DNA of 64,000 nucleotides. Origin: Candidatus Methanoplasma cognatum. Lineage in GTDB: Archaea; Thermoplasmatota; Thermoplasmata; Methanomassiliicoccales; Methanomethylophilaceae. Below are positions 1 through 64,000 of the stretch, one piece after another. Within the stretch, counting starts at the first letter, position 1; each line of letters starts with the position of its first letter. Made by a program: the position numbers and the translations under genes. The notes under the pieces were generated by a model. It made no database searches. It was not told the DNA's origin and was given only the letters and a program-made list of their open reading frames with translations. The stretch is from the NCBI GenBank assembly GCA_009777615.1, contig WRLM01000005.1:23370-87369 (forward strand), written 5' to 3'.

Positions 1-1
1 C

Positions 2-850
2 GTTAAAGGCTGCATATACCACTGCGATCCGAAACGGAGCAGAGGACTGTGTCAGAACTGCGCCGAGGCGGCCGCGTCCGGAGCAAATCTGGAATCCGAG
101 AGATCGCCGATGCGCGTGGTCGAACTGCCTCTCAGCGCCACGGAGGACAGGATAGCCGGGACGCTGGACATAGAACATGTTTTGCAAACGGGGAAAAAGA
201 AATTCGAACCCGGCGTGCTGGCGCAGGCCAACGGAAACCTGCTCTATGTGGACGAGGTGAATCTTTTGGAGGATCACATGGTCGATCTTCTGCTTGACGC
301 GGCGGCCATGGGCGTTAACTATGTCGAAAGAGAAGGGATATCCTTCGAACACCCGTCGAAGTTCATTTTAGTCGGGTCCATGAACCCCGAAGAGGGGGAG
401 ATCAGGCCGCAGCTTCTCGACAGATTCGGCCTGTGCGTGGAGATACGCGGCGAGAAGGATCTGCCGGTAAGGACGGAGATAGTCGCGAGGAGACTCGCTT
501 TCGACGCGGACCCAAAAGGGTTCACAGAAGCTTATGCGGAAGAGACCCGGCGGATAAAGGACAGCGTGCTGAACGCAAGGAAGATCCTGTTCGGCGCGGC
601 GGCGGACAAAGAGATCATCGCTCTCGCATCCCATGTCGCCTTGTATTTCGAGATGGAAGGCCACAGAGCGGACATAACAATGGTAAGGGCGGCAAGGGCC
701 AACGCCGCCTTGGACGGAAGGGAGAAGGCGGACAAAGAGGACATAGCGACCGTCGCGCCCATGGTCCTGACGCACCGTATAAAAAGAAAACCATTCGAGG
801 ATTCCAAGTTTGACATCGGAGAACTAAGGATATGTCTTCAGGAGTTTTGA
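2..850 (+). CDS. Mg-chelatase-type AAA+ ATPase, subunit I family (ChlI/BchI-like); 5' end lies outside the window
   Basis: The frame is open from the window edge. Residues before the first ATG (..CIYHCDPKRSRGLCQNC..) continue the protein. Motifs seen: VVELPLSATEDRIAGTLDIE, LLYVDEVNLL (Walker B), VEREGIS, NPEEGEIRPQLLDRFG. Stop is TGA at 848-850. Confidence 0.85.
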   Translation, partial: VKGCIYHCDPKRSRGLCQNCAEAAASGANLESERSPMRVVELPLSATEDRIAGTLDIEHVLQTGKKKFEPGVLAQANGNLLYVDEVNLLEDHMVDLLLDAAAMGVNYVEREGISFEHPSKFILVGSMNPEEGEIRPQLLDRFGLCVEIRGEKDLPVRTEIVARRLAFDADPKGFTEAYAEETRRIKDSVLNARKILFGAAADKEIIALASHVALYFEMEGHRADITMVRAARANAALDGREKADKEDIATVAPMVLTHRIKRKPFEDSKFDIGELRICLQEF

Positions 851-2694
851 GGCGCTGTCTTCCCTTTTCCGCAGTAAAAGGCATGGGGGACGTCAAGAAA
901 GCGCTTGAGTGCGTCGCGGCGGACGATGATCTCCTGGGTATGCTGATAAAAGGCCCGACGGGTACGGCTAAAAGCGTGATCGTAAGGTCATTTGTGGACA
1001 TACTTCCGGATAAGGAAATAGTGAACGTGCCCCAGAACGTGACCGACGAGCAGCTGTTCGGAGGACTTGACATAGAGGATGCCATAAAGTTCGGGAAGAC
1101 GGCGATAAAGGACGGGATACTGCAGAGGGCCGACGGCAACATACTGTATATCGACAACATCAATCTGTTCGACGCAAGGACGATCAGTTCCATAATGGAC
1201 TGTGTGGAATCACAGAAGGTGGTGGTCGAAAGAGAAGGCATATCCGCCGAATACAGTCTCAAAACCACGGTCATCGCAACGATGGATCCCGCCGAGCAGA
1301 CGCTGCCGGACAGCATAGCCGACAGATTCGACATCTGCGTCCAGTCATTTTCCGCCGACAATGAGGATGACAGAAGCCTCATAATAATATCGAACCTGGA
1401 GTTCGACGCGGACCCGGAAGGGTTCGCCGAAAGGTACTCGAAGGACGATTCCGAAGTTCTGCTCCGGATATCCGGCGCAAAGGCCATTCTTAAAGAAACG
1501 GAGATAACGCGGTCCGATCTGGAAAAAATATCCGGAGTATGCTTGGATCTGGATGTCAAAGGGCACCGCGCTGATATCTCTGTGGCAAAGGTATCTAAGG
1601 TGCTCGCCGCCCTCGGCGGGCGGACCGCGGTCACCGATGCCGACATAAAAGATGCGGCCATCATGTGTCTCCTTCACAGAAGGAAGGCCGCGGTAAAGGA
1701 AAGGGGAATCATCAACACGCAGAAGAGCGACGCTCCCGATGAGGAGGACAACCCTCAGGAGGATGTGCGGGCGGCCGCCATGCCGGAACCTCCGGAAGGA
1801 ACAGAGGACGAGGGGGACGAGGAGGAAGAGTACGTCAACGACGGAACCTCCGCGGTCAAAGAGAACCTGGGCACCGTGGCGGAGATAACGAACTCGGTCA
1901 AAGAAAGACTGGAGGACATGGATAACGTCGAAGCGGTGCGCCTGCACAGGATAGCCGGAAAGGTCGGAAGAAGGAAGAACATGACGACGAACAAACTGAC
2001 CGGCCGGTACCGCAGGTTCAAGATACCTGACGGGAGGTCGACAGATCCCGCCTTCGACGCGACCGTGCGCGCCGCCGCGCCGTATCAGAGGTCTCGCAGA
2101 AGTAAGGGGCTGAGCATAAACATAGAGCCGCAGGATATAAGAGATAAGATCCGGATCAAAAAGGATTCCTGTTCTTTTCTCTTTGCGGTTGACGTAAGCG
2201 GCTCCCTGGTGAAAAGCGGGATGATGCAGGACATAAAGAACGGCGTCAAAGCCATGCTCATGGACAGCTATGTCCAAAGGGATAAGGTCGCGCTCCTCAC
2301 GTTCAGGACAGGGGAGGTAAGGATATCCGTCCCATTCACGCGCTCCGCCGAAGGGATATGCGATATCCTGGAGAATACGGCGACCGGCGACGGGACCCCC
2401 CTAGGCCCCGCGCTCATGCTCATCAGGGAATACATGATGAACTACGTCCGGAAGAACTCGGAAGAGAGATGCTATGTGATCCTTATAACCGACGGCGAAG
2501 CGACATATCCGGTCCAAAGGGGGAAGGATGCGACCATCGAGATCAAAAAGGTGGCCGCCGTAATGAAGATACCGCATACGGAATGGATAGTCATAGATTC
2601 CAGTCTGATCCCGGGAAAGATAAACCACGCGCTGAATCTCTCAAAGATGCTGGGCGGCAGATACATAAGACTGGACGATCTCCAGTACGTATGA
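832..2694 (+). CDS. Chelatase subunit D-like protein with an AAA-like N-domain, an acidic linker and a C-terminal vWA/MIDAS domain
   Basis: N-terminus carries LPFSAVKGMGDVKKAL and GPTGTAKS. The linker is acidic (PDEEDNPQED..EGDEEEEY). The C-terminus has FLFAVDVSGSL (DxSxS MIDAS). It overlaps the upstream subunit I gene by 19 nt. Confidence 0.8.
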   Translation: MSSGVLRRCLPFSAVKGMGDVKKALECVAADDDLLGMLIKGPTGTAKSVIVRSFVDILPDKEIVNVPQNVTDEQLFGGLDIEDAIKFGKTAIKDGILQRADGNILYIDNINLFDARTISSIMDCVESQKVVVEREGISAEYSLKTTVIATMDPAEQTLPDSIADRFDICVQSFSADNEDDRSLIIISNLEFDADPEGFAERYSKDDSEVLLRISGAKAILKETEITRSDLEKISGVCLDLDVKGHRADISVAKVSKVLAALGGRTAVTDADIKDAAIMCLLHRRKAAVKERGIINTQKSDAPDEEDNPQEDVRAAAMPEPPEGTEDEGDEEEEYVNDGTSAVKENLGTVAEITNSVKERLEDMDNVEAVRLHRIAGKVGRRKNMTTNKLTGRYRRFKIPDGRSTDPAFDATVRAAAPYQRSRRSKGLSINIEPQDIRDKIRIKKDSCSFLFAVDVSGSLVKSGMMQDIKNGVKAMLMDSYVQRDKVALLTFRTGEVRISVPFTRSAEGICDILENTATGDGTPLGPALMLIREYMMNYVRKNSEERCYVILITDGEATYPVQRGKDATIEIKKVAAVMKIPHTEWIVIDSSLIPGKINHALNLSKMLGGRYIRLDDLQYV

Positions 2695-2710
2695 CCCGCT
2701 GAGAGAGGGG

Positions 2711-3334
2711 ATGCATCGGCGGCATCATGGTCATCATTATAATGTTCGACAGATATCACAAAACATGGATGCGGAATCGATAACTGATTTCATTTCGGCC
2801 CACGCTCCCGAGATAATGCTCATGGTAGGGGGGCTGATCGCGTTGCTGATTGTCTTCAGCTATGTCAAAGACAAACACTCAAAGAAGTACAAGGTGTTCA
2901 TGGGGCTGGGGTTAATATTCGGTGTAATAATGATCGCCATGGTCATCTCGTCGTATGCCGAATGGAATCTTTTCGCCGCCGTTCTGATAGCGGTTGCAGG
3001 GTTCACTCTAGTTATAAGGCCGTTCCGTGAGGTCCATTTCGCGGTCATCGGAGCACTGCTGGTGATGGTGCTCGTTTATGTTCTGCTAGGAAGCCTGATG
3101 GGCACAGGGCTGGAGTTCCTGGCCGAAGGCTGGCCTAGGGTAATAGTCGCTTTCGTAGCGGGCGCCATTGTGTATATGATACTGCATTTCGCGGAAGCGA
3201 TCGTCAAACTGTTCGGAAAGCTGTTCAACTGGTGGCCCCTTCTGCTGGTGCTGGCGCTCGTTTGCATAATCGAATCTATACTCATGTTCACCGGTTACGG
3301 GTCGCTGTACGACTTCGTGACAGGCGGCAACTGA
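2711..3334 (+). CDS. Polytopic membrane protein with a His-rich N-terminus (MHRRHHGHHY); function unknown
   Basis: 207-aa ORF with about 6 hydrophobic segments. A purine-rich GAGAGAGGGG stretch lies directly upstream of ATG 2711. An alternative ATG at 2766 would remove the His tract. Confidence 0.6.
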   Translation: MHRRHHGHHYNVRQISQNMDAESITDFISAHAPEIMLMVGGLIALLIVFSYVKDKHSKKYKVFMGLGLIFGVIMIAMVISSYAEWNLFAAVLIAVAGFTLVIRPFREVHFAVIGALLVMVLVYVLLGSLMGTGLEFLAEGWPRVIVAFVAGAIVYMILHFAEAIVKLFGKLFNWWPLLLVLALVCIIESILMFTGYGSLYDFVTGGN

Positions 3335-3355
3335 CATCGTGACCGCATGTAAAGC

Positions 3356-3364
3356 TTTAAATGA
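3356..3364 (+). promoter_or_regulatory. TATA-box-like element upstream of tRNA-Arg
   Basis: TTTAAATGA lies about 25-30 nt upstream of the tRNA 5' end at 3387, which is typical archaeal promoter spacing. Confidence 0.4.
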
Positions 3365-3386
3365 TAGTAGTAGATGGAGGTTGGCG

Positions 3387-3485
3387 GGGCCCGTGGCTTA
3401 GCCAGGATATAGCGCTGGCCTTCTAAGCCAGACGCCTCGGGTTCGAAAGTTCCTGACGAGGGGACCGAAAGTCCCGACGGGCCCG
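3387..3485 (+). tRNA. tRNA-Arg(TCT) with a 24-nt non-canonical intron in the T-loop (3448-3471, position 59/60)
   Basis: Acceptor GGGCCCG/CGGGCCC. Anticodon stem CTGGC/GCCAG with loop CTTCTAA. T-stem TCGGG/CCCGA encloses 31 nt instead of 7. The insert folds as a bulge-helix-bulge. CCA is encoded at 3486-3488. Confidence 0.85.
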
Positions 3486-3534
3486 CCAAAGGATGCATCG
3501 TTGCGGCGATGGACATCCGCGAAGAGGAAATAGC

Positions 3535-3642
3535 ATGAAAAGAAGCTCACGCGCCTGGAAGAAACGCGGCAACCAGCGTTGGAAATGGCGCAAGAAGAAG
3601 ATGAGAAGAAGAAAGAGAGCAGCAAAGTTACGCAAGAAGTGA
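3535..3642 (+). CDS. rpl41e: Ribosomal protein eL41 (35 aa); missed by the ORF track because it is under 60 aa
   Basis: Translation is MKRSSRAWKKRGNQRWKWRKKKMRRRKRAAKLRKK*, matching the eL41 signature KW(R/K)KK(R/K)MRR.KRK. GAGGAAA lies upstream of the ATG. Stop is TGA. Confidence 0.8.
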   Translation: MKRSSRAWKKRGNQRWKWRKKKMRRRKRAAKLRKK

Positions 3643-3660
3643 TCCTGACAGTGACATCAA

Positions 3661-3828
3661 GGGAGTATAGGCTAACCTGGCAGACTGGCGGGCTCCAGTT
3701 ATCGAGAATGATTAGGAGAGCTTGCTGACAGTTGATGAGTAACTGGAGCGATGACTCATAATTTCGCGGAGGGTAGCTCCCTCCGTGGTGGAAACCCGCT
3801 GACGGGGGTTCAAATCCCTCTGCTCCCA
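3661..3828 (+). tRNA. tRNA-Trp(CCA) with an intron of about 95 nt next to the anticodon (roughly 3699-3793)
   Basis: Acceptor GGGAGTA/TGCTCCC with discriminator A. Anticodon stem GCGGG (3688-3692) pairs with CCCGC (3795-3799). Anticodon CCA is at 3695-3697. T-arm is GGGGG-TTCAAAT-CCCTC. The D-stem pairs imperfectly and the exact splice sites are uncertain. Confidence 0.8.
3699..3761 (+). ncRNA. Box C/D guide RNA embedded in the tRNA-Trp intron
   Basis: Terminal stem TTATCGAG (3699-3706) pairs with CTCATAA (3755-3761). Box C is ATGATTA (3708-3714), D' is CTGA (3725-3728), C' is TGATGA (3733-3738) and D is the variant ATGA (3751-3754). The 12-nt D guide contains AACTGGAGC, complementary to GCTCCAGTT of the anticodon loop. 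Confidence 0.65.
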
Positions 3829-3870
3829 CCTTGCGTAACTAGCTGGCCTCTTAAACCTCTTCCAATAAAA

Positions 3871-3890
3871 CTCTTCTCTTCTCGTTTTTA
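3871..3890 (+). terminator. Pyrimidine-rich tract with a T5 run downstream of tRNA-Trp; possible archaeal terminator
   Basis: CTCTTCTCTTCTCGTTTTTA lies 43 nt after the tRNA 3' end. Confidence 0.3.
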
Positions 3891-4974
3891 AAAATTATGC
3901 GGCGCCCCGATTGATCTCCGGCCTGGGGGCCGGAGAGGTATGATTTTATCTTCAGCACAGAATCGCTATACTATCGCGTCCCACATCGTTACAGATCACG
4001 CTTTTGAAAATGTCTCTGCCCCATCAAGGCATATCCTCACGCCCGACATGGGTATGGTCGTCCCAGCCGCTCTTCGGGCAAGGCTGGCAGGCGTATGATC
4101 CCATCGCTTAGAACGTATTCTCTATAAGCGGTGGTTCTCTTATTGCTTCCCTTTGCGCATTGGCTTATCCATTATATGTGGCAAGGATCGATCCGAGATA
4201 CCGTTATCTCTAGTGTAAAGGGCCGCATTTGCGCCGTACCTCTTGGACGCTGTCCGTCTTCATAATCAGTTCAGAGGAAACCTGCAAGATAGAGCGTAAG
4301 CAGGATCAGTGAAACCGCGACTACGATCACTATTGCTGCTATGTACTTGGTTTTGATTTTATCACCTTAGACGGAAAATGGGCTTGCATATATAGGTAGA
4401 TTTCGTTCTCTTAGTCCTCTGAACCACGTTCCCGCGTGGTATATGTCATTGCAGCCGGCGGGGTGTTTTGTACGTCCGTATGTGATAGGTACGGTTTCGG
4501 CTCAGCAAAACCGATTCTGCAAAAGGTGAAAGGCCCCATTGAAGGTCGCCGCACACTGGAGAACGCGGAGGTATCCGATGGAAACAGTGGCGTCGTTCAT
4601 ACGAGGGGTACCGATGCTCCGGACTGCGGGCGTTGCGGTCCACGCTCCTTGTGGCTGTATTTGTATTCCGATAGTGGCCACATAAGGGGTTCCTGTATGT
4701 TTTCATGATCATGGCCACTAGATTGGTTCTATGGCGTATTTTTGTTTCATACTGTGTTAATATTAGTCAACATCGATGAAAGTTTTTGCGTTACGGATCC
4801 ATTTGACGTAAAAGGCCATAGACAACGGCCTTCAATGGAGTATAGCGTATACAAATTATATTAAATACGCATAAAAAAGGGATAAAATATACAAAAATTA
4901 TATACGGTGTTACGTAATCTGTTGCAATTAATATCGTTCCGGAGAAACTCCGTAATCGGCAGAATGAGTCGGGA

Positions 4975-5094
4975 ATGATGATACAGGGGGGGTGCAGTAT
5001 TAGATTACATCTTAGTATAGGCGGACGTGTTTCCGCACCAACGGCAATAATAGCAGTGTTAATAATGGTCGCAGTGCCTTTCACTGCAGTATAG
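4975..5094 (+). other. Candidate N-terminal leader of the giant surface protein, in frame with it and ending at a single TAG (5092-5094)
   Basis: ATG-ATG at 4975-4980 is in the same frame as the ORF at 5125. Translation is MMIQGGCSIRLHLSIGGRVSAPTAIIAVLIMVAVPFTAV, then TAG, then FNTEYTGGSPLRTVSYNANNG. The hydrophobic core resembles a signal peptide. Confidence 0.45.
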
Positions 5095-5124
5095 TTCAAT
5101 ACAGAATACACCGGCGGATCGCCT

Positions 5125-8100
5125 TTGAGGACGGTCTCATATAACGCCAATAATGGATTCGGACCCGTTCCGGATACCACAACATTTGAGATAGGAATGG
5201 ATTCTTCAGAGGTGCTTTTCGATCCTCTGCCCAGCAGAGCAGGTTATGTGTTTGTAGGTTGGAGTTCGTCTCCCACTGAGTTTGATGATCACAGAACTGT
5301 CGAATACGGCTTCACAACGCCTTACGAGGACAGATTCTTCATAGGGAGCACCGATGTCGTTTTCTATGCTCAATGGCAGGAGATACCGTCTGCATCGAAG
5401 TTTCTGCTGACCAACGCAGCCACGGATCAAGACAGAAACAGAGAGATAACGTGGGACCCGGACGAAAATGGCGGTTCAGGCGCATACAAATACCGCGTAG
5501 CCACAAATGATGCTAACACCACATGGAGTACGTGGCTGATCCTGGAGAGCAACATAATTCAATTTTCCAGCAGCGGCGGGTTCAGATGGGGGAGCATTGT
5601 ATTCACTTTAACAAATAACACTCCTTACCCGAATGATTATCGCCTGTATGTCGTTTTAGATGCTATTTCTATAAACGATAGTAGAACGGCCGCAGGAAAT
5701 AACAAAGTGAATATAAACCCAGGGGCCAAAGTGATTTTTCAGTTGGTCGGCGATAGCACCATAATACACAACTCTATTTCTTCAGCGGCCATAAGGGCCG
5801 TCGAGGACGGATCTGGCTATTCTGACGTCATAATAACGGGACAGGGTGAAGGAAGCCTAAAGATAAGCCGAACAAACGCGGCCATATCGACGGGTGCTTT
5901 GATCGGAGGCAACGGCGGCGTAAGCGCGGGGCAGTCCGGAGAGAAAGGCGGGCACATACGAATAGAATCAGGATCGCTGGAACTGTACCACAACTCTGGC
6001 GGCGCTACATTGCGCGGGGCCTCCATCGGCGGCGGAGGACGGACCGACGGGGGCTATGCGAGCGGCGGGGACGGAGGCGTCTTCGAAATGCACGGTGGCA
6101 AGATCGAATCTTATCAGAATTCTACTCTTGCCGTTTATTCACCAGCAATAGGGGGAGGGGGAGCATCCGACACATCGATAAGGGCCGGGCACGGAGGCAT
6201 CATAACAATAACCGGCGGGTCGATCGATATATCTCAGGACTGCTCGGACGGCACATACGGGTTGCGCGGCGCCGCTATTGGCGGGGCTTCCAACCGTAAT
6301 TCAAAATCAGGAGACAGCGGGACCATAGATATATCCGGCGGTACGATTATAATAAAGCAGACATCGGGAGCGGTGTCCGGAACGGGAATAGGGGCGGCAT
6401 CCGGTCAATATTATTATGCATCGCCAGGTCATGCGATCGGAGTCAATGAGACAGGCGGCCAAAACTATGTATCGATAAGCGGAGGGTACATTGAAATACA
6501 TCAGACCAAAACAGGCACATCCATTTATGGCACCCTTAGGGGTGCCGGTATCGGCGGCGGTGCAGGCACCGAGCCCGGCGTGCCGGGAGGCGGAGCGGAT
6601 GTAAGGATATCCGGCGGATACGTGCTTGTGGACAGGAAATGTACCGGAACTATCACAAGAGGGCAAGGTGCAGCCATAGGAGGCGGTGCCGAGGAAACAC
6701 AACCATCAGTCGTGAATATAACGGGCGGAAATGTAAACGTGCGGGTCTCAATTACGGCAGGCACAGCTGCCGCCTACGCCGGTGCGGCGTTAGGGAGCAA
6801 TCTGGCCCCCCATTCAGGCTCTTACGTTCAAATCGATGGAGGAGTTATAAACATCTCCAGAACGCGCGGAACCGCGGAGATGAATGTTCCGATAGGCTCG
6901 AACGGGGATTTCGGGAAATCTCCAATCATTAACGGCGGATCTATAAGGGCATCCGGCAACATGGACCTGACAAGCGGAGGGTATGTGGTGGAAGACTCCC
7001 AAGGTAAGACCCTTATGATGTATGTCATCGATCTGGAACCAACGGACAATCCCCAGTCGTTGTTCGTCCGCAAAGCCGGATTCCTGTATTCAGAATATAA
7101 CGACACGGAAAGATATGCGGACTTCCATGTTCAGGGAAGACATATGAATCTGGATGTGGCAGGGATGTACTACGACTACCTTAACCTGTACCTTCCCATT
7201 GTGGATGAAACCACGCCTCATGAAATATCTCTCGAATACGACCCGAGCGGATTGGTGAAAACATTCACTGCTTACAAGCACTCCGTCTCAGGCGACGCCG
7301 TTGTTGCGGAAACAAACGTCGGTACGACAATGTACCGCGTCGTGTACAGGCTGGGTAACAAGCTGAGATATGAGGACGACATCGTGCACATAGCCGACAA
7401 TGTGGAGTTCACGCAATCGATCAGAGCGAAAACAGCCCATTTGAACGAAGCCGTCGCCCCGTGGTCCTTATCGTATGTGGAAAGACACAATATAGACCAC
7501 AACGACGACACGGCGGGGAAATCAGTGACTAGCCTGGGCGGAGAATATGATTATTTCGCGTCCGAGGCCCCGCTTGTCCTGGCTGCCGGAACCGTTCTCG
7601 TCAAAACTTCGTATGGTAACATAGAGTTCAAAACAGGCCAGCACATATCCGGGAGGTTAGTGATAACGGCTTCGGACGCCGACAGGATAGACGTTGTTTA
7701 TCATGATGATTATACGTACATAGAGGACACAACCGTAACCGGCCCCAGATCTCTGACGCGTGTTGTTGGAGAAGGATATAACCCCATCATCATCGGATAC
7801 AATGTCTCCGATGACCCGTGGGAACGGGACGGTACGGAACTGATCGCGATGACCCTGCCGGAACCTATTGACGTCCTATGGACATCCGCACTTTACAAGT
7901 TCGTAGAGTGGAGGCTTGGCAGCTCAGCCGGTTCCGCATACGATCCGGGCGACATTTACACAATACCTGCTGGGTCTTCAACGATCGACTTCTATTCTGT
8001 TTGGGGCATAAGGGGTTATGATGTGACCGTGACCATCATCGGCGATGAGTACGGTGTGGTCGACTATACCATAGAAGGCGTGACCAATACACTGACGGAG

Positions 8101-11100
8101 TCTGGAACGATATTCGTTCCGGACGGAGAAAGCATAACTCTCGAACACAGAGTGACAGCGTTGGACGGAGCGTTCGTTTCGTGGACAGGGGACATATACT
8201 CGACCGAACCCAGCATCATCCTTTCGAGCGGCGATAATTCCGATCTTTATCAGACGGTGATGTTCGCGTCCACTGTAGACACCTGGGAACTTACGCTCAA
8301 CCCCGGCGCGGGCGCAACTGCGGATGTGACGTATGGTTCGATGACCTTTACATATCCGTCGTCAGGCAATATGAACATACCGAACGGCGAAGCGTATGTT
8401 GAACTGAAAGATCCGCTTCCCGTTGGTAAGGCGTTCCTATATTGGTGGGGTACTGAGAATTATGTTACCCAGGCCTTCACGGCGAACATAGACGGGACGA
8501 ACATAGACCGCAGCTATACAGCGGCCTATGACGATGAGGCCAATGTTGTTACCCTGACGATAGAAGCGCCGGTGAAGGGAACTATCGGGCTTAAAGTCAA
8601 CAGTCTTACGATATCCGACATACCGTTCGGCGAACCCTTTAACGTCAGCAAGGACCACACGGCCGAGCTGAGCGCCGCACCGATGCCGGACTACGCATTC
8701 CTACACTGGGTCACTGACACATTGGGCAACTGCGGCAACAATCCATGGTCGTTCAGGGTCAGCGCCGATACGGAGGTAGACTCCATGTTCGTCCTTGCGA
8801 CCGATGTCCGCGTGCTTACGCTGACCGCCGCCGCCGGAGGAAGCGCATCGTATGCTTACACTTCTCCGTCTTCATTGACCATCACGGGGAGCGTCACGAC
8901 GAGCAGCATAAACGTCAATATTCCGATGAACACGTATGTGTCCCTTACGCATGCCGCATCCGGCGGCTATGCGTTCACGTACTGGTCGGGGAGCAAACCG
9001 GGTGTGGACAGCCCTCTGATATTTGAGATGGATGCTCCGTACTCCGTAACGGCCAACTTCACAAACAACGGCAGGGCCCTGACGATCGGAACGGACGGAG
9101 GACCCGGAACCGTTTCGATAACTATCGCCGCAACATCCACGACATTTGTTCTGGTGGAATCCACGGATGATACTCCGGCGGTCAAGACCATAACACTGCC
9201 TCTGAATGCTACCGGTTCGCTCACCGCATCGACGAGTCTGCCGTCACACTTCTCTGCCTGGTACAGCGGCTCTACTCCCGCCCTGTCTGGTCCGGATCCC
9301 ACAGTCTACTTCAGCCTGACAGGGAACCAGTCGGCCACAGCATTGTTTACGAAAGGCATAAGTGACCGGACTCTGACGCTGTCGGTGACAGGCACCGGCA
9401 CAATAACTCTGGAATTCGACTCGTATGTCATACATGATATAACCAGAGGCGGTGTGCGGGCGATATACCTCAGCGATGGTACGGATGTGATACTCGAAGC
9501 AGTGGAAACGGACGACGCCTCTCCATTTGAATTCTGGAGACGTACCGCTGGGGTCAGTTTTGATAACCCCTTTGATGTGAAAATGGATCAGGACCACGCT
9601 CTCGATGCAGTATTCACAACGTCTGGCGCCCTGCAGGTCAACATCGGAGTTCCGTTCAGCGATGGAACAGTGGGGGTATACATCGATGGGGACCCATACC
9701 CTACTACAACGGTCACGACGGGGACATGGACCAGGAACCTGCCAGTGGGCGCAGTAGTGACATTGGTGCCCGGCAGTGACTTCTCTTTCTGGGCAGGCAC
9801 CTACGGAGGAGTGGCCAACCCGCTGACCTTTACTCTCAGCATCAACTCCGTTTCTGTCGACGCATACTTTGCGCCGGGCGGCAGTGATCTTGTGATAGAT
9901 ATAGAAGGAACAGGAAATGTGGTCGTCAAATCATTGAGCACATCATTGGGCGTGGTGATACCGGCTTCAGGGTTCACAGTAACTCCGGCCGGCGCCCCGT
10001 TGACTATCCTGCTGGCATCCGGTACCTCTGTGGAATTGGAAGCGGCCCCCGCCCCTCCCGCAGGAGGCATCTTCTCCTACTGGAGCGGCTCATACCCAGG
10101 TATCGAACCGGAACTGACATTTGCTATGGGAGGCAGCGACGAGGCGGTCACGGCGAATTTCGTCGTGGGAGTGCCCGTCTACCTGACACTTGATACGGCA
10201 GGAGGACCCGGAACAGTGGGCGTATCCGTTGACGGTGACCAGATATATTCGGGGACCAGCGTAACGGTACCCTTCACATCCGGTACGGAAGTGGAGATAT
10301 CCGCGACGGCGGCGGGCGGTAATTTCTCATATTGGACGGTCAACACCGCCGCATCGCCTCTTGGCTTCCGGATATTCGACACACCGCAGGAGATCATAAT
10401 GGGAGGCACCTATTCCCTTACGGCAAACTTCACCGCGGCAGGAGACGAGAAGTCCCTCGACCTTGATGTGGGAGGGGCTGGAACAGGTTCTATAAATGTG
10501 ATCGTGGCGGCGGGCGGAGGCTCGCAGAGCATCTCTTCCGCAAAAACACTCTACTTCAGCACCGGAGCGGACGTGGCCCTGGCGGCGGAGACCGTCAGCG
10601 ACATGTTCTCATACTGGAGCGTTGTCGGGGCTCTCCCTGCGGCATTTGACATCCTTAAGGGAACGACCCAGACAGTCCGTATGAACGGCAACTACGATCT
10701 GACGGCCGTTTTCGCCGGCCCGGGGTACAGCACCCTTACGCTGTCCGTGATCGAAACGGGCACCATAACCGTGACGATCGACGGCGTAAGCTCGACGGTC
10801 ACATCGTACACCGGATACTTTGATAACACGGCGACGGTCGGCCTGACGGCTGTGGAGGGGGCATACACCAAATTCTCCTACTGGAGCGCAGGTGCGGGGT
10901 CGCTGCCTGCGGGCTTCGACCCCATAGAACCCACTCTGCAGTCTGTGGGCATGGGCAGTTCTTATAACATAGTCGCGAACTTTACCGAGACCTCCTACCG
11001 TCTCCTGAAGATCGACATATATCCGGCGGGTGCGGGAGAGGTGGATATAGGCATCGGAGGCAGTACCGTCACGACTGTGACGTCGCTGCAGGAGATGTAC

Positions 11101-14100
11101 ATAACCACAGACACGGTCGTGGTCCTGACCGCCGACGCATACGGTTCGGACAATATGTTCTCATTCTGGAGCGGCACCAGAGAAGGCATATCGGATACGC
11201 TGAACGTGACGATGAGCATCGCGCATGACATAACCGCAGTGTTCGCAGCCACAACAGGAGGCGTTACGCCATGGGATCTGGATGTGGAAGCGGACGGGCC
11301 AGGAAAGGTGCATGCTTTGATAGACGGCTATCCGATAGTGATCTCCGACTTCTATGGTCTGGGAGGCATACCTGTCACCGACGGAGTCCTGGTAGAGCTG
11401 GAGGCCCGCCCGGACACACTGGACGACACCTTCTATCTCTGGGTGAACGGCCCCGATGACGGAACCAGCACAAACCCGTCGACCTTCTACATCGATGATG
11501 ATCATTACATAATCGCTATGTTCACGAGTGCCGACGTTCTTGATCTGACGATAAACATCGTCGGCAACGGCACGGTCGATTACTCGATCAATGGCGGCAC
11601 TACGTACATAGCATATCCGGGATACACTGTTCAAATACCGTCCGGGACCACAGTTCACCTGCAGGCCAATCCGGGAGGCAGTAGCGCATTCTCATTCTGG
11701 AGCGGTGACTACGAGGGCGTGAGTGATGGAGCCAGCGATGACGTATTCTTCACAATGAATCACTCTCACACCATAACCGCACTGTTCACCACCGGCACAC
11801 CTTACACCCTGGCTTTGAGTATAGCGGGCGGCGAAGGATCAATAGGCGTCTCGGTCGAGATATCATCCGTGATGTATGGTTTCACATATACCAGTGCGAT
11901 GATGCCGGGCGTTGTGAACATCGATTCCGGCGTCGGTGTCACTCTAAAGGCGGTACCAGGTCCTAACAACCAGTTTTCCTACTGGTCGGGAACAGCCGTG
12001 CCCCCTACGTTCAGGATAGGGTTAGTCGAGAACGCTTTCCCCATGAATGACGACTACAATCTCACTGCGAACTTCACCGGAATCGATCACAGATCGCTCA
12101 CACTGGATATCTCAGGAGCCGGGACGATAGATCTGAAGATAGGGGCATATACGCACACGATCGTCGAGGCCGATCCAGCGTATGTGGGATACTTCAACAG
12201 CACTGATACTGTATCGCTTACAGCGGCACCAGTGAACCCGCTCATCACTTACTTCTCCTATTGGAACGTCACCGGCAGCACCCCGGGCGGATTCGATATA
12301 CTGGAGGATACGGAACAGGTGTTCACCACAAATGTCAACTACGTTCTCACAGCGGTATTCACCTCTGTGCCGTGGTACACTCTGGATATTTCCGCAGCGG
12401 GCAACGGTGAGGTCACTGTGGTGCTCGGCAGCGGAACATCCACTATAGCATCGGGCGGAAGCAGGACGCTGTACCTCAATGAGGACACGGAGGTCGGTCT
12501 GCTGGCAACAGAGACAGTTCCTGATAAGTTCTCGTACTGGCTCATACCTGTGGCAGGTAACATACCCGCCTCCTTTGACATATCCAGAGGTACGTTGCAG
12601 ACGATCAAGATGGAGGGCCACTATGATCTGACGGCGGTGTTCACAAACGGAACATACTACGAACTGACCCTGAAGGCAGTAGGTCCTGCCGGAACATACA
12701 TCGCTGGAACATACATCGAAGTGACGCCGGTCGGCGGAGGAGGATCATTCGAAGTAAGGTCCGTGTCTTACAAAGGGTATTTCTCATACGGAGATCAGGT
12801 CGAACTGGCGGCGTCTAACGACGCCGCAACACCGAACCGCTTCTCTTACTGGAGCGGTACCAGCATGCCTGCGATCAGCACTATGAATGCCGGACAGACC
12901 GTTACGGTAGAAGATAGCTACGATATGACTGCGAATTTCACTTCGAACAACCCCCGTATGCTCATAGTAGGGATAGACGGAGACGGAAGCGTCGAGGTCA
13001 GGTTCGACGGCAGCGTGATAGGCATACTATACTCAAACACAGTAACGTACGCATCCAACGGCGTTCAGGTCACCCTCACCGCAGCTCCGATAACGGGCGT
13101 ATTCTCGTTCTGGAGCAGTAATGCGGGTGACAGTGTGTCGAACGTCCTTGCGTTTGCTATGAGCAGAGACCGCAATGCGACAGCAGTGTTCACCGACGGA
13201 GATCATGATCTCTCGCTTGCCGTGAACGGCGCCGCTTACGGATCGATATCCACAACAATTGAGACTCTTACAGACATATACACCATATCTATATTCGGAA
13301 CAATAGCAACACCTGTTTCCATACCTTTGAGCGATGGAACTCAGGTATCTTTGGGAGCGGTCCCGTCAACTTCGCCTTTCACCCGCCACTTCTCATTCTG
13401 GACCGGTACGGTGCCAGGCACTTTGAATCCTTTGGATATCACGATGGACGGCGACTACGGACAGACGGCGTACTTCACCGACGGGGCGAACGACGTGCAG
13501 CTGGTGGTGATCTTCGATGACAATCTGGGTAATGTAGAGCTCACGGTCCCCAGCCTGTCCGCATCACCGGTTCCGCTGGTATCAGGCGAGACGGTCTGGC
13601 TGAGCAAGGATCTGACCATATCGTTGATGGGCATTGCCGCGCAGATCACTCCTGTGAACCACTTCTCTTACTGGAGCAGCTTCATCGCTTCGATAGACAA
13701 TCCGTGGGAATTCACGCTGAACAATCTCAGCTATACCGTTTACGCATACTTCACCGACGGAACGGATGATCAAGAGCTTATACTTGATACAGCAGGGGCT
13801 GGCAAGATATCGCTGGTGATAGAAACGGCCATGGGCCCCGTGGGTCCGATCGATGTGGTCAGCGGGGGAACATGGTTCAACGGCGGAACGGAGATAAAAC
13901 TTACACCTGTTGCAACAGGTGCGGGTAATCGGTTCTCGTACTGGTCGGGTTCGGCAATGCCGGATGACTTCGACACAAGTTCCGGGGCACAGCAGACCGT
14001 AGAGATGGAAGACAGTTACAGTCTCACGGCCAACTTCACCGATGGCTCCAATGACCGCAACCTGGCCCTTAACGTGAACGGCGACGGCATGATCTCAGTA

Positions 14101-16890
14101 ACGATAAGCAGCCACACCTTCACCACTGATCACCTGGATATCTGGCTCAGCGACGGGGACACAGTGACCATAGAGGCGGTACCGGACACATCCGGCACGC
14201 CGGCCTGGAAGTTCTCAAACTGGGAGATGTCCGCTACCAGCGACACTCCCTCGCCGTTCTTCTCCACGACGGAAGCGAATACTTTCGAAATGGACGGGGA
14301 TTACGATCTCACAGCGATATTCTTCAAAGACGGCACAGGCTTCATGCTTGACCTTGGTGTTGATGGGAATGGAAAGATCGGGCTGACCGTCGGAGGATTC
14401 GCCGAAACGGTGACCGTACATTTCAGTCACGAGTTCGCATCCAACACGGAAGTGATAATCGAAGCCATACCCGACACAGTAAGCACGCCGGCCTGGAAGT
14501 TCTCCAACTGGGAGATGTCCGCTACCAGCGACACTCCCTCGCCATTCTATGCTCTGTCGGAGGACAACATCTTCGAAATGGACGGAGATTACAATCTCAC
14601 AGCGATATTCTTCGAAGACGGCACAGGCTTCATGCTTGACCTTGATGTTGATGGGAATGGAAAGATCGGGCTGACCGTCGGAGGATTCGCCGAAACGGTG
14701 ACCGTACCTTTCAGTCACGAGTTCGCATCCAACACGGAAGTGACCATCGAAGCCATACCTGGCACAGTAAGCACACCGGCATGGAAATTCTCCAACTGGG
14801 AGGTGTCTGCTATGAGCGACACTCCCTCGCCGTTCTATGCTCTGTCTGATACCAACACCTTCGAGATGGATGGGGATTACGATCTCACCGCGGTATTCTT
14901 CGAAGACGGCACAGGCTTCATGCTTGAACTTGATGTTGATGGGAACGGAAAGATCGAGCTGACCGTCGGAGGATTCACCGAAACGGTCACCACGCCATTC
15001 CATTACGAGTTCGCACCAGACACGGAAGTGACCATAGAGGCCGTGCCGGACACATCCGGCACGCCTGTATGGAAATTCTCCAACTGGGAGGTGTCTGCAA
15101 CAAGCGGTACTCCATCGCCTTTCTCTGTTCTGTCGGAGGATAACACCTTCGAGATGGATGGCGACTATGATCTGACGGCGATATTCTTCGCGGACGGCAC
15201 AGGCTTCACTTTGGAACTCGGTGTAACTGGCAACGGAACCATAGGGCTGACCGTCGGAGGATTCACCGAAACGGTGACCACACCCTTCAGCCATGAGTTC
15301 GCACCAGACACGGAAGTGACCATCGAAGCCATACCAAACACGCTGAGCACGCCAGCCTGGAAGTTCTCCAACTGGTCGATGTCCGCGACCAGCGGTGTTC
15401 CGTCTCCGTTCTCTTCTCTGTCTGATACCAACACCTTTGAGATAGACGGGGATTACGATCTCACCGCGGCATTCTTCGAAGATGGTACAGGCTTTATGCT
15501 CGACCTTGATGTTGATGGCAACGGAACCATAGGGCTGACCGTCGGAGGATTCACCGAAACGGTCACCACGCCATTCCATTACGAGTTCGCATCCAACATG
15601 GAAGTGACTATAGAGGCTGTGCCGGACACATCCGGCACGCCTGTGTGGAAATTCTCTAACTGGGTGATGTCCGCAACAAGCGGTACTCCATCGCCTTTCT
15701 CTGTTCTGTCGGAGGACAACACCTTTAGGATGGGCGGGAACTATGACCTCACCGCGGTATTCTTCGCGGACGGCACCGGCTTCACCCTTGGCCTGGACGT
15801 TGACGGGAATGGAAAGATCGAGCTGACCATCGGAGGATTCACCGAAACGGCGACCACGCCTTTCAGCCACGAATTCGCACCCGGCACGGAAGTGACCATT
15901 GAAGCCATACCAGATACACTGAGCACGCCCCCCTGGGAGTTTTCTAACTGGGATATATCTGCGAATAGCGGCACTCCCGCGCCCTTCTCTGCTATGTATG
16001 ATACCAATACCTTCGATATGGACGGGGACTTTGATCTCACCGCGGTGTTCACCCCTCTGCCTATCGGGCTCCTGTATTATTCCATCACCGCTACTGCCGA
16101 CGGAGGATCTACGATCTTCCCTAGCGGAAAGGTAGCTGTTCTTAGAGGAGATAATCAGACCTTCAAATTCTCACCGGCTGAGGGATTTGTGATATCTGCG
16201 CTGATAGTAGATGGGATAACTCTTTCTCAGGAATACATAGACCGCGGTTTCTACACTTTCCGTGCCGTGAACATGAATCACAGCATAGAAGTGAAGAGCG
16301 TCAGAGATCCGAGGGCCGGCATAACTCTGACAATCGATGTGATGGGAGGGAAGGGACATGCCGAATACAGCGTGAACAATGAACCGCCCATAAGATATAC
16401 AGCAGCCGTTAATCTTTCAATGTACGACGACCTCACGCTCAGAGCATATGCGGATGACGGATATGAGTTCAAGGAGTGGAAGGACGGAAACAGTGTGTAC
16501 ACAGACTCTGTGATCTCGTTCAGTGTCACAGGGAACATGCAGCTGGAACTCTACTTCAAGGAGGACAAGGGTCTGTTCGACAGCTTAATGTGGTGGTTCA
16601 TTGGGGTCATTCTGCTGCTGGTCATATTGGGCATCCTGATATGGATCTTCCTCTTCTACAGAAGGACATACGAGGTCATCAGGGTCGACTATTCAGCGTC
16701 CATCGCTGGCAAGGAAAGAGCACGCAGGAGGAGAGCGTACACATTCTCAGTGGAGGGAGGACCCGCTGAAACGGTATCCTACCGTGTCGGAGAAGAGGGG
16801 CAGTGGAAGACGTTATCTCCAAATCAAAATGGAGAATATGTCATACCCGCAGGAGACGTGACAGACAAGCTGACGATAGAGCGCCGCTGA
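5125..16890 (+). CDS. Giant cell-surface repeat protein (adhesin-like, 3,921 aa as tracked)
   Basis: One uninterrupted ORF. The N-terminus is a Listeria-Bacteroides-type repeat (VSYNANNGFG..GYVFVGWSS..VVFYAQW). A region of periodic GxxIGGG motifs (GASIGGGG, PAIGGGG, GAAIGG, GAGIGGG) suggests a Gly-rich beta-helix. About 30 domains of roughly 90 aa carry FS(Y/F)W(S/T)G..LTA(N/V)F. A C-terminal TM (LMWWFIGVILLLVILGILIWIFLFY) is followed by a basic cytoplasmic tail. The tracked start is TTG and the true start is uncertain. Confidence 0.85.
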   Translation: MRTVSYNANNGFGPVPDTTTFEIGMDSSEVLFDPLPSRAGYVFVGWSSSPTEFDDHRTVEYGFTTPYEDRFFIGSTDVVFYAQWQEIPSASKFLLTNAATDQDRNREITWDPDENGGSGAYKYRVATNDANTTWSTWLILESNIIQFSSSGGFRWGSIVFTLTNNTPYPNDYRLYVVLDAISINDSRTAAGNNKVNINPGAKVIFQLVGDSTIIHNSISSAAIRAVEDGSGYSDVIITGQGEGSLKISRTNAAISTGALIGGNGGVSAGQSGEKGGHIRIESGSLELYHNSGGATLRGASIGGGGRTDGGYASGGDGGVFEMHGGKIESYQNSTLAVYSPAIGGGGASDTSIRAGHGGIITITGGSIDISQDCSDGTYGLRGAAIGGASNRNSKSGDSGTIDISGGTIIIKQTSGAVSGTGIGAASGQYYYASPGHAIGVNETGGQNYVSISGGYIEIHQTKTGTSIYGTLRGAGIGGGAGTEPGVPGGGADVRISGGYVLVDRKCTGTITRGQGAAIGGGAEETQPSVVNITGGNVNVRVSITAGTAAAYAGAALGSNLAPHSGSYVQIDGGVINISRTRGTAEMNVPIGSNGDFGKSPIINGGSIRASGNMDLTSGGYVVEDSQGKTLMMYVIDLEPTDNPQSLFVRKAGFLYSEYNDTERYADFHVQGRHMNLDVAGMYYDYLNLYLPIVDETTPHEISLEYDPSGLVKTFTAYKHSVSGDAVVAETNVGTTMYRVVYRLGNKLRYEDDIVHIADNVEFTQSIRAKTAHLNEAVAPWSLSYVERHNIDHNDDTAGKSVTSLGGEYDYFASEAPLVLAAGTVLVKTSYGNIEFKTGQHISGRLVITASDADRIDVVYHDDYTYIEDTTVTGPRSLTRVVGEGYNPIIIGYNVSDDPWERDGTELIAMTLPEPIDVLWTSALYKFVEWRLGSSAGSAYDPGDIYTIPAGSSTIDFYSVWGIRGYDVTVTIIGDEYGVVDYTIEGVTNTLTESGTIFVPDGESITLEHRVTALDGAFVSWTGDIYSTEPSIILSSGDNSDLYQTVMFASTVDTWELTLNPGAGATADVTYGSMTFTYPSSGNMNIPNGEAYVELKDPLPVGKAFLYWWGTENYVTQAFTANIDGTNIDRSYTAAYDDEANVVTLTIEAPVKGTIGLKVNSLTISDIPFGEPFNVSKDHTAELSAAPMPDYAFLHWVTDTLGNCGNNPWSFRVSADTEVDSMFVLATDVRVLTLTAAAGGSASYAYTSPSSLTITGSVTTSSINVNIPMNTYVSLTHAASGGYAFTYWSGSKPGVDSPLIFEMDAPYSVTANFTNNGRALTIGTDGGPGTVSITIAATSTTFVLVESTDDTPAVKTITLPLNATGSLTASTSLPSHFSAWYSGSTPALSGPDPTVYFSLTGNQSATALFTKGISDRTLTLSVTGTGTITLEFDSYVIHDITRGGVRAIYLSDGTDVILEAVETDDASPFEFWRRTAGVSFDNPFDVKMDQDHALDAVFTTSGALQVNIGVPFSDGTVGVYIDGDPYPTTTVTTGTWTRNLPVGAVVTLVPGSDFSFWAGTYGGVANPLTFTLSINSVSVDAYFAPGGSDLVIDIEGTGNVVVKSLSTSLGVVIPASGFTVTPAGAPLTILLASGTSVELEAAPAPPAGGIFSYWSGSYPGIEPELTFAMGGSDEAVTANFVVGVPVYLTLDTAGGPGTVGVSVDGDQIYSGTSVTVPFTSGTEVEISATAAGGNFSYWTVNTAASPLGFRIFDTPQEIIMGGTYSLTANFTAAGDEKSLDLDVGGAGTGSINVIVAAGGGSQSISSAKTLYFSTGADVALAAETVSDMFSYWSVVGALPAAFDILKGTTQTVRMNGNYDLTAVFAGPGYSTLTLSVIETGTITVTIDGVSSTVTSYTGYFDNTATVGLTAVEGAYTKFSYWSAGAGSLPAGFDPIEPTLQSVGMGSSYNIVANFTETSYRLLKIDIYPAGAGEVDIGIGGSTVTTVTSLQEMYITTDTVVVLTADAYGSDNMFSFWSGTREGISDTLNVTMSIAHDITAVFAATTGGVTPWDLDVEADGPGKVHALIDGYPIVISDFYGLGGIPVTDGVLVELEARPDTLDDTFYLWVNGPDDGTSTNPSTFYIDDDHYIIAMFTSADVLDLTINIVGNGTVDYSINGGTTYIAYPGYTVQIPSGTTVHLQANPGGSSAFSFWSGDYEGVSDGASDDVFFTMNHSHTITALFTTGTPYTLALSIAGGEGSIGVSVEISSVMYGFTYTSAMMPGVVNIDSGVGVTLKAVPGPNNQFSYWSGTAVPPTFRIGLVENAFPMNDDYNLTANFTGIDHRSLTLDISGAGTIDLKIGAYTHTIVEADPAYVGYFNSTDTVSLTAAPVNPLITYFSYWNVTGSTPGGFDILEDTEQVFTTNVNYVLTAVFTSVPWYTLDISAAGNGEVTVVLGSGTSTIASGGSRTLYLNEDTEVGLLATETVPDKFSYWLIPVAGNIPASFDISRGTLQTIKMEGHYDLTAVFTNGTYYELTLKAVGPAGTYIAGTYIEVTPVGGGGSFEVRSVSYKGYFSYGDQVELAASNDAATPNRFSYWSGTSMPAISTMNAGQTVTVEDSYDMTANFTSNNPRMLIVGIDGDGSVEVRFDGSVIGILYSNTVTYASNGVQVTLTAAPITGVFSFWSSNAGDSVSNVLAFAMSRDRNATAVFTDGDHDLSLAVNGAAYGSISTTIETLTDIYTISIFGTIATPVSIPLSDGTQVSLGAVPSTSPFTRHFSFWTGTVPGTLNPLDITMDGDYGQTAYFTDGANDVQLVVIFDDNLGNVELTVPSLSASPVPLVSGETVWLSKDLTISLMGIAAQITPVNHFSYWSSFIASIDNPWEFTLNNLSYTVYAYFTDGTDDQELILDTAGAGKISLVIETAMGPVGPIDVVSGGTWFNGGTEIKLTPVATGAGNRFSYWSGSAMPDDFDTSSGAQQTVEMEDSYSLTANFTDGSNDRNLALNVNGDGMISVTISSHTFTTDHLDIWLSDGDTVTIEAVPDTSGTPAWKFSNWEMSATSDTPSPFFSTTEANTFEMDGDYDLTAIFFKDGTGFMLDLGVDGNGKIGLTVGGFAETVTVHFSHEFASNTEVIIEAIPDTVSTPAWKFSNWEMSATSDTPSPFYALSEDNIFEMDGDYNLTAIFFEDGTGFMLDLDVDGNGKIGLTVGGFAETVTVPFSHEFASNTEVTIEAIPGTVSTPAWKFSNWEVSAMSDTPSPFYALSDTNTFEMDGDYDLTAVFFEDGTGFMLELDVDGNGKIELTVGGFTETVTTPFHYEFAPDTEVTIEAVPDTSGTPVWKFSNWEVSATSGTPSPFSVLSEDNTFEMDGDYDLTAIFFADGTGFTLELGVTGNGTIGLTVGGFTETVTTPFSHEFAPDTEVTIEAIPNTLSTPAWKFSNWSMSATSGVPSPFSSLSDTNTFEIDGDYDLTAAFFEDGTGFMLDLDVDGNGTIGLTVGGFTETVTTPFHYEFASNMEVTIEAVPDTSGTPVWKFSNWVMSATSGTPSPFSVLSEDNTFRMGGNYDLTAVFFADGTGFTLGLDVDGNGKIELTIGGFTETATTPFSHEFAPGTEVTIEAIPDTLSTPPWEFSNWDISANSGTPAPFSAMYDTNTFDMDGDFDLTAVFTPLPIGLLYYSITATADGGSTIFPSGKVAVLRGDNQTFKFSPAEGFVISALIVDGITLSQEYIDRGFYTFRAVNMNHSIEVKSVRDPRAGITLTIDVMGGKGHAEYSVNNEPPIRYTAAVNLSMYDDLTLRAYADDGYEFKEWKDGNSVYTDSVISFSVTGNMQLELYFKEDKGLFDSLMWWFIGVILLLVILGILIWIFLFYRRTYEVIRVDYSASIAGKERARRRRAYTFSVEGGPAETVSYRVGEEGQWKTLSPNQNGEYVIPAGDVTDKLTIERR
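8020..16050 (+). repeat. Array of about 30 divergent Ig-like/InlB-B-repeat-like coding domains, each about 85-96 aa
   Basis: The motif F-S-(Y/F)-W-(S/T)-G ... Y-(D/N)-L-T-A-(N/V/I)-F recurs at about 90-residue spacing throughout. Confidence 0.8.
14190..16050 (+). repeat. About 6.5 near-identical tandem copies of a 288-bp (96-codon) unit inside the giant gene
   Basis: The TGG of W(K/E)FSNW recurs at 14206, 14494, 14782, 15070, 15358, 15646 and 15934, an exact 288-nt period. Units differ by only a few residues. Confidence 0.9.
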
Positions 16891-16923
16891 GATTTAAACC
16901 CTTTAACAACATTTTCCAACAAA

Positions 16924-16950
16924 GGGGGCCTCACCCCCGACATTTTTCTC
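16924..16950 (+). terminator. Hairpin plus T-run downstream of the giant gene
   Basis: GGGGG-CCTCA-CCCCC is followed by GACATTTTTCTC, starting 34 nt after the TGA stop. Confidence 0.45.
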
Positions 16951-17175
16951 ACCAGATGCAGGCGCCGCAGGCTCTGAGTAATGTCGTGCAATAAGCATTC
17001 TCCGAATGCTTATCGCCGAGTGCAGCTCGGCATAGCGGTCATCTGCCTCGAGTAAGGCGGCTAGTAAACGATCATAAAGGTCTCAACCGTACTTCCCGCA
17101 TGTCTGAATTCATCCCGGCTCCCGCTTGCTCTGCGGTCGATGCAGTACATAGGGCAATGTCTGTCTGAGGCGTCG

Positions 17176-17415
17176 TTATCTCAAGTTGAACATTGCCTTC
17201 TGCATGAATGGAACGCCGGACGAGGTCGGTTCATCGTTCCACATAACGGCGAGCCCGTTCTGCATGGTCGAAGTTATTTCGACAGTGTCGCCGCTCATGT
17301 TCTCATCATTCTCTTCGTCCTCGTCGGACGAATATTCCATAGCATACACACCGACCAAGAACATTGCGACGCCGGCAACGGCCGCCAGTGCTATCAGGTA
17401 TTTGTCTTGGGTCAT
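17176..17415 (-). CDS. Small membrane-anchored acidic protein (79 aa); hypothetical
   Basis: An N-terminal TM (LIALAAVAGVAMFLVGVYA) is followed by an acidic stretch SSDEDEENDEN. An ATATAAATG context surrounds the start. Stop is TAA. Confidence 0.45.
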   Translation of the reverse strand: MTQDKYLIALAAVAGVAMFLVGVYAMEYSSDEDEENDENMSGDTVEITSTMQNGLAVMWNDEPTSSGVPFMQKAMFNLR

Positions 17416-17468
17416 TTATATCCCTGATACTCGGCAGGACATTGCCAATATAGGTAGATTGCGCCCGA

Positions 17469-18833
17469 TCAGTTCTTGAAGCTGTGAATGGGCGCGGGGA
17501 TCCTTCCTCCGCGGTCGATGAAATCCTTGCATCCGTATCTGCTCACAGGCATGATGGGCGAACTGCCGAGGAGTCCGCCGAACTCCGCCGTCTCCCCCGC
17601 CTTCTTTCCGCAGACCGGTATCAGCCTCACGGCGGTGGTCTTCTGGTTGATCATGCCTATTGCCATCTCGTCCGCGATTATCCCGGATATGGTCTCGGCG
17701 CTCGTGTCCCCAGGTACAGGGACCATGTCCAGACCTACAGAACAAACACAGGTCATCGCTTCCAGCTTCTCTATGGTAAGGGCGCCTATCTCTGCCGCGT
17801 ATGCCATGGATCTGTCCTCGGATACGGGTATGAACGCTCCGCTCAGCCCCCCTACGTAAGACGACGCCATCACGCCGCCCTTCTTCACCTGATCGTTCAG
17901 TATCGCCAGGGCGGCGGTCGTTCCGGGAGCTCCCACGTATTCCATCCCCATCTCCTGGATGATGTCAGCTATACTGTCTCCTACCGCAGGGGTCGGAGCC
18001 AGCGAAAGGTCCACTATTCCGAAGGGCACATCGAGACGTTCGGACGCCTCTTTGGCTACCAGCTGTCCCACTCTGGTGACCTTGAATGCGGTCTTCTTGA
18101 TGGTTTCGCAAAGGACCTCGAAATTCTCTCCTTTTACTTTTGATATCGCTCTTTTCACGACGCCCGGTCCGCTTACCCCTACATTGATGACCCTGTCCGT
18201 TTCCGTCACTCCATGGAATGCCCCGGCCATGAACGGATTGTCGTCCGCAGGGTTGCAGAACACCACAAGCTTTGCGCAGCCGATGGAATCTCTGTGTTTG
18301 GTCGCCTCCGCAGTCTCTTTTATGACCGAACCCATCAGTTTTACGGCATCCATGTCGATGCCGGTCTTTGTAGAAGCAAGGCTGACGGAGCTGCATACGC
18401 AATCTGTCTCGGACAGAGCTCTGGGTATGGACTTTATCAGCAGCTGGTCCGCGGTGGACATGCCTTTCTGGACAAGCGCGGAGTATCCCCCGATGAAGTT
18501 GACCCCGACTTTACTTGCAGCACTTTCCATCGTTTCCGCTATCCTCACGAAATCATCACTCGTCCTGCAAGCGGAAGCTCCCACCAGGGAGATCGGAGTA
18601 ACTGCCACCCTTTTATTGATCACCGGGATACCGAAATCCAAGCCTATTTCGTCGCCGACCCTGACTAGGTCCTTTGCGGACGTTGTTATCTTGCTGTATA
18701 TGTTATCGCAGAGAACTTCCAGATCTGAATCGCAGCAATCCAGCAGGCCTATCCCCATCGTAATGGTCCTGACGTCAAGATTCTCATCATGGATCATCGT
18801 ACTGGTTTCGAACACTTCGTTGAGTTCTGCCAT
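17469..18833 (-). CDS. UPF0210/DUF711-family protein (454 aa); function unknown
   Basis: The length and the N-terminus (..[14 protein letters not shown]..) are typical of the family. It is paired with a small ACT protein immediately upstream. Confidence 0.75.
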
Positions 18834-18841
18834 GAGATACC

Positions 18842-19114
18842 TCAGATCCTGTGCATCTTGTCAAAGATCTCTTCCTTATGAGCTCTTATGACACAGCCGA
18901 CCTTCTCTCCTACCCCTTCGAGTCCTTTCACTATCTCGGAGAATTGCATGGTGCATTTTTCCAGATCAACGATCATCATCATGTTGATGTACTCCTGGAC
19001 CGTGGTCTGCTTGATATCCAGGATGTTTATGTTATTCTCCGCGAAATAGTTGCATACTGCGGCGATGATGCCGACGTTGTCCCTTCCTACGAGCGTCACT
19101 ACTATTCTTTTCAT
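18842..19114 (-). CDS. Small ACT-domain protein (UPF0237-like)
   Basis: The 90-aa product begins [34 protein letters not shown], an ACT beta-alpha-beta fold signature. Its start overlaps the cimA stop as ATGA. Confidence 0.75.
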
Positions 19115-20814
19115 TGTATGACTTCCTTGTCCGTGTTCTTGTGTATGGCATATTCGATCGAATCCACCAGCGCATCCAGGCTGGCCTCGATGACATTTTC
19201 GGATACTCCGACGGTGGTCCAGCTGCGCTTCCCGTCCGTCGACCTTATCAGGACCCTGACCGACGCTGCCGTTGCCGATCTCTCGTCCAGCACGCGCACT
19301 TTGTAGTCTGTAAGCCTTATGCGGTCGGTCACCGGGAACAGTTTGGAGAGCGCTTTCCTCAAAGCGTTATCGAGGGCGTTGACCGGGCCGTCACCATTCG
19401 CCGCCGTGTGCTCCTCATTACCGTCCGAATCCATGACCTTTACGCTCGCCTCCGAACTCAGCTTGTCGCCGACGTTGTCTATGAAGACCCTGAATCCGGT
19501 CACCATGAACGGACTCTCTATCTCTCCCTTGAACCTTCTGACGAGAAGTTCAAAGCTGGCGTCAGCTCCTTCGAACAGATATCCCTCCGCCTCCAGGGCT
19601 TTGATCCTGTCGACGATGACCCTGCTCTCTTCCGAATCGACATCTATCCCGAAGTCCTTAAGCTTCTCGGAGATGCTGGCCCTTCCGGCCATATCGGATA
19701 TCAGGATCCTCCGCTTGTTTCCCACCAGCCCCGGCTCTATGTGCTCGTAGGTCCTCGGATCCTTTGCTATCGCGGATACGTGTATCCCCCCTTTGTGGGC
19801 AAAGGCCTTCTCTCCCACGTACGGCATGCCGGGGGTGGGAGCGAGGTTGGCGGTCTCCGATACGAATGCAGATAAAGCGGTAAGCTGGCTCATATCCTTT
19901 ATATTGAGTTCGTATTCCATTTTCAGCGCAAGGTCCGCCATTATCGAGCAGAGGTTCGCGTTACCGCACCTCTCTCCTATCCCGTTTATGGTGCCCTGCA
20001 CCATGGTGGCTCCGCCTTCGACGGCCACGAGAGAGTTTGCCACCGCAAGGTCCGAGTCGTTATGGCAGTGCACTCCGATCGGAACGTTGAACGTAAGCAG
20101 CGCGTCCTCAACGGCGTTCGCCACGTCATCCATCATCACGCCGCCGTTGGTATCACATAGGACCAGCCATTCCGCGCCCCCTTCCACGGCCGCTTTCAGA
20201 GCGCTGAGCGCATATTCTCTGTTTGAAAGGTACCCGTCAAAGAAGTGCTCTGCGTCGAACATCACCCTCTTCCCCGAATCCTTCAGGAACCTGACGCTGT
20301 TTCTTATAAGATCCAGATTTTCTTCGAGGGGTATACAGAGCGCGTTCGTGACCTGGAAATCCCAGCTTTTGCCGAATATGCAGCACCATTCCACAGGGCA
20401 TGCCGCAAGATTCTTTAGATTACTGTCGTCCTTTGCGGCCGTTCCGTGTTTGCCGGTGCTTCCGAAAGCCGTGAGCTGGGTATGTTTCAGTTCCAACTCT
20501 TTAGCCAGTCTGAAGAACTCATCTACCTTAGGACTGGACCCGGGCCATCCTCCCTCGACGAAATCGATACCGAACTCGTCCAGTCTCTTCAGGACTTCCA
20601 GCGCATCCTCAGGGGAGAAAGACACCCCCTCGCTCTGCGCACCGTCCCTCAGCGTCGTGTCGTAAATAACAATGTTCTTGATGGAGCCCGCACCGGAGAG
20701 CACAAGCTGGTCGTACGGTTCCAGCATTTTTTCCGTATTCTTAGCGCTTTCACTGGTTTGTTGCTTTTTCATAAAAACCACCAAACCGCCCTTGCTGTCA
20801 CTGACTTCATCCAA
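19111..20814 (-). CDS. cimA: Citramalate synthase / long-form 2-isopropylmalate synthase family
   Basis: Motifs IYDTTLRDGAQSEGVSFS, HCHND and a C-terminal LeuA-dimer-like regulatory domain. The true start may be an internal Met (MKKQQ..). Confidence 0.8.
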   Translation of the reverse strand: MDEVSDSKGGLVVFMKKQQTSESAKNTEKMLEPYDQLVLSGAGSIKNIVIYDTTLRDGAQSEGVSFSPEDALEVLKRLDEFGIDFVEGGWPGSSPKVDEFFRLAKELELKHTQLTAFGSTGKHGTAAKDDSNLKNLAACPVEWCCIFGKSWDFQVTNALCIPLEENLDLIRNSVRFLKDSGKRVMFDAEHFFDGYLSNREYALSALKAAVEGGAEWLVLCDTNGGVMMDDVANAVEDALLTFNVPIGVHCHNDSDLAVANSLVAVEGGATMVQGTINGIGERCGNANLCSIMADLALKMEYELNIKDMSQLTALSAFVSETANLAPTPGMPYVGEKAFAHKGGIHVSAIAKDPRTYEHIEPGLVGNKRRILISDMAGRASISEKLKDFGIDVDSEESRVIVDRIKALEAEGYLFEGADASFELLVRRFKGEIESPFMVTGFRVFIDNVGDKLSSEASVKVMDSDGNEEHTAANGDGPVNALDNALRKALSKLFPVTDRIRLTDYKVRVLDERSATAASVRVLIRSTDGKRSWTTVGVSENVIEASLDALVDSIEYAIHKNTDKEVIQ

Positions 20815-20985
20815 TAATAATGGGCTCGGTCGTCAGTTTGAAGATCATTTTTAGACCCCTTGGCGGTGTAACTTCATCGGATAGACCGTATTTATAGTTA
20901 GCCGTCGAACCCCTGTGCGGCCGAAATGTGGCATATGTGGCCCATTTTACTTCATCCGGTCGACCGCAGGCTACCTCAGTGCGCC

Positions 20986-21987
20986 TCAGCGTTCTTTCCT
21001 GTCATCCATTATCGAAACAAGATCGCTGAGTATCGCAGACGCGGTCTCTATCTTACCGGCGCCCCTGCCGGAGATGGTTATCGGCCCAGCAAGATCGGTG
21101 ACCACCTGCGCCGCGTTGAGAGTACCGACTATGCTCAGGGGGTGGCCTCTCGGTACAAGGCGGGGGGAGACCTCCAATTTATCGCGGGATACCTCCCCTA
21201 TAAGCCTGATCACCATGTTATTGGAGGCCGCAAGGGAGATAGCCTCGCTTGTTATGGATGAGATGCCGGTTATCTTGACGTCGGAGAAGGTGACGCTTCT
21301 TCTGAAGATTGAGTTCGCAAGTATCACGATCTTGCACGCGCTGTCGTATCCTTCTACATCGTTCGTCGGGTCGGTCTCGGCATAGCCCATCTGCTGAGCT
21401 TCCTTGAGCACCTGTTCGAACGACTGACCGTTATCCATCTTGCTGAGTATGAAGTTGCAGGTCCCGTTGAATATTCCGCGGATGGAAGATATTTTCTCTC
21501 CGACAAGGTTCTCCCTGCACAGGTTTATGATGGGCATAGCGCCGCCGACGGAACCTTCGAAGCGCAGTTTGCAGCCGTTCTTCTTCGCGATGGCCACAAG
21601 CTCGCAGAAGCATAGTGCCAGCGGCCCTTTGTTAACGGTAATGACATCCTTCCCCGACTCAAGTGCGTGCCTTATGTTCTTTAAGCCGACGCCCCCGGTG
21701 TTTATGTCGGTGGGGCTGACCTCCACCAGAACGTCGTATTCCACGGAATCCATTATCTGCGCCGAATCCGTATAACCCTTCGTTCCGACCTTTCCCGTAG
21801 ACCGCTTTCTTTCCAGAAGTTCGCCGGGAGAAAGTCCTGCAGGGTCTGAGACATAGGTGGAGGAATCCATGACGCATACGATGTCGATGTCCTTACCGTA
21901 TTTCTCTCTGAAGAAGCCCCTCCTCAGGATCATGACCTCCGCGAACCCCTGACCCACGGTCCCGAATCCTGACATCAGTATTCTCAT
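20986..21987 (-). CDS. hom: Homoserine dehydrogenase
   Basis: [14 protein letters not shown] is a Rossmann GxGxxG motif. The rest matches the central and C-terminal hom pattern. The start is set at the ATG 1 nt after the upstream gene's stop. Confidence 0.85.
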
Positions 21988-21988
21988 G

Positions 21989-22480
21989 TCAGAGCCCCCT
22001 GATGTACACGATTTTGCTTTTTTTGCACGAATCGGCCAGGAATTCATCGAATTTTTTCAGGTCTCCTTGGCTCATGAGCTCTGCGGAGATCATAGCGGTG
22101 CGGGTGACGCTTGCGTTCTTTGATGAGTAGTTCACATCCACCGATTCGAAAGCTACCATGCCGGACGCTTCGTCTATCAGCGACTCGACGAAGGACGCTT
22201 TGAACTTCCCGACCAGCATGTATTCCATTGTATAGGTCTTGTACACTGAGCCTATCTTTGCTATTTGGACATCCTTCGATTTCCAGATGTCCTTGAGCTG
22301 ATCCAATTCAGAGTTCCCCTTGACCTCGAACGTGACGTCAATGCATATTCTCTGGTTTACGATCATTTCCCTGTCGTGCACGACGCCGACGATGTTTCCG
22401 TTGACCAGCGATATGGGCTGCAGGGATTCGACCAAACGCCCGGGGAGATCCTTAACATAGAGCTGTGCATTAACCATCAT
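21989..22480 (-). CDS. ACT-like regulatory domain protein upstream of hom
   Basis: 163-aa ORF tightly coupled to hom. It has a two-lobed small-domain pattern. The assignment rests on context only. Confidence 0.5.
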
Positions 22481-22696
22481 TTCAATACCACTCCGGGTGT
22501 ATTTTCATCTTATTTTACATAATTCCATTCTACTATTTAATCAAAGTACCATTTTGATTTGTACGTTAATGCCGATCTTTGTTGAGATGGACCATTCGAG
22601 TCATCGGCGGCCGCACGAAACGAAATATGAGGTCACTGGCTCTCATGATATTATTTACTTTATTGTTACATAAATAATAATGTTGGGAAGGGGTGA

Positions 22697-22915
22697 TCAG
22701 CCCCCTTCCCCGTCCTCGATGAATTCCAATATGTCCCCCGGCTGACATTTCAGCGTGGAGCATATGGCGTTCAGGGTCGAGAAACGTATCGCGCTGATCT
22801 TCCCCGTTTTTATGTTGGAAAGGTTGACGTTGGATATGCCCACTCTTTCCGCAAGTTCGTTCAGGGAGACCTTCCGGTCTGCCATCACCCTGTCAAGCCT
22901 TAGTATTATGGTCAT
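22697..22915 (-). CDS. XRE-family HTH transcriptional regulator (YozG-like, 72 aa)
   Basis: MTIILRLDRVMADRKVSLNELAERVGISNVNLSNIKTGKISAIRFSTL. The longer tracked ORF (to 23194) overlaps the upstream gene and was trimmed. Confidence 0.8.
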   Translation of the reverse strand: MTIILRLDRVMADRKVSLNELAERVGISNVNLSNIKTGKISAIRFSTLNAICSTLKCQPGDILEFIEDGEGG

Positions 22916-22919
22916 GCGA

Positions 22920-23432
22920 TCACAGCGTCTCGTCCGAATCCTTCTGCAATGCAACCCCGTACTTAAAGATAAGAGACAGGAAATAGAACAGCAGGGCCAT
23001 GAACAGCATTGCGGGATTGAATTGGAACAGCAGATCCGACTGCGCTTCCAGGAAATATATTCCCGCTGCGCTGATGATCGGCAGGATGACCGTTCCCACC
23101 AGCAGAAGGATGGCCAATCTTTCCAGGCATTTGACGTTATCGTCCATGAAAGGGGTGCCGTTTTTATACACGTTCGTGAAAAGACGATCGGCATAGTAAA
23201 GGGCGATCAGTCCGAAAGCCACCGCCACAATAATTATCGCGCACATCGACAGAACCTGGCCGCTTTTAGTAAACTCGTCGACATTATCCAGCACCATTTC
23301 CGGATCCAGGGCCGTAACGATCATCAAAATCAGTACGAGCGCTATCACCGCTATCAAAAAGACCATGAGGGCCTTCACCGCCAATCCCGCATACCGGCTG
23401 ATCTTGTTCAGCCTGTTCAAGGTATCATTCAT
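22920..23432 (-). CDS. DUF2975-like membrane protein
   Basis: 4-5 TM segments. It has the usual partnership with a YozG-type HTH gene 4 nt downstream. Confidence 0.55.
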   Translation of the reverse strand: MNDTLNRLNKISRYAGLAVKALMVFLIAVIALVLILMIVTALDPEMVLDNVDEFTKSGQVLSMCAIIIVAVAFGLIALYYADRLFTNVYKNGTPFMDDNVKCLERLAILLLVGTVILPIISAAGIYFLEAQSDLLFQFNPAMLFMALLFYFLSLIFKYGVALQKDSDETL

Positions 23433-23513
23433 ATTATCATTTCCTCCATATACACATAGTTAAGTTAGTGCAAAACACCGTTTGAAAAAAAGATCCGAAG
23501 AGGGCTTTGCAGA

Positions 23514-24272
23514 TCATAACTCCCTCCTCCTGAATATCAAGTATCCCGCCGCACCCGTCACCAGCCCCCATACCAGCATCACGCCTGCGCTCCTCCCGAT
23601 GTTGAGATCATTGTCCGGAAGGCAGCCGTCTATGTCGTATCCGGCCGTATCAAGCATGAACCACGGGTCGATCGAGTTCTCGGACAATATGCCCGATGTG
23701 AGCATCATTATCATCAGCAGCGTTACGAATGTCAGTACTGCGGCGGTGCCGGATTTCTTTACCATCGAGCTTATCAGGACAGCCACCCCCGCAGTGCCGA
23801 TCATATACGTCAGCGCAAGACCCAGAGATGTCAATAGGGATGATGTCACAGATCCTGTTACGATCAGGCTTATGGCCGCTGTGACCGCATAGTATACTAA
23901 TATGAACATGAAACCGGCCATGCATGCGACGGACACCTTTCCGACGAATATCGACCATTTTCTGAGCGGTTTCGTGAACAGCACCAAAGCGGTCCTTTCT
24001 TCAAACTCAGATACTATTGTGCCTGAGACGAACAGCGTTGCCATCAGAAGTACGAGGAGCTGCATTGAGGACGCATAGGAATATGCCAGTATCAGGGGGT
24101 CTTTGTTCAGCCCGTCGCCGAACAGATAAGGCGGGACGGTGTTGAGGAGCAGCACCAGCAGCATGATAATGGCGAATATGGCCATCTTCTTGCCGCGGAA
24201 GTATTTTTTGAGCTCATACTTCAACACCACTCCCGTCTGTCGGAGGTTGTCGGAGAAACTGTCTTCCAGCAT
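23514..24272 (-). CDS. ABC-2-type transporter permease
   Basis: 252 aa with six hydrophobic spans, immediately downstream of an ABC ATPase. Confidence 0.65.
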   Translation of the reverse strand: MLEDSFSDNLRQTGVVLKYELKKYFRGKKMAIFAIIMLLVLLLNTVPPYLFGDGLNKDPLILAYSYASSMQLLVLLMATLFVSGTIVSEFEERTALVLFTKPLRKWSIFVGKVSVACMAGFMFILVYYAVTAAISLIVTGSVTSSLLTSLGLALTYMIGTAGVAVLISSMVKKSGTAAVLTFVTLLMIMMLTSGILSENSIDPWFMLDTAGYDIDGCLPDNDLNIGRSAGVMLVWGLVTGAAGYLIFRRREL

Positions 24273-24276
24273 TCTT

Positions 24277-25218
24277 TCACCTCGACTCCGCTATCATGTT
24301 CAGATACACTGACTCAAGCGCATCCTCTTCGTGAAGATCGAATATACCCAGGCCGAGAGAACCGACCTCAGTGAAGAACCTCAGCTGGTCGCTGTCGCCG
24401 CCGGTGAAACGTATATCAATGTTGTTACCGACCATCAAGGCGTCTTTGACGTTGGCGAGGCCGGATATCCGGGATACGGCGTCCTCAGTCGGGTCGCCGA
24501 CCATCCTCAGGCTTATCTTTCTCACCTTATTGGAACCGGTAATGGCCTCCGTCCTGTCGTTGAGCAGAAGCTTTCCTCGGTTGATCAGGGCGATGCGGTC
24601 GCAGAGATCCGCGACCTCATGCAGGATGTGAGAGCTCATAAGCATAGTGAGGTTCTTTGACCTGTTCCGTATGTTTTTCAATACATCCCTTATTTCCGCC
24701 ACCCCTCTCGGATCGAGACCCGACGTAGGCTCATCGAGGATTATGACACTCGGATCGTTCATCAGAGATATCCCCAGAGCTATCCTCTGTTTCATCCCCT
24801 TTGAGAAGGTGCCGAGCCTCTTGTCCGCCCATTCTGTCATCTTCACATCGGAAAGTATCTCCTCCGTCTGAGCGGAAATGGATTCTCTGCTCATTCCGAA
24901 GATCTCTCCTGTGTAGGAGAACATTTCTGCCGGCGTCATGTAAAGATAGAATTCGGGGGTCTCGACAACCGAGCCGACACCGATCAGTGCGGTTTTGTAT
25001 TCCTTCGTGACGTCCGCGCCGTTGATGAACGCGCTGCCGGACGTTGCGTTGATTAGGTTGGTCAGTATCTTCAGGGTCGTGCTCTTCCCCGCACCGTTCG
25101 GTCCGAGGAAGCCCGTAAAGCTATTCTTTTCCACATTCAGCGTCAGATCGTCAAGGGCAACGAATTTTTTGTATTCTTTTCTCAGTTCCATTATTTCTAT
25201 GGGGTGGCCGCCGGTCAT
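24277..25218 (-). CDS. ABC transporter ATP-binding protein
   Basis: Walker A GPNGAGKST, signature LSGG-like FSKGMKQR and Walker B IILDEPTSGLD. The start is set at MTGGHPIEI. Confidence 0.85.
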   Translation of the reverse strand: MTGGHPIEIMELRKEYKKFVALDDLTLNVEKNSFTGFLGPNGAGKSTTLKILTNLINATSGSAFINGADVTKEYKTALIGVGSVVETPEFYLYMTPAEMFSYTGEIFGMSRESISAQTEEILSDVKMTEWADKRLGTFSKGMKQRIALGISLMNDPSVIILDEPTSGLDPRGVAEIRDVLKNIRNRSKNLTMLMSSHILHEVADLCDRIALINRGKLLLNDRTEAITGSNKVRKISLRMVGDPTEDAVSRISGLANVKDALMVGNNIDIRFTGGDSDQLRFFTEVGSLGLGIFDLHEEDALESVYLNMIAESR

Positions 25219-25408
25219 GTACGCACCCCCCTCGCAGGGACGGAATGCGATACCGACCAAGCCGCGCCTTTTCCGAAATGTGCCGCAGTGTATGTATCAT
25301 CTCCGAGCATTTGATCTCCGTATGATACATCTATCGAATAATATTTAATGTTTATCATTAAAAATTTAACATTTGAAATTATTTTACCTCATCATGGCCG
25401 GACGATCC

Positions 25409-26404
25409 TCAGTCCATGGCCGCGTTAATGGTCAATTCTGATATATCTATGCAGTATTCGGCGATGCGCTTCGAACTTCCGGCAATGAGGCTGGCGGAGG
25501 ATGCGGTGTAGACGTCCACCTCCATCTTCTTGAATGTCTTTTCGATCTTCCTGACTATCTTCTCGCCCTCCTCTATGCATTGCTCGGCGATGTTAATGTC
25601 CGTTTTCAGCCAGCCCGTGATCGATTCGCTGTACAGTTTCATGATCTCCTTCCCCGTCTCTCTGATGCCCTTGTCGACCGCCTCCGCTTTCTTATCATCC
25701 ATGAGCATCATCAGGTTCTTGGACAGAAGTACGGTGTGGTCTCCGATCCTTTCAAGTATCCTGCTGACCGCGATGTGGTTCGTAAGCTCGCAGAGGTTCG
25801 ATCCGATCTTTTTGCAGATCCAGGGATCCTTCTTGTAGATGCTGTTCTGTCTGGATATCAGCCAGTGGACCCTGTCGATCTCCACGTCCCTCTTTTCCAG
25901 GTCCGCGATGCGGGCGCCGTTGCCGCTGGCGGCCGATTCAAGAACATCATCGATCATCTTCCTTACAAGTATGCTCATTCTCTCCAGGCTCTTGCCGGGT
26001 CTGATCTCGGTATGGTCCATAAGGTCCTTGATGAGAATGCGGTAGTTGTCCTCCTCCACCACCTCCATCCCTATCGATGTCTGAGTGAAGGAGTTCACGA
26101 CGCCGACGGCGGAGTTCGAAAGCGGCTGGTCCGAGAACACTTCGATCATGCTGTGGCCGGAGATGTACGCTCCGATAAGCTGCCTGTAAAGGAAATCCTC
26201 GCTTTTTATGCCGGTAACATTGACCTTCTTTATGTCTTTAGGAGCTTCCATCTTCTTTACCGGAGAGACAAGGAGGTCCCCGTTTGATTGGACCTCGACG
26301 CCTACGCTGTCATTTTTCTTAAGCCCCATGGACTCAGCCCAATCCTTGGGAAGGGTTATCATGTAGGATTCGCCTTGGGTGACCTGTATCCTTCTTGTAT
26401 CCAT
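25409..26404 (-). CDS. phoU: Phosphate uptake regulator with an AbrB/SpoVT-type N-domain and PhoU repeats
   Basis: The N-terminus MDTRRIQVTQGESYMITLPKDWAESMGL is AbrB-like. Two PhoU-like helical repeats follow. The gene is divergent from the pst operon. Confidence 0.75.
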   Translation of the reverse strand: MDTRRIQVTQGESYMITLPKDWAESMGLKKNDSVGVEVQSNGDLLVSPVKKMEAPKDIKKVNVTGIKSEDFLYRQLIGAYISGHSMIEVFSDQPLSNSAVGVVNSFTQTSIGMEVVEEDNYRILIKDLMDHTEIRPGKSLERMSILVRKMIDDVLESAASGNGARIADLEKRDVEIDRVHWLISRQNSIYKKDPWICKKIGSNLCELTNHIAVSRILERIGDHTVLLSKNLMMLMDDKKAEAVDKGIRETGKEIMKLYSESITGWLKTDINIAEQCIEEGEKIVRKIEKTFKKMEVDVYTASSASLIAGSSKRIAEYCIDISELTINAAMD

Positions 26405-26560
26405 GATATTGTATCGCCAACTGCCTATTAATATTTGTTTAAATTCGTAATTAACTAATTCAGTACATGCATACACATATGGATGTTTTTTACAACGAGC
26501 ATGTATATATTCTCGCTAGGATTCTTCGATAATCGAGGTGAAAAAACCTTGGCAAACAAG

Positions 26561-27430
26561 ATGATGATGATAGTCGCCGTCGCAGTTGTTGCGGTGATCT
26601 GTGTGGCAGGAGCAGTTGTCCTTCTCAATAATAATGACGACAAAGGCTCCGACAGCCACACAACGATCTCCGTCATGGGATCGACGACAGTAGAACCCCT
26701 TATGGTGAGTTTCCAGGAAGCATATGAAAAAGAGAAAAATAATGTGTCCATAACTGTCAGCGCGCAAGGGTCGGGCACGGCCGCACCTGCGATAAGGAAC
26801 GGCATCGCCGAAATCGGGATGCTGTCAAGAGACCCCAGTTCAAGCGAATCCGACATGACACCTCTGATAATCGCCGGTGACGGAGTGGTCATAATCGTGA
26901 GTAAAAGCGCAAATGTCACCGATCTGACGTTGGAGCAGGTAGCGAAGATCTACCGCGGTGAGATCACGAACTGGAACCAGGTCGGCGGTGCTAATCTCAC
27001 GATCAGGCCGATAATAAGGGAAGACAGTTCAGGAACAAGAGAGTGCTTAGACACGATAATGGCCGCGAAACTGGGAATAACCGTAGCCGTTCTGTCGGAG
27101 AAATATACAAGCTACCCCATGCAGACAACGACGGGAGCCATGTTAACACAGGCCAATAACGTCAATGGCGCAATAGGGTATGTGAACCTCGGCGCTTTGC
27201 CGACATTAGGCACCACTGCCCCCAATATGACGGCAGTATCAATAGACGGTATAGCACCCTCTCCCGCAACGGTCACGGACGGCACATACGAGATCTCAAG
27301 GAATCTGATACTGATCACCGGCGGAACACCCACCGGTGAAGTGAAAGCGTTCCTTGATTGGATAATGTCGCCCAAAGGGCAGAAGCTCGTTGAGACCGGG
27401 GGATTCGTTCCAGTAGCACCGACAGCCTGA
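26561..27430 (+). CDS. pstS: Phosphate ABC transporter substrate-binding protein
   Basis: An N-terminal anchor MMMIVAVAVVAVICVAGAVVLL is followed by GSTTVEPL and SGTRE motifs. AGGTGA lies upstream of ATG 26561. Confidence 0.8.
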   Translation: MMMIVAVAVVAVICVAGAVVLLNNNDDKGSDSHTTISVMGSTTVEPLMVSFQEAYEKEKNNVSITVSAQGSGTAAPAIRNGIAEIGMLSRDPSSSESDMTPLIIAGDGVVIIVSKSANVTDLTLEQVAKIYRGEITNWNQVGGANLTIRPIIREDSSGTRECLDTIMAAKLGITVAVLSEKYTSYPMQTTTGAMLTQANNVNGAIGYVNLGALPTLGTTAPNMTAVSIDGIAPSPATVTDGTYEISRNLILITGGTPTGEVKAFLDWIMSPKGQKLVETGGFVPVAPTA

Positions 27431-27443
27431 TCTTGGTGAAAAA

Positions 27444-29492
27444 ATGACGCCTGAGGATTCATCAATATATGAAGATAAACCGAGAGGTATCGAGGAAGAG
27501 GAAAGCGTAATTTCTTGGTTCAGCCCGAGGTTGACCCTCAAGCGCATATTATACGAAGACAAAGCTAAACTTCTTCTGTCGGCAACGGTCATCGCGACCG
27601 TCGCCGCTTTATTTTGTATTATTTTATTCATATCATACAGCAGCATAGACGCAATAAGAGAAATAGGAATGTGGGACTTCCTCACGGGAGGCAGATGGGC
27701 CCCCCGGTTTGATATGTACGGGGCATTCCCCATGATAGCGGGGACGATCATGGTCACCGCCGGAGCAATTGCGTTCTCTTTCCCTCTGGGGCTCGGCATA
27801 GCGATATACATCAACGATGTGGCGTCGCCCAGAATGAGGGGCATACTTAAGCCGGTATGCGAGGTATTCGCAGGCATACCCAGTGTTGTATACGGCCTGA
27901 TAGGCATTACTGTGCTGATGCCGCTATTGACAGGAATGTTCCCGGATAAGATCCCATACGGGTCATCATGGCTGGCAGCCTCATTCATGCTGGGCATAAT
28001 GGCGCTCCCGACGATCATATCGGTATCTCAGGATGCATTGGCAGCCGTCCCCAGATCATACCGGGAAGCATCAATGGCCATGGGCGCCACCAAATGGGAG
28101 ACCACAAGAAAAGTAGTGATGCACTCCGCGATATCCGGCATATCTGCCGCAGCGATATTGGGAGTAGGCAGAGCAATGGGGGAGACAATGGTCGTGTTGA
28201 TGGTAAGTGGCAATGCAGCTGCATTACCGGAGCCCCTTTGGAATATGGGCAGCATGATAAGCACACTTACATCAAAAATAGCATCGGGGGTACCTGAGGC
28301 CGACAGCGGAGGCATCGAGATGTCCGCGTTATTCCTGCTGGGTCTGATCCTGCTGGTTATGGTCCTTTTTGTGAACATCACCGCACGCAGAATAGTCCGC
28401 AGAACCAAGATGAAAATGGGGGAGAAGGAAAAGACGAACATGGAGAAAAGATTTGACAGGTTGGTCTCGCCTCTGACGAACTCGCTTGGGAAATATAAGG
28501 AGAAAATGATCCAGGCGGTTTTCTGTATGATGGCGTTCACGTCCGTTTTCATGATATCCTATCTTTTCCTGGATACACAAGGAGGGATCGTGGCGGGCGC
28601 CTTGGCCGTAGGGGCACTTTTCATATCAAAGAAATTATCGAAGATCCTGGGTCCGAAGTATGTTCAGAAATTCATATTCTCTTTACTGGGGGTAGCAGTG
28701 ATCGTCACGATCATCGGGCTGGTGGCGCTCATAGGAATAATCGTTATGAAAGGGGCGCCGGCGATCAACCTCGGGTTCATACTCGACTCACCGTCCAATA
28801 TGGGTCTGGGCGGAGGGATACGGCCGGCCATCGCGGGGACGCTTGAACTTATGGCAGGCACTTCGCTGATAGTGTTCCCGCTCGGAATATGTTCCGGAGT
28901 ATATCTTGCGGAATATGCGAAAGACACAAGATTCATAAGGATGGCCAGACAGGCGGTGGACGCGCTGAGCGGGACTCCCTCGATCATATTCGGATTGTTC
29001 GGCATGTCGCTTTTTGCGATAGCCCTCGGATGGGGGTTCTCCCTTATCGGGGGGTGCATCACGCTGGCGCTGATGGCGCTGCCTACAATAATCAGAACCA
29101 CAGAGGAGGCAGTGAGGGCCGTTCCAAACGAACTGAGGGAGGCTTCCGCAGCGATGGGAGCGAGCAAGTGGCATACGACGGCCAGGGTCGTGATCCCAGC
29201 GGCGATGGGCGGTGTGCTCACAGGCTTCCTGTTAAGCATAATCAGGGCGATTGGAGAGGCTGCGCCGATCATGTTCACGGCAGTGGTAGTGCTCAAGTCA
29301 ACAGTGTCCTCCTCACTGTTGGACCCTATAATGGCGCTCCCCTATCACATATATCACATGGCGGCCGAAGTTCCGGGAGGCACCCAGAACGCATACGGAT
29401 CCGCGATCGTGCTGATGGCGATAGTTCTTTCCCTGTTCACAATCGTTTCGGTAATAAGACACAGACAAAACAAAAAAATGAGCGGATGGTGA
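27444..29492 (+). CDS. Fused phosphate ABC transporter permease PstC-PstA (682 aa)
   Basis: Two permease modules sit in one ORF. The first carries [14 protein letters not shown] (PstC-like) and the second [12 protein letters not shown] (PstA-like). Confidence 0.8.
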
Positions 29493-29496
29493 CGAT

Positions 29497-30258
29497 ATGG
29501 AATCAATCAATATAATCGAGACAAACGATCTCAACTTCTGGTATGGGGACAAGCAGACGCTGATGGACATAAACATACCCATCAAGAGGAATGCGATAAC
29601 TGCGCTGATAGGACCGTCCGGATGCGGGAAGTCCACATTGATCAGAGTGTTCAACAGGATGAACGACCTGATCGAAGGAACGAAGATGACTGGGATAGTG
29701 TTCTTTGAAGATAAGAACATCTGCAAACCGGAAACCGACGTCCTCGATCTGAGAAAGAAGGTGGGGATGATATTCCAGAAGCCCAACCCGTTCCCTATGA
29801 CCATAAAGGATAACATTACTTACGGCCCAAAACTTCACGGAGTCAAGGATCACAGGGAACTGGACAAGATCGTCGAAGATTCTCTCAGAAAGGCCGCCTT
29901 ATGGAATGAAGTGAAGGACAGGCTGAACGTTTCCGCTCTGTCTTTGTCAGGAGGGCAGCAGCAGAGACTCTGCATCGCAAGGGCATTGTCGATCAATCCG
30001 GAGGTCCTGCTCATGGACGAGCCGACCTCCGCTCTGGACCCCATAGCCACAACTAAGATCGAAGAGCTTGCTCTGGAACTTAAGAAGGAGTACACGGTGG
30101 TCACCGTGACGCACAATATGCAGCAGGCAAATAGGATCAGCGATTACACAGGGTTCATGTATCTGGGCAAGATGGAAGAGTTCGGGAAAACGCAAGATGT
30201 ATTCGAGAATCCCAAGAACGAGCTTACCAAGAGATATGTGCAAGGGATATTCAGCTGA
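29497..30258 (+). CDS. pstB: Phosphate ABC transporter ATP-binding protein
   Basis: [24 protein letters not shown] and [12 protein letters not shown] motifs, with the PstB-typical N-terminus (..NFWYGDKQ..). Confidence 0.9.
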
Positions 30259-30452
30259 AATGATCCGGATATGAGAAGAGGCGCCTCCATGAAAGATCTA
30301 ACGCCGTTGTTCTCGCCGTCGGTCTTTGCAGCCAAGGTTTGCCGCCGGAACAAAACATAAGGAAGATCGCCGAGTGCCAAAAACGGCATATCTGTTCATA
30401 TTCGAGAGCCGAAATCTATAAACAATAAGGAAGTGAGATCATGATAATGAAG

Positions 30453-30536
30453 CGCCGAGAGGGAGATTTGAACTCCCGAGGGAAAGTTCCCACGAGCTTT
30501 CCAGGCTCGCGCCTTACCGGACTAGACTACCTCGGC
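30453..30536 (-). tRNA. tRNA-Ser(GGA), class II with a long variable arm
   Basis: The reverse complement reads GCCGAGG-TA-GTCT..AGGC-G-CGAGC-CTGGAAA-GCTCG-variable arm(GGGAACTTTCCC)-GGGAG-TTCAAAT-CTCCC-TCTCGGC-G. Confidence 0.9.
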
Positions 30537-30708
30537 CTGCGCCTACAAACCCCTTCCCAAATTAATACCTTTCTAAATTCCTCCCGTGGCTCAGGCCGAA
30601 GACACCCAGCCGTACACCGGCGGCGGTATCGTCCTGTCAGCGGCGAAAGAAAAGACGGGCACAAAACATCGTGCACATGCCTTTGCGGGTGGGGAAGGGG
30701 GGATTGAA

Positions 30709-31212
30709 ATGAGGGTCAGCATTGAGGAGTTCATGATTCGGTTGCGGGACACCGGGGCAGAGGTCGCGGAACTCTCCCCCAAGGAAGTGAGGGAATACAA
30801 GAACAAATGGTTCAGAACTTTCGTTCCCTGGGCCAAGGACAGCGACAGGCTCAGGGCGGTCTGTTTAGGTATTGATGATGACCGCCTGACGCCGGGAGAA
30901 CACAACGAGGATGTAAGGAGATACGGATCCAGAGGATTCTTGTGGTATGCGTACAGAGATGAAGCGATAACCGAGTGCACAAAAGGCGGCCACGCGAGAA
31001 TAGCTTTCGATAAACAAGCCAAAGAGGACATGGTCCTGGTGAACAATTTCGCCCGTGAGAACACGGCCCTTCTGATCAAGAACGCCCCGGGGATCAAAGC
31101 CGGAGAGATAGAGGAATTGGAAGACGTGACCGTGACAAGCACCGATTTTAGCTGGACGTATTCGAAGACCCATGAAGGAGGGTGGTTCGGCCCGTATTTC
31201 TACAAAAGATGA
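30709..31212 (+). CDS. Hypothetical cytoplasmic protein (167 aa)
   Basis: A GGGGGG run lies upstream of ATG 30709. There is no TM segment. The C-terminal FSWTYSKTHEGGWFGPYFY motif may be DUF4275-like, but that is from memory only. Confidence 0.5.
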   Translation: MRVSIEEFMIRLRDTGAEVAELSPKEVREYKNKWFRTFVPWAKDSDRLRAVCLGIDDDRLTPGEHNEDVRRYGSRGFLWYAYRDEAITECTKGGHARIAFDKQAKEDMVLVNNFARENTALLIKNAPGIKAGEIEELEDVTVTSTDFSWTYSKTHEGGWFGPYFYKR

Positions 31213-31381
31213 TCAAGAAGACCTCCGCATAACACAGATCTTCTTTTCAGGGCGGGCACAGTGCCCCCTTCTCTCGCGCGGATAGGAACCCGGATTCTCA
31301 TACGGACGGATGGCCAAGGCCGCACCTGCGAAAATGATAAAAGCATAGATTGGTATCATAAATCATAATAAAGGTGTTATT

Positions 31382-31906
31382 TTGGATAACGGACTTTGGA
31401 ACGAGTGCGTGAGATTCCACGGACACGCATGCCCCGGACTCGCGATGGGTTACAGGGCGGCGGAATTGGGGATGGAGGCGCTAGGGATACCGGTCGGGAG
31501 AGCGGCCGATGAGGAGATCGTGTGCGTGGCCGAAAATGACGCCTGCGGAGTGGACTGCATCCAGTGCATGATATCCTGCACTGTCGGAAAGGGGAACCTG
31601 GTAATGAGGCCGTCCGGAAAGATGGCGTTCTCTTTCTTTGACAGGAGAACCGGTAAGAGCGCGAGAGTACTCTTCAAGCCCATGGAAAGGACGAACGACC
31701 GGGAGGCCGCGATCAAGGCCATACTCACCGCCCCAAAAGAAGAGATCGTCGAGATCAAGACCCCTCACTACGAAGCACCGGAGAAAGCTAGGTCCTTTGA
31801 AAGTATACGATGCGACAGATGCGGGGAGTTCTGCAGAGAGGACAAGATCAGACTCAGTAAAGGAGAACGGTACTGTTCTGACTGCTATACCCCATACGAC
31901 AGATGA
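31382..31906 (+). CDS. FmdE-family protein with a C-terminal zinc ribbon
   Basis: CVRFHGHACPGLAMGYRA is the FmdE N-domain signature. CDRCGE..CSDC lies at the C-terminus. The tracked start is TTG. Confidence 0.75.
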   Translation: MDNGLWNECVRFHGHACPGLAMGYRAAELGMEALGIPVGRAADEEIVCVAENDACGVDCIQCMISCTVGKGNLVMRPSGKMAFSFFDRRTGKSARVLFKPMERTNDREAAIKAILTAPKEEIVEIKTPHYEAPEKARSFESIRCDRCGEFCREDKIRLSKGERYCSDCYTPYDR

Positions 31907-31907
31907 A

Positions 31908-32726
31908 TCAGCCGCGGATATGGTCGTGTATATCATGAGGATGTTCATGATCGGCTAGGTGTTCATATTTCGACGACTCGCTGGGAACAATGAACGGGAT
32001 CCCTTTGTGATACACGATCTCGGCGTGCATGCCGTATACCTTTTTTATGAGGTCCTCGGTTATCACTTCCACGCCGCCGTAAGCGGCCGCTTTCCCATCC
32101 TTCAGGAAAAGAAAACGATCTGAGTAGTGGACGGCTAGGTTGATGTCGTGCATGGTCATTATCGTACACATGCCTCTTGATCTGACCGCATGCTCTATCA
32201 TATGCATCGTCGTATGCTGGTTTGATATATCCAGACTGTTGGTGGGCTCGTCGAGGATCAGTGTCTTCGGTTCCTGAACTATTGCTCTGGCGATCTGTGC
32301 CTTCTGGAATTCTCCGCCGCTTATCCTGTCCATATACCTCAGCGAAAGATGTGTCATTCCCAGGGCATCTATGACGGAACTCACCTTATCGATATCGGAC
32401 CGCGTCGCTGACCAGTCAATGTACGGCTTCCTTCCCAGCAATACCGAATCGAACACGCTCAGCTTCGAAACCGGAGCGCTCTGCGGAACGAAGGCAATGT
32501 TCTTAGCCAGTTCTTTCCCTCTGAGTTCAAGCACGTTCAGGCCGTCTATGAGGACGCTTCCTTCTTCCGGCCTGTGTATGTTGCACATGCATTTCAGCAG
32601 AGTGGTCTTTCCGGCGCCGTTAGGTCCGAGGATGGACACTATTTGATCCTTTTCCGCTTCGAAAGAGATCTTATCGAGGATCCTCGCCGTGCCGTATGAG
32701 AAACTTATTCCTTCAACATTCATCAT
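31908..32726 (-). CDS. ABC transporter ATP-binding protein, FepC/BtuD-type (iron-chelate/corrinoid family)
   Basis: GPNGAGKTT, ISGGEFQKAQIARA and LILDEPTNSLD motifs. A His-rich C-terminal tail reads HLADHEHPHDIHDH. Confidence 0.85.
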   Translation of the reverse strand: MMNVEGISFSYGTARILDKISFEAEKDQIVSILGPNGAGKTTLLKCMCNIHRPEEGSVLIDGLNVLELRGKELAKNIAFVPQSAPVSKLSVFDSVLLGRKPYIDWSATRSDIDKVSSVIDALGMTHLSLRYMDRISGGEFQKAQIARAIVQEPKTLILDEPTNSLDISNQHTTMHMIEHAVRSRGMCTIMTMHDINLAVHYSDRFLFLKDGKAAAYGGVEVITEDLIKKVYGMHAEIVYHKGIPFIVPSESSKYEHLADHEHPHDIHDHIRG

Positions 32727-33817
32727 TTATTTCTGCGCCCCATTAGAAGTATAAAAATGAATAACGGCCCTCCGATCGCGGATGTTATTATTCCCACTGG
32801 TATCACTATGTGGAAGGCATTGTTGCCTATGATGGATGCGACCAGCAGGACCATCGAGCCCACTATCATGGAACCTATGAGGGTGTATCTGTTGTCGTTG
32901 CCCACGATCCTCTTTACAATGTGCGGACCTATCAGGCCGATGAACCCTATTATTCCCATGAACGAGACGACGACGGCCGTAAGCAGTGCGGATATGGTAA
33001 GGCCGATGTATCTCGTGCTCTTTATGTTCACTCCGAGCCCCGAGGCCACGTCCTCTCCGGATTCCATAGCGTTGTAGTCCCAGCGCTTGTAAATGAAATA
33101 TGCGGCCGCAAGGAACAGGACCACAGCCACTATGTACAGATGGCTCCATTCCTCCACCTTGCTCAGACTGCCGAACTGCCAGAATACGATCTCGGACAGC
33201 GCCATTTCGTCCGCCATATATTGGAGGAACGCCAGCCCCGCGGAGAAGATCGAGCTTATGGCCAATCCCGCCAATATTATCGTTTCAGGCGTGCATTCCG
33301 TCACCTTTACCAAAAGGATCACGATCCCCGTGGCGAGCATGGCGAATGCGAAAGCGAGGACCGTTACCACGAGAGGATTGGATATGGTCGCATAGACGTC
33401 CGCGGTCCTGACGATCAGCCCTCCGTGAAAGAACAATATTCCTAACGATGCGCCGAAAGCGGCGGCATTCGACAACCCGAGAGTGAACGGTGACGCAAGC
33501 GGATTCCTGAGTATGCTCTGCATGACGCATCCCGCGATACTCAGCGCCGAACCGGCCAGTATCGCGGCAATGATCACTTTTAGGCGCACGTTCCTGACCA
33601 CTTTACTGTCCCAGGAGTCGTCTGGGCTGAAGATGTATTGCATTATTTCCCTATATGAAAGGTCCATGGGTCCCATTCTGAGGATAAATAGAGACAGGAG
33701 GACAAGAGCCACCGTCAGGGCCGCAAGGAAAAGCCACTTCTTCCGCGAGTACCTGAGGTATCCTTCGGAGGTATCGGGTTCACCTGCCTCAGCGGTATCG
33801 CGTTTTTCGCGGATCAT
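32723..33817 (-). CDS. FecCD/BtuC-family ABC permease
   Basis: 364 aa with about 9-10 TM segments and the family motif RNPLASPFTLGLS. Confidence 0.85.
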   Translation of the reverse strand: MIREKRDTAEAGEPDTSEGYLRYSRKKWLFLAALTVALVLLSLFILRMGPMDLSYREIMQYIFSPDDSWDSKVVRNVRLKVIIAAILAGSALSIAGCVMQSILRNPLASPFTLGLSNAAAFGASLGILFFHGGLIVRTADVYATISNPLVVTVLAFAFAMLATGIVILLVKVTECTPETIILAGLAISSIFSAGLAFLQYMADEMALSEIVFWQFGSLSKVEEWSHLYIVAVVLFLAAAYFIYKRWDYNAMESGEDVASGLGVNIKSTRYIGLTISALLTAVVVSFMGIIGFIGLIGPHIVKRIVGNDNRYTLIGSMIVGSMVLLVASIIGNNAFHIVIPVGIITSAIGGPLFIFILLMGRRNK

Positions 33818-33847
33818 CTTATCCCCTTATTTTTTGAAATGTTCCAT

Positions 33848-35065
33848 TCACGCCGCCGTGATATAGTAGGTCCCCCCTGCCTGGGTGATCGTGACCTCCT
33901 CAAGCAGAGGCAGCTCCACATTGTATGCGGAGGATTTCTTTACGAAGAAATCGGACATGTCTTCGAACACATTTTTCCCCCTGTCCCCGTAGAATGTGGT
34001 AAAGATGTTGTCAATCTTCTCCACAACTTCGTCGTGGGTAAGCGTACCGTACAGAAGGTATGTGATGTAATACGCGCTGGCCAGCGCACAATCGTAGTTA
34101 ATGCTGTCCCACACGATAGGGACTGTAACATACAGTTTTACCTTATCGGCGGAACCGCCGTTGTTAAGCTTGTAAAGATATTCCAGCACGAGCTGGCTGT
34201 CCTGCACGGCCACCTTATCCGAAGACGAAGGATCTATGACCACCATGTCAATGTCCATTTTGGAGAAGTTCTCCACATTGATCGTGACCCTGCCGGGGGT
34301 CAGATTCCCTTTGTATGCGTTGTTGCCTCCTATCAGTGACAAAGGCATGTAGACGGGGAATGTGGTGTTCAGGGTATTGCTGCCGTTTATCGTCACGCCC
34401 GCGACATACACACTCTTGGATGAACTGCCCGTCAGGGACCTGATGTCCTTTATTATCGATTCTATACCTCCGATGATCTCCGCAGCTCTTTCCTCTTTCC
34501 CGAGGAGCGTGCCAAGGAGGTTGAATGTGTCTTTCATGTCCTTAGAAAGCCCGTAACCGCTGTCCCACATGGTCGCCATGTCCTGTGTCTTTATGACGGC
34601 GACCGTGCATTTGCTCGCGAGAGCGGTGCAGTTGGCCCTGTAACTGTTCCAAATATTCTCTTGGATGATCACAAGGCTGGGGCCGAGGTTCCCAATCGCC
34701 TCTGTGGTGCCGGACTCAAGCGCATTATCCGCATGATATCTCGTAAGTTTGTCGTAAGGGTAGGCATATGAGTAGGCCCTTCCGTTCTTCTGATCCTTAA
34801 TGTCACCCTCGTCGACCTCTATGATGAGATCATATACGTCAAAACAGGAAAGGAACCTCAGCGGTCCGCTGCTCCCCACAGTGACTATCCCGTTCTCAAG
34901 TGTATCCGGCACGGTCACGACCCTCCCGACGGCGTCAATGACCTGCTGGCCCGCTGTGTCGGGACGGTCGCCGCCTTCTCCGTTGTTTTGCGTAACGATA
35001 TATGCGCCGACCGTTGCGACAGCCAGAACGGCCACGACCGCGACAGCAAAGATCTTGTTGTTCAT
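33848..35065 (-). CDS. Class III periplasmic-binding-protein-type ABC substrate-binding protein
   Basis: The N-terminal anchor is MNNKIFAVAVVAVLAVATVGAY. It is in an operon with the FecCD permease and ATPase. The start is set at ATG 35065; the tracked GTG is at 35080. Confidence 0.7.
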   Translation of the reverse strand: MNNKIFAVAVVAVLAVATVGAYIVTQNNGEGGDRPDTAGQQVIDAVGRVVTVPDTLENGIVTVGSSGPLRFLSCFDVYDLIIEVDEGDIKDQKNGRAYSYAYPYDKLTRYHADNALESGTTEAIGNLGPSLVIIQENIWNSYRANCTALASKCTVAVIKTQDMATMWDSGYGLSKDMKDTFNLLGTLLGKEERAAEIIGGIESIIKDIRSLTGSSSKSVYVAGVTINGSNTLNTTFPVYMPLSLIGGNNAYKGNLTPGRVTINVENFSKMDIDMVVIDPSSSDKVAVQDSQLVLEYLYKLNNGGSADKVKLYVTVPIVWDSINYDCALASAYYITYLLYGTLTHDEVVEKIDNIFTTFYGDRGKNVFEDMSDFFVKKSSAYNVELPLLEEVTITQAGGTYYITAA

Positions 35066-35073
35066 AATGCGAA

Positions 35074-35100
35074 GTAACACGAATTTCTATTTAATGTTAC
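35074..35100. promoter_or_regulatory. Dyad GTAACA-N15-TGTTAC in the divergent ABC-importer / cfbC intergenic region
   Basis: Perfect 6-bp inverted arms separated by 15 nt, 9 nt upstream of the SBP ATG. The geometry resembles 6-N16-6 NikR-type operators. Confidence 0.25.
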
Positions 35101-35250
35101 CCACGCCCGCTATCAAAGGCGTATACGGATCCTGGCTTCTTGTTTTTTTTGCTTAATGTTCATCAGCGGAAAAGTGCGTTTTTTATTTAGTGTAGTAACA
35201 TGAATATGGGCAATAAATATTACTAAATATGATTTTATTGATACATTGTT

Positions 35251-36036
35251 ATGCGAAGGATAGCACTTTACGGTAAGGGCGGCATTGGAAAATCAACGGT
35301 CGCATCGAACATTACCGCATCTCTTTCGAAAAAAGGGTACAGGGTGCTACAGATCGGATGCGACCCGAAAGCGGACTCCACCAAACTGTTGCTTGGCGGA
35401 GATTCGCCGATGACAATTTTGGATGCAGTCAAGAACGGCACCCCCCTCCGAGAATCGATTCGCAGAGGGGCGAACGGATGTTATTGCGCTGAATGCGGAG
35501 GCCCGAGACCCGGTTCCGGCTGCGCTGGTAGAGGGATAATCGCAGCCTTTGAACATCTTGAGCGGCAGAACGTGATCGAAGAGATTTCCCCGGATGTCCT
35601 GATATACGACGTGCTGGGCGACGTGGTATGCGGAGGGTTCGCGATGCCTATAAGGAACGGCTATGCCAAAGATGTTTTCATCGTGTCGTCTGGAGAGATG
35701 ATGTCCCTATACGCCGCGAACAACATTGCGACCGCTATATCGGACACGGATGGGGACGGATATGCGGTGCTGAGAGGCATAATACAGAATTCAAGAGGGA
35801 TAGACCATGAAGATGGAATGGTGGATAAAGCTGCCTTCGAGATGGGAACGAAGATAATAACGAGGATACCCAGAGACAAGACGGTGCAGCAGTGCGAGTC
35901 CATAGGCAAGACCGTGGTCGAGGGGGCTGCCGATTCCGAACTTTCCTTCGTATATGCGGAATTGGCAGACAGGGTGATCGAACACTCAAGCGACGCCGAG
36001 GGAGGCATGCGCTGCGGCGCAGAGGGGACGAAATGA
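35251..36036 (+). CDS. cfbC: Ni-sirohydrochlorin a,c-diamide reductive cyclase, NifH-like ATPase component
   Basis: [18 protein letters not shown] and [15 protein letters not shown] are NifH-family motifs with the cluster Cys residues. The gene lies inside the cfb cluster. Confidence 0.85.
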
Positions 36037-36812
36037 AAAAAGGAATATTGATAATCGGGCATGGGTCCAGATACAATTATAACAAATGGATCATGGAGGA
36101 GCAGAAGAAGAGACTTGAACAAAAGGGGTTCGGGAACGTATATATCGGATTCAATGAAACGACCTTTCCTCTGGTGAACGATGCTCTTGAAGACATGGTC
36201 TCGGACGGCGTGGAGGAAATCGTGGCGGTCCCCTTCTTCATAGCTTCCGGCCTCCATATAGCAAGGGACATACCGAACAAGCTGGGCATACCTCCCTGCG
36301 CAGACACGTACGTTGCCGAGATCAAAGGCAAAAAGATCTCCATAAGGTATGAGCGGCCGTTCGGCAGCGACCCCATGCTGGCGGCCATACTTTCCGAGAG
36401 GATAGAGGAACTGAGCAACGGCGGCAAGAACAGGTGGATAATGGTCATAGGGCACGGATCAAGGCTTCCTCATAACAAAGAAACCGTCCTTTTCCAGGCG
36501 GACCTGCTGAGGCGGAAGGGGTATGACAACGTCAGGTGTGCGTTCAACGAGTTTGATGAACCCTTCGTCGAGGACGTGTTCAAAGAGATGGTGTCCGGCG
36601 GGGCCGATGAAATAATAGTCCTGCCCCTCTTCATTTCTTTGGGCGCCCATCTTAAACACGATATCCCCCGGAAGATACACATCAGGGATGGCATGGCGGG
36701 GGAGGTGTTCGTTCACGGCGGCCGTAACGTAACGGTAAGGTACGCCGCACCCATCGGAAGCGACCCCAGGCTCACCGATATAATCGCGGAGAAGATTCGC
36801 GGCAGGGGGTGA
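36033..36812 (+). CDS. cfbA: Sirohydrochlorin nickel chelatase, tandem-duplicated (long) CbiX form
   Basis: Two CbiX halves each carry GHGSR and PxFIxxGxH ([20 protein letters not shown] and [20 protein letters not shown]). The start overlaps the cfbC stop as ATGA. Confidence 0.75.
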
Positions 36813-38011
36813 CCATGAACGTACTTATATTGGATGTTGTGCACGGGGGAGAGATCCTCGCCCAAGAATATTCGGAGAGGGGGCATTCGGTAGACTGTGT
36901 GGATGTCTACGGCATAGCTGGAGAGGACGTCATGTCAAAACTGATGGAAATGGGGGCGGCTGCACACAGAAAAGTGCCGAAGGGCCGTTACGATCTTATT
37001 CTGATGCCGGCGCATTGTCCTGACTCATTCCTCGAGGGCGTGGAGTACAAAGAAAAAAGAACATTCTCCGAAGCGGTGGGCGGGCTTTCCGACGGAAGGT
37101 CAAGGATAGAGGTGACCGGAGTGAAGGGGAAGACAAGCTGCTGCTATCTTCTGGCGCACATACTTTCGCTGGATGGAAGAAGCGTATTCCTGCATACTTC
37201 GAGGGGCCAGGGCGAATGGAGCGGCGGCGAACACATCATAGAAAAAAGGGTCAGCATAGCGCCCCCCTCCCTGCTGAGACTTCCCGAAGGATATGATACG
37301 GTGATAGCGGAGGTGTCCCTGGGCGGCAGCGGCAAAGCGGAACTCACGATCATCACGAACCTTGCCGATGACTACGGAATAGCTGCGAACACTAAGAAGG
37401 CCTCCGAAGCTAAGGCCTCGATATTTTCTCAAGGTAAGAACATCGTTCCCAGGTCGGAATCGGACATATGGTCGAAATACCGCAGCGATCTGATATATTT
37501 TGGCGAAAGAATAACCATCCTTGAAGGAACAGAGATCGGGAAACCGACTAGGATATCGATAGAATATGGCGGCAGATACGAGCTCAGCCTGCCGGAGAGC
37601 TACCTGCACCTCCAATACATCGACACAATCGAGGCGGTACTGGAGGCGTGTTCGGAGTCAGAGATCCCCGCGGAACAGGTCGTTAGAGGGCTGGAGACAT
37701 TCAACGGAGTTCCGGGAAGGGGGGAGCTGAAACGCTCCGAAAAAGGATGGGAGATAATGGACAGGAATCCGGGGATATCCCTTATATCGGTGGCCAAGAC
37801 CCTGGATACTTTGGAGAGGATGCATATCCTCAAAGACGTTCTGGTGATCCTGGATCCGGTGAACCGAAAGGTCTGTGAAAGGACGGATGCGGAACAAATA
37901 AGGGAAATTGCGGAGAAGAGGGGCGCAGAGTTTCGTCTTGCCTGTGACGGCGGGGACGCGCCCGCCGGCAAAAGCGTGATCGTAAGGCTGATAAAGGAGG
38001 GATATCAGTGA
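36809..38011 (+). CDS. cfbE: Coenzyme F430 synthetase (Mur-ligase family)
   Basis: VTGVKGKTS is a P-loop of MurD-like ligases. Cluster position supports the call. The start overlaps the cfbA stop. Confidence 0.8.
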   Translation: MTMNVLILDVVHGGEILAQEYSERGHSVDCVDVYGIAGEDVMSKLMEMGAAAHRKVPKGRYDLILMPAHCPDSFLEGVEYKEKRTFSEAVGGLSDGRSRIEVTGVKGKTSCCYLLAHILSLDGRSVFLHTSRGQGEWSGGEHIIEKRVSIAPPSLLRLPEGYDTVIAEVSLGGSGKAELTIITNLADDYGIAANTKKASEAKASIFSQGKNIVPRSESDIWSKYRSDLIYFGERITILEGTEIGKPTRISIEYGGRYELSLPESYLHLQYIDTIEAVLEACSESEIPAEQVVRGLETFNGVPGRGELKRSEKGWEIMDRNPGISLISVAKTLDTLERMHILKDVLVILDPVNRKVCERTDAEQIREIAEKRGAEFRLACDGGDAPAGKSVIVRLIKEGYQ

Positions 38012-39078
38012 ACATCCACCCGCGTCCGAATCCGATAATAGCCGCGATGTACATGCTCAGGGACATCGACATAGATGTCGTCGTGATACACGGGCCGTCG
38101 GGATGCGGATTCATGGCGTCGAGGATGATCGAAGATGCCGGTATAAGGGTACTGACCACAGCAATGAACGACAACGATCTGATATTCGGGGCGTCCGAGA
38201 AACTGGAGACAGTGCTCAAAGAAACGGAAAAGATGTTCTCCCCCAGGACGATAGCGGTCGTTGGTACATGTTCCAGCATGATAATAGGAGAGGACATGAA
38301 AGCATCCGTAAGAAGATCGGGTGTCGGCTGTAAGGTGATAGCCATCGACTGCCACGGCTGCATGGGAGACAACACGGCCGGAGCAATAAAGGCGGTCGAA
38401 GCCTCGGCGGAGGCGGGCATCATACCAAAAGAGGAGGCGGAGCGTCAGAAGCACCTCCTTTCAATGGCCACCAAGATGGAAAAGGAGAAAGGCATGGCGT
38501 CGGTCACATATCTTCCTCCCTCCAACGGCCCAACGAAGATGGGCGTCGCGAAGAGGATAATACACTGCCTATCCGCCGGCGGCAGACTGGCTCTCGTCTC
38601 CATATCAAAAAAAGAGCTGGCATATCGGTTTTCGGATCTTTTCTTAGCAGTTGACCAAGCGAGGAGAGAATTAGGCGGAACGACAAGATTCATTGCTAAC
38701 ATAGATCCTCAAAAAGGACTTCCGAGGGTCAGAAGGTACGCATCCGATATATTATCCGAGCTGGGCAGGAACGGGATATCAGCGGAAATAGCGGGAGGCC
38801 TGGATGAGTATGCGGTGATCGGAGAGGAAGTCAGAGAGAAGGTCAATGAATTCGGTCCGGACCTTCTTGTGATAGCAGGTATACCTCACGCATATCCAGA
38901 CCTTGATAGGAGCCACATCCTGATAACGGATCAGCCTAGGCAGCTGTCGAACTATCTTTCGAAGGGATACGACGCGGTCGGAGAGATATCCTCGCACTCG
39001 ATGGTAATGAACGTCAGAAAGATAGTGCCGACAGAGACCGGGGACACTATCAGAGAAATGCTGAGGGACATCCGATGA
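38008..39078 (+). CDS. cfbD: Ni-sirohydrochlorin a,c-diamide reductive cyclase, NifD/NifE-like component
   Basis: VVIHGPSGCG..VVGTCSSMIIGED is a nitrogenase component-1-type fold pattern. The GTG start overlaps the cfbE stop. Confidence 0.8.
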   Translation: MNIHPRPNPIIAAMYMLRDIDIDVVVIHGPSGCGFMASRMIEDAGIRVLTTAMNDNDLIFGASEKLETVLKETEKMFSPRTIAVVGTCSSMIIGEDMKASVRRSGVGCKVIAIDCHGCMGDNTAGAIKAVEASAEAGIIPKEEAERQKHLLSMATKMEKEKGMASVTYLPPSNGPTKMGVAKRIIHCLSAGGRLALVSISKKELAYRFSDLFLAVDQARRELGGTTRFIANIDPQKGLPRVRRYASDILSELGRNGISAEIAGGLDEYAVIGEEVREKVNEFGPDLLVIAGIPHAYPDLDRSHILITDQPRQLSNYLSKGYDAVGEISSHSMVMNVRKIVPTETGDTIREMLRDIR

Positions 39079-40397
39079 GGGGCGTGGTCATCGCCGGCAC
39101 GGGATCCGGCGTCGGCAAGACGTCCGTAGCAACCGGGCTGATGAGAAAACTGTCCAAAAGAATGAAGGTTCAAGGGTTCAAAGTAGGTCCGGATTTCATC
39201 GATCCCATGTACCACACGTCGGCCACAGGAAGATGTTCCAGGAATCTGGATTCGTTCATGATGTCAAAGGATGTCGTAAAGAACATCGCCGCTTATGGCT
39301 CGGAAGGTGCGGATATTTCCGTCGTAGAAGGAGTGAGAGGATTATATGAGGGGTCCTCAGGAAAGGATGATTCCGGCTCGACGGCGGAGATAGCGAAACT
39401 GCTGGGGTTCCCGGTCGTGCTAGTCGTCGACGCAGGATCCCTCACCAGAAGCGCCGCAGCGATCATAAACGGCTTCAGGGCTTATGACAAAGATATTGAT
39501 TTGGCGGGAGTGATACTCAATAACGTATCCGGGACTCAGCATGAGAATAAATTGAAAGATGCGATGTCCGGTTCCGACATAAGAGTGCTAGGCATGATCA
39601 GAAGAGATGCTGAATATATGACGCCGAAGAGGCATCTGGGTCTTAGCACGGAAGGGTCGTCCGATAAAATGATACTTGACGGCATGGAGAGTATGGCCGA
39701 CGGGATAGATATGGATCAGTTGATGGAGAGGTGTTACGGGCCGGATACAGAGGTTGTTGACTGCCCCTATGTGAAAAGAGATTCGGGACTTACGGCCGCG
39801 GTACCTCTGGATGACGCTTTTTGTTTCTATTACAGGGAGAACATCGAGTGTATGATGGCATCCGGGATAAGGATCGAACACTTCAGCCCGCTGAACGGAG
39901 ACAGACTCCCCGACGCGGACATATACTATCTGGGCGGAGGATATCCGGAGCTGCATCTGGAACGGTTGTCCGAGAATACGGATTTCTTCCAAGGTCTGAG
40001 GACGGCTTGTGACGATAACAAAGCAATAATAGGCGAGTGCGGAGGAATGCTATCTTTATGTTCAACGATACGGTCAGGAGGCAAGGTCTACGGGGCCGCA
40101 GGCATCTTTGACGCCGAAGCGGACATGATCGGGAGGAGACACGGCCCTTCGTACGTGACAGGCAGAGCCAATGACAGGTGCAGACTCTTCAGCGGGACTG
40201 TAAAGGGCCACTCGTATCATTATTCAACCGTCTATACGAAACCCGATTGCAAATTCGGATTCGATATCCTGAGGGGCGGCGGTCCGTTCGGGAATAGGGA
40301 CGGGATGATACGCAGGAATGCTTTCGGGACATACATGTATCAGCATGCCCTGTCCGTAAATGATTGGATGGGAGCGGTCGTAAATATATGCGAATGA
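39075..40397 (+). CDS. cfbB: Ni-sirohydrochlorin a,c-diamide synthase (CbiA/CobB family amidotransferase)
   Basis: AGTGSGVGKTSV and GPDFIDPMYH motifs with a C-terminal GATase domain (GECGG). There is an ATGA overlap with cfbD. Confidence 0.85.
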   Translation: MRGVVIAGTGSGVGKTSVATGLMRKLSKRMKVQGFKVGPDFIDPMYHTSATGRCSRNLDSFMMSKDVVKNIAAYGSEGADISVVEGVRGLYEGSSGKDDSGSTAEIAKLLGFPVVLVVDAGSLTRSAAAIINGFRAYDKDIDLAGVILNNVSGTQHENKLKDAMSGSDIRVLGMIRRDAEYMTPKRHLGLSTEGSSDKMILDGMESMADGIDMDQLMERCYGPDTEVVDCPYVKRDSGLTAAVPLDDAFCFYYRENIECMMASGIRIEHFSPLNGDRLPDADIYYLGGGYPELHLERLSENTDFFQGLRTACDDNKAIIGECGGMLSLCSTIRSGGKVYGAAGIFDAEADMIGRRHGPSYVTGRANDRCRLFSGTVKGHSYHYSTVYTKPDCKFGFDILRGGGPFGNRDGMIRRNAFGTYMYQHALSVNDWMGAVVNICE

Positions 40398-41177
40398 TCA
40401 CAATATATCCGGAGACCAGTCGATGTCAATACGCCTATCCTCCAGATGCTTCTTTTCTTTTCTCGCGTTCTTGACGACATCTTTATCCACATATACGCAG
40501 ACCGCTGTCTCGTCATCGCCGAGATCCGCGAGCGTATCACCCAGAGGACCTATCAGTTTGGACGATCCGTAGAATCTCAGATCTCCCGCGGTTCCGACGC
40601 TGTTGACAAATACCGTATAGATAAGGTTCTCAAGCGAGCGCGCGGGCAGGATCCGTTCAAAGTATGGCTTGGAGGAGACCGCTGATGACGCGGCGCATAT
40701 GTTCACATCTGCGCACGAAAGCGCGTATTTCCTGTATATCTCCGGGAAGAATATGTCGTGGCATATCGAAAGTCCGAACGTCATGTCCCGGAATGTGCAT
40801 ATCACCGGTCTGTCGCCTTTCGTGAATTCTTTTTCGGAAGAGGCGCCGAATCGTGCCGGATACAGTTTGTCATATCTCGCCACATCATTAGGAGTGATGA
40901 AAAGAAGGGAGTTCCTTACGCCGGTGGAGAAGTATGAAGGAGCGCCGACCAATATCGCAATATCCCTTTCCATACACCAGAGCTTCATTTTGTCGATTGC
41001 GAAGTGAACATCCTCATAAAGCGCGAAATAGTCCGCCCCGTATCCCGTCAGGAACAGTTCCGGAAAGATGTATACGTCCGACCTTGTCTGCGAGATCGTG
41101 GCCATTATCTTGTTGAGATTCGCCCCGACATCGCCGACCGCCGACTGGCATTGGCATAAAGCCAATCTCATTCCCAT
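40398..41177 (-). CDS. Carbon-nitrogen hydrolase (nitrilase superfamily)
   Basis: The Glu-Lys-Cys triad context is present: FPELFLTGY, ..YDKLYPA.. and LSICHDIFFPE. Confidence 0.75.
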   Translation of the reverse strand: MGMRLALCQCQSAVGDVGANLNKIMATISQTRSDVYIFPELFLTGYGADYFALYEDVHFAIDKMKLWCMERDIAILVGAPSYFSTGVRNSLLFITPNDVARYDKLYPARFGASSEKEFTKGDRPVICTFRDMTFGLSICHDIFFPEIYRKYALSCADVNICAASSAVSSKPYFERILPARSLENLIYTVFVNSVGTAGDLRFYGSSKLIGPLGDTLADLGDDETAVCVYVDKDVVKNARKEKKHLEDRRIDIDWSPDIL

Positions 41178-41255
41178 GAGCCTATATCGTTATGCCAGGA
41201 CATATACTTATGCGGGCGGAGGAGTAATATAATACGCGGACGACCATTAGGTGGC

Positions 41256-42056
41256 ATGGTCGGTAAGAAACTTCACGATATCACGAACGAAGACGTTGAT
41301 TCCATAGTCCGTTTTATAAACGATGTTGTGAAAAAAGCAGGATGCAAAGGCCTGATAGTGGGCACCAGCGGAGGCCTGGACTCCGCCGTGACAACGAAGC
41401 TCTGCATCAAAGCCATAGGCGCGGAGAATGTCCTCAGCATATTCATGCCGTCGGTGATCACGCCACCCGCAGATTACATTCAGACAAGGGAGCTGAGCAG
41501 GGCGTGGGGGGTAGATTACAAGGTTATAGACGTACAGCCCGCAATAAACACATTCACGGGAATGCTCTTCTCAAACGTCGAAGCGCCGCTGGAAAAAGGG
41601 AATATCTCCGCCAGATGCAGGATGATAATCCTTTACAACAGAGCAAAGAAGCTGGATTATCTTGTGGCGGGGACATCCAACAGAAGCGAATACATGATGG
41701 GCTACTTCACAAAGTTCGGAGACGGGGCTTCGGACATCATGCCGATCATAGATCTGTATAAGACGCAGGTGCGGCAGATAGCGGAGCTGGTAGGTGTTCC
41801 TAAGGACATAATAGAAAAGGTCCCCACTGCGGGGCTGTGGGAAGGGCAGACCGATGAGGAAGAAATGGGAATCACTTATCGCGACCTGGACCTCGTGCTG
41901 AACGGAATTACATTCGGTCTCTCGGATGAGCAAATATCGGAAGACGTCGGCATAAACATCTCAAAGGTCTCGGAAGTGAGAGAGCGGGTGGGAAACATGG
42001 AGCACAAAAGGCTGCCCGCGCCTCGCCCGGATATCGCGTTCAACGACCCTCAATGA
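41256..42056 (+). CDS. nadE: NAD+ synthetase, ATP-pyrophosphatase domain only
   Basis: VGTSGGLDSAV is the PP-loop SGGxDS. MGYFTKFGDG and KTQVRQIA are NadE motifs. Confidence 0.85.
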   Translation: MVGKKLHDITNEDVDSIVRFINDVVKKAGCKGLIVGTSGGLDSAVTTKLCIKAIGAENVLSIFMPSVITPPADYIQTRELSRAWGVDYKVIDVQPAINTFTGMLFSNVEAPLEKGNISARCRMIILYNRAKKLDYLVAGTSNRSEYMMGYFTKFGDGASDIMPIIDLYKTQVRQIAELVGVPKDIIEKVPTAGLWEGQTDEEEMGITYRDLDLVLNGITFGLSDEQISEDVGINISKVSEVRERVGNMEHKRLPAPRPDIAFNDPQ

Positions 42057-42077
42057 TCGAGGATTAAAAAATGCCGC

Positions 42078-42554
42078 TCATTTCATGCTTTCGATCCGGG
42101 TCTTTTGTTTTCTCATATGGATAAGGAACAGACCCTCGGATCTCCTTTCCCTTTCAAATATTTCATAGCCCAACTTTTCATAAAGCGATATGTTCTTGTA
42201 ATTCAGATGCCCAGTCGTAAGTTCGAACACCCGGACATCGAATTCGCGCTCGATTGCGGTCATCAGTCTGCGCCCGATTCCCTGATTCCTGCAGTCCGGG
42301 TGTACTATCAGTCTGCCTATGTAGCAACCTTCTCCTTTAAGACGGCCTCTCACCGAGCCTATTATCGCATCGTTTTGAACCGCCTTAAGGATCACACCAC
42401 TCTCCGACTCCTCTATGAGTTCTTCCATGGTCTGCGTGAGAGGAAGTATATCGAAGAGACCATACAGTACGGCTGTCTCGTGGAAAGCAAGCTTTTGCAG
42501 GTCAAGTATCTCCCGCAGATCACTCCTGTCGGCCCTATTTATCTCCAAGCGCAT
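42078..42554 (-). CDS. GNAT-family N-acetyltransferase
   Basis: 158 aa. RLIVHPDCRNQGIGRRLM is the acetyl-CoA-binding Q/RxxGxG/A motif. Confidence 0.7.
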   Translation of the reverse strand: MRLEINRADRSDLREILDLQKLAFHETAVLYGLFDILPLTQTMEELIEESESGVILKAVQNDAIIGSVRGRLKGEGCYIGRLIVHPDCRNQGIGRRLMTAIEREFDVRVFELTTGHLNYKNISLYEKLGYEIFERERRSEGLFLIHMRKQKTRIESMK

Positions 42555-42702
42555 CGCCGGTTCTCCATATGCTTCCGGGCGTAAAAGTCTTTTAGGCCTC
42601 CGGCTCCGTTGTTCCGTAAAAAGCCGATTTGTGCCGCAGAGGGAACCGCGATCGCCGTTGGCCGTAGCACGCTCGAAGGGGTTTACACAGTCCAGAAGTT
42701 AG

Positions 42703-42715
42703 AAAATTTTATTAG
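42703..42715 (+). promoter_or_regulatory. BRE/TATA-like element upstream of tRNA-Glu
   Basis: AAAATTTTATTAG is centred about 30 nt upstream of the tRNA 5' end at 42740. Confidence 0.4.
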
Positions 42716-42739
42716 TAACATCGTAATCTTGGGGAACAA

Positions 42740-42812
42740 GCTCCTATAGTGTAGCGGCCAATCATGAAGCCCTCTCGAGGCTTCGACTCGGGTTCAAATC
42801 CCGATGGGAGCA
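42740..42812 (+). tRNA. tRNA-Glu(CTC)
   Basis: GCTCCTA-TA-GTGT-AGCGGCCAA-TCAT-G-AAGCC-CTCTCGA-GGCTT-CGAC-TCGGG-TTCAAAT-CCCGA-TGGGAGC-A. CCA is not encoded. Confidence 0.9.
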
Positions 42813-43009
42813 CTTATCACCCCCTCAGCCCACCGATGCGATTATTTTCGATCATGATCATTAATGATTTGTCAGCTCTCGTTTTCCTAACGTTTATCCG
42901 CCGGAAACACTGCATTTTCCGGACATAATTGAATCGAAAGCTGCCATCTATTCTGATGACGACAGTATTCGTCATCGGTCTGATCAAAAAATTGAAGGTT
43001 TGTGCATTT

Positions 43010-43828
43010 TCATTTCGACAGGACATCAGGCGGCAGGGTCTCGTTCATACTCCCGGTGCGGTATCCGATCAGATCCAGAGAAACATAGACAAATCCTATT
43101 GCTCTGAATTCGTCATATATCTCCTTCCTGACGGATGCGTCCTCCATTTTTGTAAATCCATCTCTATCTGTTTCAATGCGGGCAAGATTCTCATGGAAAC
43201 GCACGCGTACCTGACGGAAGCCCATGTCCAGCAGGAACTGCTCCGCCCGATCGATCATGTCAAGACGCTCCGGATTTATTTCCTCCCCGTACGGAAAGCG
43301 GGAAAAAAGGCAGGCGAAGGACTGTTTATCCCAAGTGGGCAGGCCCATTTCCTTTGACAGGAGACGGATATCCGTTTTGCAAAGCCCCGCCTGGCGAAGC
43401 GGACTCTTTATGCCATGTTCAGCCGCAGCGGTCAAGCCAGGGCGGTAGTCGCCTATGTCATCCATGTTCGAACCTTCCGCCACATGAGCGGCGCCGTACT
43501 GTTCGGCGACCTCCCGGATCTTTTTGTAAAGCTCGTTCTTACAAAGATAGCAGCGATTAATGGGATTCTTGCAAAACCCATCTATGCTCAGCTCATCGCA
43601 ATCGCATATTACATGCACGATTCCTTCTTTTTCACAGAACGCTTTTGTCTCCTCTTCCTCACGTTTCGGGAAAGATCGGGAACGAGCGGTCACGGCTACA
43701 GCCTTGTCTCCCAGCACTTCATGTGCAACCTTGAGAAGAAAAGTGGAGTCAACACCTCCGGAGAAGGCAACGGCAACGCTTTCGAGCTCGGACAGATATG
43801 ATCTGAGGACCTCGAGCTTTTGATGCAC
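43010..43828 (-). CDS. larE: LarE, ATP-dependent sacrificial sulfur transferase (PP-loop) for the nickel-pincer cofactor
   Basis: AFSGGVDSTFL is a PP-loop. The family-typical CYLCK motif is present. The tracked start is GTG. Confidence 0.85.
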   Translation of the reverse strand: MHQKLEVLRSYLSELESVAVAFSGGVDSTFLLKVAHEVLGDKAVAVTARSRSFPKREEEETKAFCEKEGIVHVICDCDELSIDGFCKNPINRCYLCKNELYKKIREVAEQYGAAHVAEGSNMDDIGDYRPGLTAAAEHGIKSPLRQAGLCKTDIRLLSKEMGLPTWDKQSFACLFSRFPYGEEINPERLDMIDRAEQFLLDMGFRQVRVRFHENLARIETDRDGFTKMEDASVRKEIYDEFRAIGFVYVSLDLIGYRTGSMNETLPPDVLSK

Positions 43829-43830
43829 GT

Positions 43831-45096
43831 TTATCGGTCATGCCCCCCTTCGCCCACATATTTCCATAATCTTCGGATCATCTCGTCGATCGGAACGCCC
43901 TGTTCGTCGGCAAGCGCCGCAACATCCTCATATTCGAATTTTGCCCTTTCGACATTGTAGCCTTTCCCCACCTTAATGCGCAATTGGCCGAAAGGCGTCG
44001 TCACAAGCCGCACTTCGCGTTCCAGCGTATATCGACTGAGCGTGTCCTTCCTCACGCCGAACGTTGTGGTATGCTGTAACAGCATGGCGGCGAACTCGTC
44101 CGCTCTTTCAACGCCGCAGATGCAGGTGAGCATTGTTCCAGGACGGTCCTTCTTCATTCCCACGGCGGTTGTGAACGCGTCGAAAGCTCCCTCCTGAATA
44201 AGTTTTCGGCAAACAAAGCCGAGCGCCTCACCGCTCATATCGTCTATGTTGCAGCGCAATTCCGCCACCGTATCATTCGCGCCGCCTGCGGCATTGCCTT
44301 CACCCAAGAAGGCACGGACGCAATTCACGACCGCAAAGTCCTTTTTTCCCATACCGTACCCGATCTTATGTATGCGCATTTCCGGCAACGGGCCGAAGTT
44401 CCCCGCGAAATGTTTCAGCAGGGCCGCCCCGGTCGGCGTGCACAGTTCCCCTTTGATCATTCCGCCGTAAGTCGGGACGCCTTGCAGAATATATGCAGTA
44501 GCGGGGGCGGGCACCGGCAGTATGCCGTGGAAGCAGCGGACAAGACCGCTTCCCACATGAACGGGGGAAACAACCACCCTGTCCGGCGAAAGCCGTTCCA
44601 TCAGAAGACACACGCCCACTATGTCAGCGACGGCGTCCATGCCGCCCAACTCGTCAAAATGTATCTCTGAGACAGGCCCCTTATGAATGCGGGATTCTGC
44701 CTCTGCGATCAGACCGTACACCGCCAATGCATTATCCTTGACCCATTGCGAGACCGGCAGACCCAGAATGACGGCTTCTATATCTGCTAGACTGGAATGC
44801 CGGTGGGAATGATGATGGGAATGCTCTTCCCCGAATGTCTCATCAAAGCCGTATCCTTGGTCCTTTTCCATGTCAACATCGATGCTTACTTCTTCGCGGC
44901 CGTCCACAGTGACCGACACGGCGGTGCCGTTTACGCCATGCTTGACAGATCGGTTTGCGCTCAACTTCACACCTTTCAGTCCCAAACCGTTCATCTGTTT
45001 CAGGAACGCTTCCTTACTGTCGATCAGTTCCAGCAAAGCGGCCATGATCATATCTCCGGCCGCGCCCATATTACATTCGATGTAAAGCGTTCTCAT
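43831..45096 (-). CDS. larC: LarC, nickel insertion protein (DUF111) for the nickel-pincer cofactor
   Basis: The N-terminus is MRTLYIECNMGAAGDMIMAALLEL. A His-rich patch reads EEHSHHHSHRHS. The ORF is a single 421 aa with no frameshift. Confidence 0.85.
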   Translation of the reverse strand: MRTLYIECNMGAAGDMIMAALLELIDSKEAFLKQMNGLGLKGVKLSANRSVKHGVNGTAVSVTVDGREEVSIDVDMEKDQGYGFDETFGEEHSHHHSHRHSSLADIEAVILGLPVSQWVKDNALAVYGLIAEAESRIHKGPVSEIHFDELGGMDAVADIVGVCLLMERLSPDRVVVSPVHVGSGLVRCFHGILPVPAPATAYILQGVPTYGGMIKGELCTPTGAALLKHFAGNFGPLPEMRIHKIGYGMGKKDFAVVNCVRAFLGEGNAAGGANDTVAELRCNIDDMSGEALGFVCRKLIQEGAFDAFTTAVGMKKDRPGTMLTCICGVERADEFAAMLLQHTTTFGVRKDTLSRYTLEREVRLVTTPFGQLRIKVGKGYNVERAKFEYEDVAALADEQGVPIDEMIRRLWKYVGEGGHDR

Positions 45097-45947
45097 TTTA
45101 TGCCCTCCATCTGATTGATGCGGCTGGCTAAAAAGCCGGCTCCGAAGCCGTTGTCAATGTTCACTACCGATATCCCGTTCGCACAGGAATTCATCATGGC
45201 AAGGAGCGCAGACAATCCGTTGAAATTCGCACCGTACCCAATGCTTGTAGGGACTGCGATGACCGGACAGCTCACGAGTCCGCCGACGACGCTGGCCAGC
45301 GCCCCCTCCATTCCGGCTACAGCTATGATCACTCTTGCTCTGATAAGAGATTCCTGATGCGACAGCAGCCTGTGCAGACCCGCGACGCCCACATCATACA
45401 GACGTGTCACATTGTTGCCAAGTGTTTCGGCGGTCAGCGCCGCCTCCTCGCACACCGCCATGTCGCTGGTTCCGGCGCCCGCAACGATGACACTGCCCCT
45501 TTTCTGCCGCTCTTCCGGCATCGCTATTCCCAGCTGCGGGACAGGGTGATAATCGAGAGGGATCTTCTCATCGATAAGGTAGTCGGCAGTCCGCTGTTCG
45601 ATCCGTGTGATCAGGACGTTGTTTGCTCCGTTGTTCCGCATATCGGAAAGTATGCCCAATATCTGTTCAGGGGTCTTTCCTTGACCGTAGATCGCTTCGC
45701 CCGCTCCCTGCCGCACCCCTCTGTGATAGTCTACTTTAGCATAACCCAGATCTGAAAACGGCAGCGTCTGCATTCTGTCCAGCGCCTCATCGGGCGTGAT
45801 GGCGCCCGCTTCAACTTCCCGAAGCAGGCTGAGGATGTCCGCCTTTGAACTGACCTTATTCATTGTCCTGTCCTTTTGATCCTTTATACGCACCGCAGGC
45901 GTACGTTTGACCCATTCATTGTCAATGCCCCATATGCTCTTAATCAT
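45093..45947 (-). CDS. larB: LarB, pyridinium-3,5-biscarboxylic acid mononucleotide synthase (AIR-carboxylase-like)
   Basis: VIVAGAGTSDMAVCEEAALTAE..GVAGLHRL..AVAGMEGALASVVGG. The start may be the internal ATG at 45863. Confidence 0.8.
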   Translation of the reverse strand: MIKSIWGIDNEWVKRTPAVRIKDQKDRTMNKVSSKADILSLLREVEAGAITPDEALDRMQTLPFSDLGYAKVDYHRGVRQGAGEAIYGQGKTPEQILGILSDMRNNGANNVLITRIEQRTADYLIDEKIPLDYHPVPQLGIAMPEERQKRGSVIVAGAGTSDMAVCEEAALTAETLGNNVTRLYDVGVAGLHRLLSHQESLIRARVIIAVAGMEGALASVVGGLVSCPVIAVPTSIGYGANFNGLSALLAMMNSCANGISVVNIDNGFGAGFLASRINQMEGIK

Positions 45948-46069
45948 TTTGATTATTTCATCAACGCAGCGTAGCAGCGCCCGCTCTTTCCGGCGATATT
46001 AATTCCAATGCGGATCCAACAATGATATAAAAAGTCGTTAAAATGTTGTAAAAGGTTTGCTGTGCCATA

Positions 46070-46639
46070 TCAGCCCAAAGGCAGTATGGTCCTTCCGTGC
46101 TGCTCGTTCAGCACCTCGCCGAATGCGGTGTACATCGCGGTACCTCCGCACATCACTCCGACGGCTCCCGCGACATATGCGATATTGGATATCTCCGTCA
46201 CGTCTTTGATGGCAACGACGAAGAACAATATCGTCAGGGTAAGGAAGACAGCCTGGAGAGCACGGGTGGATTTCAGTGTACCTATGAAAAGGAACAGCGT
46301 AAGGACGCCCCAGATCGCAAAGTATGCGCCGAGGGAAGCGCTTTCCGTAGTGGCTTCCAGCGTCAGTCCGTTGTTGATCAGTACGAACGTAAGCCAGAAG
46401 AATCCGTATGAGGTGAATGCCGTGGCTCCGAAGGTGTTGCCTTTCTTGAATTCGAACATTCCCGCCGCGATCTGAGCGAGTCCGCCGTAGAATATCCCCA
46501 TGGAGAGGATGGTCGAATCCAATCCGAACAGTCCCAAATTGTGCAGTGACAACAATACCGTTGTCATTCCGAATGCAAGAAGGCCGAGCCCTGCCGGGTT
46601 GGCGATCTTGTTCACGGATGATGATTCGTTATCAACCAT
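46070..46639 (-). CDS. GPR1/FUN34/YaaH (SatP/AceTr) family carboxylate channel
   Basis: The family signature NPAGLGLLAFGMTT is present and there are six TM segments. The tracked ORF (to 47065) has a non-protein-like N-extension overlapping the ZIP gene, so it was trimmed to ATG 46639. Confidence 0.8.
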   Translation of the reverse strand: MVDNESSSVNKIANPAGLGLLAFGMTTVLLSLHNLGLFGLDSTILSMGIFYGGLAQIAAGMFEFKKGNTFGATAFTSYGFFWLTFVLINNGLTLEATTESASLGAYFAIWGVLTLFLFIGTLKSTRALQAVFLTLTILFFVVAIKDVTEISNIAYVAGAVGVMCGGTAMYTAFGEVLNEQHGRTILPLG

Positions 46640-46699
46640 ACCCGGTGGGATTCGCTTATCATTTATAAAGCTGTACGTGGTCGTATTCGGCAAATGTCG

Positions 46700-46716
46700 A
46701 AAAAATAAAAAAAAAG
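46700..46716 (-). terminator. Oligo-T terminator for the ZIP gene (read on the minus strand)
   Basis: On the minus strand it reads CTTTTTTTTTATTTTTT, starting 16 nt after the ZIP stop. Confidence 0.4.
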
Positions 46717-46731
46717 AGGAGGAAAAATGTT

Positions 46732-47517
46732 TCAATGGGCGTGCGGCCCCATGAGCATCACGATGCAAACCACGATCAGCAGTCCGATCAGCAGAAGCGC
46801 CAGCGACCTGACGTCTATACTCTTCCTGTGGAACGCTTCGGGTATCATGTGCAGCATGGTGACGAACATGAACACTCCCGCGGAGAACGCAAAGGCAAGG
46901 CCTGTGATCTCGCTCCCCACCTCGCCGAGGATGAAGTAGGAAGCCGCCGCCGCGATGGGCGTAACGAGGCAGAATGCCGTCAGATACCAAAGGGACCTCT
47001 TTCTGTTCCCTGCAAGCAGAAATGTTGACGAAAGCGAGAACACCTCCACCGCCTTGTGGATGCACACGGCGGCCAGCATCATGAGTCCCAGCTCCTCTCC
47101 GATGAGGAAAGCGGCGGCAAGCGCCAAGCCGTCAAAGCACGCATGTATGGACAGACCTATGAACGCGGAAATGGATGTGACCTCATGCGAATGGTGGTCC
47201 ATACATTCATCACAGCCGCATTTTGACGTCTTGTAGTGTTTGAATAAGAAGTCAACAATGAACATTATCAGGAAGCCGGCGAGGACCAGATACATAACGT
47301 GCATCTCATCGAATCCCCCCTCCTCACTTTCGTGAAGGGCTTCCGGCAGGAGTATAAGGAGCAATATTCCCAGGAAGACACCGGCACTGAATGCGATCAT
47401 GAGGTGTATCTGCTTGTCCGTGGCCCTGATGGTCATCGGAAGATAGGCTCCGGCGAAAGACACGAGGAGTATCAGGGCCGTACATATGAGGAACGAGATC
47501 GTTATGTCCATGTTCAA
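46732..47517 (-). CDS. ZIP-family divalent metal transporter
   Basis: 8 TM segments with a cytoplasmic His/Cys loop (KCGCDECMDHHSHEVT). HNxxEG-like HKAVEVFS and HMIPEAF motifs are present. Confidence 0.8.
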   Translation of the reverse strand: MNMDITISFLICTALILLVSFAGAYLPMTIRATDKQIHLMIAFSAGVFLGILLLILLPEALHESEEGGFDEMHVMYLVLAGFLIMFIVDFLFKHYKTSKCGCDECMDHHSHEVTSISAFIGLSIHACFDGLALAAAFLIGEELGLMMLAAVCIHKAVEVFSLSSTFLLAGNRKRSLWYLTAFCLVTPIAAAASYFILGEVGSEITGLAFAFSAGVFMFVTMLHMIPEAFHRKSIDVRSLALLLIGLLIVVCIVMLMGPHAH

Positions 47518-47550
47518 AAGATAGATGGATTTTTATTAAAAGTTTATGAT

Positions 47551-47565
47551 AAAGTTATTAACTTT
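47551..47565. promoter_or_regulatory. Perfect 7-1-7 palindrome AAAGTTA-T-TAACTTT in the ZIP/nikR divergent intergenic region
   Basis: Read directly from the sequence. A second palindrome, TTGTTAACAA, lies at about 47586-47595, just before the nikR ribosome-binding site. Confidence 0.3.
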
Positions 47566-47602
47566 GTACTGTTTTTCCATTCATTGTTAACAAGGTGAGG
47601 TC

Positions 47603-47986
47603 ATGGGAATAGTCAGCATTTCACTCAATGATGAGAGCATCGAGGCGCTGGAGGATATACAGAGAAGGTTCGGGCTCAAAGGAAGAAGCGAAGCTGTGAG
47701 GGTGGCGATCAACGCCGCGAAGGCGGAAGCGAAAGTGATCGAGGGAATGGAAGGAATGATAGAAGGGGTGCTGATAATCGTCAAAAAGGATCACAGCGAC
47801 CCCTGGATGAACCTCGTGCAGGCGAAGCATGAGAACGAGATCAAGACGCAGCTCCATTCCCACCTGAGAGACCACAAGTGTTTGGAGGTAATGGTCATCT
47901 CGGGCGAGGCGGAAAAGCTGTCGGCTATGCTCAAAGAGATACATTCGACTGGAAAAGCGGACTATGTCACGTTTGTAAAGAGTTAA
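47603..47986 (+). CDS. nikR: Nickel-responsive regulator NikR-like, with a ribbon-helix-helix domain and an ACT-like metal-binding domain
   Basis: The N-terminal RHH is GIVSISLNDESIEALEDIQRRFGLKGRSEAVRVAI. The C-domain HSHLRDHKCLEV matches the NikR H-x-H-x5-C high-affinity Ni site pattern. Confidence 0.75.
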   Translation: MGIVSISLNDESIEALEDIQRRFGLKGRSEAVRVAINAAKAEAKVIEGMEGMIEGVLIIVKKDHSDPWMNLVQAKHENEIKTQLHSHLRDHKCLEVMVISGEAEKLSAMLKEIHSTGKADYVTFVKS

Positions 47987-48044
47987 GGTGCGACTATAAC
48001 TTTTAATACCCTATAATGCTTATACTTAGCTTGGATGGGATAGC

Positions 48045-49598
48045 ATGAGTTACAGCTCTAGCAACAATAGCGGTAGCCCGCAGAAGGGCTTTTTCAAGCG
48101 TATGCTCAGTCAGGATCAGGGCAAAGGCGCAAAGCAATCGGAAGTCAAGCAAAGACACCCAGGGTTCGTCGTATCAACCGATTCCACGGTTACGCCCGGG
48201 AGGATGTCCAAGCCGCAGGAGGTGGTGATATCTCCGGCAGTCAAACAGCTCAGCAAAGAAGGATATGTCGTGTTCAATACTCCTGAGAAGCAGGACGTAT
48301 ACATCACGATCCAGCCGGAATCGGCGTTCTTTGAGGATGAGGAACCCAAGATGGTAAAGATGGCCGGAGGCAGCTTCGTCGGCGCCAAGCAAGGCAGTTC
48401 TGCAGAGGTGCCCCTCAAGACCGAGCCGGAATCGGAACCTGTCAAATACGTTCAGCCGGCGGATATATTCTCCAATGCCGCCAGAAGAGACGAATATGAA
48501 GAGATAGACTTCAACGAGATAATAATCAAGAAGAACGACTCCTTTGAAGAGGAGATCGAAGAAACACCTGTGCTCTTCAAACCCTCTTTCGAAGAGGTCT
48601 ATGAACCGATGTTCGAAGAGACGTTCAAGATAAGCAGGGAGCCCGAAATAGCAAAGACATCCACGGATGCGGCAAAGGTCGAGGCCCCGAAGATCTCATT
48701 CACGGGGTATAAAGAAGTGCCGGAATACACTGTCGAGGAAGCACCTTTCAGGGGCATGTTCGTCGAGACGCCGCCGGTCACTGATGTGCCAGCAGGGCTG
48801 TATGTTGACGGACACAGAGCTGTCAACAGGGCCGAGGCGGGCGCAGGAGTAAAGAAAGAGCACCCGATGTTCATAGAGGCGCCGATGGAAGCCGATGTGG
48901 CCGTAACGTCGGCGGCCACCCTGCCGATGATAGAGCAGGTCATGGTCCTGCAGGAATCGCCGCTCGAATATTTCGGGTATCTGCCCACTCTGGAAAAGAC
49001 GGATGAAGCAGACGAGATAGCTGTGGAAGACACGGTCGAAACGACTGCGGAAGATACAATTGAAATTACTGTAGAGGACGTATCCGAGATAGCTGTGGAA
49101 GACACAGTTGAAGCTACTGTAGAGGATGTAGTCGAGATAACAGTGGAAGACGCAGTCGAAGCCACTGTAGAGGGCGCAGTTGAAGCCATTGTGGAAGATG
49201 CAGTCGAAGCCACTGTAGAGGACGCAGTTGAAGCCATTGTGGAAGACACAGCCGAAATAACTGTGGAAGATGCAGTTGAAGCCACTGTAGGGGATTCAGT
49301 TGAAATAGCTGTGGAAGACGCGGTCGAAATAACCGTAGAAGAGACGTCGGAAACCATCGCGGACATCCCGAAGACGGTGGATGTCGTCGATCTCGTCGCG
49401 GACATAATGAAACTCACCATCCCCGGACTGCATATGAGCGATGAAATGCTCTCGGAGCTTGCTCAGGATACGGAAGCGACGATCCCGGACGACGGCCTCG
49501 AATCATACGATTGCAAATTCGAGCCGCTGAGGATGCCGGTCAAAGAAGAGAGCGTCTCCTGCGCCGTATACTATGGAACAGAAGATAAAGGGCTGTGA
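48045..49598 (+). CDS. Highly acidic, probably disordered repeat protein (517 aa); hypothetical
   Basis: There is no TM segment or signal peptide. The sequence is rich in E, D, V, T and P. It contains an internal array of the octapeptide VEDxVExT. Confidence 0.6.
   Translation: MSYSSSNNSGSPQKGFFKRMLSQDQGKGAKQSEVKQRHPGFVVSTDSTVTPGRMSKPQEVVISPAVKQLSKEGYVVFNTPEKQDVYITIQPESAFFEDEEPKMVKMAGGSFVGAKQGSSAEVPLKTEPESEPVKYVQPADIFSNAARRDEYEEIDFNEIIIKKNDSFEEEIEETPVLFKPSFEEVYEPMFEETFKISREPEIAKTSTDAAKVEAPKISFTGYKEVPEYTVEEAPFRGMFVETPPVTDVPAGLYVDGHRAVNRAEAGAGVKKEHPMFIEAPMEADVAVTSAATLPMIEQVMVLQESPLEYFGYLPTLEKTDEADEIAVEDTVETTAEDTIEITVEDVSEIAVEDTVEATVEDVVEITVEDAVEATVEGAVEAIVEDAVEATVEDAVEAIVEDTAEITVEDAVEATVGDSVEIAVEDAVEITVEETSETIADIPKTVDVVDLVADIMKLTIPGLHMSDEMLSELAQDTEATIPDDGLESYDCKFEPLRMPVKEESVSCAVYYGTEDKGL
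49020..49345 (+). repeat. About 13 tandem copies of a 24-nt (8-codon) unit encoding (A/T)VED(A/T)VE(A/I)T
   Basis: GTGGAAGACGCAGTCGAAGCCACT-like units are read consecutively. Confidence 0.85.
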
Positions 49599-49703
49599 TC
49601 GATCCCCGTCCGTCAGCTTCATGCTCCATAAACCCATTCGCTAAACATATTACTCACTTTTTCATGAACCAGAGTTATAAATAATGAGCATTATCACCAT
49701 TCC

Positions 49704-50981
49704 ATGGATTTCGGCTCCATACTCCTGATGCTGGTAGCGCTGATCGTTCTGGCGCGCTTAGCCTCGGGCGTGTTCTCCCGTTTCGGCGTACCCGGACTGA
49801 TCGGAGAGATAGTGATCGGCATAGTCATCGCCAACCTGACGATAGGGGACTGGTCGTTCCTGGGTATGCTGGACGTTGAAATGGGAGACGATCCGAGCCA
49901 GAATTATGAGATAGTCGAGCTGTTCGCTGAACTGGGAGTGATATTCCTCTTGTTCGCAGTAGGCCTGGAGACAAAGGTGAAGGACCTTCTTTCCGTGGGC
50001 AAGGCGGCGATGCTGGTGGCGGTCATGGGAGTGATAGTGCCTCTGGTAGCAGGGATCGCGCTGATACTGGTATATGACGGGAATATGCACCACGCTTTGT
50101 TCCTGGGTGCGGCGATGGTCGCGACGAGCGTAGGCATAACCGCCCGTGTGATCAAAGACATGAAGCTGATCGATACCAAAGAGGCAAAGATCATCATCGG
50201 CGCTGCGGTCATAGATGACGTGCTGGGTATGGTGGTCCTTGCCATTGTTGTGGGGATGACCGCATCCGACGGCATATCCGTATCCAACATAGCTCTGATA
50301 TCCGCCGAGGCCCTGTTGTTCGTCGTAGCGATCCTGGCGGCGGCGCTGTGGGTAGTTCCCAGAATATATGGATACTTTGAGGAAAGGAATAAGAAAAAAT
50401 TCGCCGAGACCGGAAGTTCTCATTCCGGCATAAACAAGCTCGTACTCGCGATAGCGGTCTGTATTGGGTTTTCGTTCTTCGCAGACATGATCGGGCTGGC
50501 GGCGATAATCGGCGCATTCCTGGGCGGGATGCTGCTTGCGGAATACGCATGGGAGTGGAAACTGGAAGAGAAGATAGAATCCATCACAACGCTGTTCATA
50601 TCGTTCTTTTTCCTGAATGTGGGTATGCAGGTGGACATAGGGAGTCTGACAAGCGTGTCGGCCATTCTGCTGGCTGTCGTCGTTATACTGCTTGCGGTGG
50701 CGACGAAGTACGTCGGCTGCAACCTGGGCGCGGTATGGGGGGACAAGAGCCTTTCAAAAGGATCCAGGAACATCATCGGGTTCGGCATGGTGCCCCGGGG
50801 AGAGGTGGGGATCATCATCGCCGCGATAGGTCTTGCTTCGGGCGCTATGTCTTCGGAACTCTACGGAGTTGTGATAGTGATGGCGGTCGCCACCACAATA
50901 ATCGCCCCGCCTCTGTTCGCACGGGCGTTCAGAAAGGAGTATCCGCCAGAGTACAAGCTTACTCAGGATGACCTGATTTGA
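49704..50981 (+). CDS. Monovalent cation:proton antiporter, CPA2 family (membrane domain only)
   Basis: 425 aa with about 12 TM segments. Motifs GVPGLIGEIVIGIVI and FLLFAVGLE are typical of Kef/NapA-type exchangers. Confidence 0.8.
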   Translation: MDFGSILLMLVALIVLARLASGVFSRFGVPGLIGEIVIGIVIANLTIGDWSFLGMLDVEMGDDPSQNYEIVELFAELGVIFLLFAVGLETKVKDLLSVGKAAMLVAVMGVIVPLVAGIALILVYDGNMHHALFLGAAMVATSVGITARVIKDMKLIDTKEAKIIIGAAVIDDVLGMVVLAIVVGMTASDGISVSNIALISAEALLFVVAILAAALWVVPRIYGYFEERNKKKFAETGSSHSGINKLVLAIAVCIGFSFFADMIGLAAIIGAFLGGMLLAEYAWEWKLEEKIESITTLFISFFFLNVGMQVDIGSLTSVSAILLAVVVILLAVATKYVGCNLGAVWGDKSLSKGSRNIIGFGMVPRGEVGIIIAAIGLASGAMSSELYGVVIVMAVATTIIAPPLFARAFRKEYPPEYKLTQDDLI

Positions 50982-51012
50982 GTCAGTTATGACCGATAAA
51001 AAAGGGACAAGC

Positions 51013-51177
51013 TCAGACCGGGAAGAACACGGGCAGAAGCAAGATCAGTACCGTAAAAGCTATGGCGGCGCCGAGGACCAGTTTGGGGTTGATCTTGATC
51101 CCTCTGTCATCTTCGGTGTCGAAGTACCTCATCAATCCCGCAGATGATGCGAATCCGCTGTCTTCTTTCTTTGCCAT
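51013..51177 (-). CDS. secG: Preprotein translocase subunit Sec61-beta (54 aa); missed by the ORF track
   Basis: MAKKEDSGFASSAGLMRYFDTEDDRGIKINPKLVLGAAIAFTVLILLLPVFFPV* carries the AGLxRYF motif and a C-terminal tail anchor. Confidence 0.8.
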   Translation of the reverse strand: MAKKEDSGFASSAGLMRYFDTEDDRGIKINPKLVLGAAIAFTVLILLLPVFFPV

Positions 51178-51530
51178 TGATAATGGAATCCTGAATCCAT
51201 ATAAAAACCTACCGTGAAGTTCCCGTACTGTATCAGATGCATCCTATCTCTTATTCAGGAGGCGTTGAAACTGTAATCGCCCGCGGGGATACGAAAAGGT
51301 CATCGGACCCCGTCCGATCTGTCAACATACGGTGACCCACGGAAGGAGCGCGTTCATCCCCCAAGCCAATGCTGCCGACCAGACCATCACTGAAAATTTC
51401 AGAAGAACCCCGGAGTAAACAGGCATTAATATGCCGTTTGGCATTATATATAGCGGATACGGAATATTTACGCGATAAGGAGGCGGTCTCGATAGCATTT
51501 GAAACAATTGTTCCCCTAAGTATTTTGACT

Positions 51531-51863
51531 ATGGCGACAGCCCTGGCTCTTGCATTGATAGCATTAATGCTCATTGCGTTTCGTTATTCAAGTAAATATG
51601 TAACATGTAGAAAAGAGGCATTCTCTGCCATGAAAAAAGCAAGGGTCATAATCTATGCTATCCCTCTATTTCTTTCTGTTCTTTTCGTAATAATCTTCTA
51701 TCGGGACATGGTGGATTATGGTTTGGCGATGACAAACATGCATGCAATATTTGTTGGAGCCTTTGCAGGAATTTTGTTGTTTGATGTATTCGAATCAAAG
51801 GAGATCAAATCCAGATCAGAGAACCGCATGGCAACGGAGTCGGACGGGAATACTCCCTTATAA
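51531..51863 (+). CDS. Small 3-TM membrane protein; hypothetical
   Basis: MATALALALIALMLIAF.. lies in a visibly AT-richer patch. A competing antisense ORF at 51251-51574 looks less protein-like. Confidence 0.35.
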   Translation: MATALALALIALMLIAFRYSSKYVTCRKEAFSAMKKARVIIYAIPLFLSVLFVIIFYRDMVDYGLAMTNMHAIFVGAFAGILLFDVFESKEIKSRSENRMATESDGNTPL

Positions 51864-51903
51864 AAACACGATATCGTCGGACAAATGACCGAAAGTCTCT
51901 TTT

Positions 51904-53487
51904 ATGGATGGCATATTACAACGCCTGGTCATAATGCACTGGGCAGACGTAATCGCAAAAGAGATCGCCGATTCATTCGAGAAACCGCTGATAGCCAACG
52001 GCATCAGCCCTTCAGGCACGATCCATGTGGGGAGCCTGAGGGAGGCCATAACCGGAGAATCGATAAGAAGCGCGGTCGAGGGATTGGATAAGGAAGTACG
52101 CCTGATATATCTGATAGATTCCGTTGATCAGCTGAAAAAGCGCGCCGACTTCCTGCCCAAATGGTATGATGAGCACGTGGGGAAACCCATATGCAACATA
52201 CCGTGTCCCTGCGGCAAACACAATAATTACGCACACCACTTCGTACAGCCATTCCTGGATGCCATAGAGCAGCTGGAAGTGAACTGCGAAGTCATATGGA
52301 CCCACGAGCTTTATGAGAAAGGAGCATTTGCCGAGGCCATAGATACCTGTTTCAAGAAGAGAGAGGAAATAATCAAGATACTCCATGAGGTTTCGGGGAA
52401 AGAAGCGAAGGGAGATTATGCGCCGTACGCTCCGATATGTAAAGAGTGCGGAAGATTCGCCAATCCGATATTTGATTCATACTCGTATCCGACCATAGAG
52501 TACACCTGCACATGCGGATGCCGCGGCACAGCAGATATAAGGAAAGGGGACGGGAAACTGACCTGGAGGCTGGAATGGCCCGCAAAGTGGAAGATATTCG
52601 GAACCTCGGCCGAACCGTTCGGCAAGGACCATGCGGCAGCCGGAGGGTCATACGATACCGGCAAGAGGATCGTGGAGGAGATATACGGCGGCAAAGCACC
52701 GTACCCCATCAACTATGAGTTCGTTCAGCTTAAAGGCGTGGGCCAGATGCATAAGTCCACGGGATCCTCCGTATCCGGACTGGATGCGATCAACATGACG
52801 CCGCCGGAGGTCCTGAACTATCTGTTCCTGAGGGTCAATCCCAACAAAGCCATAGATTACGATTCAGGGCTGGGGGTTCTGGACATGGCCGACGAACACG
52901 ACAGGATGGAAAGGCTGTTCTTCGCCGGCGGGTACACAGAAGCGGAAGAGAACTCCGTCCGCGCGTATGAGATAGCGCAGCATAACCACGTCCCGAAAGA
53001 GCTGCCTCTGCAGATCCCGTACAGGCACCTTGTCAACGTGGCGCAGATGGCGGACGATTTCGAAGGGGTCCTGGAAGTATTGGGCAGGACCATAGATATG
53101 TCTGGCGCAAGCGATGAGGACATGAAGCGGCTCAGGAGAAGAGTGGGCTGCGTGAGATTCTGGCTCAACGGATTCGCACCCGACCAGGTGAAGTTCTCGG
53201 TGTATCCGACGATCCCCCAGGGAGCGGAACTCACGATGGGCGACAAGGCGTTCTTCCAGAAGCTGGTGGAAAGAATGAACGACGCCAACTGGGAGGCAGA
53301 GGCGATAAGCCAAATAATATCGGACACCGGAAAGGAGTCCCCCATCGGGCTGAAGACCGGATTCAAAGTGATCTATCGGGTGCTCATCGGAAAGGAGGCC
53401 GGTCCGAGGCTGGGCCCGTTCCTTGCCAGCATGGACAAGCAGTTCGTGATAAACAGGTTCATCCAAGCTTCCAGACACGGCTCATAA
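51904..53487 (+). CDS. lysS: Lysyl-tRNA synthetase, class I (archaeal type)
   Basis: ISPSGTIHVGSLREA is a HIGH-like motif and QMHKSTGSS is KMSKS-like. The length of about 520 aa fits. The start may be the Met at 51934. Confidence 0.85.
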   Translation: MDGILQRLVIMHWADVIAKEIADSFEKPLIANGISPSGTIHVGSLREAITGESIRSAVEGLDKEVRLIYLIDSVDQLKKRADFLPKWYDEHVGKPICNIPCPCGKHNNYAHHFVQPFLDAIEQLEVNCEVIWTHELYEKGAFAEAIDTCFKKREEIIKILHEVSGKEAKGDYAPYAPICKECGRFANPIFDSYSYPTIEYTCTCGCRGTADIRKGDGKLTWRLEWPAKWKIFGTSAEPFGKDHAAAGGSYDTGKRIVEEIYGGKAPYPINYEFVQLKGVGQMHKSTGSSVSGLDAINMTPPEVLNYLFLRVNPNKAIDYDSGLGVLDMADEHDRMERLFFAGGYTEAEENSVRAYEIAQHNHVPKELPLQIPYRHLVNVAQMADDFEGVLEVLGRTIDMSGASDEDMKRLRRRVGCVRFWLNGFAPDQVKFSVYPTIPQGAELTMGDKAFFQKLVERMNDANWEAEAISQIISDTGKESPIGLKTGFKVIYRVLIGKEAGPRLGPFLASMDKQFVINRFIQASRHGS

Positions 53488-54546
53488 GATGCCCATATCT
53501 CCGAGTTTCTCCGGAAGATAGTTGTCCGTAACGAAGTCGAGGCCGTATTTGGCCAACGCCTGCTGTTCGGACTTCTTCTTCATATCCTGCATGGCCTGTA
53601 TCTCATTGACCCAGAACTCATCTTTGAACCTCGGGTCGGAAAGTTCCGCCGCCAGGGCTCCGAGGTCCTTGTCAGAGAGCTTATCTGTTGGTAGGTCATA
53701 ATTCAGGATGTCTGATGCGGTTATCCCGATGAACTGCGCTGTGGGAGTCGCCAGATACTCCGAGATGTGAGCGGTCTTAATCGCTCCGTAGGCCACAGAA
53801 GCGAATATCCTGAATGACCAGGGGTCGCCGTCGGTGAACACGGTCACCGGCAGTCCCTGCTCTTCGTTCAGCCTCTTGATCAGGCGCCTGGTGCTTCTTG
53901 CGGGCTGTCCGCTCAGGTGCACGAGGATGGCGCCGTACCTCTCCGGGAACCCGTTCTCGATGAGTCTTGCGAACATACCGCCGGTCTCGATAGCCATGAC
54001 GAATTTCGCATCGGTGCCGACGATCTCGAAGTTCTCTTTTTCCACATTGTAAGGTACCGCGAATCCGGTCTCAGCAACATCGTCCATGCAGTTGAACCTC
54101 TTCATTCCTTTTTTCGTAAGGGTGCTTACGTTCAGGTTCCCGTAGACATGGGCGCCGCTCTCTTCCGGCCTTAATTTAAAATCCTCTCTCATACATTTCG
54201 AGATGATCTCAAGGTCTTCCGCCAAAAGGTTGCTTTCATCCTGGCTGTTGAACTTTGCGTGCTCCCATCCCTCGGAAATGTAATACATCTCCCTTAGAGT
54301 GGATGACTTGTTGTCGCGTATCATCTCGTTGATGAAGTCCGCCGTGTAGATGGTCCTCAGCATCATCTGAGCTCCCTGCACCGTTTTCGAGGTACGGGTG
54401 GTCCGAAGGTCCCCGTATGTCCAAACGTTGTGCTGGGTATTGAACTCTATATTCTTCTTTGACCTGAGGGGGAGCTCCATGACCGGCACATCCCCGGCGT
54501 CGAGCTGATCGTAGATGTTCCCGACTATGGATGTGAGGTTGCTCAT
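53482..54546 (-). CDS. top6A: DNA topoisomerase VI subunit A (Spo11-like)
   Basis: Toprim motif [10 protein letters not shown] and the catalytic Tyr region YYISE are present. The start is set at MSNLTSIV, 16 nt after the top6B stop. Confidence 0.9.
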
Positions 54547-54562
54547 CGCCGTCTTCTGTCTT

Positions 54563-56578
54563 TCATTCGTCGCCAAGGTCTTCCGCCTCCTCTGTGTCCT
54601 CTTCCTCATCGACGGGGACGTCGTCGCTTTCCGTTATTTCCAGTCCTTTGATCCCCCAGTCCCCCGGAAGCGCTTCGGCCCCCATGACCAGGACCGGGTT
54701 TATGCCCGAGATGTAGATATCTTCGGCGTCGAAGGTATCCGCCAGCTCGCCTTTCAGTTCGAACGGGATCTTGAGCGATGCGGACGGCTGAAGCCCTCTG
54801 ATCTCCCATGTAGATTTGCCCTCGTCGTTCATCTCTATGAAATGCGGATTGCTGAAAAGGGTCAGATTGACGCATTCCTTGGGAAGCTGCGCATGAAGTC
54901 TGACCGTGCGCTCGTTCGTTGTGTAGTTGTATATCGTATAGGTAACGTTGAGAGCATTCTTGCCCTCCTTCTTCGTGCCGGATTCCACCCACACCACGTT
55001 CATGATCTTGCTGATCGTTCTGCTGAGGTCGGGCATAGGTCTTCCCAGCATTGACGATGCCTTCTTCGCCATTGCGGGGATCAGTTCCTGGACGATCTCG
55101 AACTTCGCGCTGGTCTTTGACTTCCTTTCCATCTTGTTCAGATGGCTCTTAAGGTTCCTGGCGCATAGCCTGAGCGCCTGCTCAATTTCATTCTGAAGTT
55201 CGGCGAAGGACGCCACAGCTTCCTTGCCTTCTGATGTGAAAGGCACCTTTGTGGACGCGACATGGACGAGTATTATCGCCGGGCCGAAGGGGATGCCCCT
55301 TCCGCCCCTCTGCTCTAGTCCGTACCTTCTCCAGTCCACTTCCGATAGGGCCTTGGTGATCGTGCATGCCCCCTGCTGGTACAGCAGCGGGACGCGGTTC
55401 GCGAACCTGAGTATCGTCACCTGCTCGTCCGAGGGTATCTCACCGCCGTAGACGATCCCAGCCTCCACGACGAAGGGATTCCCGTTCACCGATTTCGGAG
55501 GACGCGTGACCGGCGTGGCATAATAATCCGGCCTCAATCCATCCAGAACGTGCATCAGCCCCTTCTTTATCAGGGCGTCCCCGATAGGGGAAAGACAGTC
55601 AGTGGGCGGAGCCATTATCTTCACTTGAGCGATCGCGTTAATGATCGATTTGCAGTGGTCTCTGGTAAGGGACAGCGGTTTCGCAGAGGGGTCGATCCCC
55701 GCTTTGGTAAGGATCTCCTCCGATATCCTGTCCGTTATCCTGGAAAAGTCGTTCTTCAGGAATGCGTTGACCGTTTTCTGCTGAGTGTTCTGAGCATATT
55801 TCATCAGATCGCCGATCTCCATTCCCTCCGGGTGGGGCTTGATCTCCTTTGACTTGGGAGGCATCTGTTCTGTCGCTCTCTCAAAAACGTACCTCTTCCC
55901 TTCCGGATCATGGAATTCCACTCTTGCGTGGGGGTTGACGATCGCGGTGTTCCGCAGGTATTCGAATATCGACTGTTTGCCGGTGATGTATCTTCCTTTT
56001 GTGGTGTATTCGACCCTGGTTCCGTGCTCCTTTCCTTCCCAGGTGAATGCGGTGTCGTTGGTGACAATGGGGCGGTTGGTCTTCGTATCTATGGTGATAT
56101 CCATTTTCCATGCCACTTCATCCGCGCCCTCTATTTTGGACTCGATATGCGCCGGTTTGCCGGTAGAGATGTTCCCGTACATGACGGTGGCGGAGATCCC
56201 GATCCCCTGCTGCCCCCTCGACTGTCTGAGGGCGTGGAATCTTGAGCCGTAGAGGAGCCGTCCGAAAACGTTGGGCATCATCTTGTGTATGATCCCCGGA
56301 CCGTTATCCTCCACGGTTATCCGGTATTCTTCCTCTTCCGGGAGACGTTCCACCCGTACGAATATATCGGGCAGGAACCCGGCCTCTTCACAGGCGTCCA
56401 GAGCGTTATCCACGGCCTCCTTGATCCCCATCAGAAGGGACTTTGATCTGGAATCGAACCCCAGGATATGTTTGTTCTTTTCGAAGAACTCCGTGACCGA
56501 TATCTCTTGCTGCTTAGCCGCCATCTTATGGGCGTTCGTGTTCCCGCTGGCGTAATCATCAATATTTTCCGAGTGCAT
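54563..56578 (-). CDS. top6B: DNA topoisomerase VI subunit B (GHKL ATPase)
   Basis: The Bergerat fold motifs EAVDNALDA, DNGPGI and GQQGIGIS are present, with an acidic C-terminal tail. Confidence 0.9.
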   Translation of the reverse strand: MHSENIDDYASGNTNAHKMAAKQQEISVTEFFEKNKHILGFDSRSKSLLMGIKEAVDNALDACEEAGFLPDIFVRVERLPEEEEYRITVEDNGPGIIHKMMPNVFGRLLYGSRFHALRQSRGQQGIGISATVMYGNISTGKPAHIESKIEGADEVAWKMDITIDTKTNRPIVTNDTAFTWEGKEHGTRVEYTTKGRYITGKQSIFEYLRNTAIVNPHARVEFHDPEGKRYVFERATEQMPPKSKEIKPHPEGMEIGDLMKYAQNTQQKTVNAFLKNDFSRITDRISEEILTKAGIDPSAKPLSLTRDHCKSIINAIAQVKIMAPPTDCLSPIGDALIKKGLMHVLDGLRPDYYATPVTRPPKSVNGNPFVVEAGIVYGGEIPSDEQVTILRFANRVPLLYQQGACTITKALSEVDWRRYGLEQRGGRGIPFGPAIILVHVASTKVPFTSEGKEAVASFAELQNEIEQALRLCARNLKSHLNKMERKSKTSAKFEIVQELIPAMAKKASSMLGRPMPDLSRTISKIMNVVWVESGTKKEGKNALNVTYTIYNYTTNERTVRLHAQLPKECVNLTLFSNPHFIEMNDEGKSTWEIRGLQPSASLKIPFELKGELADTFDAEDIYISGINPVLVMGAEALPGDWGIKGLEITESDDVPVDEEEDTEEAEDLGDE

Positions 56579-56719
56579 CCAAGACTGTATCTTCTGGAAA
56601 GTTATTTAGTTTGTTGTCGAACGGCAGCGCTGAACAATTATTCTTTCTTCAAACCCGCGTTAAAATATTCTAACTTTCCCCGCCGGTTGCCAGGAGCAGA
56701 AGAAATGATGGTAAGAGGT

Positions 56720-57880
56720 TTATTTTCTGCCGAACTTCGCGCCGCACTTTACGCAGAACGTAGCGGTCGCCGGTGAGACCGCCCCGCATTCCGGACACGC
56801 GAATGTTTCTCCGGTTATCTCCACGGTTCCGTCCGAATGCACGACTTCGAATTCATCTTCTTCGAACACCGCCCCGCATTTGGGGCATGTCTTAGCATCC
56901 ATCGGAACTTCCGCGCCGCAGTCGCTGCATTCAAAGAAGTCTTTCTTCTTAGGTTTCATCTCGTCCGGGCGGTCGATATATGCGCCGCACTTCCTGCAGT
57001 TCACTTCTCCCGGAAGGACCATGGCGCCGCATTCATCGCATCTTCCGTATCCTTGGGGGTAGAGCCTTCCTTCTTTCTCCATCCTCTCTCTGGTCTTTTC
57101 CACCCTCACTCTCATGAAGTTCGAGAAGACCATTATCAGGAAGAAGACGATCGTTATGTAGAGCGTTCCGACGAAGCAGCCTAACAGGCACAACGGAGTC
57201 AGATCTCCGTCATATGCTCCGGTCAGGAAACGCGCCGATGTAGCGGAATTTTCGACGGTAGATTCTTCACCGGAGGCGTCGGTCTCCACCACCATAAGAT
57301 ACCCTAAGTAGAGTCTGTCGCTGTCCAACGATACGCTGCCGCTAACCAAACTGCCGGCCACGTCCATGTGGGCGCTCGCCATGGAATCGCCGTCTAAGGT
57401 GGCGGCGATATCCACTGCCATTCCGAGCCCGATGCTTGTTACCGCTATGTATTTGAAGAAGACCTCGCCGGTACCTATGTCCTTAAGGAGGACGGCCTCT
57501 ATCTCGACCCCGCCCGCTGTATAAGTATATTCCACATCGATGAAATATTCGTTATCCGGAGGGTCCCCCTGATTTGCATCCACAAGGCCGGGCGCCGTGA
57601 CGAACCCGCCTATCAGGACCGCTGCCGCCGTGAACAAGACCCCGACCAGCGTCATAAGCTTGATATTCTCCACCCCGAACGTGCGGGGCAGCATGTACAG
57701 TATGACTGCGATCAGCAGCATCCCGAAGCACATGCATGAGTATCCGAACCCGACCAGCGTCAGAGCGAGAGCGAAAACGAACGCTGCGATCAGCCCCAGT
57801 ATCTGTCTGAGCGTTAAGGTGCCGAACCATTTCAGATTCATGGTCTTTGTACCTGCGGCATTGTTCATGCAGAGGCCCAA
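56720..57880 (-). CDS. Membrane protein with three C-terminal zinc ribbons; hypothetical
   Basis: The ribbons are CDECG..CRKCG, CSDCG..CPKCG and CPECG..CVKCG. There are 3 N-terminal TM segments, an extracytoplasmic domain and one further TM. Confidence 0.6.
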   Translation of the reverse strand: MGLCMNNAAGTKTMNLKWFGTLTLRQILGLIAAFVFALALTLVGFGYSCMCFGMLLIAVILYMLPRTFGVENIKLMTLVGVLFTAAAVLIGGFVTAPGLVDANQGDPPDNEYFIDVEYTYTAGGVEIEAVLLKDIGTGEVFFKYIAVTSIGLGMAVDIAATLDGDSMASAHMDVAGSLVSGSVSLDSDRLYLGYLMVVETDASGEESTVENSATSARFLTGAYDGDLTPLCLLGCFVGTLYITIVFFLIMVFSNFMRVRVEKTRERMEKEGRLYPQGYGRCDECGAMVLPGEVNCRKCGAYIDRPDEMKPKKKDFFECSDCGAEVPMDAKTCPKCGAVFEEDEFEVVHSDGTVEITGETFACPECGAVSPATATFCVKCGAKFGRK

Positions 57881-57984
57881 ACAATGAACTGATTAAAAAC
57901 TATCGGGCGTAAAGGCCGTTCTGCAGCGGATAATTCAATAAAGCATAATTATAGTTGTTACATATCACGCAATCGGAGTGCACA

Positions 57985-59085
57985 GTGGCGACCATCGAGG
58001 AACAGATAAAGGAGTTGGAGGAGCAGATATCCAACACCAAATACAATAAAGCCACGGAGGCCCACATCGGAAAGCTGAAGGCGAAGATAGCGCGCCTTAC
58101 CGCCGAAGATGAGAAGAGAAGGTCCTCCAAAGGGCCTACCAAAGGATTCTATGTCAAGAAGGCCGGCGATGCTACGGTCGCCCTCGTGGGGTTCCCGTCC
58201 GTGGGAAAGTCCACCCTCCTGAATCAGCTGACGGGGGCCAAGTCGGAAGTGGGCGCATACCACTTCACGACGCTGGATATCGTTCCCGGAGTGCTCGAAT
58301 ACAACCACGCGAAGATCCAGATACTTGATATGCCCGGGCTGATAAAGGACGCATCGAGAGGCAAAGGCAGAGGAAGAGAGGTCATTGCCGCGGCAAGGGC
58401 GTCGGACGTCATCCTGCTGGTCGTGGACATCTTCAACCCAAAGATGGATATTCTTAGGAAGGAACTGTACAACGCGGCCATAAGGATGAACCAGACCAAG
58501 CCGGATGTCGTAATATCGGGTTCGTCGCAGGGAGGGATCCTTGTTAAACCGACGGTCAAACTCACCAAGATCGACCCGGAGACCATAAAGGACATGGCCA
58601 TTGCGTACGGACACATCAACGCCACCATAGTAGTGAGGGATGATATCGACGTGGAGGAGATGCTTGACGTTCTTGCAGGGAACCGCGTTTATGTCAAATG
58701 CGTGGTGGCGATAAACAAGGTGGACCTGGCGAAGCCGGGGGAGCTGGAGGCTGCGCTGGCACTGTATCCGAATTACACCACGGTGCCGATATCCGCCGCA
58801 ACGGGATACGGGATAGAAGAGCTCAAGCAGACGCTTTACGACACGATCGAGATGATCCGCATATACCTCAAACCGCAGGGTAAGGAAGCGGACCTCATAG
58901 AGCCGTTGATAGTCAAGAGAGGCAATAACGTAGGGGACATCTGCGAAGTGATCCACAGGGACTTCAGGAACAATTTCAGGTATGCCATGGTCTGGGGCAG
59001 GAGCGCCAAGTTCCCCGGCCAGACCGTGGGGCTGGACCATGTGGTGGAGGATGAGGACATCCTCTCGATAATTGTGAAAAGGTGA
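57985..59085 (+). CDS. OBG-family GTPase of the DRG/Rbg type with a C-terminal TGS domain
   Basis: G1 is GFPSVGKST, G3 is DMPG and G4 is NKVD. The start is set at GTG 57985, which follows GGAG. Confidence 0.85.
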   Translation: MATIEEQIKELEEQISNTKYNKATEAHIGKLKAKIARLTAEDEKRRSSKGPTKGFYVKKAGDATVALVGFPSVGKSTLLNQLTGAKSEVGAYHFTTLDIVPGVLEYNHAKIQILDMPGLIKDASRGKGRGREVIAAARASDVILLVVDIFNPKMDILRKELYNAAIRMNQTKPDVVISGSSQGGILVKPTVKLTKIDPETIKDMAIAYGHINATIVVRDDIDVEEMLDVLAGNRVYVKCVVAINKVDLAKPGELEAALALYPNYTTVPISAATGYGIEELKQTLYDTIEMIRIYLKPQGKEADLIEPLIVKRGNNVGDICEVIHRDFRNNFRYAMVWGRSAKFPGQTVGLDHVVEDEDILSIIVKR

Positions 59086-59154
59086 AAGGATCATTTTTTC
59101 CTGAATGGAATCCGCAACAACAATCTAATATATTCTCAAACCATCGGTCCGATT

Positions 59155-60405
59155 ATGATGCAGAGCCCCAGAGGCACAAGGGATTTCCTTCCGGACGAGA
59201 TGGAAAGGAGAAGATTCTACGAGGGTGTCCTGAGGCAGATCGCTCAAAGAGCCGGGTTCAGGGAGATACAGACCCCCATCTTCGAAGAGGCGGAGCTTTT
59301 CATTCTGAGGTCTGGACCGAACATACTCAACGAGCTTTACGCTTTCAAAGACAAAGGCGATAGGGACCTGGCCCTCAGACCGGAGATGACGGCACCGGCG
59401 ATAAGATCGTTCGTCAACAACATGAGCAATGACCCAAAACCGATCAAGATATTTTATTTCGGCCAATGTTTCAGATATGAAAGGCCTCAGAGCGGAAGAT
59501 ACAGGGAATTCTTCCAATTCGGCGCGGAGATCATCGGTACCGCAACCCCGCAGACGGATGCGGAGGTGATCGCCGCCGCATTGGAGATGGTGAAAGCGCT
59601 GGGTCTTAAGGGATACAAGGCGAGAATAGGCCATATAGGGGTGCTGAGGAAGCAGCTCTTGAAAGCAAGGATCCCGGAAGACGAAATGCCGGAGATACTT
59701 CAAAAACTCGATAAGAAAATGTATGAGGAGGCCTGGCCCCTCATGGAGACCGCCGGCGTGTCCAGAGAGGAAGCGGAACTCTTATTCGAGCTTACCGGCA
59801 CAACCGGAGGCGCCGAGGTACTGAGCAAGATCGACGGCGAAGAATCAGAGTATCTGAAGGAGGTCCTGGGTTATCTGTCAGCGATGGGCACAGACGCCCC
59901 GGAGATAGATTTGGGAGTGGTGCGCGGTCTGGACTATTACACAGGGATGGTCTTTGAGATAGAGGCGCCCGTATTGGGTGCTGAGAAACAGATATGCGGC
60001 GGCGGGTCGTACACTTTGTCAGAACTGTTCGGCGGTGAGAAAGTGTTCTCAACCGGGTTTGCGATAGGGTTCGACAGGGTCCTTCTGGCACTTGAGAAAG
60101 AGGGTGCGGTCCACCCGACAAATAAAATGGACGCATACGTGATCGCTGTGTCCGATGATATGAAACTGAAAGCGTTCGAGACGGTCGGAATGCTCAGAAG
60201 GAGCGGGATATCGGCGGACATAGACCTTGCGGACAGGAAAATGGCCAAAGCGATGAAACATGCCTCTTCGGTGGGCTCAAAGTTCGTCGTGATAGTCGGC
60301 GGCGAAGAGATGAAGAGCGGTTCCGTCACGCTGAGGGATATGACATCAGGCGAACAGAGACTTATCAAAGTTGCAGATCTTCCAGCAGCGATACGCGGTC
60401 ACTGA
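59155..60405 (+). CDS. hisS: Histidyl-tRNA synthetase
   Basis: PRGTRDFLP, LRPEMTAP, CFRYERPQ.GRYREF and GGGSY are class II and HisRS-specific motifs. Confidence 0.9.
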   Translation: MMQSPRGTRDFLPDEMERRRFYEGVLRQIAQRAGFREIQTPIFEEAELFILRSGPNILNELYAFKDKGDRDLALRPEMTAPAIRSFVNNMSNDPKPIKIFYFGQCFRYERPQSGRYREFFQFGAEIIGTATPQTDAEVIAAALEMVKALGLKGYKARIGHIGVLRKQLLKARIPEDEMPEILQKLDKKMYEEAWPLMETAGVSREEAELLFELTGTTGGAEVLSKIDGEESEYLKEVLGYLSAMGTDAPEIDLGVVRGLDYYTGMVFEIEAPVLGAEKQICGGGSYTLSELFGGEKVFSTGFAIGFDRVLLALEKEGAVHPTNKMDAYVIAVSDDMKLKAFETVGMLRRSGISADIDLADRKMAKAMKHASSVGSKFVVIVGGEEMKSGSVTLRDMTSGEQRLIKVADLPAAIRGH

Positions 60406-60800
60406 TGCGTATCCAGCTCTTTGTTCACTAAGGCGTCGGCCATCGGTATGAGCATCTCGGAACGCCGTACGTTTTTGAAAGTGATATCGGGGATCATCGA
60501 CGAGAGGGCCATCGCGTCGAGGTACAGGCCTTTGATGCTGCCGCTCCTGATCTCGTACTCGCCGGTCATCTGTTTGATCACGAGCTCGGAGTCCATCACG
60601 AACTCCGCGCGTTCGGCTCCCAGTTCTATGGCTTTAGCCAGACCCGCTATCAGCCCTCGGTATTCGGCGTAGTTGTTGGTCCTGATACCCAGGAACTCGG
60701 AATGCTGGTGAATGATCTTGTCATCTTTGGTGACAACTATCGCATAAGCGGAAGGGCCTGGGTTGCCCCGCGATCCTCCGTCTGAGAATATTCGGTACAT
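60399..60800 (-). CDS. rnhA: Ribonuclease HI (type 1 RNase H)
   Basis: SDGGSRGNPGPSAYA, NNYAEYRGLIAGL and the DSELV pattern show the DEDD catalytic residues. The ATG overlaps the panD stop by 1 nt. Confidence 0.8.
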   Translation of the reverse strand: MYRIFSDGGSRGNPGPSAYAIVVTKDDKIIHQHSEFLGIRTNNYAEYRGLIAGLAKAIELGAERAEFVMDSELVIKQMTGEYEIRSGSIKGLYLDAMALSSMIPDITFKNVRRSEMLIPMADALVNKELDTHQ

Positions 60801-61147
60801 CAATACACGAATTCCTTGATTATTTTGTTGTTGTCGTCGACAAGGATCACCTTTGAGCCGATAGGTTCCGAGGTCAGCTCATACCCCATGATTATGATCT
60901 TGTCGCCTTTCTCGCAAAGTCTGGCGGCGGCACCGTTAATCGCCACCGTGCCGGTGCTCTTGTCGCCTTTGAAGACATAGGTCTCGAAGCGCGCGCCGTT
61001 GTTGACGTTTGCTATGGTGACCTTCTCCCCCACCCATATTCCGGCCCTCTCCAAAAGTTCCCCGTCTATAGTGATACTGCCTTCGTAATCTAGCCGGGTA
61101 TCTGTGACCGTCGCTCTATGGATCTTGCTTCTGAGCATCCATCGCAT
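60800..61147 (-). CDS. panD: Aspartate 1-decarboxylase, pyruvoyl-dependent (bacterial type)
   Basis: [28 protein letters not shown] includes the self-cleavage G-S site. ..NGAAARL.. is also present. The tracked ORF extension overlaps tRNA-Asp and was trimmed. Confidence 0.85.
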
Positions 61148-61227
61148 GATAATAGGTAACGCACATGATAAAAAGAATTTTTGGTATGTACGCTTCGACG
61201 ATTGCAATATGAAATCAGAACAATGAG

Positions 61228-61300
61228 CGCCCTGGCCGGAATTCGAATCCGAGTCGAAGCCTCGACAGGGCTTCATGATAGGCCACTACACTACCAGGGC
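61228..61300 (-). tRNA. tRNA-Asp(GTC)
   Basis: The reverse complement reads GCCCTGG-TA-GTGT-AGTGGCCTA-TCAT-G-AAGCC-CTGTCGA-GGCTT-CGAC-TCGGA-TTCGAAT-TCCGG-CCAGGGC-G. Confidence 0.9.
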
Positions 61301-61369
61301 AGTATGCCCTGATAATAAGAGATAATATTTAATGGTTCTTTTATCACCGAACGGAATGCCAGATTCCCA

Positions 61370-62158
61370 TTATTTGCATGACCCGAAAAGGCGCACTGTG
61401 TTCTTCCCGGTGCGGGGATCCTTCTCCAGTTCGGCGTCGACGTTGAACACGATCCTCATGTTCTCTTTGGTGAGAACCTCTTCCGGAGTTCCCATCGCAA
61501 ACACTTTGTGATCGTGGATGAGCACTATGCGGTCGCAGTACCTCGTCACCATGGGAAGGTCGTGAGATACGATAACCACGGCAAGGCCGTTCTCCTTCGA
61601 AAGGTCCCGGATGAGATCCAGGACCTCGAACTGCATGTTGATGTCAAGATGCAGGGTCGGCTCGTCCATCAGTATTATCTTCGGAGTCTGGGTTATCGCC
61701 CTGGCTATTATCGCGCGCTGCCTCTCTCCTCCGCTCAGTGTGTTTATGTATCTCTCGGCAAACTCCGTTAAGCCGGTCTCTTCCATTGCCTTTTCAATTA
61801 TCCTGAGATCGTCCGTGGTCTCTCCGCGGAATGGTTCCTGGAAGGGCATTCTGCCCATTGTTACTATTTCCCTGACAGTGAAGGCAAATCTTATCTCATT
61901 GGATTGAGGAACCGCCGCTATGCTCTGTGCGATCTCTCTCTTTGAGATGTCATCTATGTCGGTTTCGTCTATCATGACGCATCCGCCATGTGGTTTTAGG
62001 TTCCTGTTCAGATTTTTCAGCAACGTTGTTTTACCGCAGCCGTTCGGCCCCAGTATTCCTATCACCTCTCCGCCCTTTATGCCAAGCGTTATCTGATCGA
62101 GCACTACTTTCTCATTATATTTGTATGATAAAGAATCGATATTGAGGAGGCTCACCAT
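61370..62158 (-). CDS. ABC transporter ATP-binding protein, FepC/BtuD-type
   Basis: GPNGCGKTT, LSGGERQRAIIARA and ILMDEPTLHLD motifs. Confidence 0.85.
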   Translation of the reverse strand: MVSLLNIDSLSYKYNEKVVLDQITLGIKGGEVIGILGPNGCGKTTLLKNLNRNLKPHGGCVMIDETDIDDISKREIAQSIAAVPQSNEIRFAFTVREIVTMGRMPFQEPFRGETTDDLRIIEKAMEETGLTEFAERYINTLSGGERQRAIIARAITQTPKIILMDEPTLHLDINMQFEVLDLIRDLSKENGLAVVIVSHDLPMVTRYCDRIVLIHDHKVFAMGTPEEVLTKENMRIVFNVDAELEKDPRTGKNTVRLFGSCK

Positions 62159-63177
62159 CCCACCTCGTTTCTTTTTCTTGATAAAAGGTAAATGAAGAAC
62201 GGAGCACCGATGAATGCCGTTACGACGCCTACCGGTAACGTCGTCACGACCGGGGAGACAGCATGTGCCACAGAGTCACATAACAGTATGAAGCCTGCAC
62301 CTCCGAATGTGCTTAACGGTAAGATCAAACGGTTGTCCGGTCCGAGCAGAAGCCTGAATATATGCGGTATGACCAACCCGATAAAACCTATCGCTCCGAC
62401 GAATGCTACTGCTGCCGCGACAACAAGAGATGATACTATCAGAAGGAAAAGTCTGACTTTTTTTACATCGACCCCAAGGTCCATAGCGTGATTGTCTCCA
62501 AGCATCATGGCGTTGAGGTTCTTCATCTGTGTAAGCATAAGGATGATCCCCGCAACAATTATGGGTATCGCAAATGCCATCTCCTCCCAGGTGACCTTGC
62601 CAAGGCTGCCCATGGTCCAGAAGACGATATCTCCCATCTTTTCGCTTGGTGCAATATATGTCAGGAATGATACTGCTGCAGCGATCAATGATGATACTGC
62701 TACGCCGGCAAGTATCAGCGTCTCAGTCCTGATGCTGCCCCCGCCTCTGGCAAGCATGTAAACAAGGAACATTGTTCCGAGACAGAATACGAATGCCAGT
62801 GTGGGTTGGACTATTGCAAGGGGAATGAAAGGCACCGAGAATAAGATCGCAATAGCAGCACCCAACGAAGCTCCGGAAGATAATCCAAGAAGATAGGGCG
62901 ATGCCAAAGGATTCCTAAAGACCGCCTGCATCACACCGCCTGTTACTCCTAAGCCGGCTCCTACGAAGACACCGAATATGACCCTTGGAGCATTGACCTC
63001 TTTGACAATTAGGTTGTTCGCGCCAGTGCCGTTGCCCATCAGGACATCCCACACATCCCGCAGTGACAAATGGTAGGCGGCCCAAGTGAGATCCAGAAGT
63101 ACTGATAAGAACAATATTGCGGCAAGTGCAATTATGATAAGAATTAACTTTTTCTTTTTCCCGACGCCTGATATCAT
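62152..63177 (-). CDS. FecCD/BtuC-family ABC permease
   Basis: RNPLASPYLLGLSSGA motif, 341 aa, polytopic. Confidence 0.85.
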   Translation of the reverse strand: MISGVGKKKKLILIIIALAAILFLSVLLDLTWAAYHLSLRDVWDVLMGNGTGANNLIVKEVNAPRVIFGVFVGAGLGVTGGVMQAVFRNPLASPYLLGLSSGASLGAAIAILFSVPFIPLAIVQPTLAFVFCLGTMFLVYMLARGGGSIRTETLILAGVAVSSLIAAAVSFLTYIAPSEKMGDIVFWTMGSLGKVTWEEMAFAIPIIVAGIILMLTQMKNLNAMMLGDNHAMDLGVDVKKVRLFLLIVSSLVVAAAVAFVGAIGFIGLVIPHIFRLLLGPDNRLILPLSTFGGAGFILLCDSVAHAVSPVVTTLPVGVVTAFIGAPFFIYLLSRKRNEVGW

Positions 63178-63230
63178 AAATATGCCCTTGAATAAGAATG
63201 GTGGGGGATGATCCCCCTTGTTTAATTGGC

Positions 63231-64000
63231 TTACGGTTTCCTCATGAAAAAGTATGCCAATCCTATAATGACCATCGTTACCATAATTCCGGCCGCTGCA
63301 TAAAGAAGCAGATCAGGATTAGACTGTTCATCATCTATAATTTGAACATCCCCTTCGAACAGGTCCGGATACAGTGCGGAAGCGAAAGCCCAAAGCCCTT
63401 CGGCGGCATCAGGAGCATAGTTGTTCCAGTTAGGATTCACCGCAATGACAGTAACGTCACTGTTTTGAGGAAGCGCCGCTGATCTGAAGTTAGACACACT
63501 TTGGTTGGCAATGAATATCACCATGTCCGGGTTCGCTTCTGCCATTTGAATTACAGTTGTGACATCGCCGTATCTTTGGCCGCTGATAGAGGGATTATAT
63601 GCGATGTTTATTCCTCCCGCAGCCTCGATCAATGAAACAGAGATGGACCCGGTGTTATTTACCTGATATTCTCCGTTGGCTGTGCTGTACCATACTGCAA
63701 GCCCCTTCCTTTTTTCTGTGATTCCTTCCAGTCCCTTATCGATAGTAGCCTTCACGAGTTCCATATCTTCCACAACAGAGGATATTTCTCCGGTTGCCAT
63801 TATCGATATTTTCTTCACACAATCGATGATATCATCCCATTCAGTTATGTTGTTATATGCCAACACATTATTGAACCCAAACGAAGAGAGCACATTACCC
63901 AGGACTATTGCGTTAGGATATCCTGTCAGTATTATGCCTATGTCGTTCTTGTCAACGTTATTGGCTTCTGCCCACTGGAGGAGCCAAGTCAGAACATAAT
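63231..64000 (-). CDS. ABC substrate-binding protein with a C-terminal TM anchor; 5' end lies outside the window
   Basis: The frame stays open from the tracked GTG (63893) to the window edge (..YVLTWLLQWAEANNVDKNDIGIILTGYPNAIVLGN..). The C-terminus LLLYAAAGIMVTMVIIGLAYFFMRKP is a membrane anchor. Confidence 0.65.
   Translation of the reverse strand, partial: YVLTWLLQWAEANNVDKNDIGIILTGYPNAIVLGNVLSSFGFNNVLAYNNITEWDDIIDCVKKISIMATGEISSVVEDMELVKATIDKGLEGITEKRKGLAVWYSTANGEYQVNNTGSISVSLIEAAGGINIAYNPSISGQRYGDVTTVIQMAEANPDMVIFIANQSVSNFRSAALPQNSDVTVIAVNPNWNNYAPDAAEGLWAFASALYPDLFEGDVQIIDDEQSNPDLLLYAAAGIMVTMVIIGLAYFFMRKP

Follow-up and report, generated by a model that had tools for sequence, protein, structure and literature searches.

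A giant surface protein gene of a Methanoplasma-like archaeon carries an in-frame TAG, a probable pyrrolysine codon, within its leader

Internal TAG codons read as pyrrolysine (Pyl) in genes other than methyltransferases have already been described for the archaeal lineage considered here (PMC4153887; bioRxiv 10.1101/2024.09.30.615893). The preprint places Methanoplasma among the genera with numerous genes that contain an internal TAG and an inferred Genetic Code 34, and gives Pyl, in M. alvi, at every TAG having a detected spanning peptide (bioRxiv 10.1101/2024.09.30.615893). Borrel 2014 predicted that in low-TAG Methanomassiliicoccales an amber codon arising in frame would be stable as a mutation (PMC4153887). 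The M. acetivorans sensor kinase RdmS, whose gene has a native internal UAG, yields both a full-length and a truncated product (Shalvarjian et al. 2025, PMC12626013).

Our analysis of a 64,000-nucleotide stretch of DNA (the window) suggests, with good confidence, that one continuous frame extends from 4975 to 16890 and that its codon 40, a TAG, is decoded as Pyl. From the ATG-ATG at 4975-4980, 39 sense codons (MMIQGGCSIRLHLSIGGRVSAPTAIIAVLIMVAVPFTAV) lead to the TAG at 5092-5094; past it, 3,931 codons stay open in the same frame, without stop or frameshift, up to the TGA at 16888-16890. A mechanical ORF caller starts instead at TTG 5125 (product of 3,921 aa), beyond which ATG 5197 is the first in-frame ATG. 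An earlier sequence-only reading had described precisely this ORF, its next ATG, and a frame open further upstream to the ATG-ATG but for one TAG, and all three observations hold in the sequence; its proposal of a gene from 4975 to 16890 with Pyl at codon 40 gains support from the Pyl machinery of the host and from the fused leader of the homologues, both presented below. The features discussed are the following:

4880..4906, + strand: candidate archaeal promoter, AT-rich and TATA-like (ggataaaatatacaaaaattatatac), ~70-95 nt upstream of the ATG, as read from the sequence
4975..16890, + strand: complete gene as proposed (3,971 codons and a TGA stop, with TAG as codon 40); product, a giant surface protein precursor with InlB B-repeats
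4975..5028, + strand: start codons and n-region of the leader, residues 1-18 (MMIQGGCSIRLHLSIGGR), longer and less basic in sequence than those of the homologues
5029..5091, + strand: hydrophobic core of the leader, residues 19-39 (VSAPTAIIAVLIMVAVPFTAV), by Kyte-Doolittle hydropathy
5092..5094, + strand: in-frame TAG at codon 40, proposed to encode pyrrolysine; read in three assemblies, a sense codon in homologues
5095..5118, + strand: FNTEYTGG (residues 41-48), polar; all seven sequences share its final [TS]-x-[GA] and the [SA]-P-L behind it
5125..5127, + strand: TTG at which ORF callers and the public record MCL2032864.1 begin the gene; Leu51, an internal codon of the proposed gene
5131..5277, + strand: first Listeria-Bacteroides (Flg_new) repeat, directly behind the leader; Pfam PF09479, sub-threshold
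16585..16659, + strand: single C-terminal transmembrane helix (LMWWFIGVILLLVILGILIWIFLFY) in the translation, followed by a basic tail, RRTYEV...

The AT-rich stretch at 4880-4906 is a possible archaeal promoter; a bacterial promoter scan at the gene was uninformative, the host being an archaeon. Near the TAG site, Rfam returned nothing relevant. A PYLIS-like stem-loop 3' of the UAG was not found, the fold of 5085-5215 having a z of -1.1 against shuffles; according to the literature, such a stem-loop is not needed for Pyl insertion.

The evidence that ties the two sides of the TAG together comes from six homologous genes of related Methanomassiliicoccales, 55-63% identical to the window over ~200 residues, in which the same leader is fused in frame to the repeat body. 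At the position of the TAG these genes have AAT, AAC, CAG, GAT, GAC and CAT (Asn, Asn, Gln, Asp, Asp and His). A four-sequence alignment has invariant residues both before the TAG (G17, R18, V19, S20, A21, L29, I30, M31, A33, V34, P35 and T37; leader motif GRVSA...LIM.AVP.T) and after it (F41, T43, E44, P50 and L51); codons 41-50, between the TAG and TTG 5125, are conserved coding sequence in the homologues (FNTEYT..SPL), and TTG 5125 itself aligns with the conserved internal Leu of their SPL motif. Since six related genes have homologous leaders in frame, the arrangement of leader, TAG and body is not a chance one; by this comparison, the leader belongs to the giant gene. The sequence-only reading had named, as a finding against its proposal, orthologues whose start lies further downstream behind a separate leader; the orthologues do not have this arrangement. 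Among the seven homologues, the TAG at codon 40 is restricted to this lineage: a scan of the homologous loci for in-frame TAGs found none, the TAG of locus L015 lying in the 5' untranslated region.

The segment before the TAG had been described as leader-like, and its hydrophobic core is indeed present, spanning 21 residues (19-39) after a polar start; the Kyte-Doolittle 15-residue means are 2.4-2.8 over these residues and fall exactly at the TAG. The n-region is atypical, being long and having two Arg and no Lys (the leaders of the homologues begin M[RHK]K..G.SGR), and the start presumably lies at 4975 rather than at 4978. By their sequence features, namely the hydropathy, the two Arg of the n-region, the C-terminal helix and the conserved [TS]-x-[GA]/[SA]-P-L, leader and protein are compatible with what is expected of a Sec-type cleavable signal peptide and a type I membrane protein (positively charged n-region, hydrophobic core of 7 to ~20 residues, polar c-region with small residues at -3/-1, C-terminal anchor). 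A signal-peptidase site is probable between G48 and S49; the leader could instead serve as an uncleaved anchor.

The body of the protein is as expected for such a leader in the account given by the sequence-only reading, which had foreseen an extracytoplasmic repeat region with one C-terminal transmembrane segment: Pfam PF18998 (InlB B-repeat) matches at 6e-46 over 4 stretches, the NCBI name of MCL2032864.1 is ‘InlB B-repeat-containing protein’, and the helix at 16585-16659 suggests a topology with a C-terminal membrane anchor. The PF09479 match behind the leader (residues 13-61, counted in a translation that begins at 5095) is weak, at 17.5 bits against a curated cut-off of 27 bits; the homologue P0001 has PF09479 at the same place.

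The host genome carries pylT-pylSBCD and, on the evidence of its sequence, almost certainly reads TAG as pyrrolysine. The Pyl cassette that the earlier proposal called for lies on a contig (locus L103) with pylT, pylS, pylB, pylC and pylD, which adjoins two mtmB copies and mttB. This contig has a GC content of 53.3% and a tetranucleotide correlation to the window of r = 0.94, as high as that of window pieces among themselves; the GenBank MAG accession block that contains the PylS protein MCL2032193.1 (P0186) also contains MCL2032864, MCL2032888 and MCL2032907, which are proteins of the window; and the PylS contigs from ERZ27257302 and JGI 3300002469 come from the two samples that also gave contigs of the window. 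The link between pyl contig and window is one of bin membership, shared samples and composition, not of contiguous sequence. The pylT gene, at 9932-10001 of L103, has a CTA anticodon and is 97% identical to an ARAGORN-called tRNA-Pyl; ARAGORN did not call it on L103, and it was located by similarity to the called pylT of locus L093. L093 (PylS P0041) was itself considered as the cassette of the host and rejected: it is from the same sample, but its GC content of 61% and r = 0.57 assign it to another organism. Two more PylS candidates, P0124 and P0125, are from other samples. The host PylS shares 79% identity with its counterpart in Ca. Methanoplasma termitum, and its 90% cluster includes a ‘Candidatus Methanoplasma sp.’ protein; Methanomassiliicoccales had been correctly named as the lineage.

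TAG is also missing as a terminator. No called gene ends in TAG among the 50 of the window, as the sequence-only reading had remarked of 53 CDS, the 19 of its flanks or the 15 of L103; this makes 0/~84 terminators, with a 95% upper bound of ~3.5% for the ~98 kb of genome sampled. One long ORF of the window does end in TAG, at 22755-23459, overlapping a called HTH gene in antisense. Within the ~98 kb, the in-frame TAGs amount to four internal ones: that of the giant gene, one in each of the two mtmB copies of L103 (codon 202, motif GMGI*GPE), and one that splits mttB. The window holds no other TAG-interrupted gene, the remaining candidates being antisense to or upstream of called genes. The host matches the archaea assigned to Genetic Code 34 (Kivenson 2024), Methanoplasma, the closest named genus, among them.

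Since the host carries pylT-pylSBCD and has essentially dropped TAG as a terminator, we propose that charged Pyl-tRNA(CUA) would insert Pyl when the ribosome meets the UAG at codon 40. The resulting precursor would consist of a signal peptide (n-region, 21-residue hydrophobic core, Pyl, then FNTEYTGG), an extracellular region of repeats, ~3,900 residues long, a single membrane anchor near the C-terminus and, in the cytoplasm, a short tail. The TAG occupies a variable polar position at the edge of the hydrophobic core (N/N/Q/D/D/H in relatives); it probably arose from CAG via a single C-to-T change and is probably near-neutral to selection, and the Pyl is probably discarded with the signal peptide after export. 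We infer both the insertion of Pyl at codon 40 and its efficiency from sequence. As the archaeal release factor still recognises UAG, some translation may end at the TAG, behind the 39-residue leader.

A recent nonsense mutation is an unlikely explanation, and yet the one that survives best beside Pyl decoding: CAG or a similar codon would have turned into TAG, the product would mostly be a 39-residue peptide, and the gene would be a young pseudogene or strongly down-regulated. Giant adhesin genes are often dispensable, which speaks for such a loss, and the sequence would look alike, the TAG being a lineage-specific singleton at a position where the homologues have sense codons. UAG can, moreover, still terminate in a Pyl-using archaeon (PMC12626013). 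Against a mutation of this kind, the full Pyl cassette and the lack of TAG terminators lead us to expect that UAG is read by Pyl-tRNA; and the 11.8 kb downstream are free of stops and frameshifts, a search for further disabling lesions in the 3,971 codons, as a pseudogene test, having found no second stop or frameshift. A weak additional argument is that two strains with 10 clustered differences upstream share the TAG and are alike over the initial 3.1 kb of the gene. Locus L013, from the slightly different strain of JGI 3300002462, departs from the window by 8 substitutions and 2 indels over the 0.7 kb directly before the gene; we do not lean on this comparison for judging selection, for the differences cluster at 4170-4841 and may be a local variable tract. 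Every copy of the gene that we found is identical.

It is improbable, within Pyl decoding itself, that the TAG at codon 40 acts as a gate on adhesin output or that Pyl tunes membrane insertion or signal-peptidase processing. Were the gate real, the UAG would have to be passed before the export signal is complete, so that output of the ~4,000-residue adhesin would be tied to charged Pyl-tRNA; at least in some methanogens, expression of the Pyl genes tracks the availability of methylamines (PMC12626013), and the adhesin would then be displayed solely when methylamines are available. Alternatively, a Pyl residue bordering the hydrophobic core, bulky and possibly charged, could modulate how the protein enters the membrane or is processed.

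Very improbable is an independent start at TTG 5125 or ATG 5197, which would give a leaderless protein and leave the 39-codon ORF as a separate small gene or untranslated. TTG 5125 is the choice of the gene callers and of the NCBI annotation; against it, codons 41-50 are conserved in the homologues and the TTG is an internal conserved Leu, no Shine-Dalgarno-like motif was found in the sequence before 5125, and ATG 5197 cuts into the first repeat. Either start would also strip the sole N-terminal export signal from a protein built of extracellular repeats and anchored at its C-terminus. Read-through by a standard tRNA (e.g. Gln or Tyr) in place of Pyl has in its favour that many organisms show low-level near-cognate suppression of UAG. 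This we find hardly credible in a host with a dedicated CUA-anticodon tRNA and its synthetase, and no other amino acid was detected at M. alvi TAG positions (bioRxiv 10.1101/2024.09.30.615893). A sequencing or assembly error at 5092-5094, a base-call alternative raised by the sequence-only reading and favoured by nothing beyond its general possibility, has a negligible chance of being the cause, for the DNA around the TAG is identical in ENA ERZ27257348 and ERZ27257302 (loci L003 and L004), the same TAG stands in the distinguishable strain of JGI 3300002462, and JGI 3300002469 carries, start-residue call aside, an identical 3,921-aa downstream product (compared as proteins).

If codon 40 is read as Pyl, the public record MCL2032864.1, with its start at TTG 5125, is truncated and without its export signal, and a localisation prediction made from it would miscall a giant surface adhesin as cytoplasmic; treating TAG as a sense codon when such genomes are re-annotated would repair this. 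The locus reveals no new mechanism. It adds a clear, homology-backed internal TAG to the evidence that Methanoplasma-like methanogens of the termite gut read TAG as pyrrolysine, and suggests that Pyl codons can settle in signal peptides, from which the residue is probably discarded, a tolerant site as expected under spread by drift. The gene would also constitute a natural read-through assay: no read-through, no exported protein.

Compared with ‘Category 1’ of Kivenson 2024, the giant gene shares an internal TAG with homology on both sides and an extension of >15 residues (3,931 codons here), and the host shares pylTSBCD, few or no TAG terminators, and further internal TAGs in methylamine methyltransferases; like nearly all of the 1,903 Pyl proteins predicted in that study, ours is a one-lineage singleton. 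It differs from them in that the TAG falls within the probable signal peptide of a surface protein of ~4,000 residues, not in an enzyme, and that Pyl is probably absent from the mature product; in addition, the preprint has proteomics of Pyl (M. alvi), whereas the giant gene is known from sequence alone. The 16 predicted non-methyltransferase Pyl proteins of ‘Ca. Methanomethylophilus alvus’ (Borrel et al. 2014, PMC4153887) come from the same order, were recognised by the same logic of two halves matching one homologue, and belong to a genome with the same extreme avoidance of TAG stops (1.6% there vs. 0/~84 here); they are from another genus, and the part of Table 7 covered here lists enzymes and hypothetical proteins, with no signal-peptide position mentioned.

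With the classical MtmB, MtbB and MttB the giant gene shares the decoding machinery, mtmB and mttB with in-frame TAGs being present in the same genome; their Pyl is conserved and catalytic, whereas the TAG of the giant gene is lineage-specific and at a variable position of the leader. Closer in this respect is the tRNA-His guanylyltransferase (Thg1) of Methanosarcina acetivorans, a case cited by both Kivenson 2024 and PMC12626013, where Pyl was reportedly tested experimentally and its presence read as a neutral appearance, by drift and not for function: in both cases Pyl is at a non-conserved, tolerant position that has ordinary residues in relatives, and the two differ in protein, in lineage, and in that the Thg1 case is experimental and ours is read from DNA. 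RdmS, finally, is likewise a non-methyltransferase gene with a native internal UAG in a Pyl-using methanogen; M. acetivorans keeps some TAG stops, whereas the genome sampled here shows none, and because of this more complete read-through than in RdmS would be expected at the giant gene.

Our re-reading bore out the gene structure described in the sequence-only reading, namely an ATG-ATG, an upstream leader, a single in-frame TAG and a frame open to 16890, and found no other lesion across the 3,971 codons:

4975-16890 (+): proposed giant gene, InlB-B-repeat surface protein precursor
4975-4980 (+): ATG-ATG, opening 39 sense codons that encode MMIQGGCSIRLHLSIGGRVSAPTAIIAVLIMVAVPFTAV
5092-5094 (+): TAG, codon 40
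5125 (+): TTG, start of the long frame in the mechanical ORF list (3,921 aa)
16585-16659 (+): transmembrane helix at the C-terminus, followed by a basic tail
16888-16890 (+): TGA, as far as which the frame is stop-free after the TAG

The hydrophobic leader and single C-terminal helix claimed earlier are both present. Hydropathy peaks over leader residues 19-39 and drops sharply right at the TAG. Pfam places the start of a weak Listeria-Bacteroides repeat 12 residues past the TAG and finds four strong divergent InlB B-repeats in the protein (PF18998, 6e-46). Gene callers and NCBI also chose the TTG start; the public protein (MCL2032864.1, "InlB B-repeat-containing protein") is mis-annotated, as this start leaves out the export leader.

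Six homologous genes were identified: two in Methanomassiliicoccaceae MAG Nt197P3bin8 (scan of species-representative genomes), a third in another MAG (protein search), and three in a metagenome scan. The leader is part of the giant gene: all six homologues carry it in frame, with a sense codon in place of the TAG.

Codons aligned with the TAG in the giant gene and its homologues
Window and L013 (a distinguishable strain, JGI 3300002462): TAG, stop/pyrrolysine (Pyl)
L005: AAT, Asn
L006: AAC, Asn
L012: CAG, Gln
L014: GAT, Asp
L015: GAC, Asp
L016: CAT, His

Each homologue has, in a single frame, a short basic N-terminus; G-R-V/F-S-A/S; a hydrophobic stretch of ~20 residues ending (A/T)(V/L/I/M); one polar residue; F-N/S-T/S-E/M-Y/H-T/S-x-G/A-S/A-P-L; and the first repeat. 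In a four-sequence alignment, G17, R18, V19, S20, A21, L29, I30, M31, A33, V34, P35 and T37 are invariant N-terminal to the TAG, and F41, T43, E44, P50 and L51 C-terminal to it. The TAG occupies a variable polar position bordering the leader's hydrophobic core, and CAG to TAG is one transition. Another Flg_new (PF09479) protein, smaller at 1,054 aa, is encoded on the same contig some 9 kb upstream of where the window starts (3223-6387 of flank L105); it has an intact MKK plus hydrophobic leader, and the C-terminal tails of the two proteins are alike (...YTIPGEYVSDKIYLENHP in the smaller, ...GEYVIPAGDVTDKLTIERR in the giant one).

The genome has Pyl machinery, on a contig that matches the window in MAG bin, samples and composition. 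Searches with M. alvus PylRS and then a termite-type PylS led to MCL2032193.1, whose accession number is only 671 below that of the giant protein and therefore belongs to the same MAG's accession block; the contigs encoding it are from ERZ27257302 and JGI 3300002469, samples that also hold the window's contigs. This PylS shares 79% identity with the Ca. Methanoplasma termitum protein and clusters at >=90% with a "Candidatus Methanoplasma sp." protein. The 14-kb locus L103 (GC 53.3%) has a tetranucleotide correlation with the window of 0.94, the level among window pieces themselves, and carries a TAG-split mttB, corrinoid proteins, two mtmB genes (both with TAG at codon 202, motif GMGI*GPE), a RamA-like activase, pylS, pylB, pylC and pylD. 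The pylT gene, at 9932-10001, encodes a tRNA with anticodon CTA and differs at 2 positions (97% identity) from the pylT of another cassette, L093. ARAGORN missed the L103 pylT though it calls that of L093, so tRNA-Pyl scans of such genomes can give false negatives. The methyltransferase genes are likewise affected in the gene tables, each appearing there in two parts.

Split gene calls on L103
mtmB: 4208-4813 and 4859-5593
mtmB: 5761-6366 and 6382-7140
mttB: 1-587 and 654-1079

L093 (ERZ27257302 k141_647437, GC 61%) was rejected as the window genome's own cassette, its composition showing a different organism; L095 (ERZ27257311, GC 56%) is likewise a Methanoplasma-like pylTSBCD cassette from another organism. 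With at least two further cassettes in the same and sister metagenomes, several Pyl-using Methanomassiliicoccales coexist there.

Archaeal housekeeping genes in the window include topoisomerase VI and a class I lysyl-tRNA synthetase. The window also has a NifH-like/CbiX/CbiA cluster of the type expected for coenzyme F430 synthesis, and NCBI labels its proteins Methanomassiliicoccaceae archaeon. Going by Pfam names, the cluster resembles the cfb genes of F430 biosynthesis, as would suit a methanogen:

35251-40397 (+): NifH-like (Fer4_NifH), CbiX, a 398-aa protein, Oxidored_nitro, CbiA-type amidase

The claim that TAG is unused as a terminator in the window also held.

TAG among terminators
Called genes in the window: 0 of 50
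Further 20 kb of flanks: 0 of 19
pyl contig L103: 0 of 15

The sole long TAG-ending ORF (22755-23459) lies antisense to a called HTH gene. Elsewhere, the longest version of a 158-aa ORF (60800-61276, -) overlaps tRNA-Asp (61227-61300, -) by ~50 bases, so translation of this ORF probably begins further downstream.

The best explanation, which we consider likely and which the sequence-only reading had suggested, is that 4975-16890 is a single gene whose residue 40 is Pyl. The frame is continuous, homology extends to either side of the TAG, the bin contains a Pyl cassette, none of the terminators counted is TAG, and the gene shows no further lesion. Pyl would be inserted at codon 40 with some efficiency; the probable cleavage site of the leader is the conserved [TS]-x-[GA] / [SA]-P-L, eight residues past the TAG, and cleavage there would take Pyl out of the mature protein; and the TAG is probably near-neutral. 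According to the literature, Pyl insertion needs no downstream RNA element, and none was found 3' of this TAG (fold z = -1.1).

A young nonsense mutation at codon 40, which would fit both the TAG's being a singleton among homologues and the identity of all copies of the TAG-bearing gene, is unlikely.

The TAG itself is genuine. The 511 bases spanning it are identical in ERZ27257348 (310-kb contig) and ERZ27257302. L013 differs from the window by eight substitutions and two indels, all between 4170 and 4841, with zero determined-base differences in the giant gene's first 3.1 kb. These differences all fall inside a gene-poor stretch:

3390-3464 (+): weak tRNA-like match (Rfam 32 bits, just over gathering score; anticodon loop CUUCUAA), uncalled by ARAGORN
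3465-4974: ~1.5 kb in which no gene is convincing, immediately before the giant gene

Contig k141_3083320 of ERZ27257302 loses register with the window past ~20832, an intergenic position before a homoserine dehydrogenase gene; called genes beyond it are offset by 2 bases, which fits a small indel and indicates strain-level variation within the sample.

Initiation downstream of the TAG is very improbable: codons 41-50 are conserved, the extracellular protein would be left without an export signal, TTG 5125 falls on the Leu conserved in the S-P-L motif and is therefore an internal codon, and a start at 5197 would truncate the first repeat. Near-cognate read-through of the TAG is barely credible. 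A sequencing or assembly error, which the sequence-only reading had raised, is ruled out by the same TAG in ENA ERZ27257348 and ERZ27257302 and JGI 3300002462, together with the same downstream 3,921-aa protein in JGI 3300002469.

In "Ca. M. alvus", 1.6% of stops are TAG and 16 Pyl proteins are predicted besides methyltransferases; an in-frame amber codon was argued to be a stable mutation in such a low-TAG-stop background (Borrel et al. 2014, PMC4153887). Kivenson et al. (2024, bioRxiv 10.1101/2024.09.30.615893) sorted TAG-containing genes into categories and named Methanoplasma as one genus in which internal TAGs are numerous; showed, by proteomics of M. burtonii and M. alvi, that every TAG covered by a detected spanning peptide carried Pyl and never a different amino acid; and proposed Genetic Code 34. 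Of the 1,903 Pyl proteins they predicted, almost all are singletons restricted to one lineage, which probably arose by neutral mutation. Two products, one truncated and one full-length, come from an internal UAG in M. acetivorans, where trimethylamine also up-regulates pyl genes (Shalvarjian et al. 2025, PMC12626013). That Pyl-tRNA supply controls adhesin production, with the giant-gene TAG as the gate, seems quite doubtful.

Homology-supported internal TAGs in Code-34-type Methanomassiliicoccales genomes are already known, and no surprise is expected for a specialist familiar with the 2014 and 2024 papers. The TAG of the giant gene is unusual only by its mis-annotated public record and its location, the probable signal peptide of an adhesin-like protein of ~4,000 residues.
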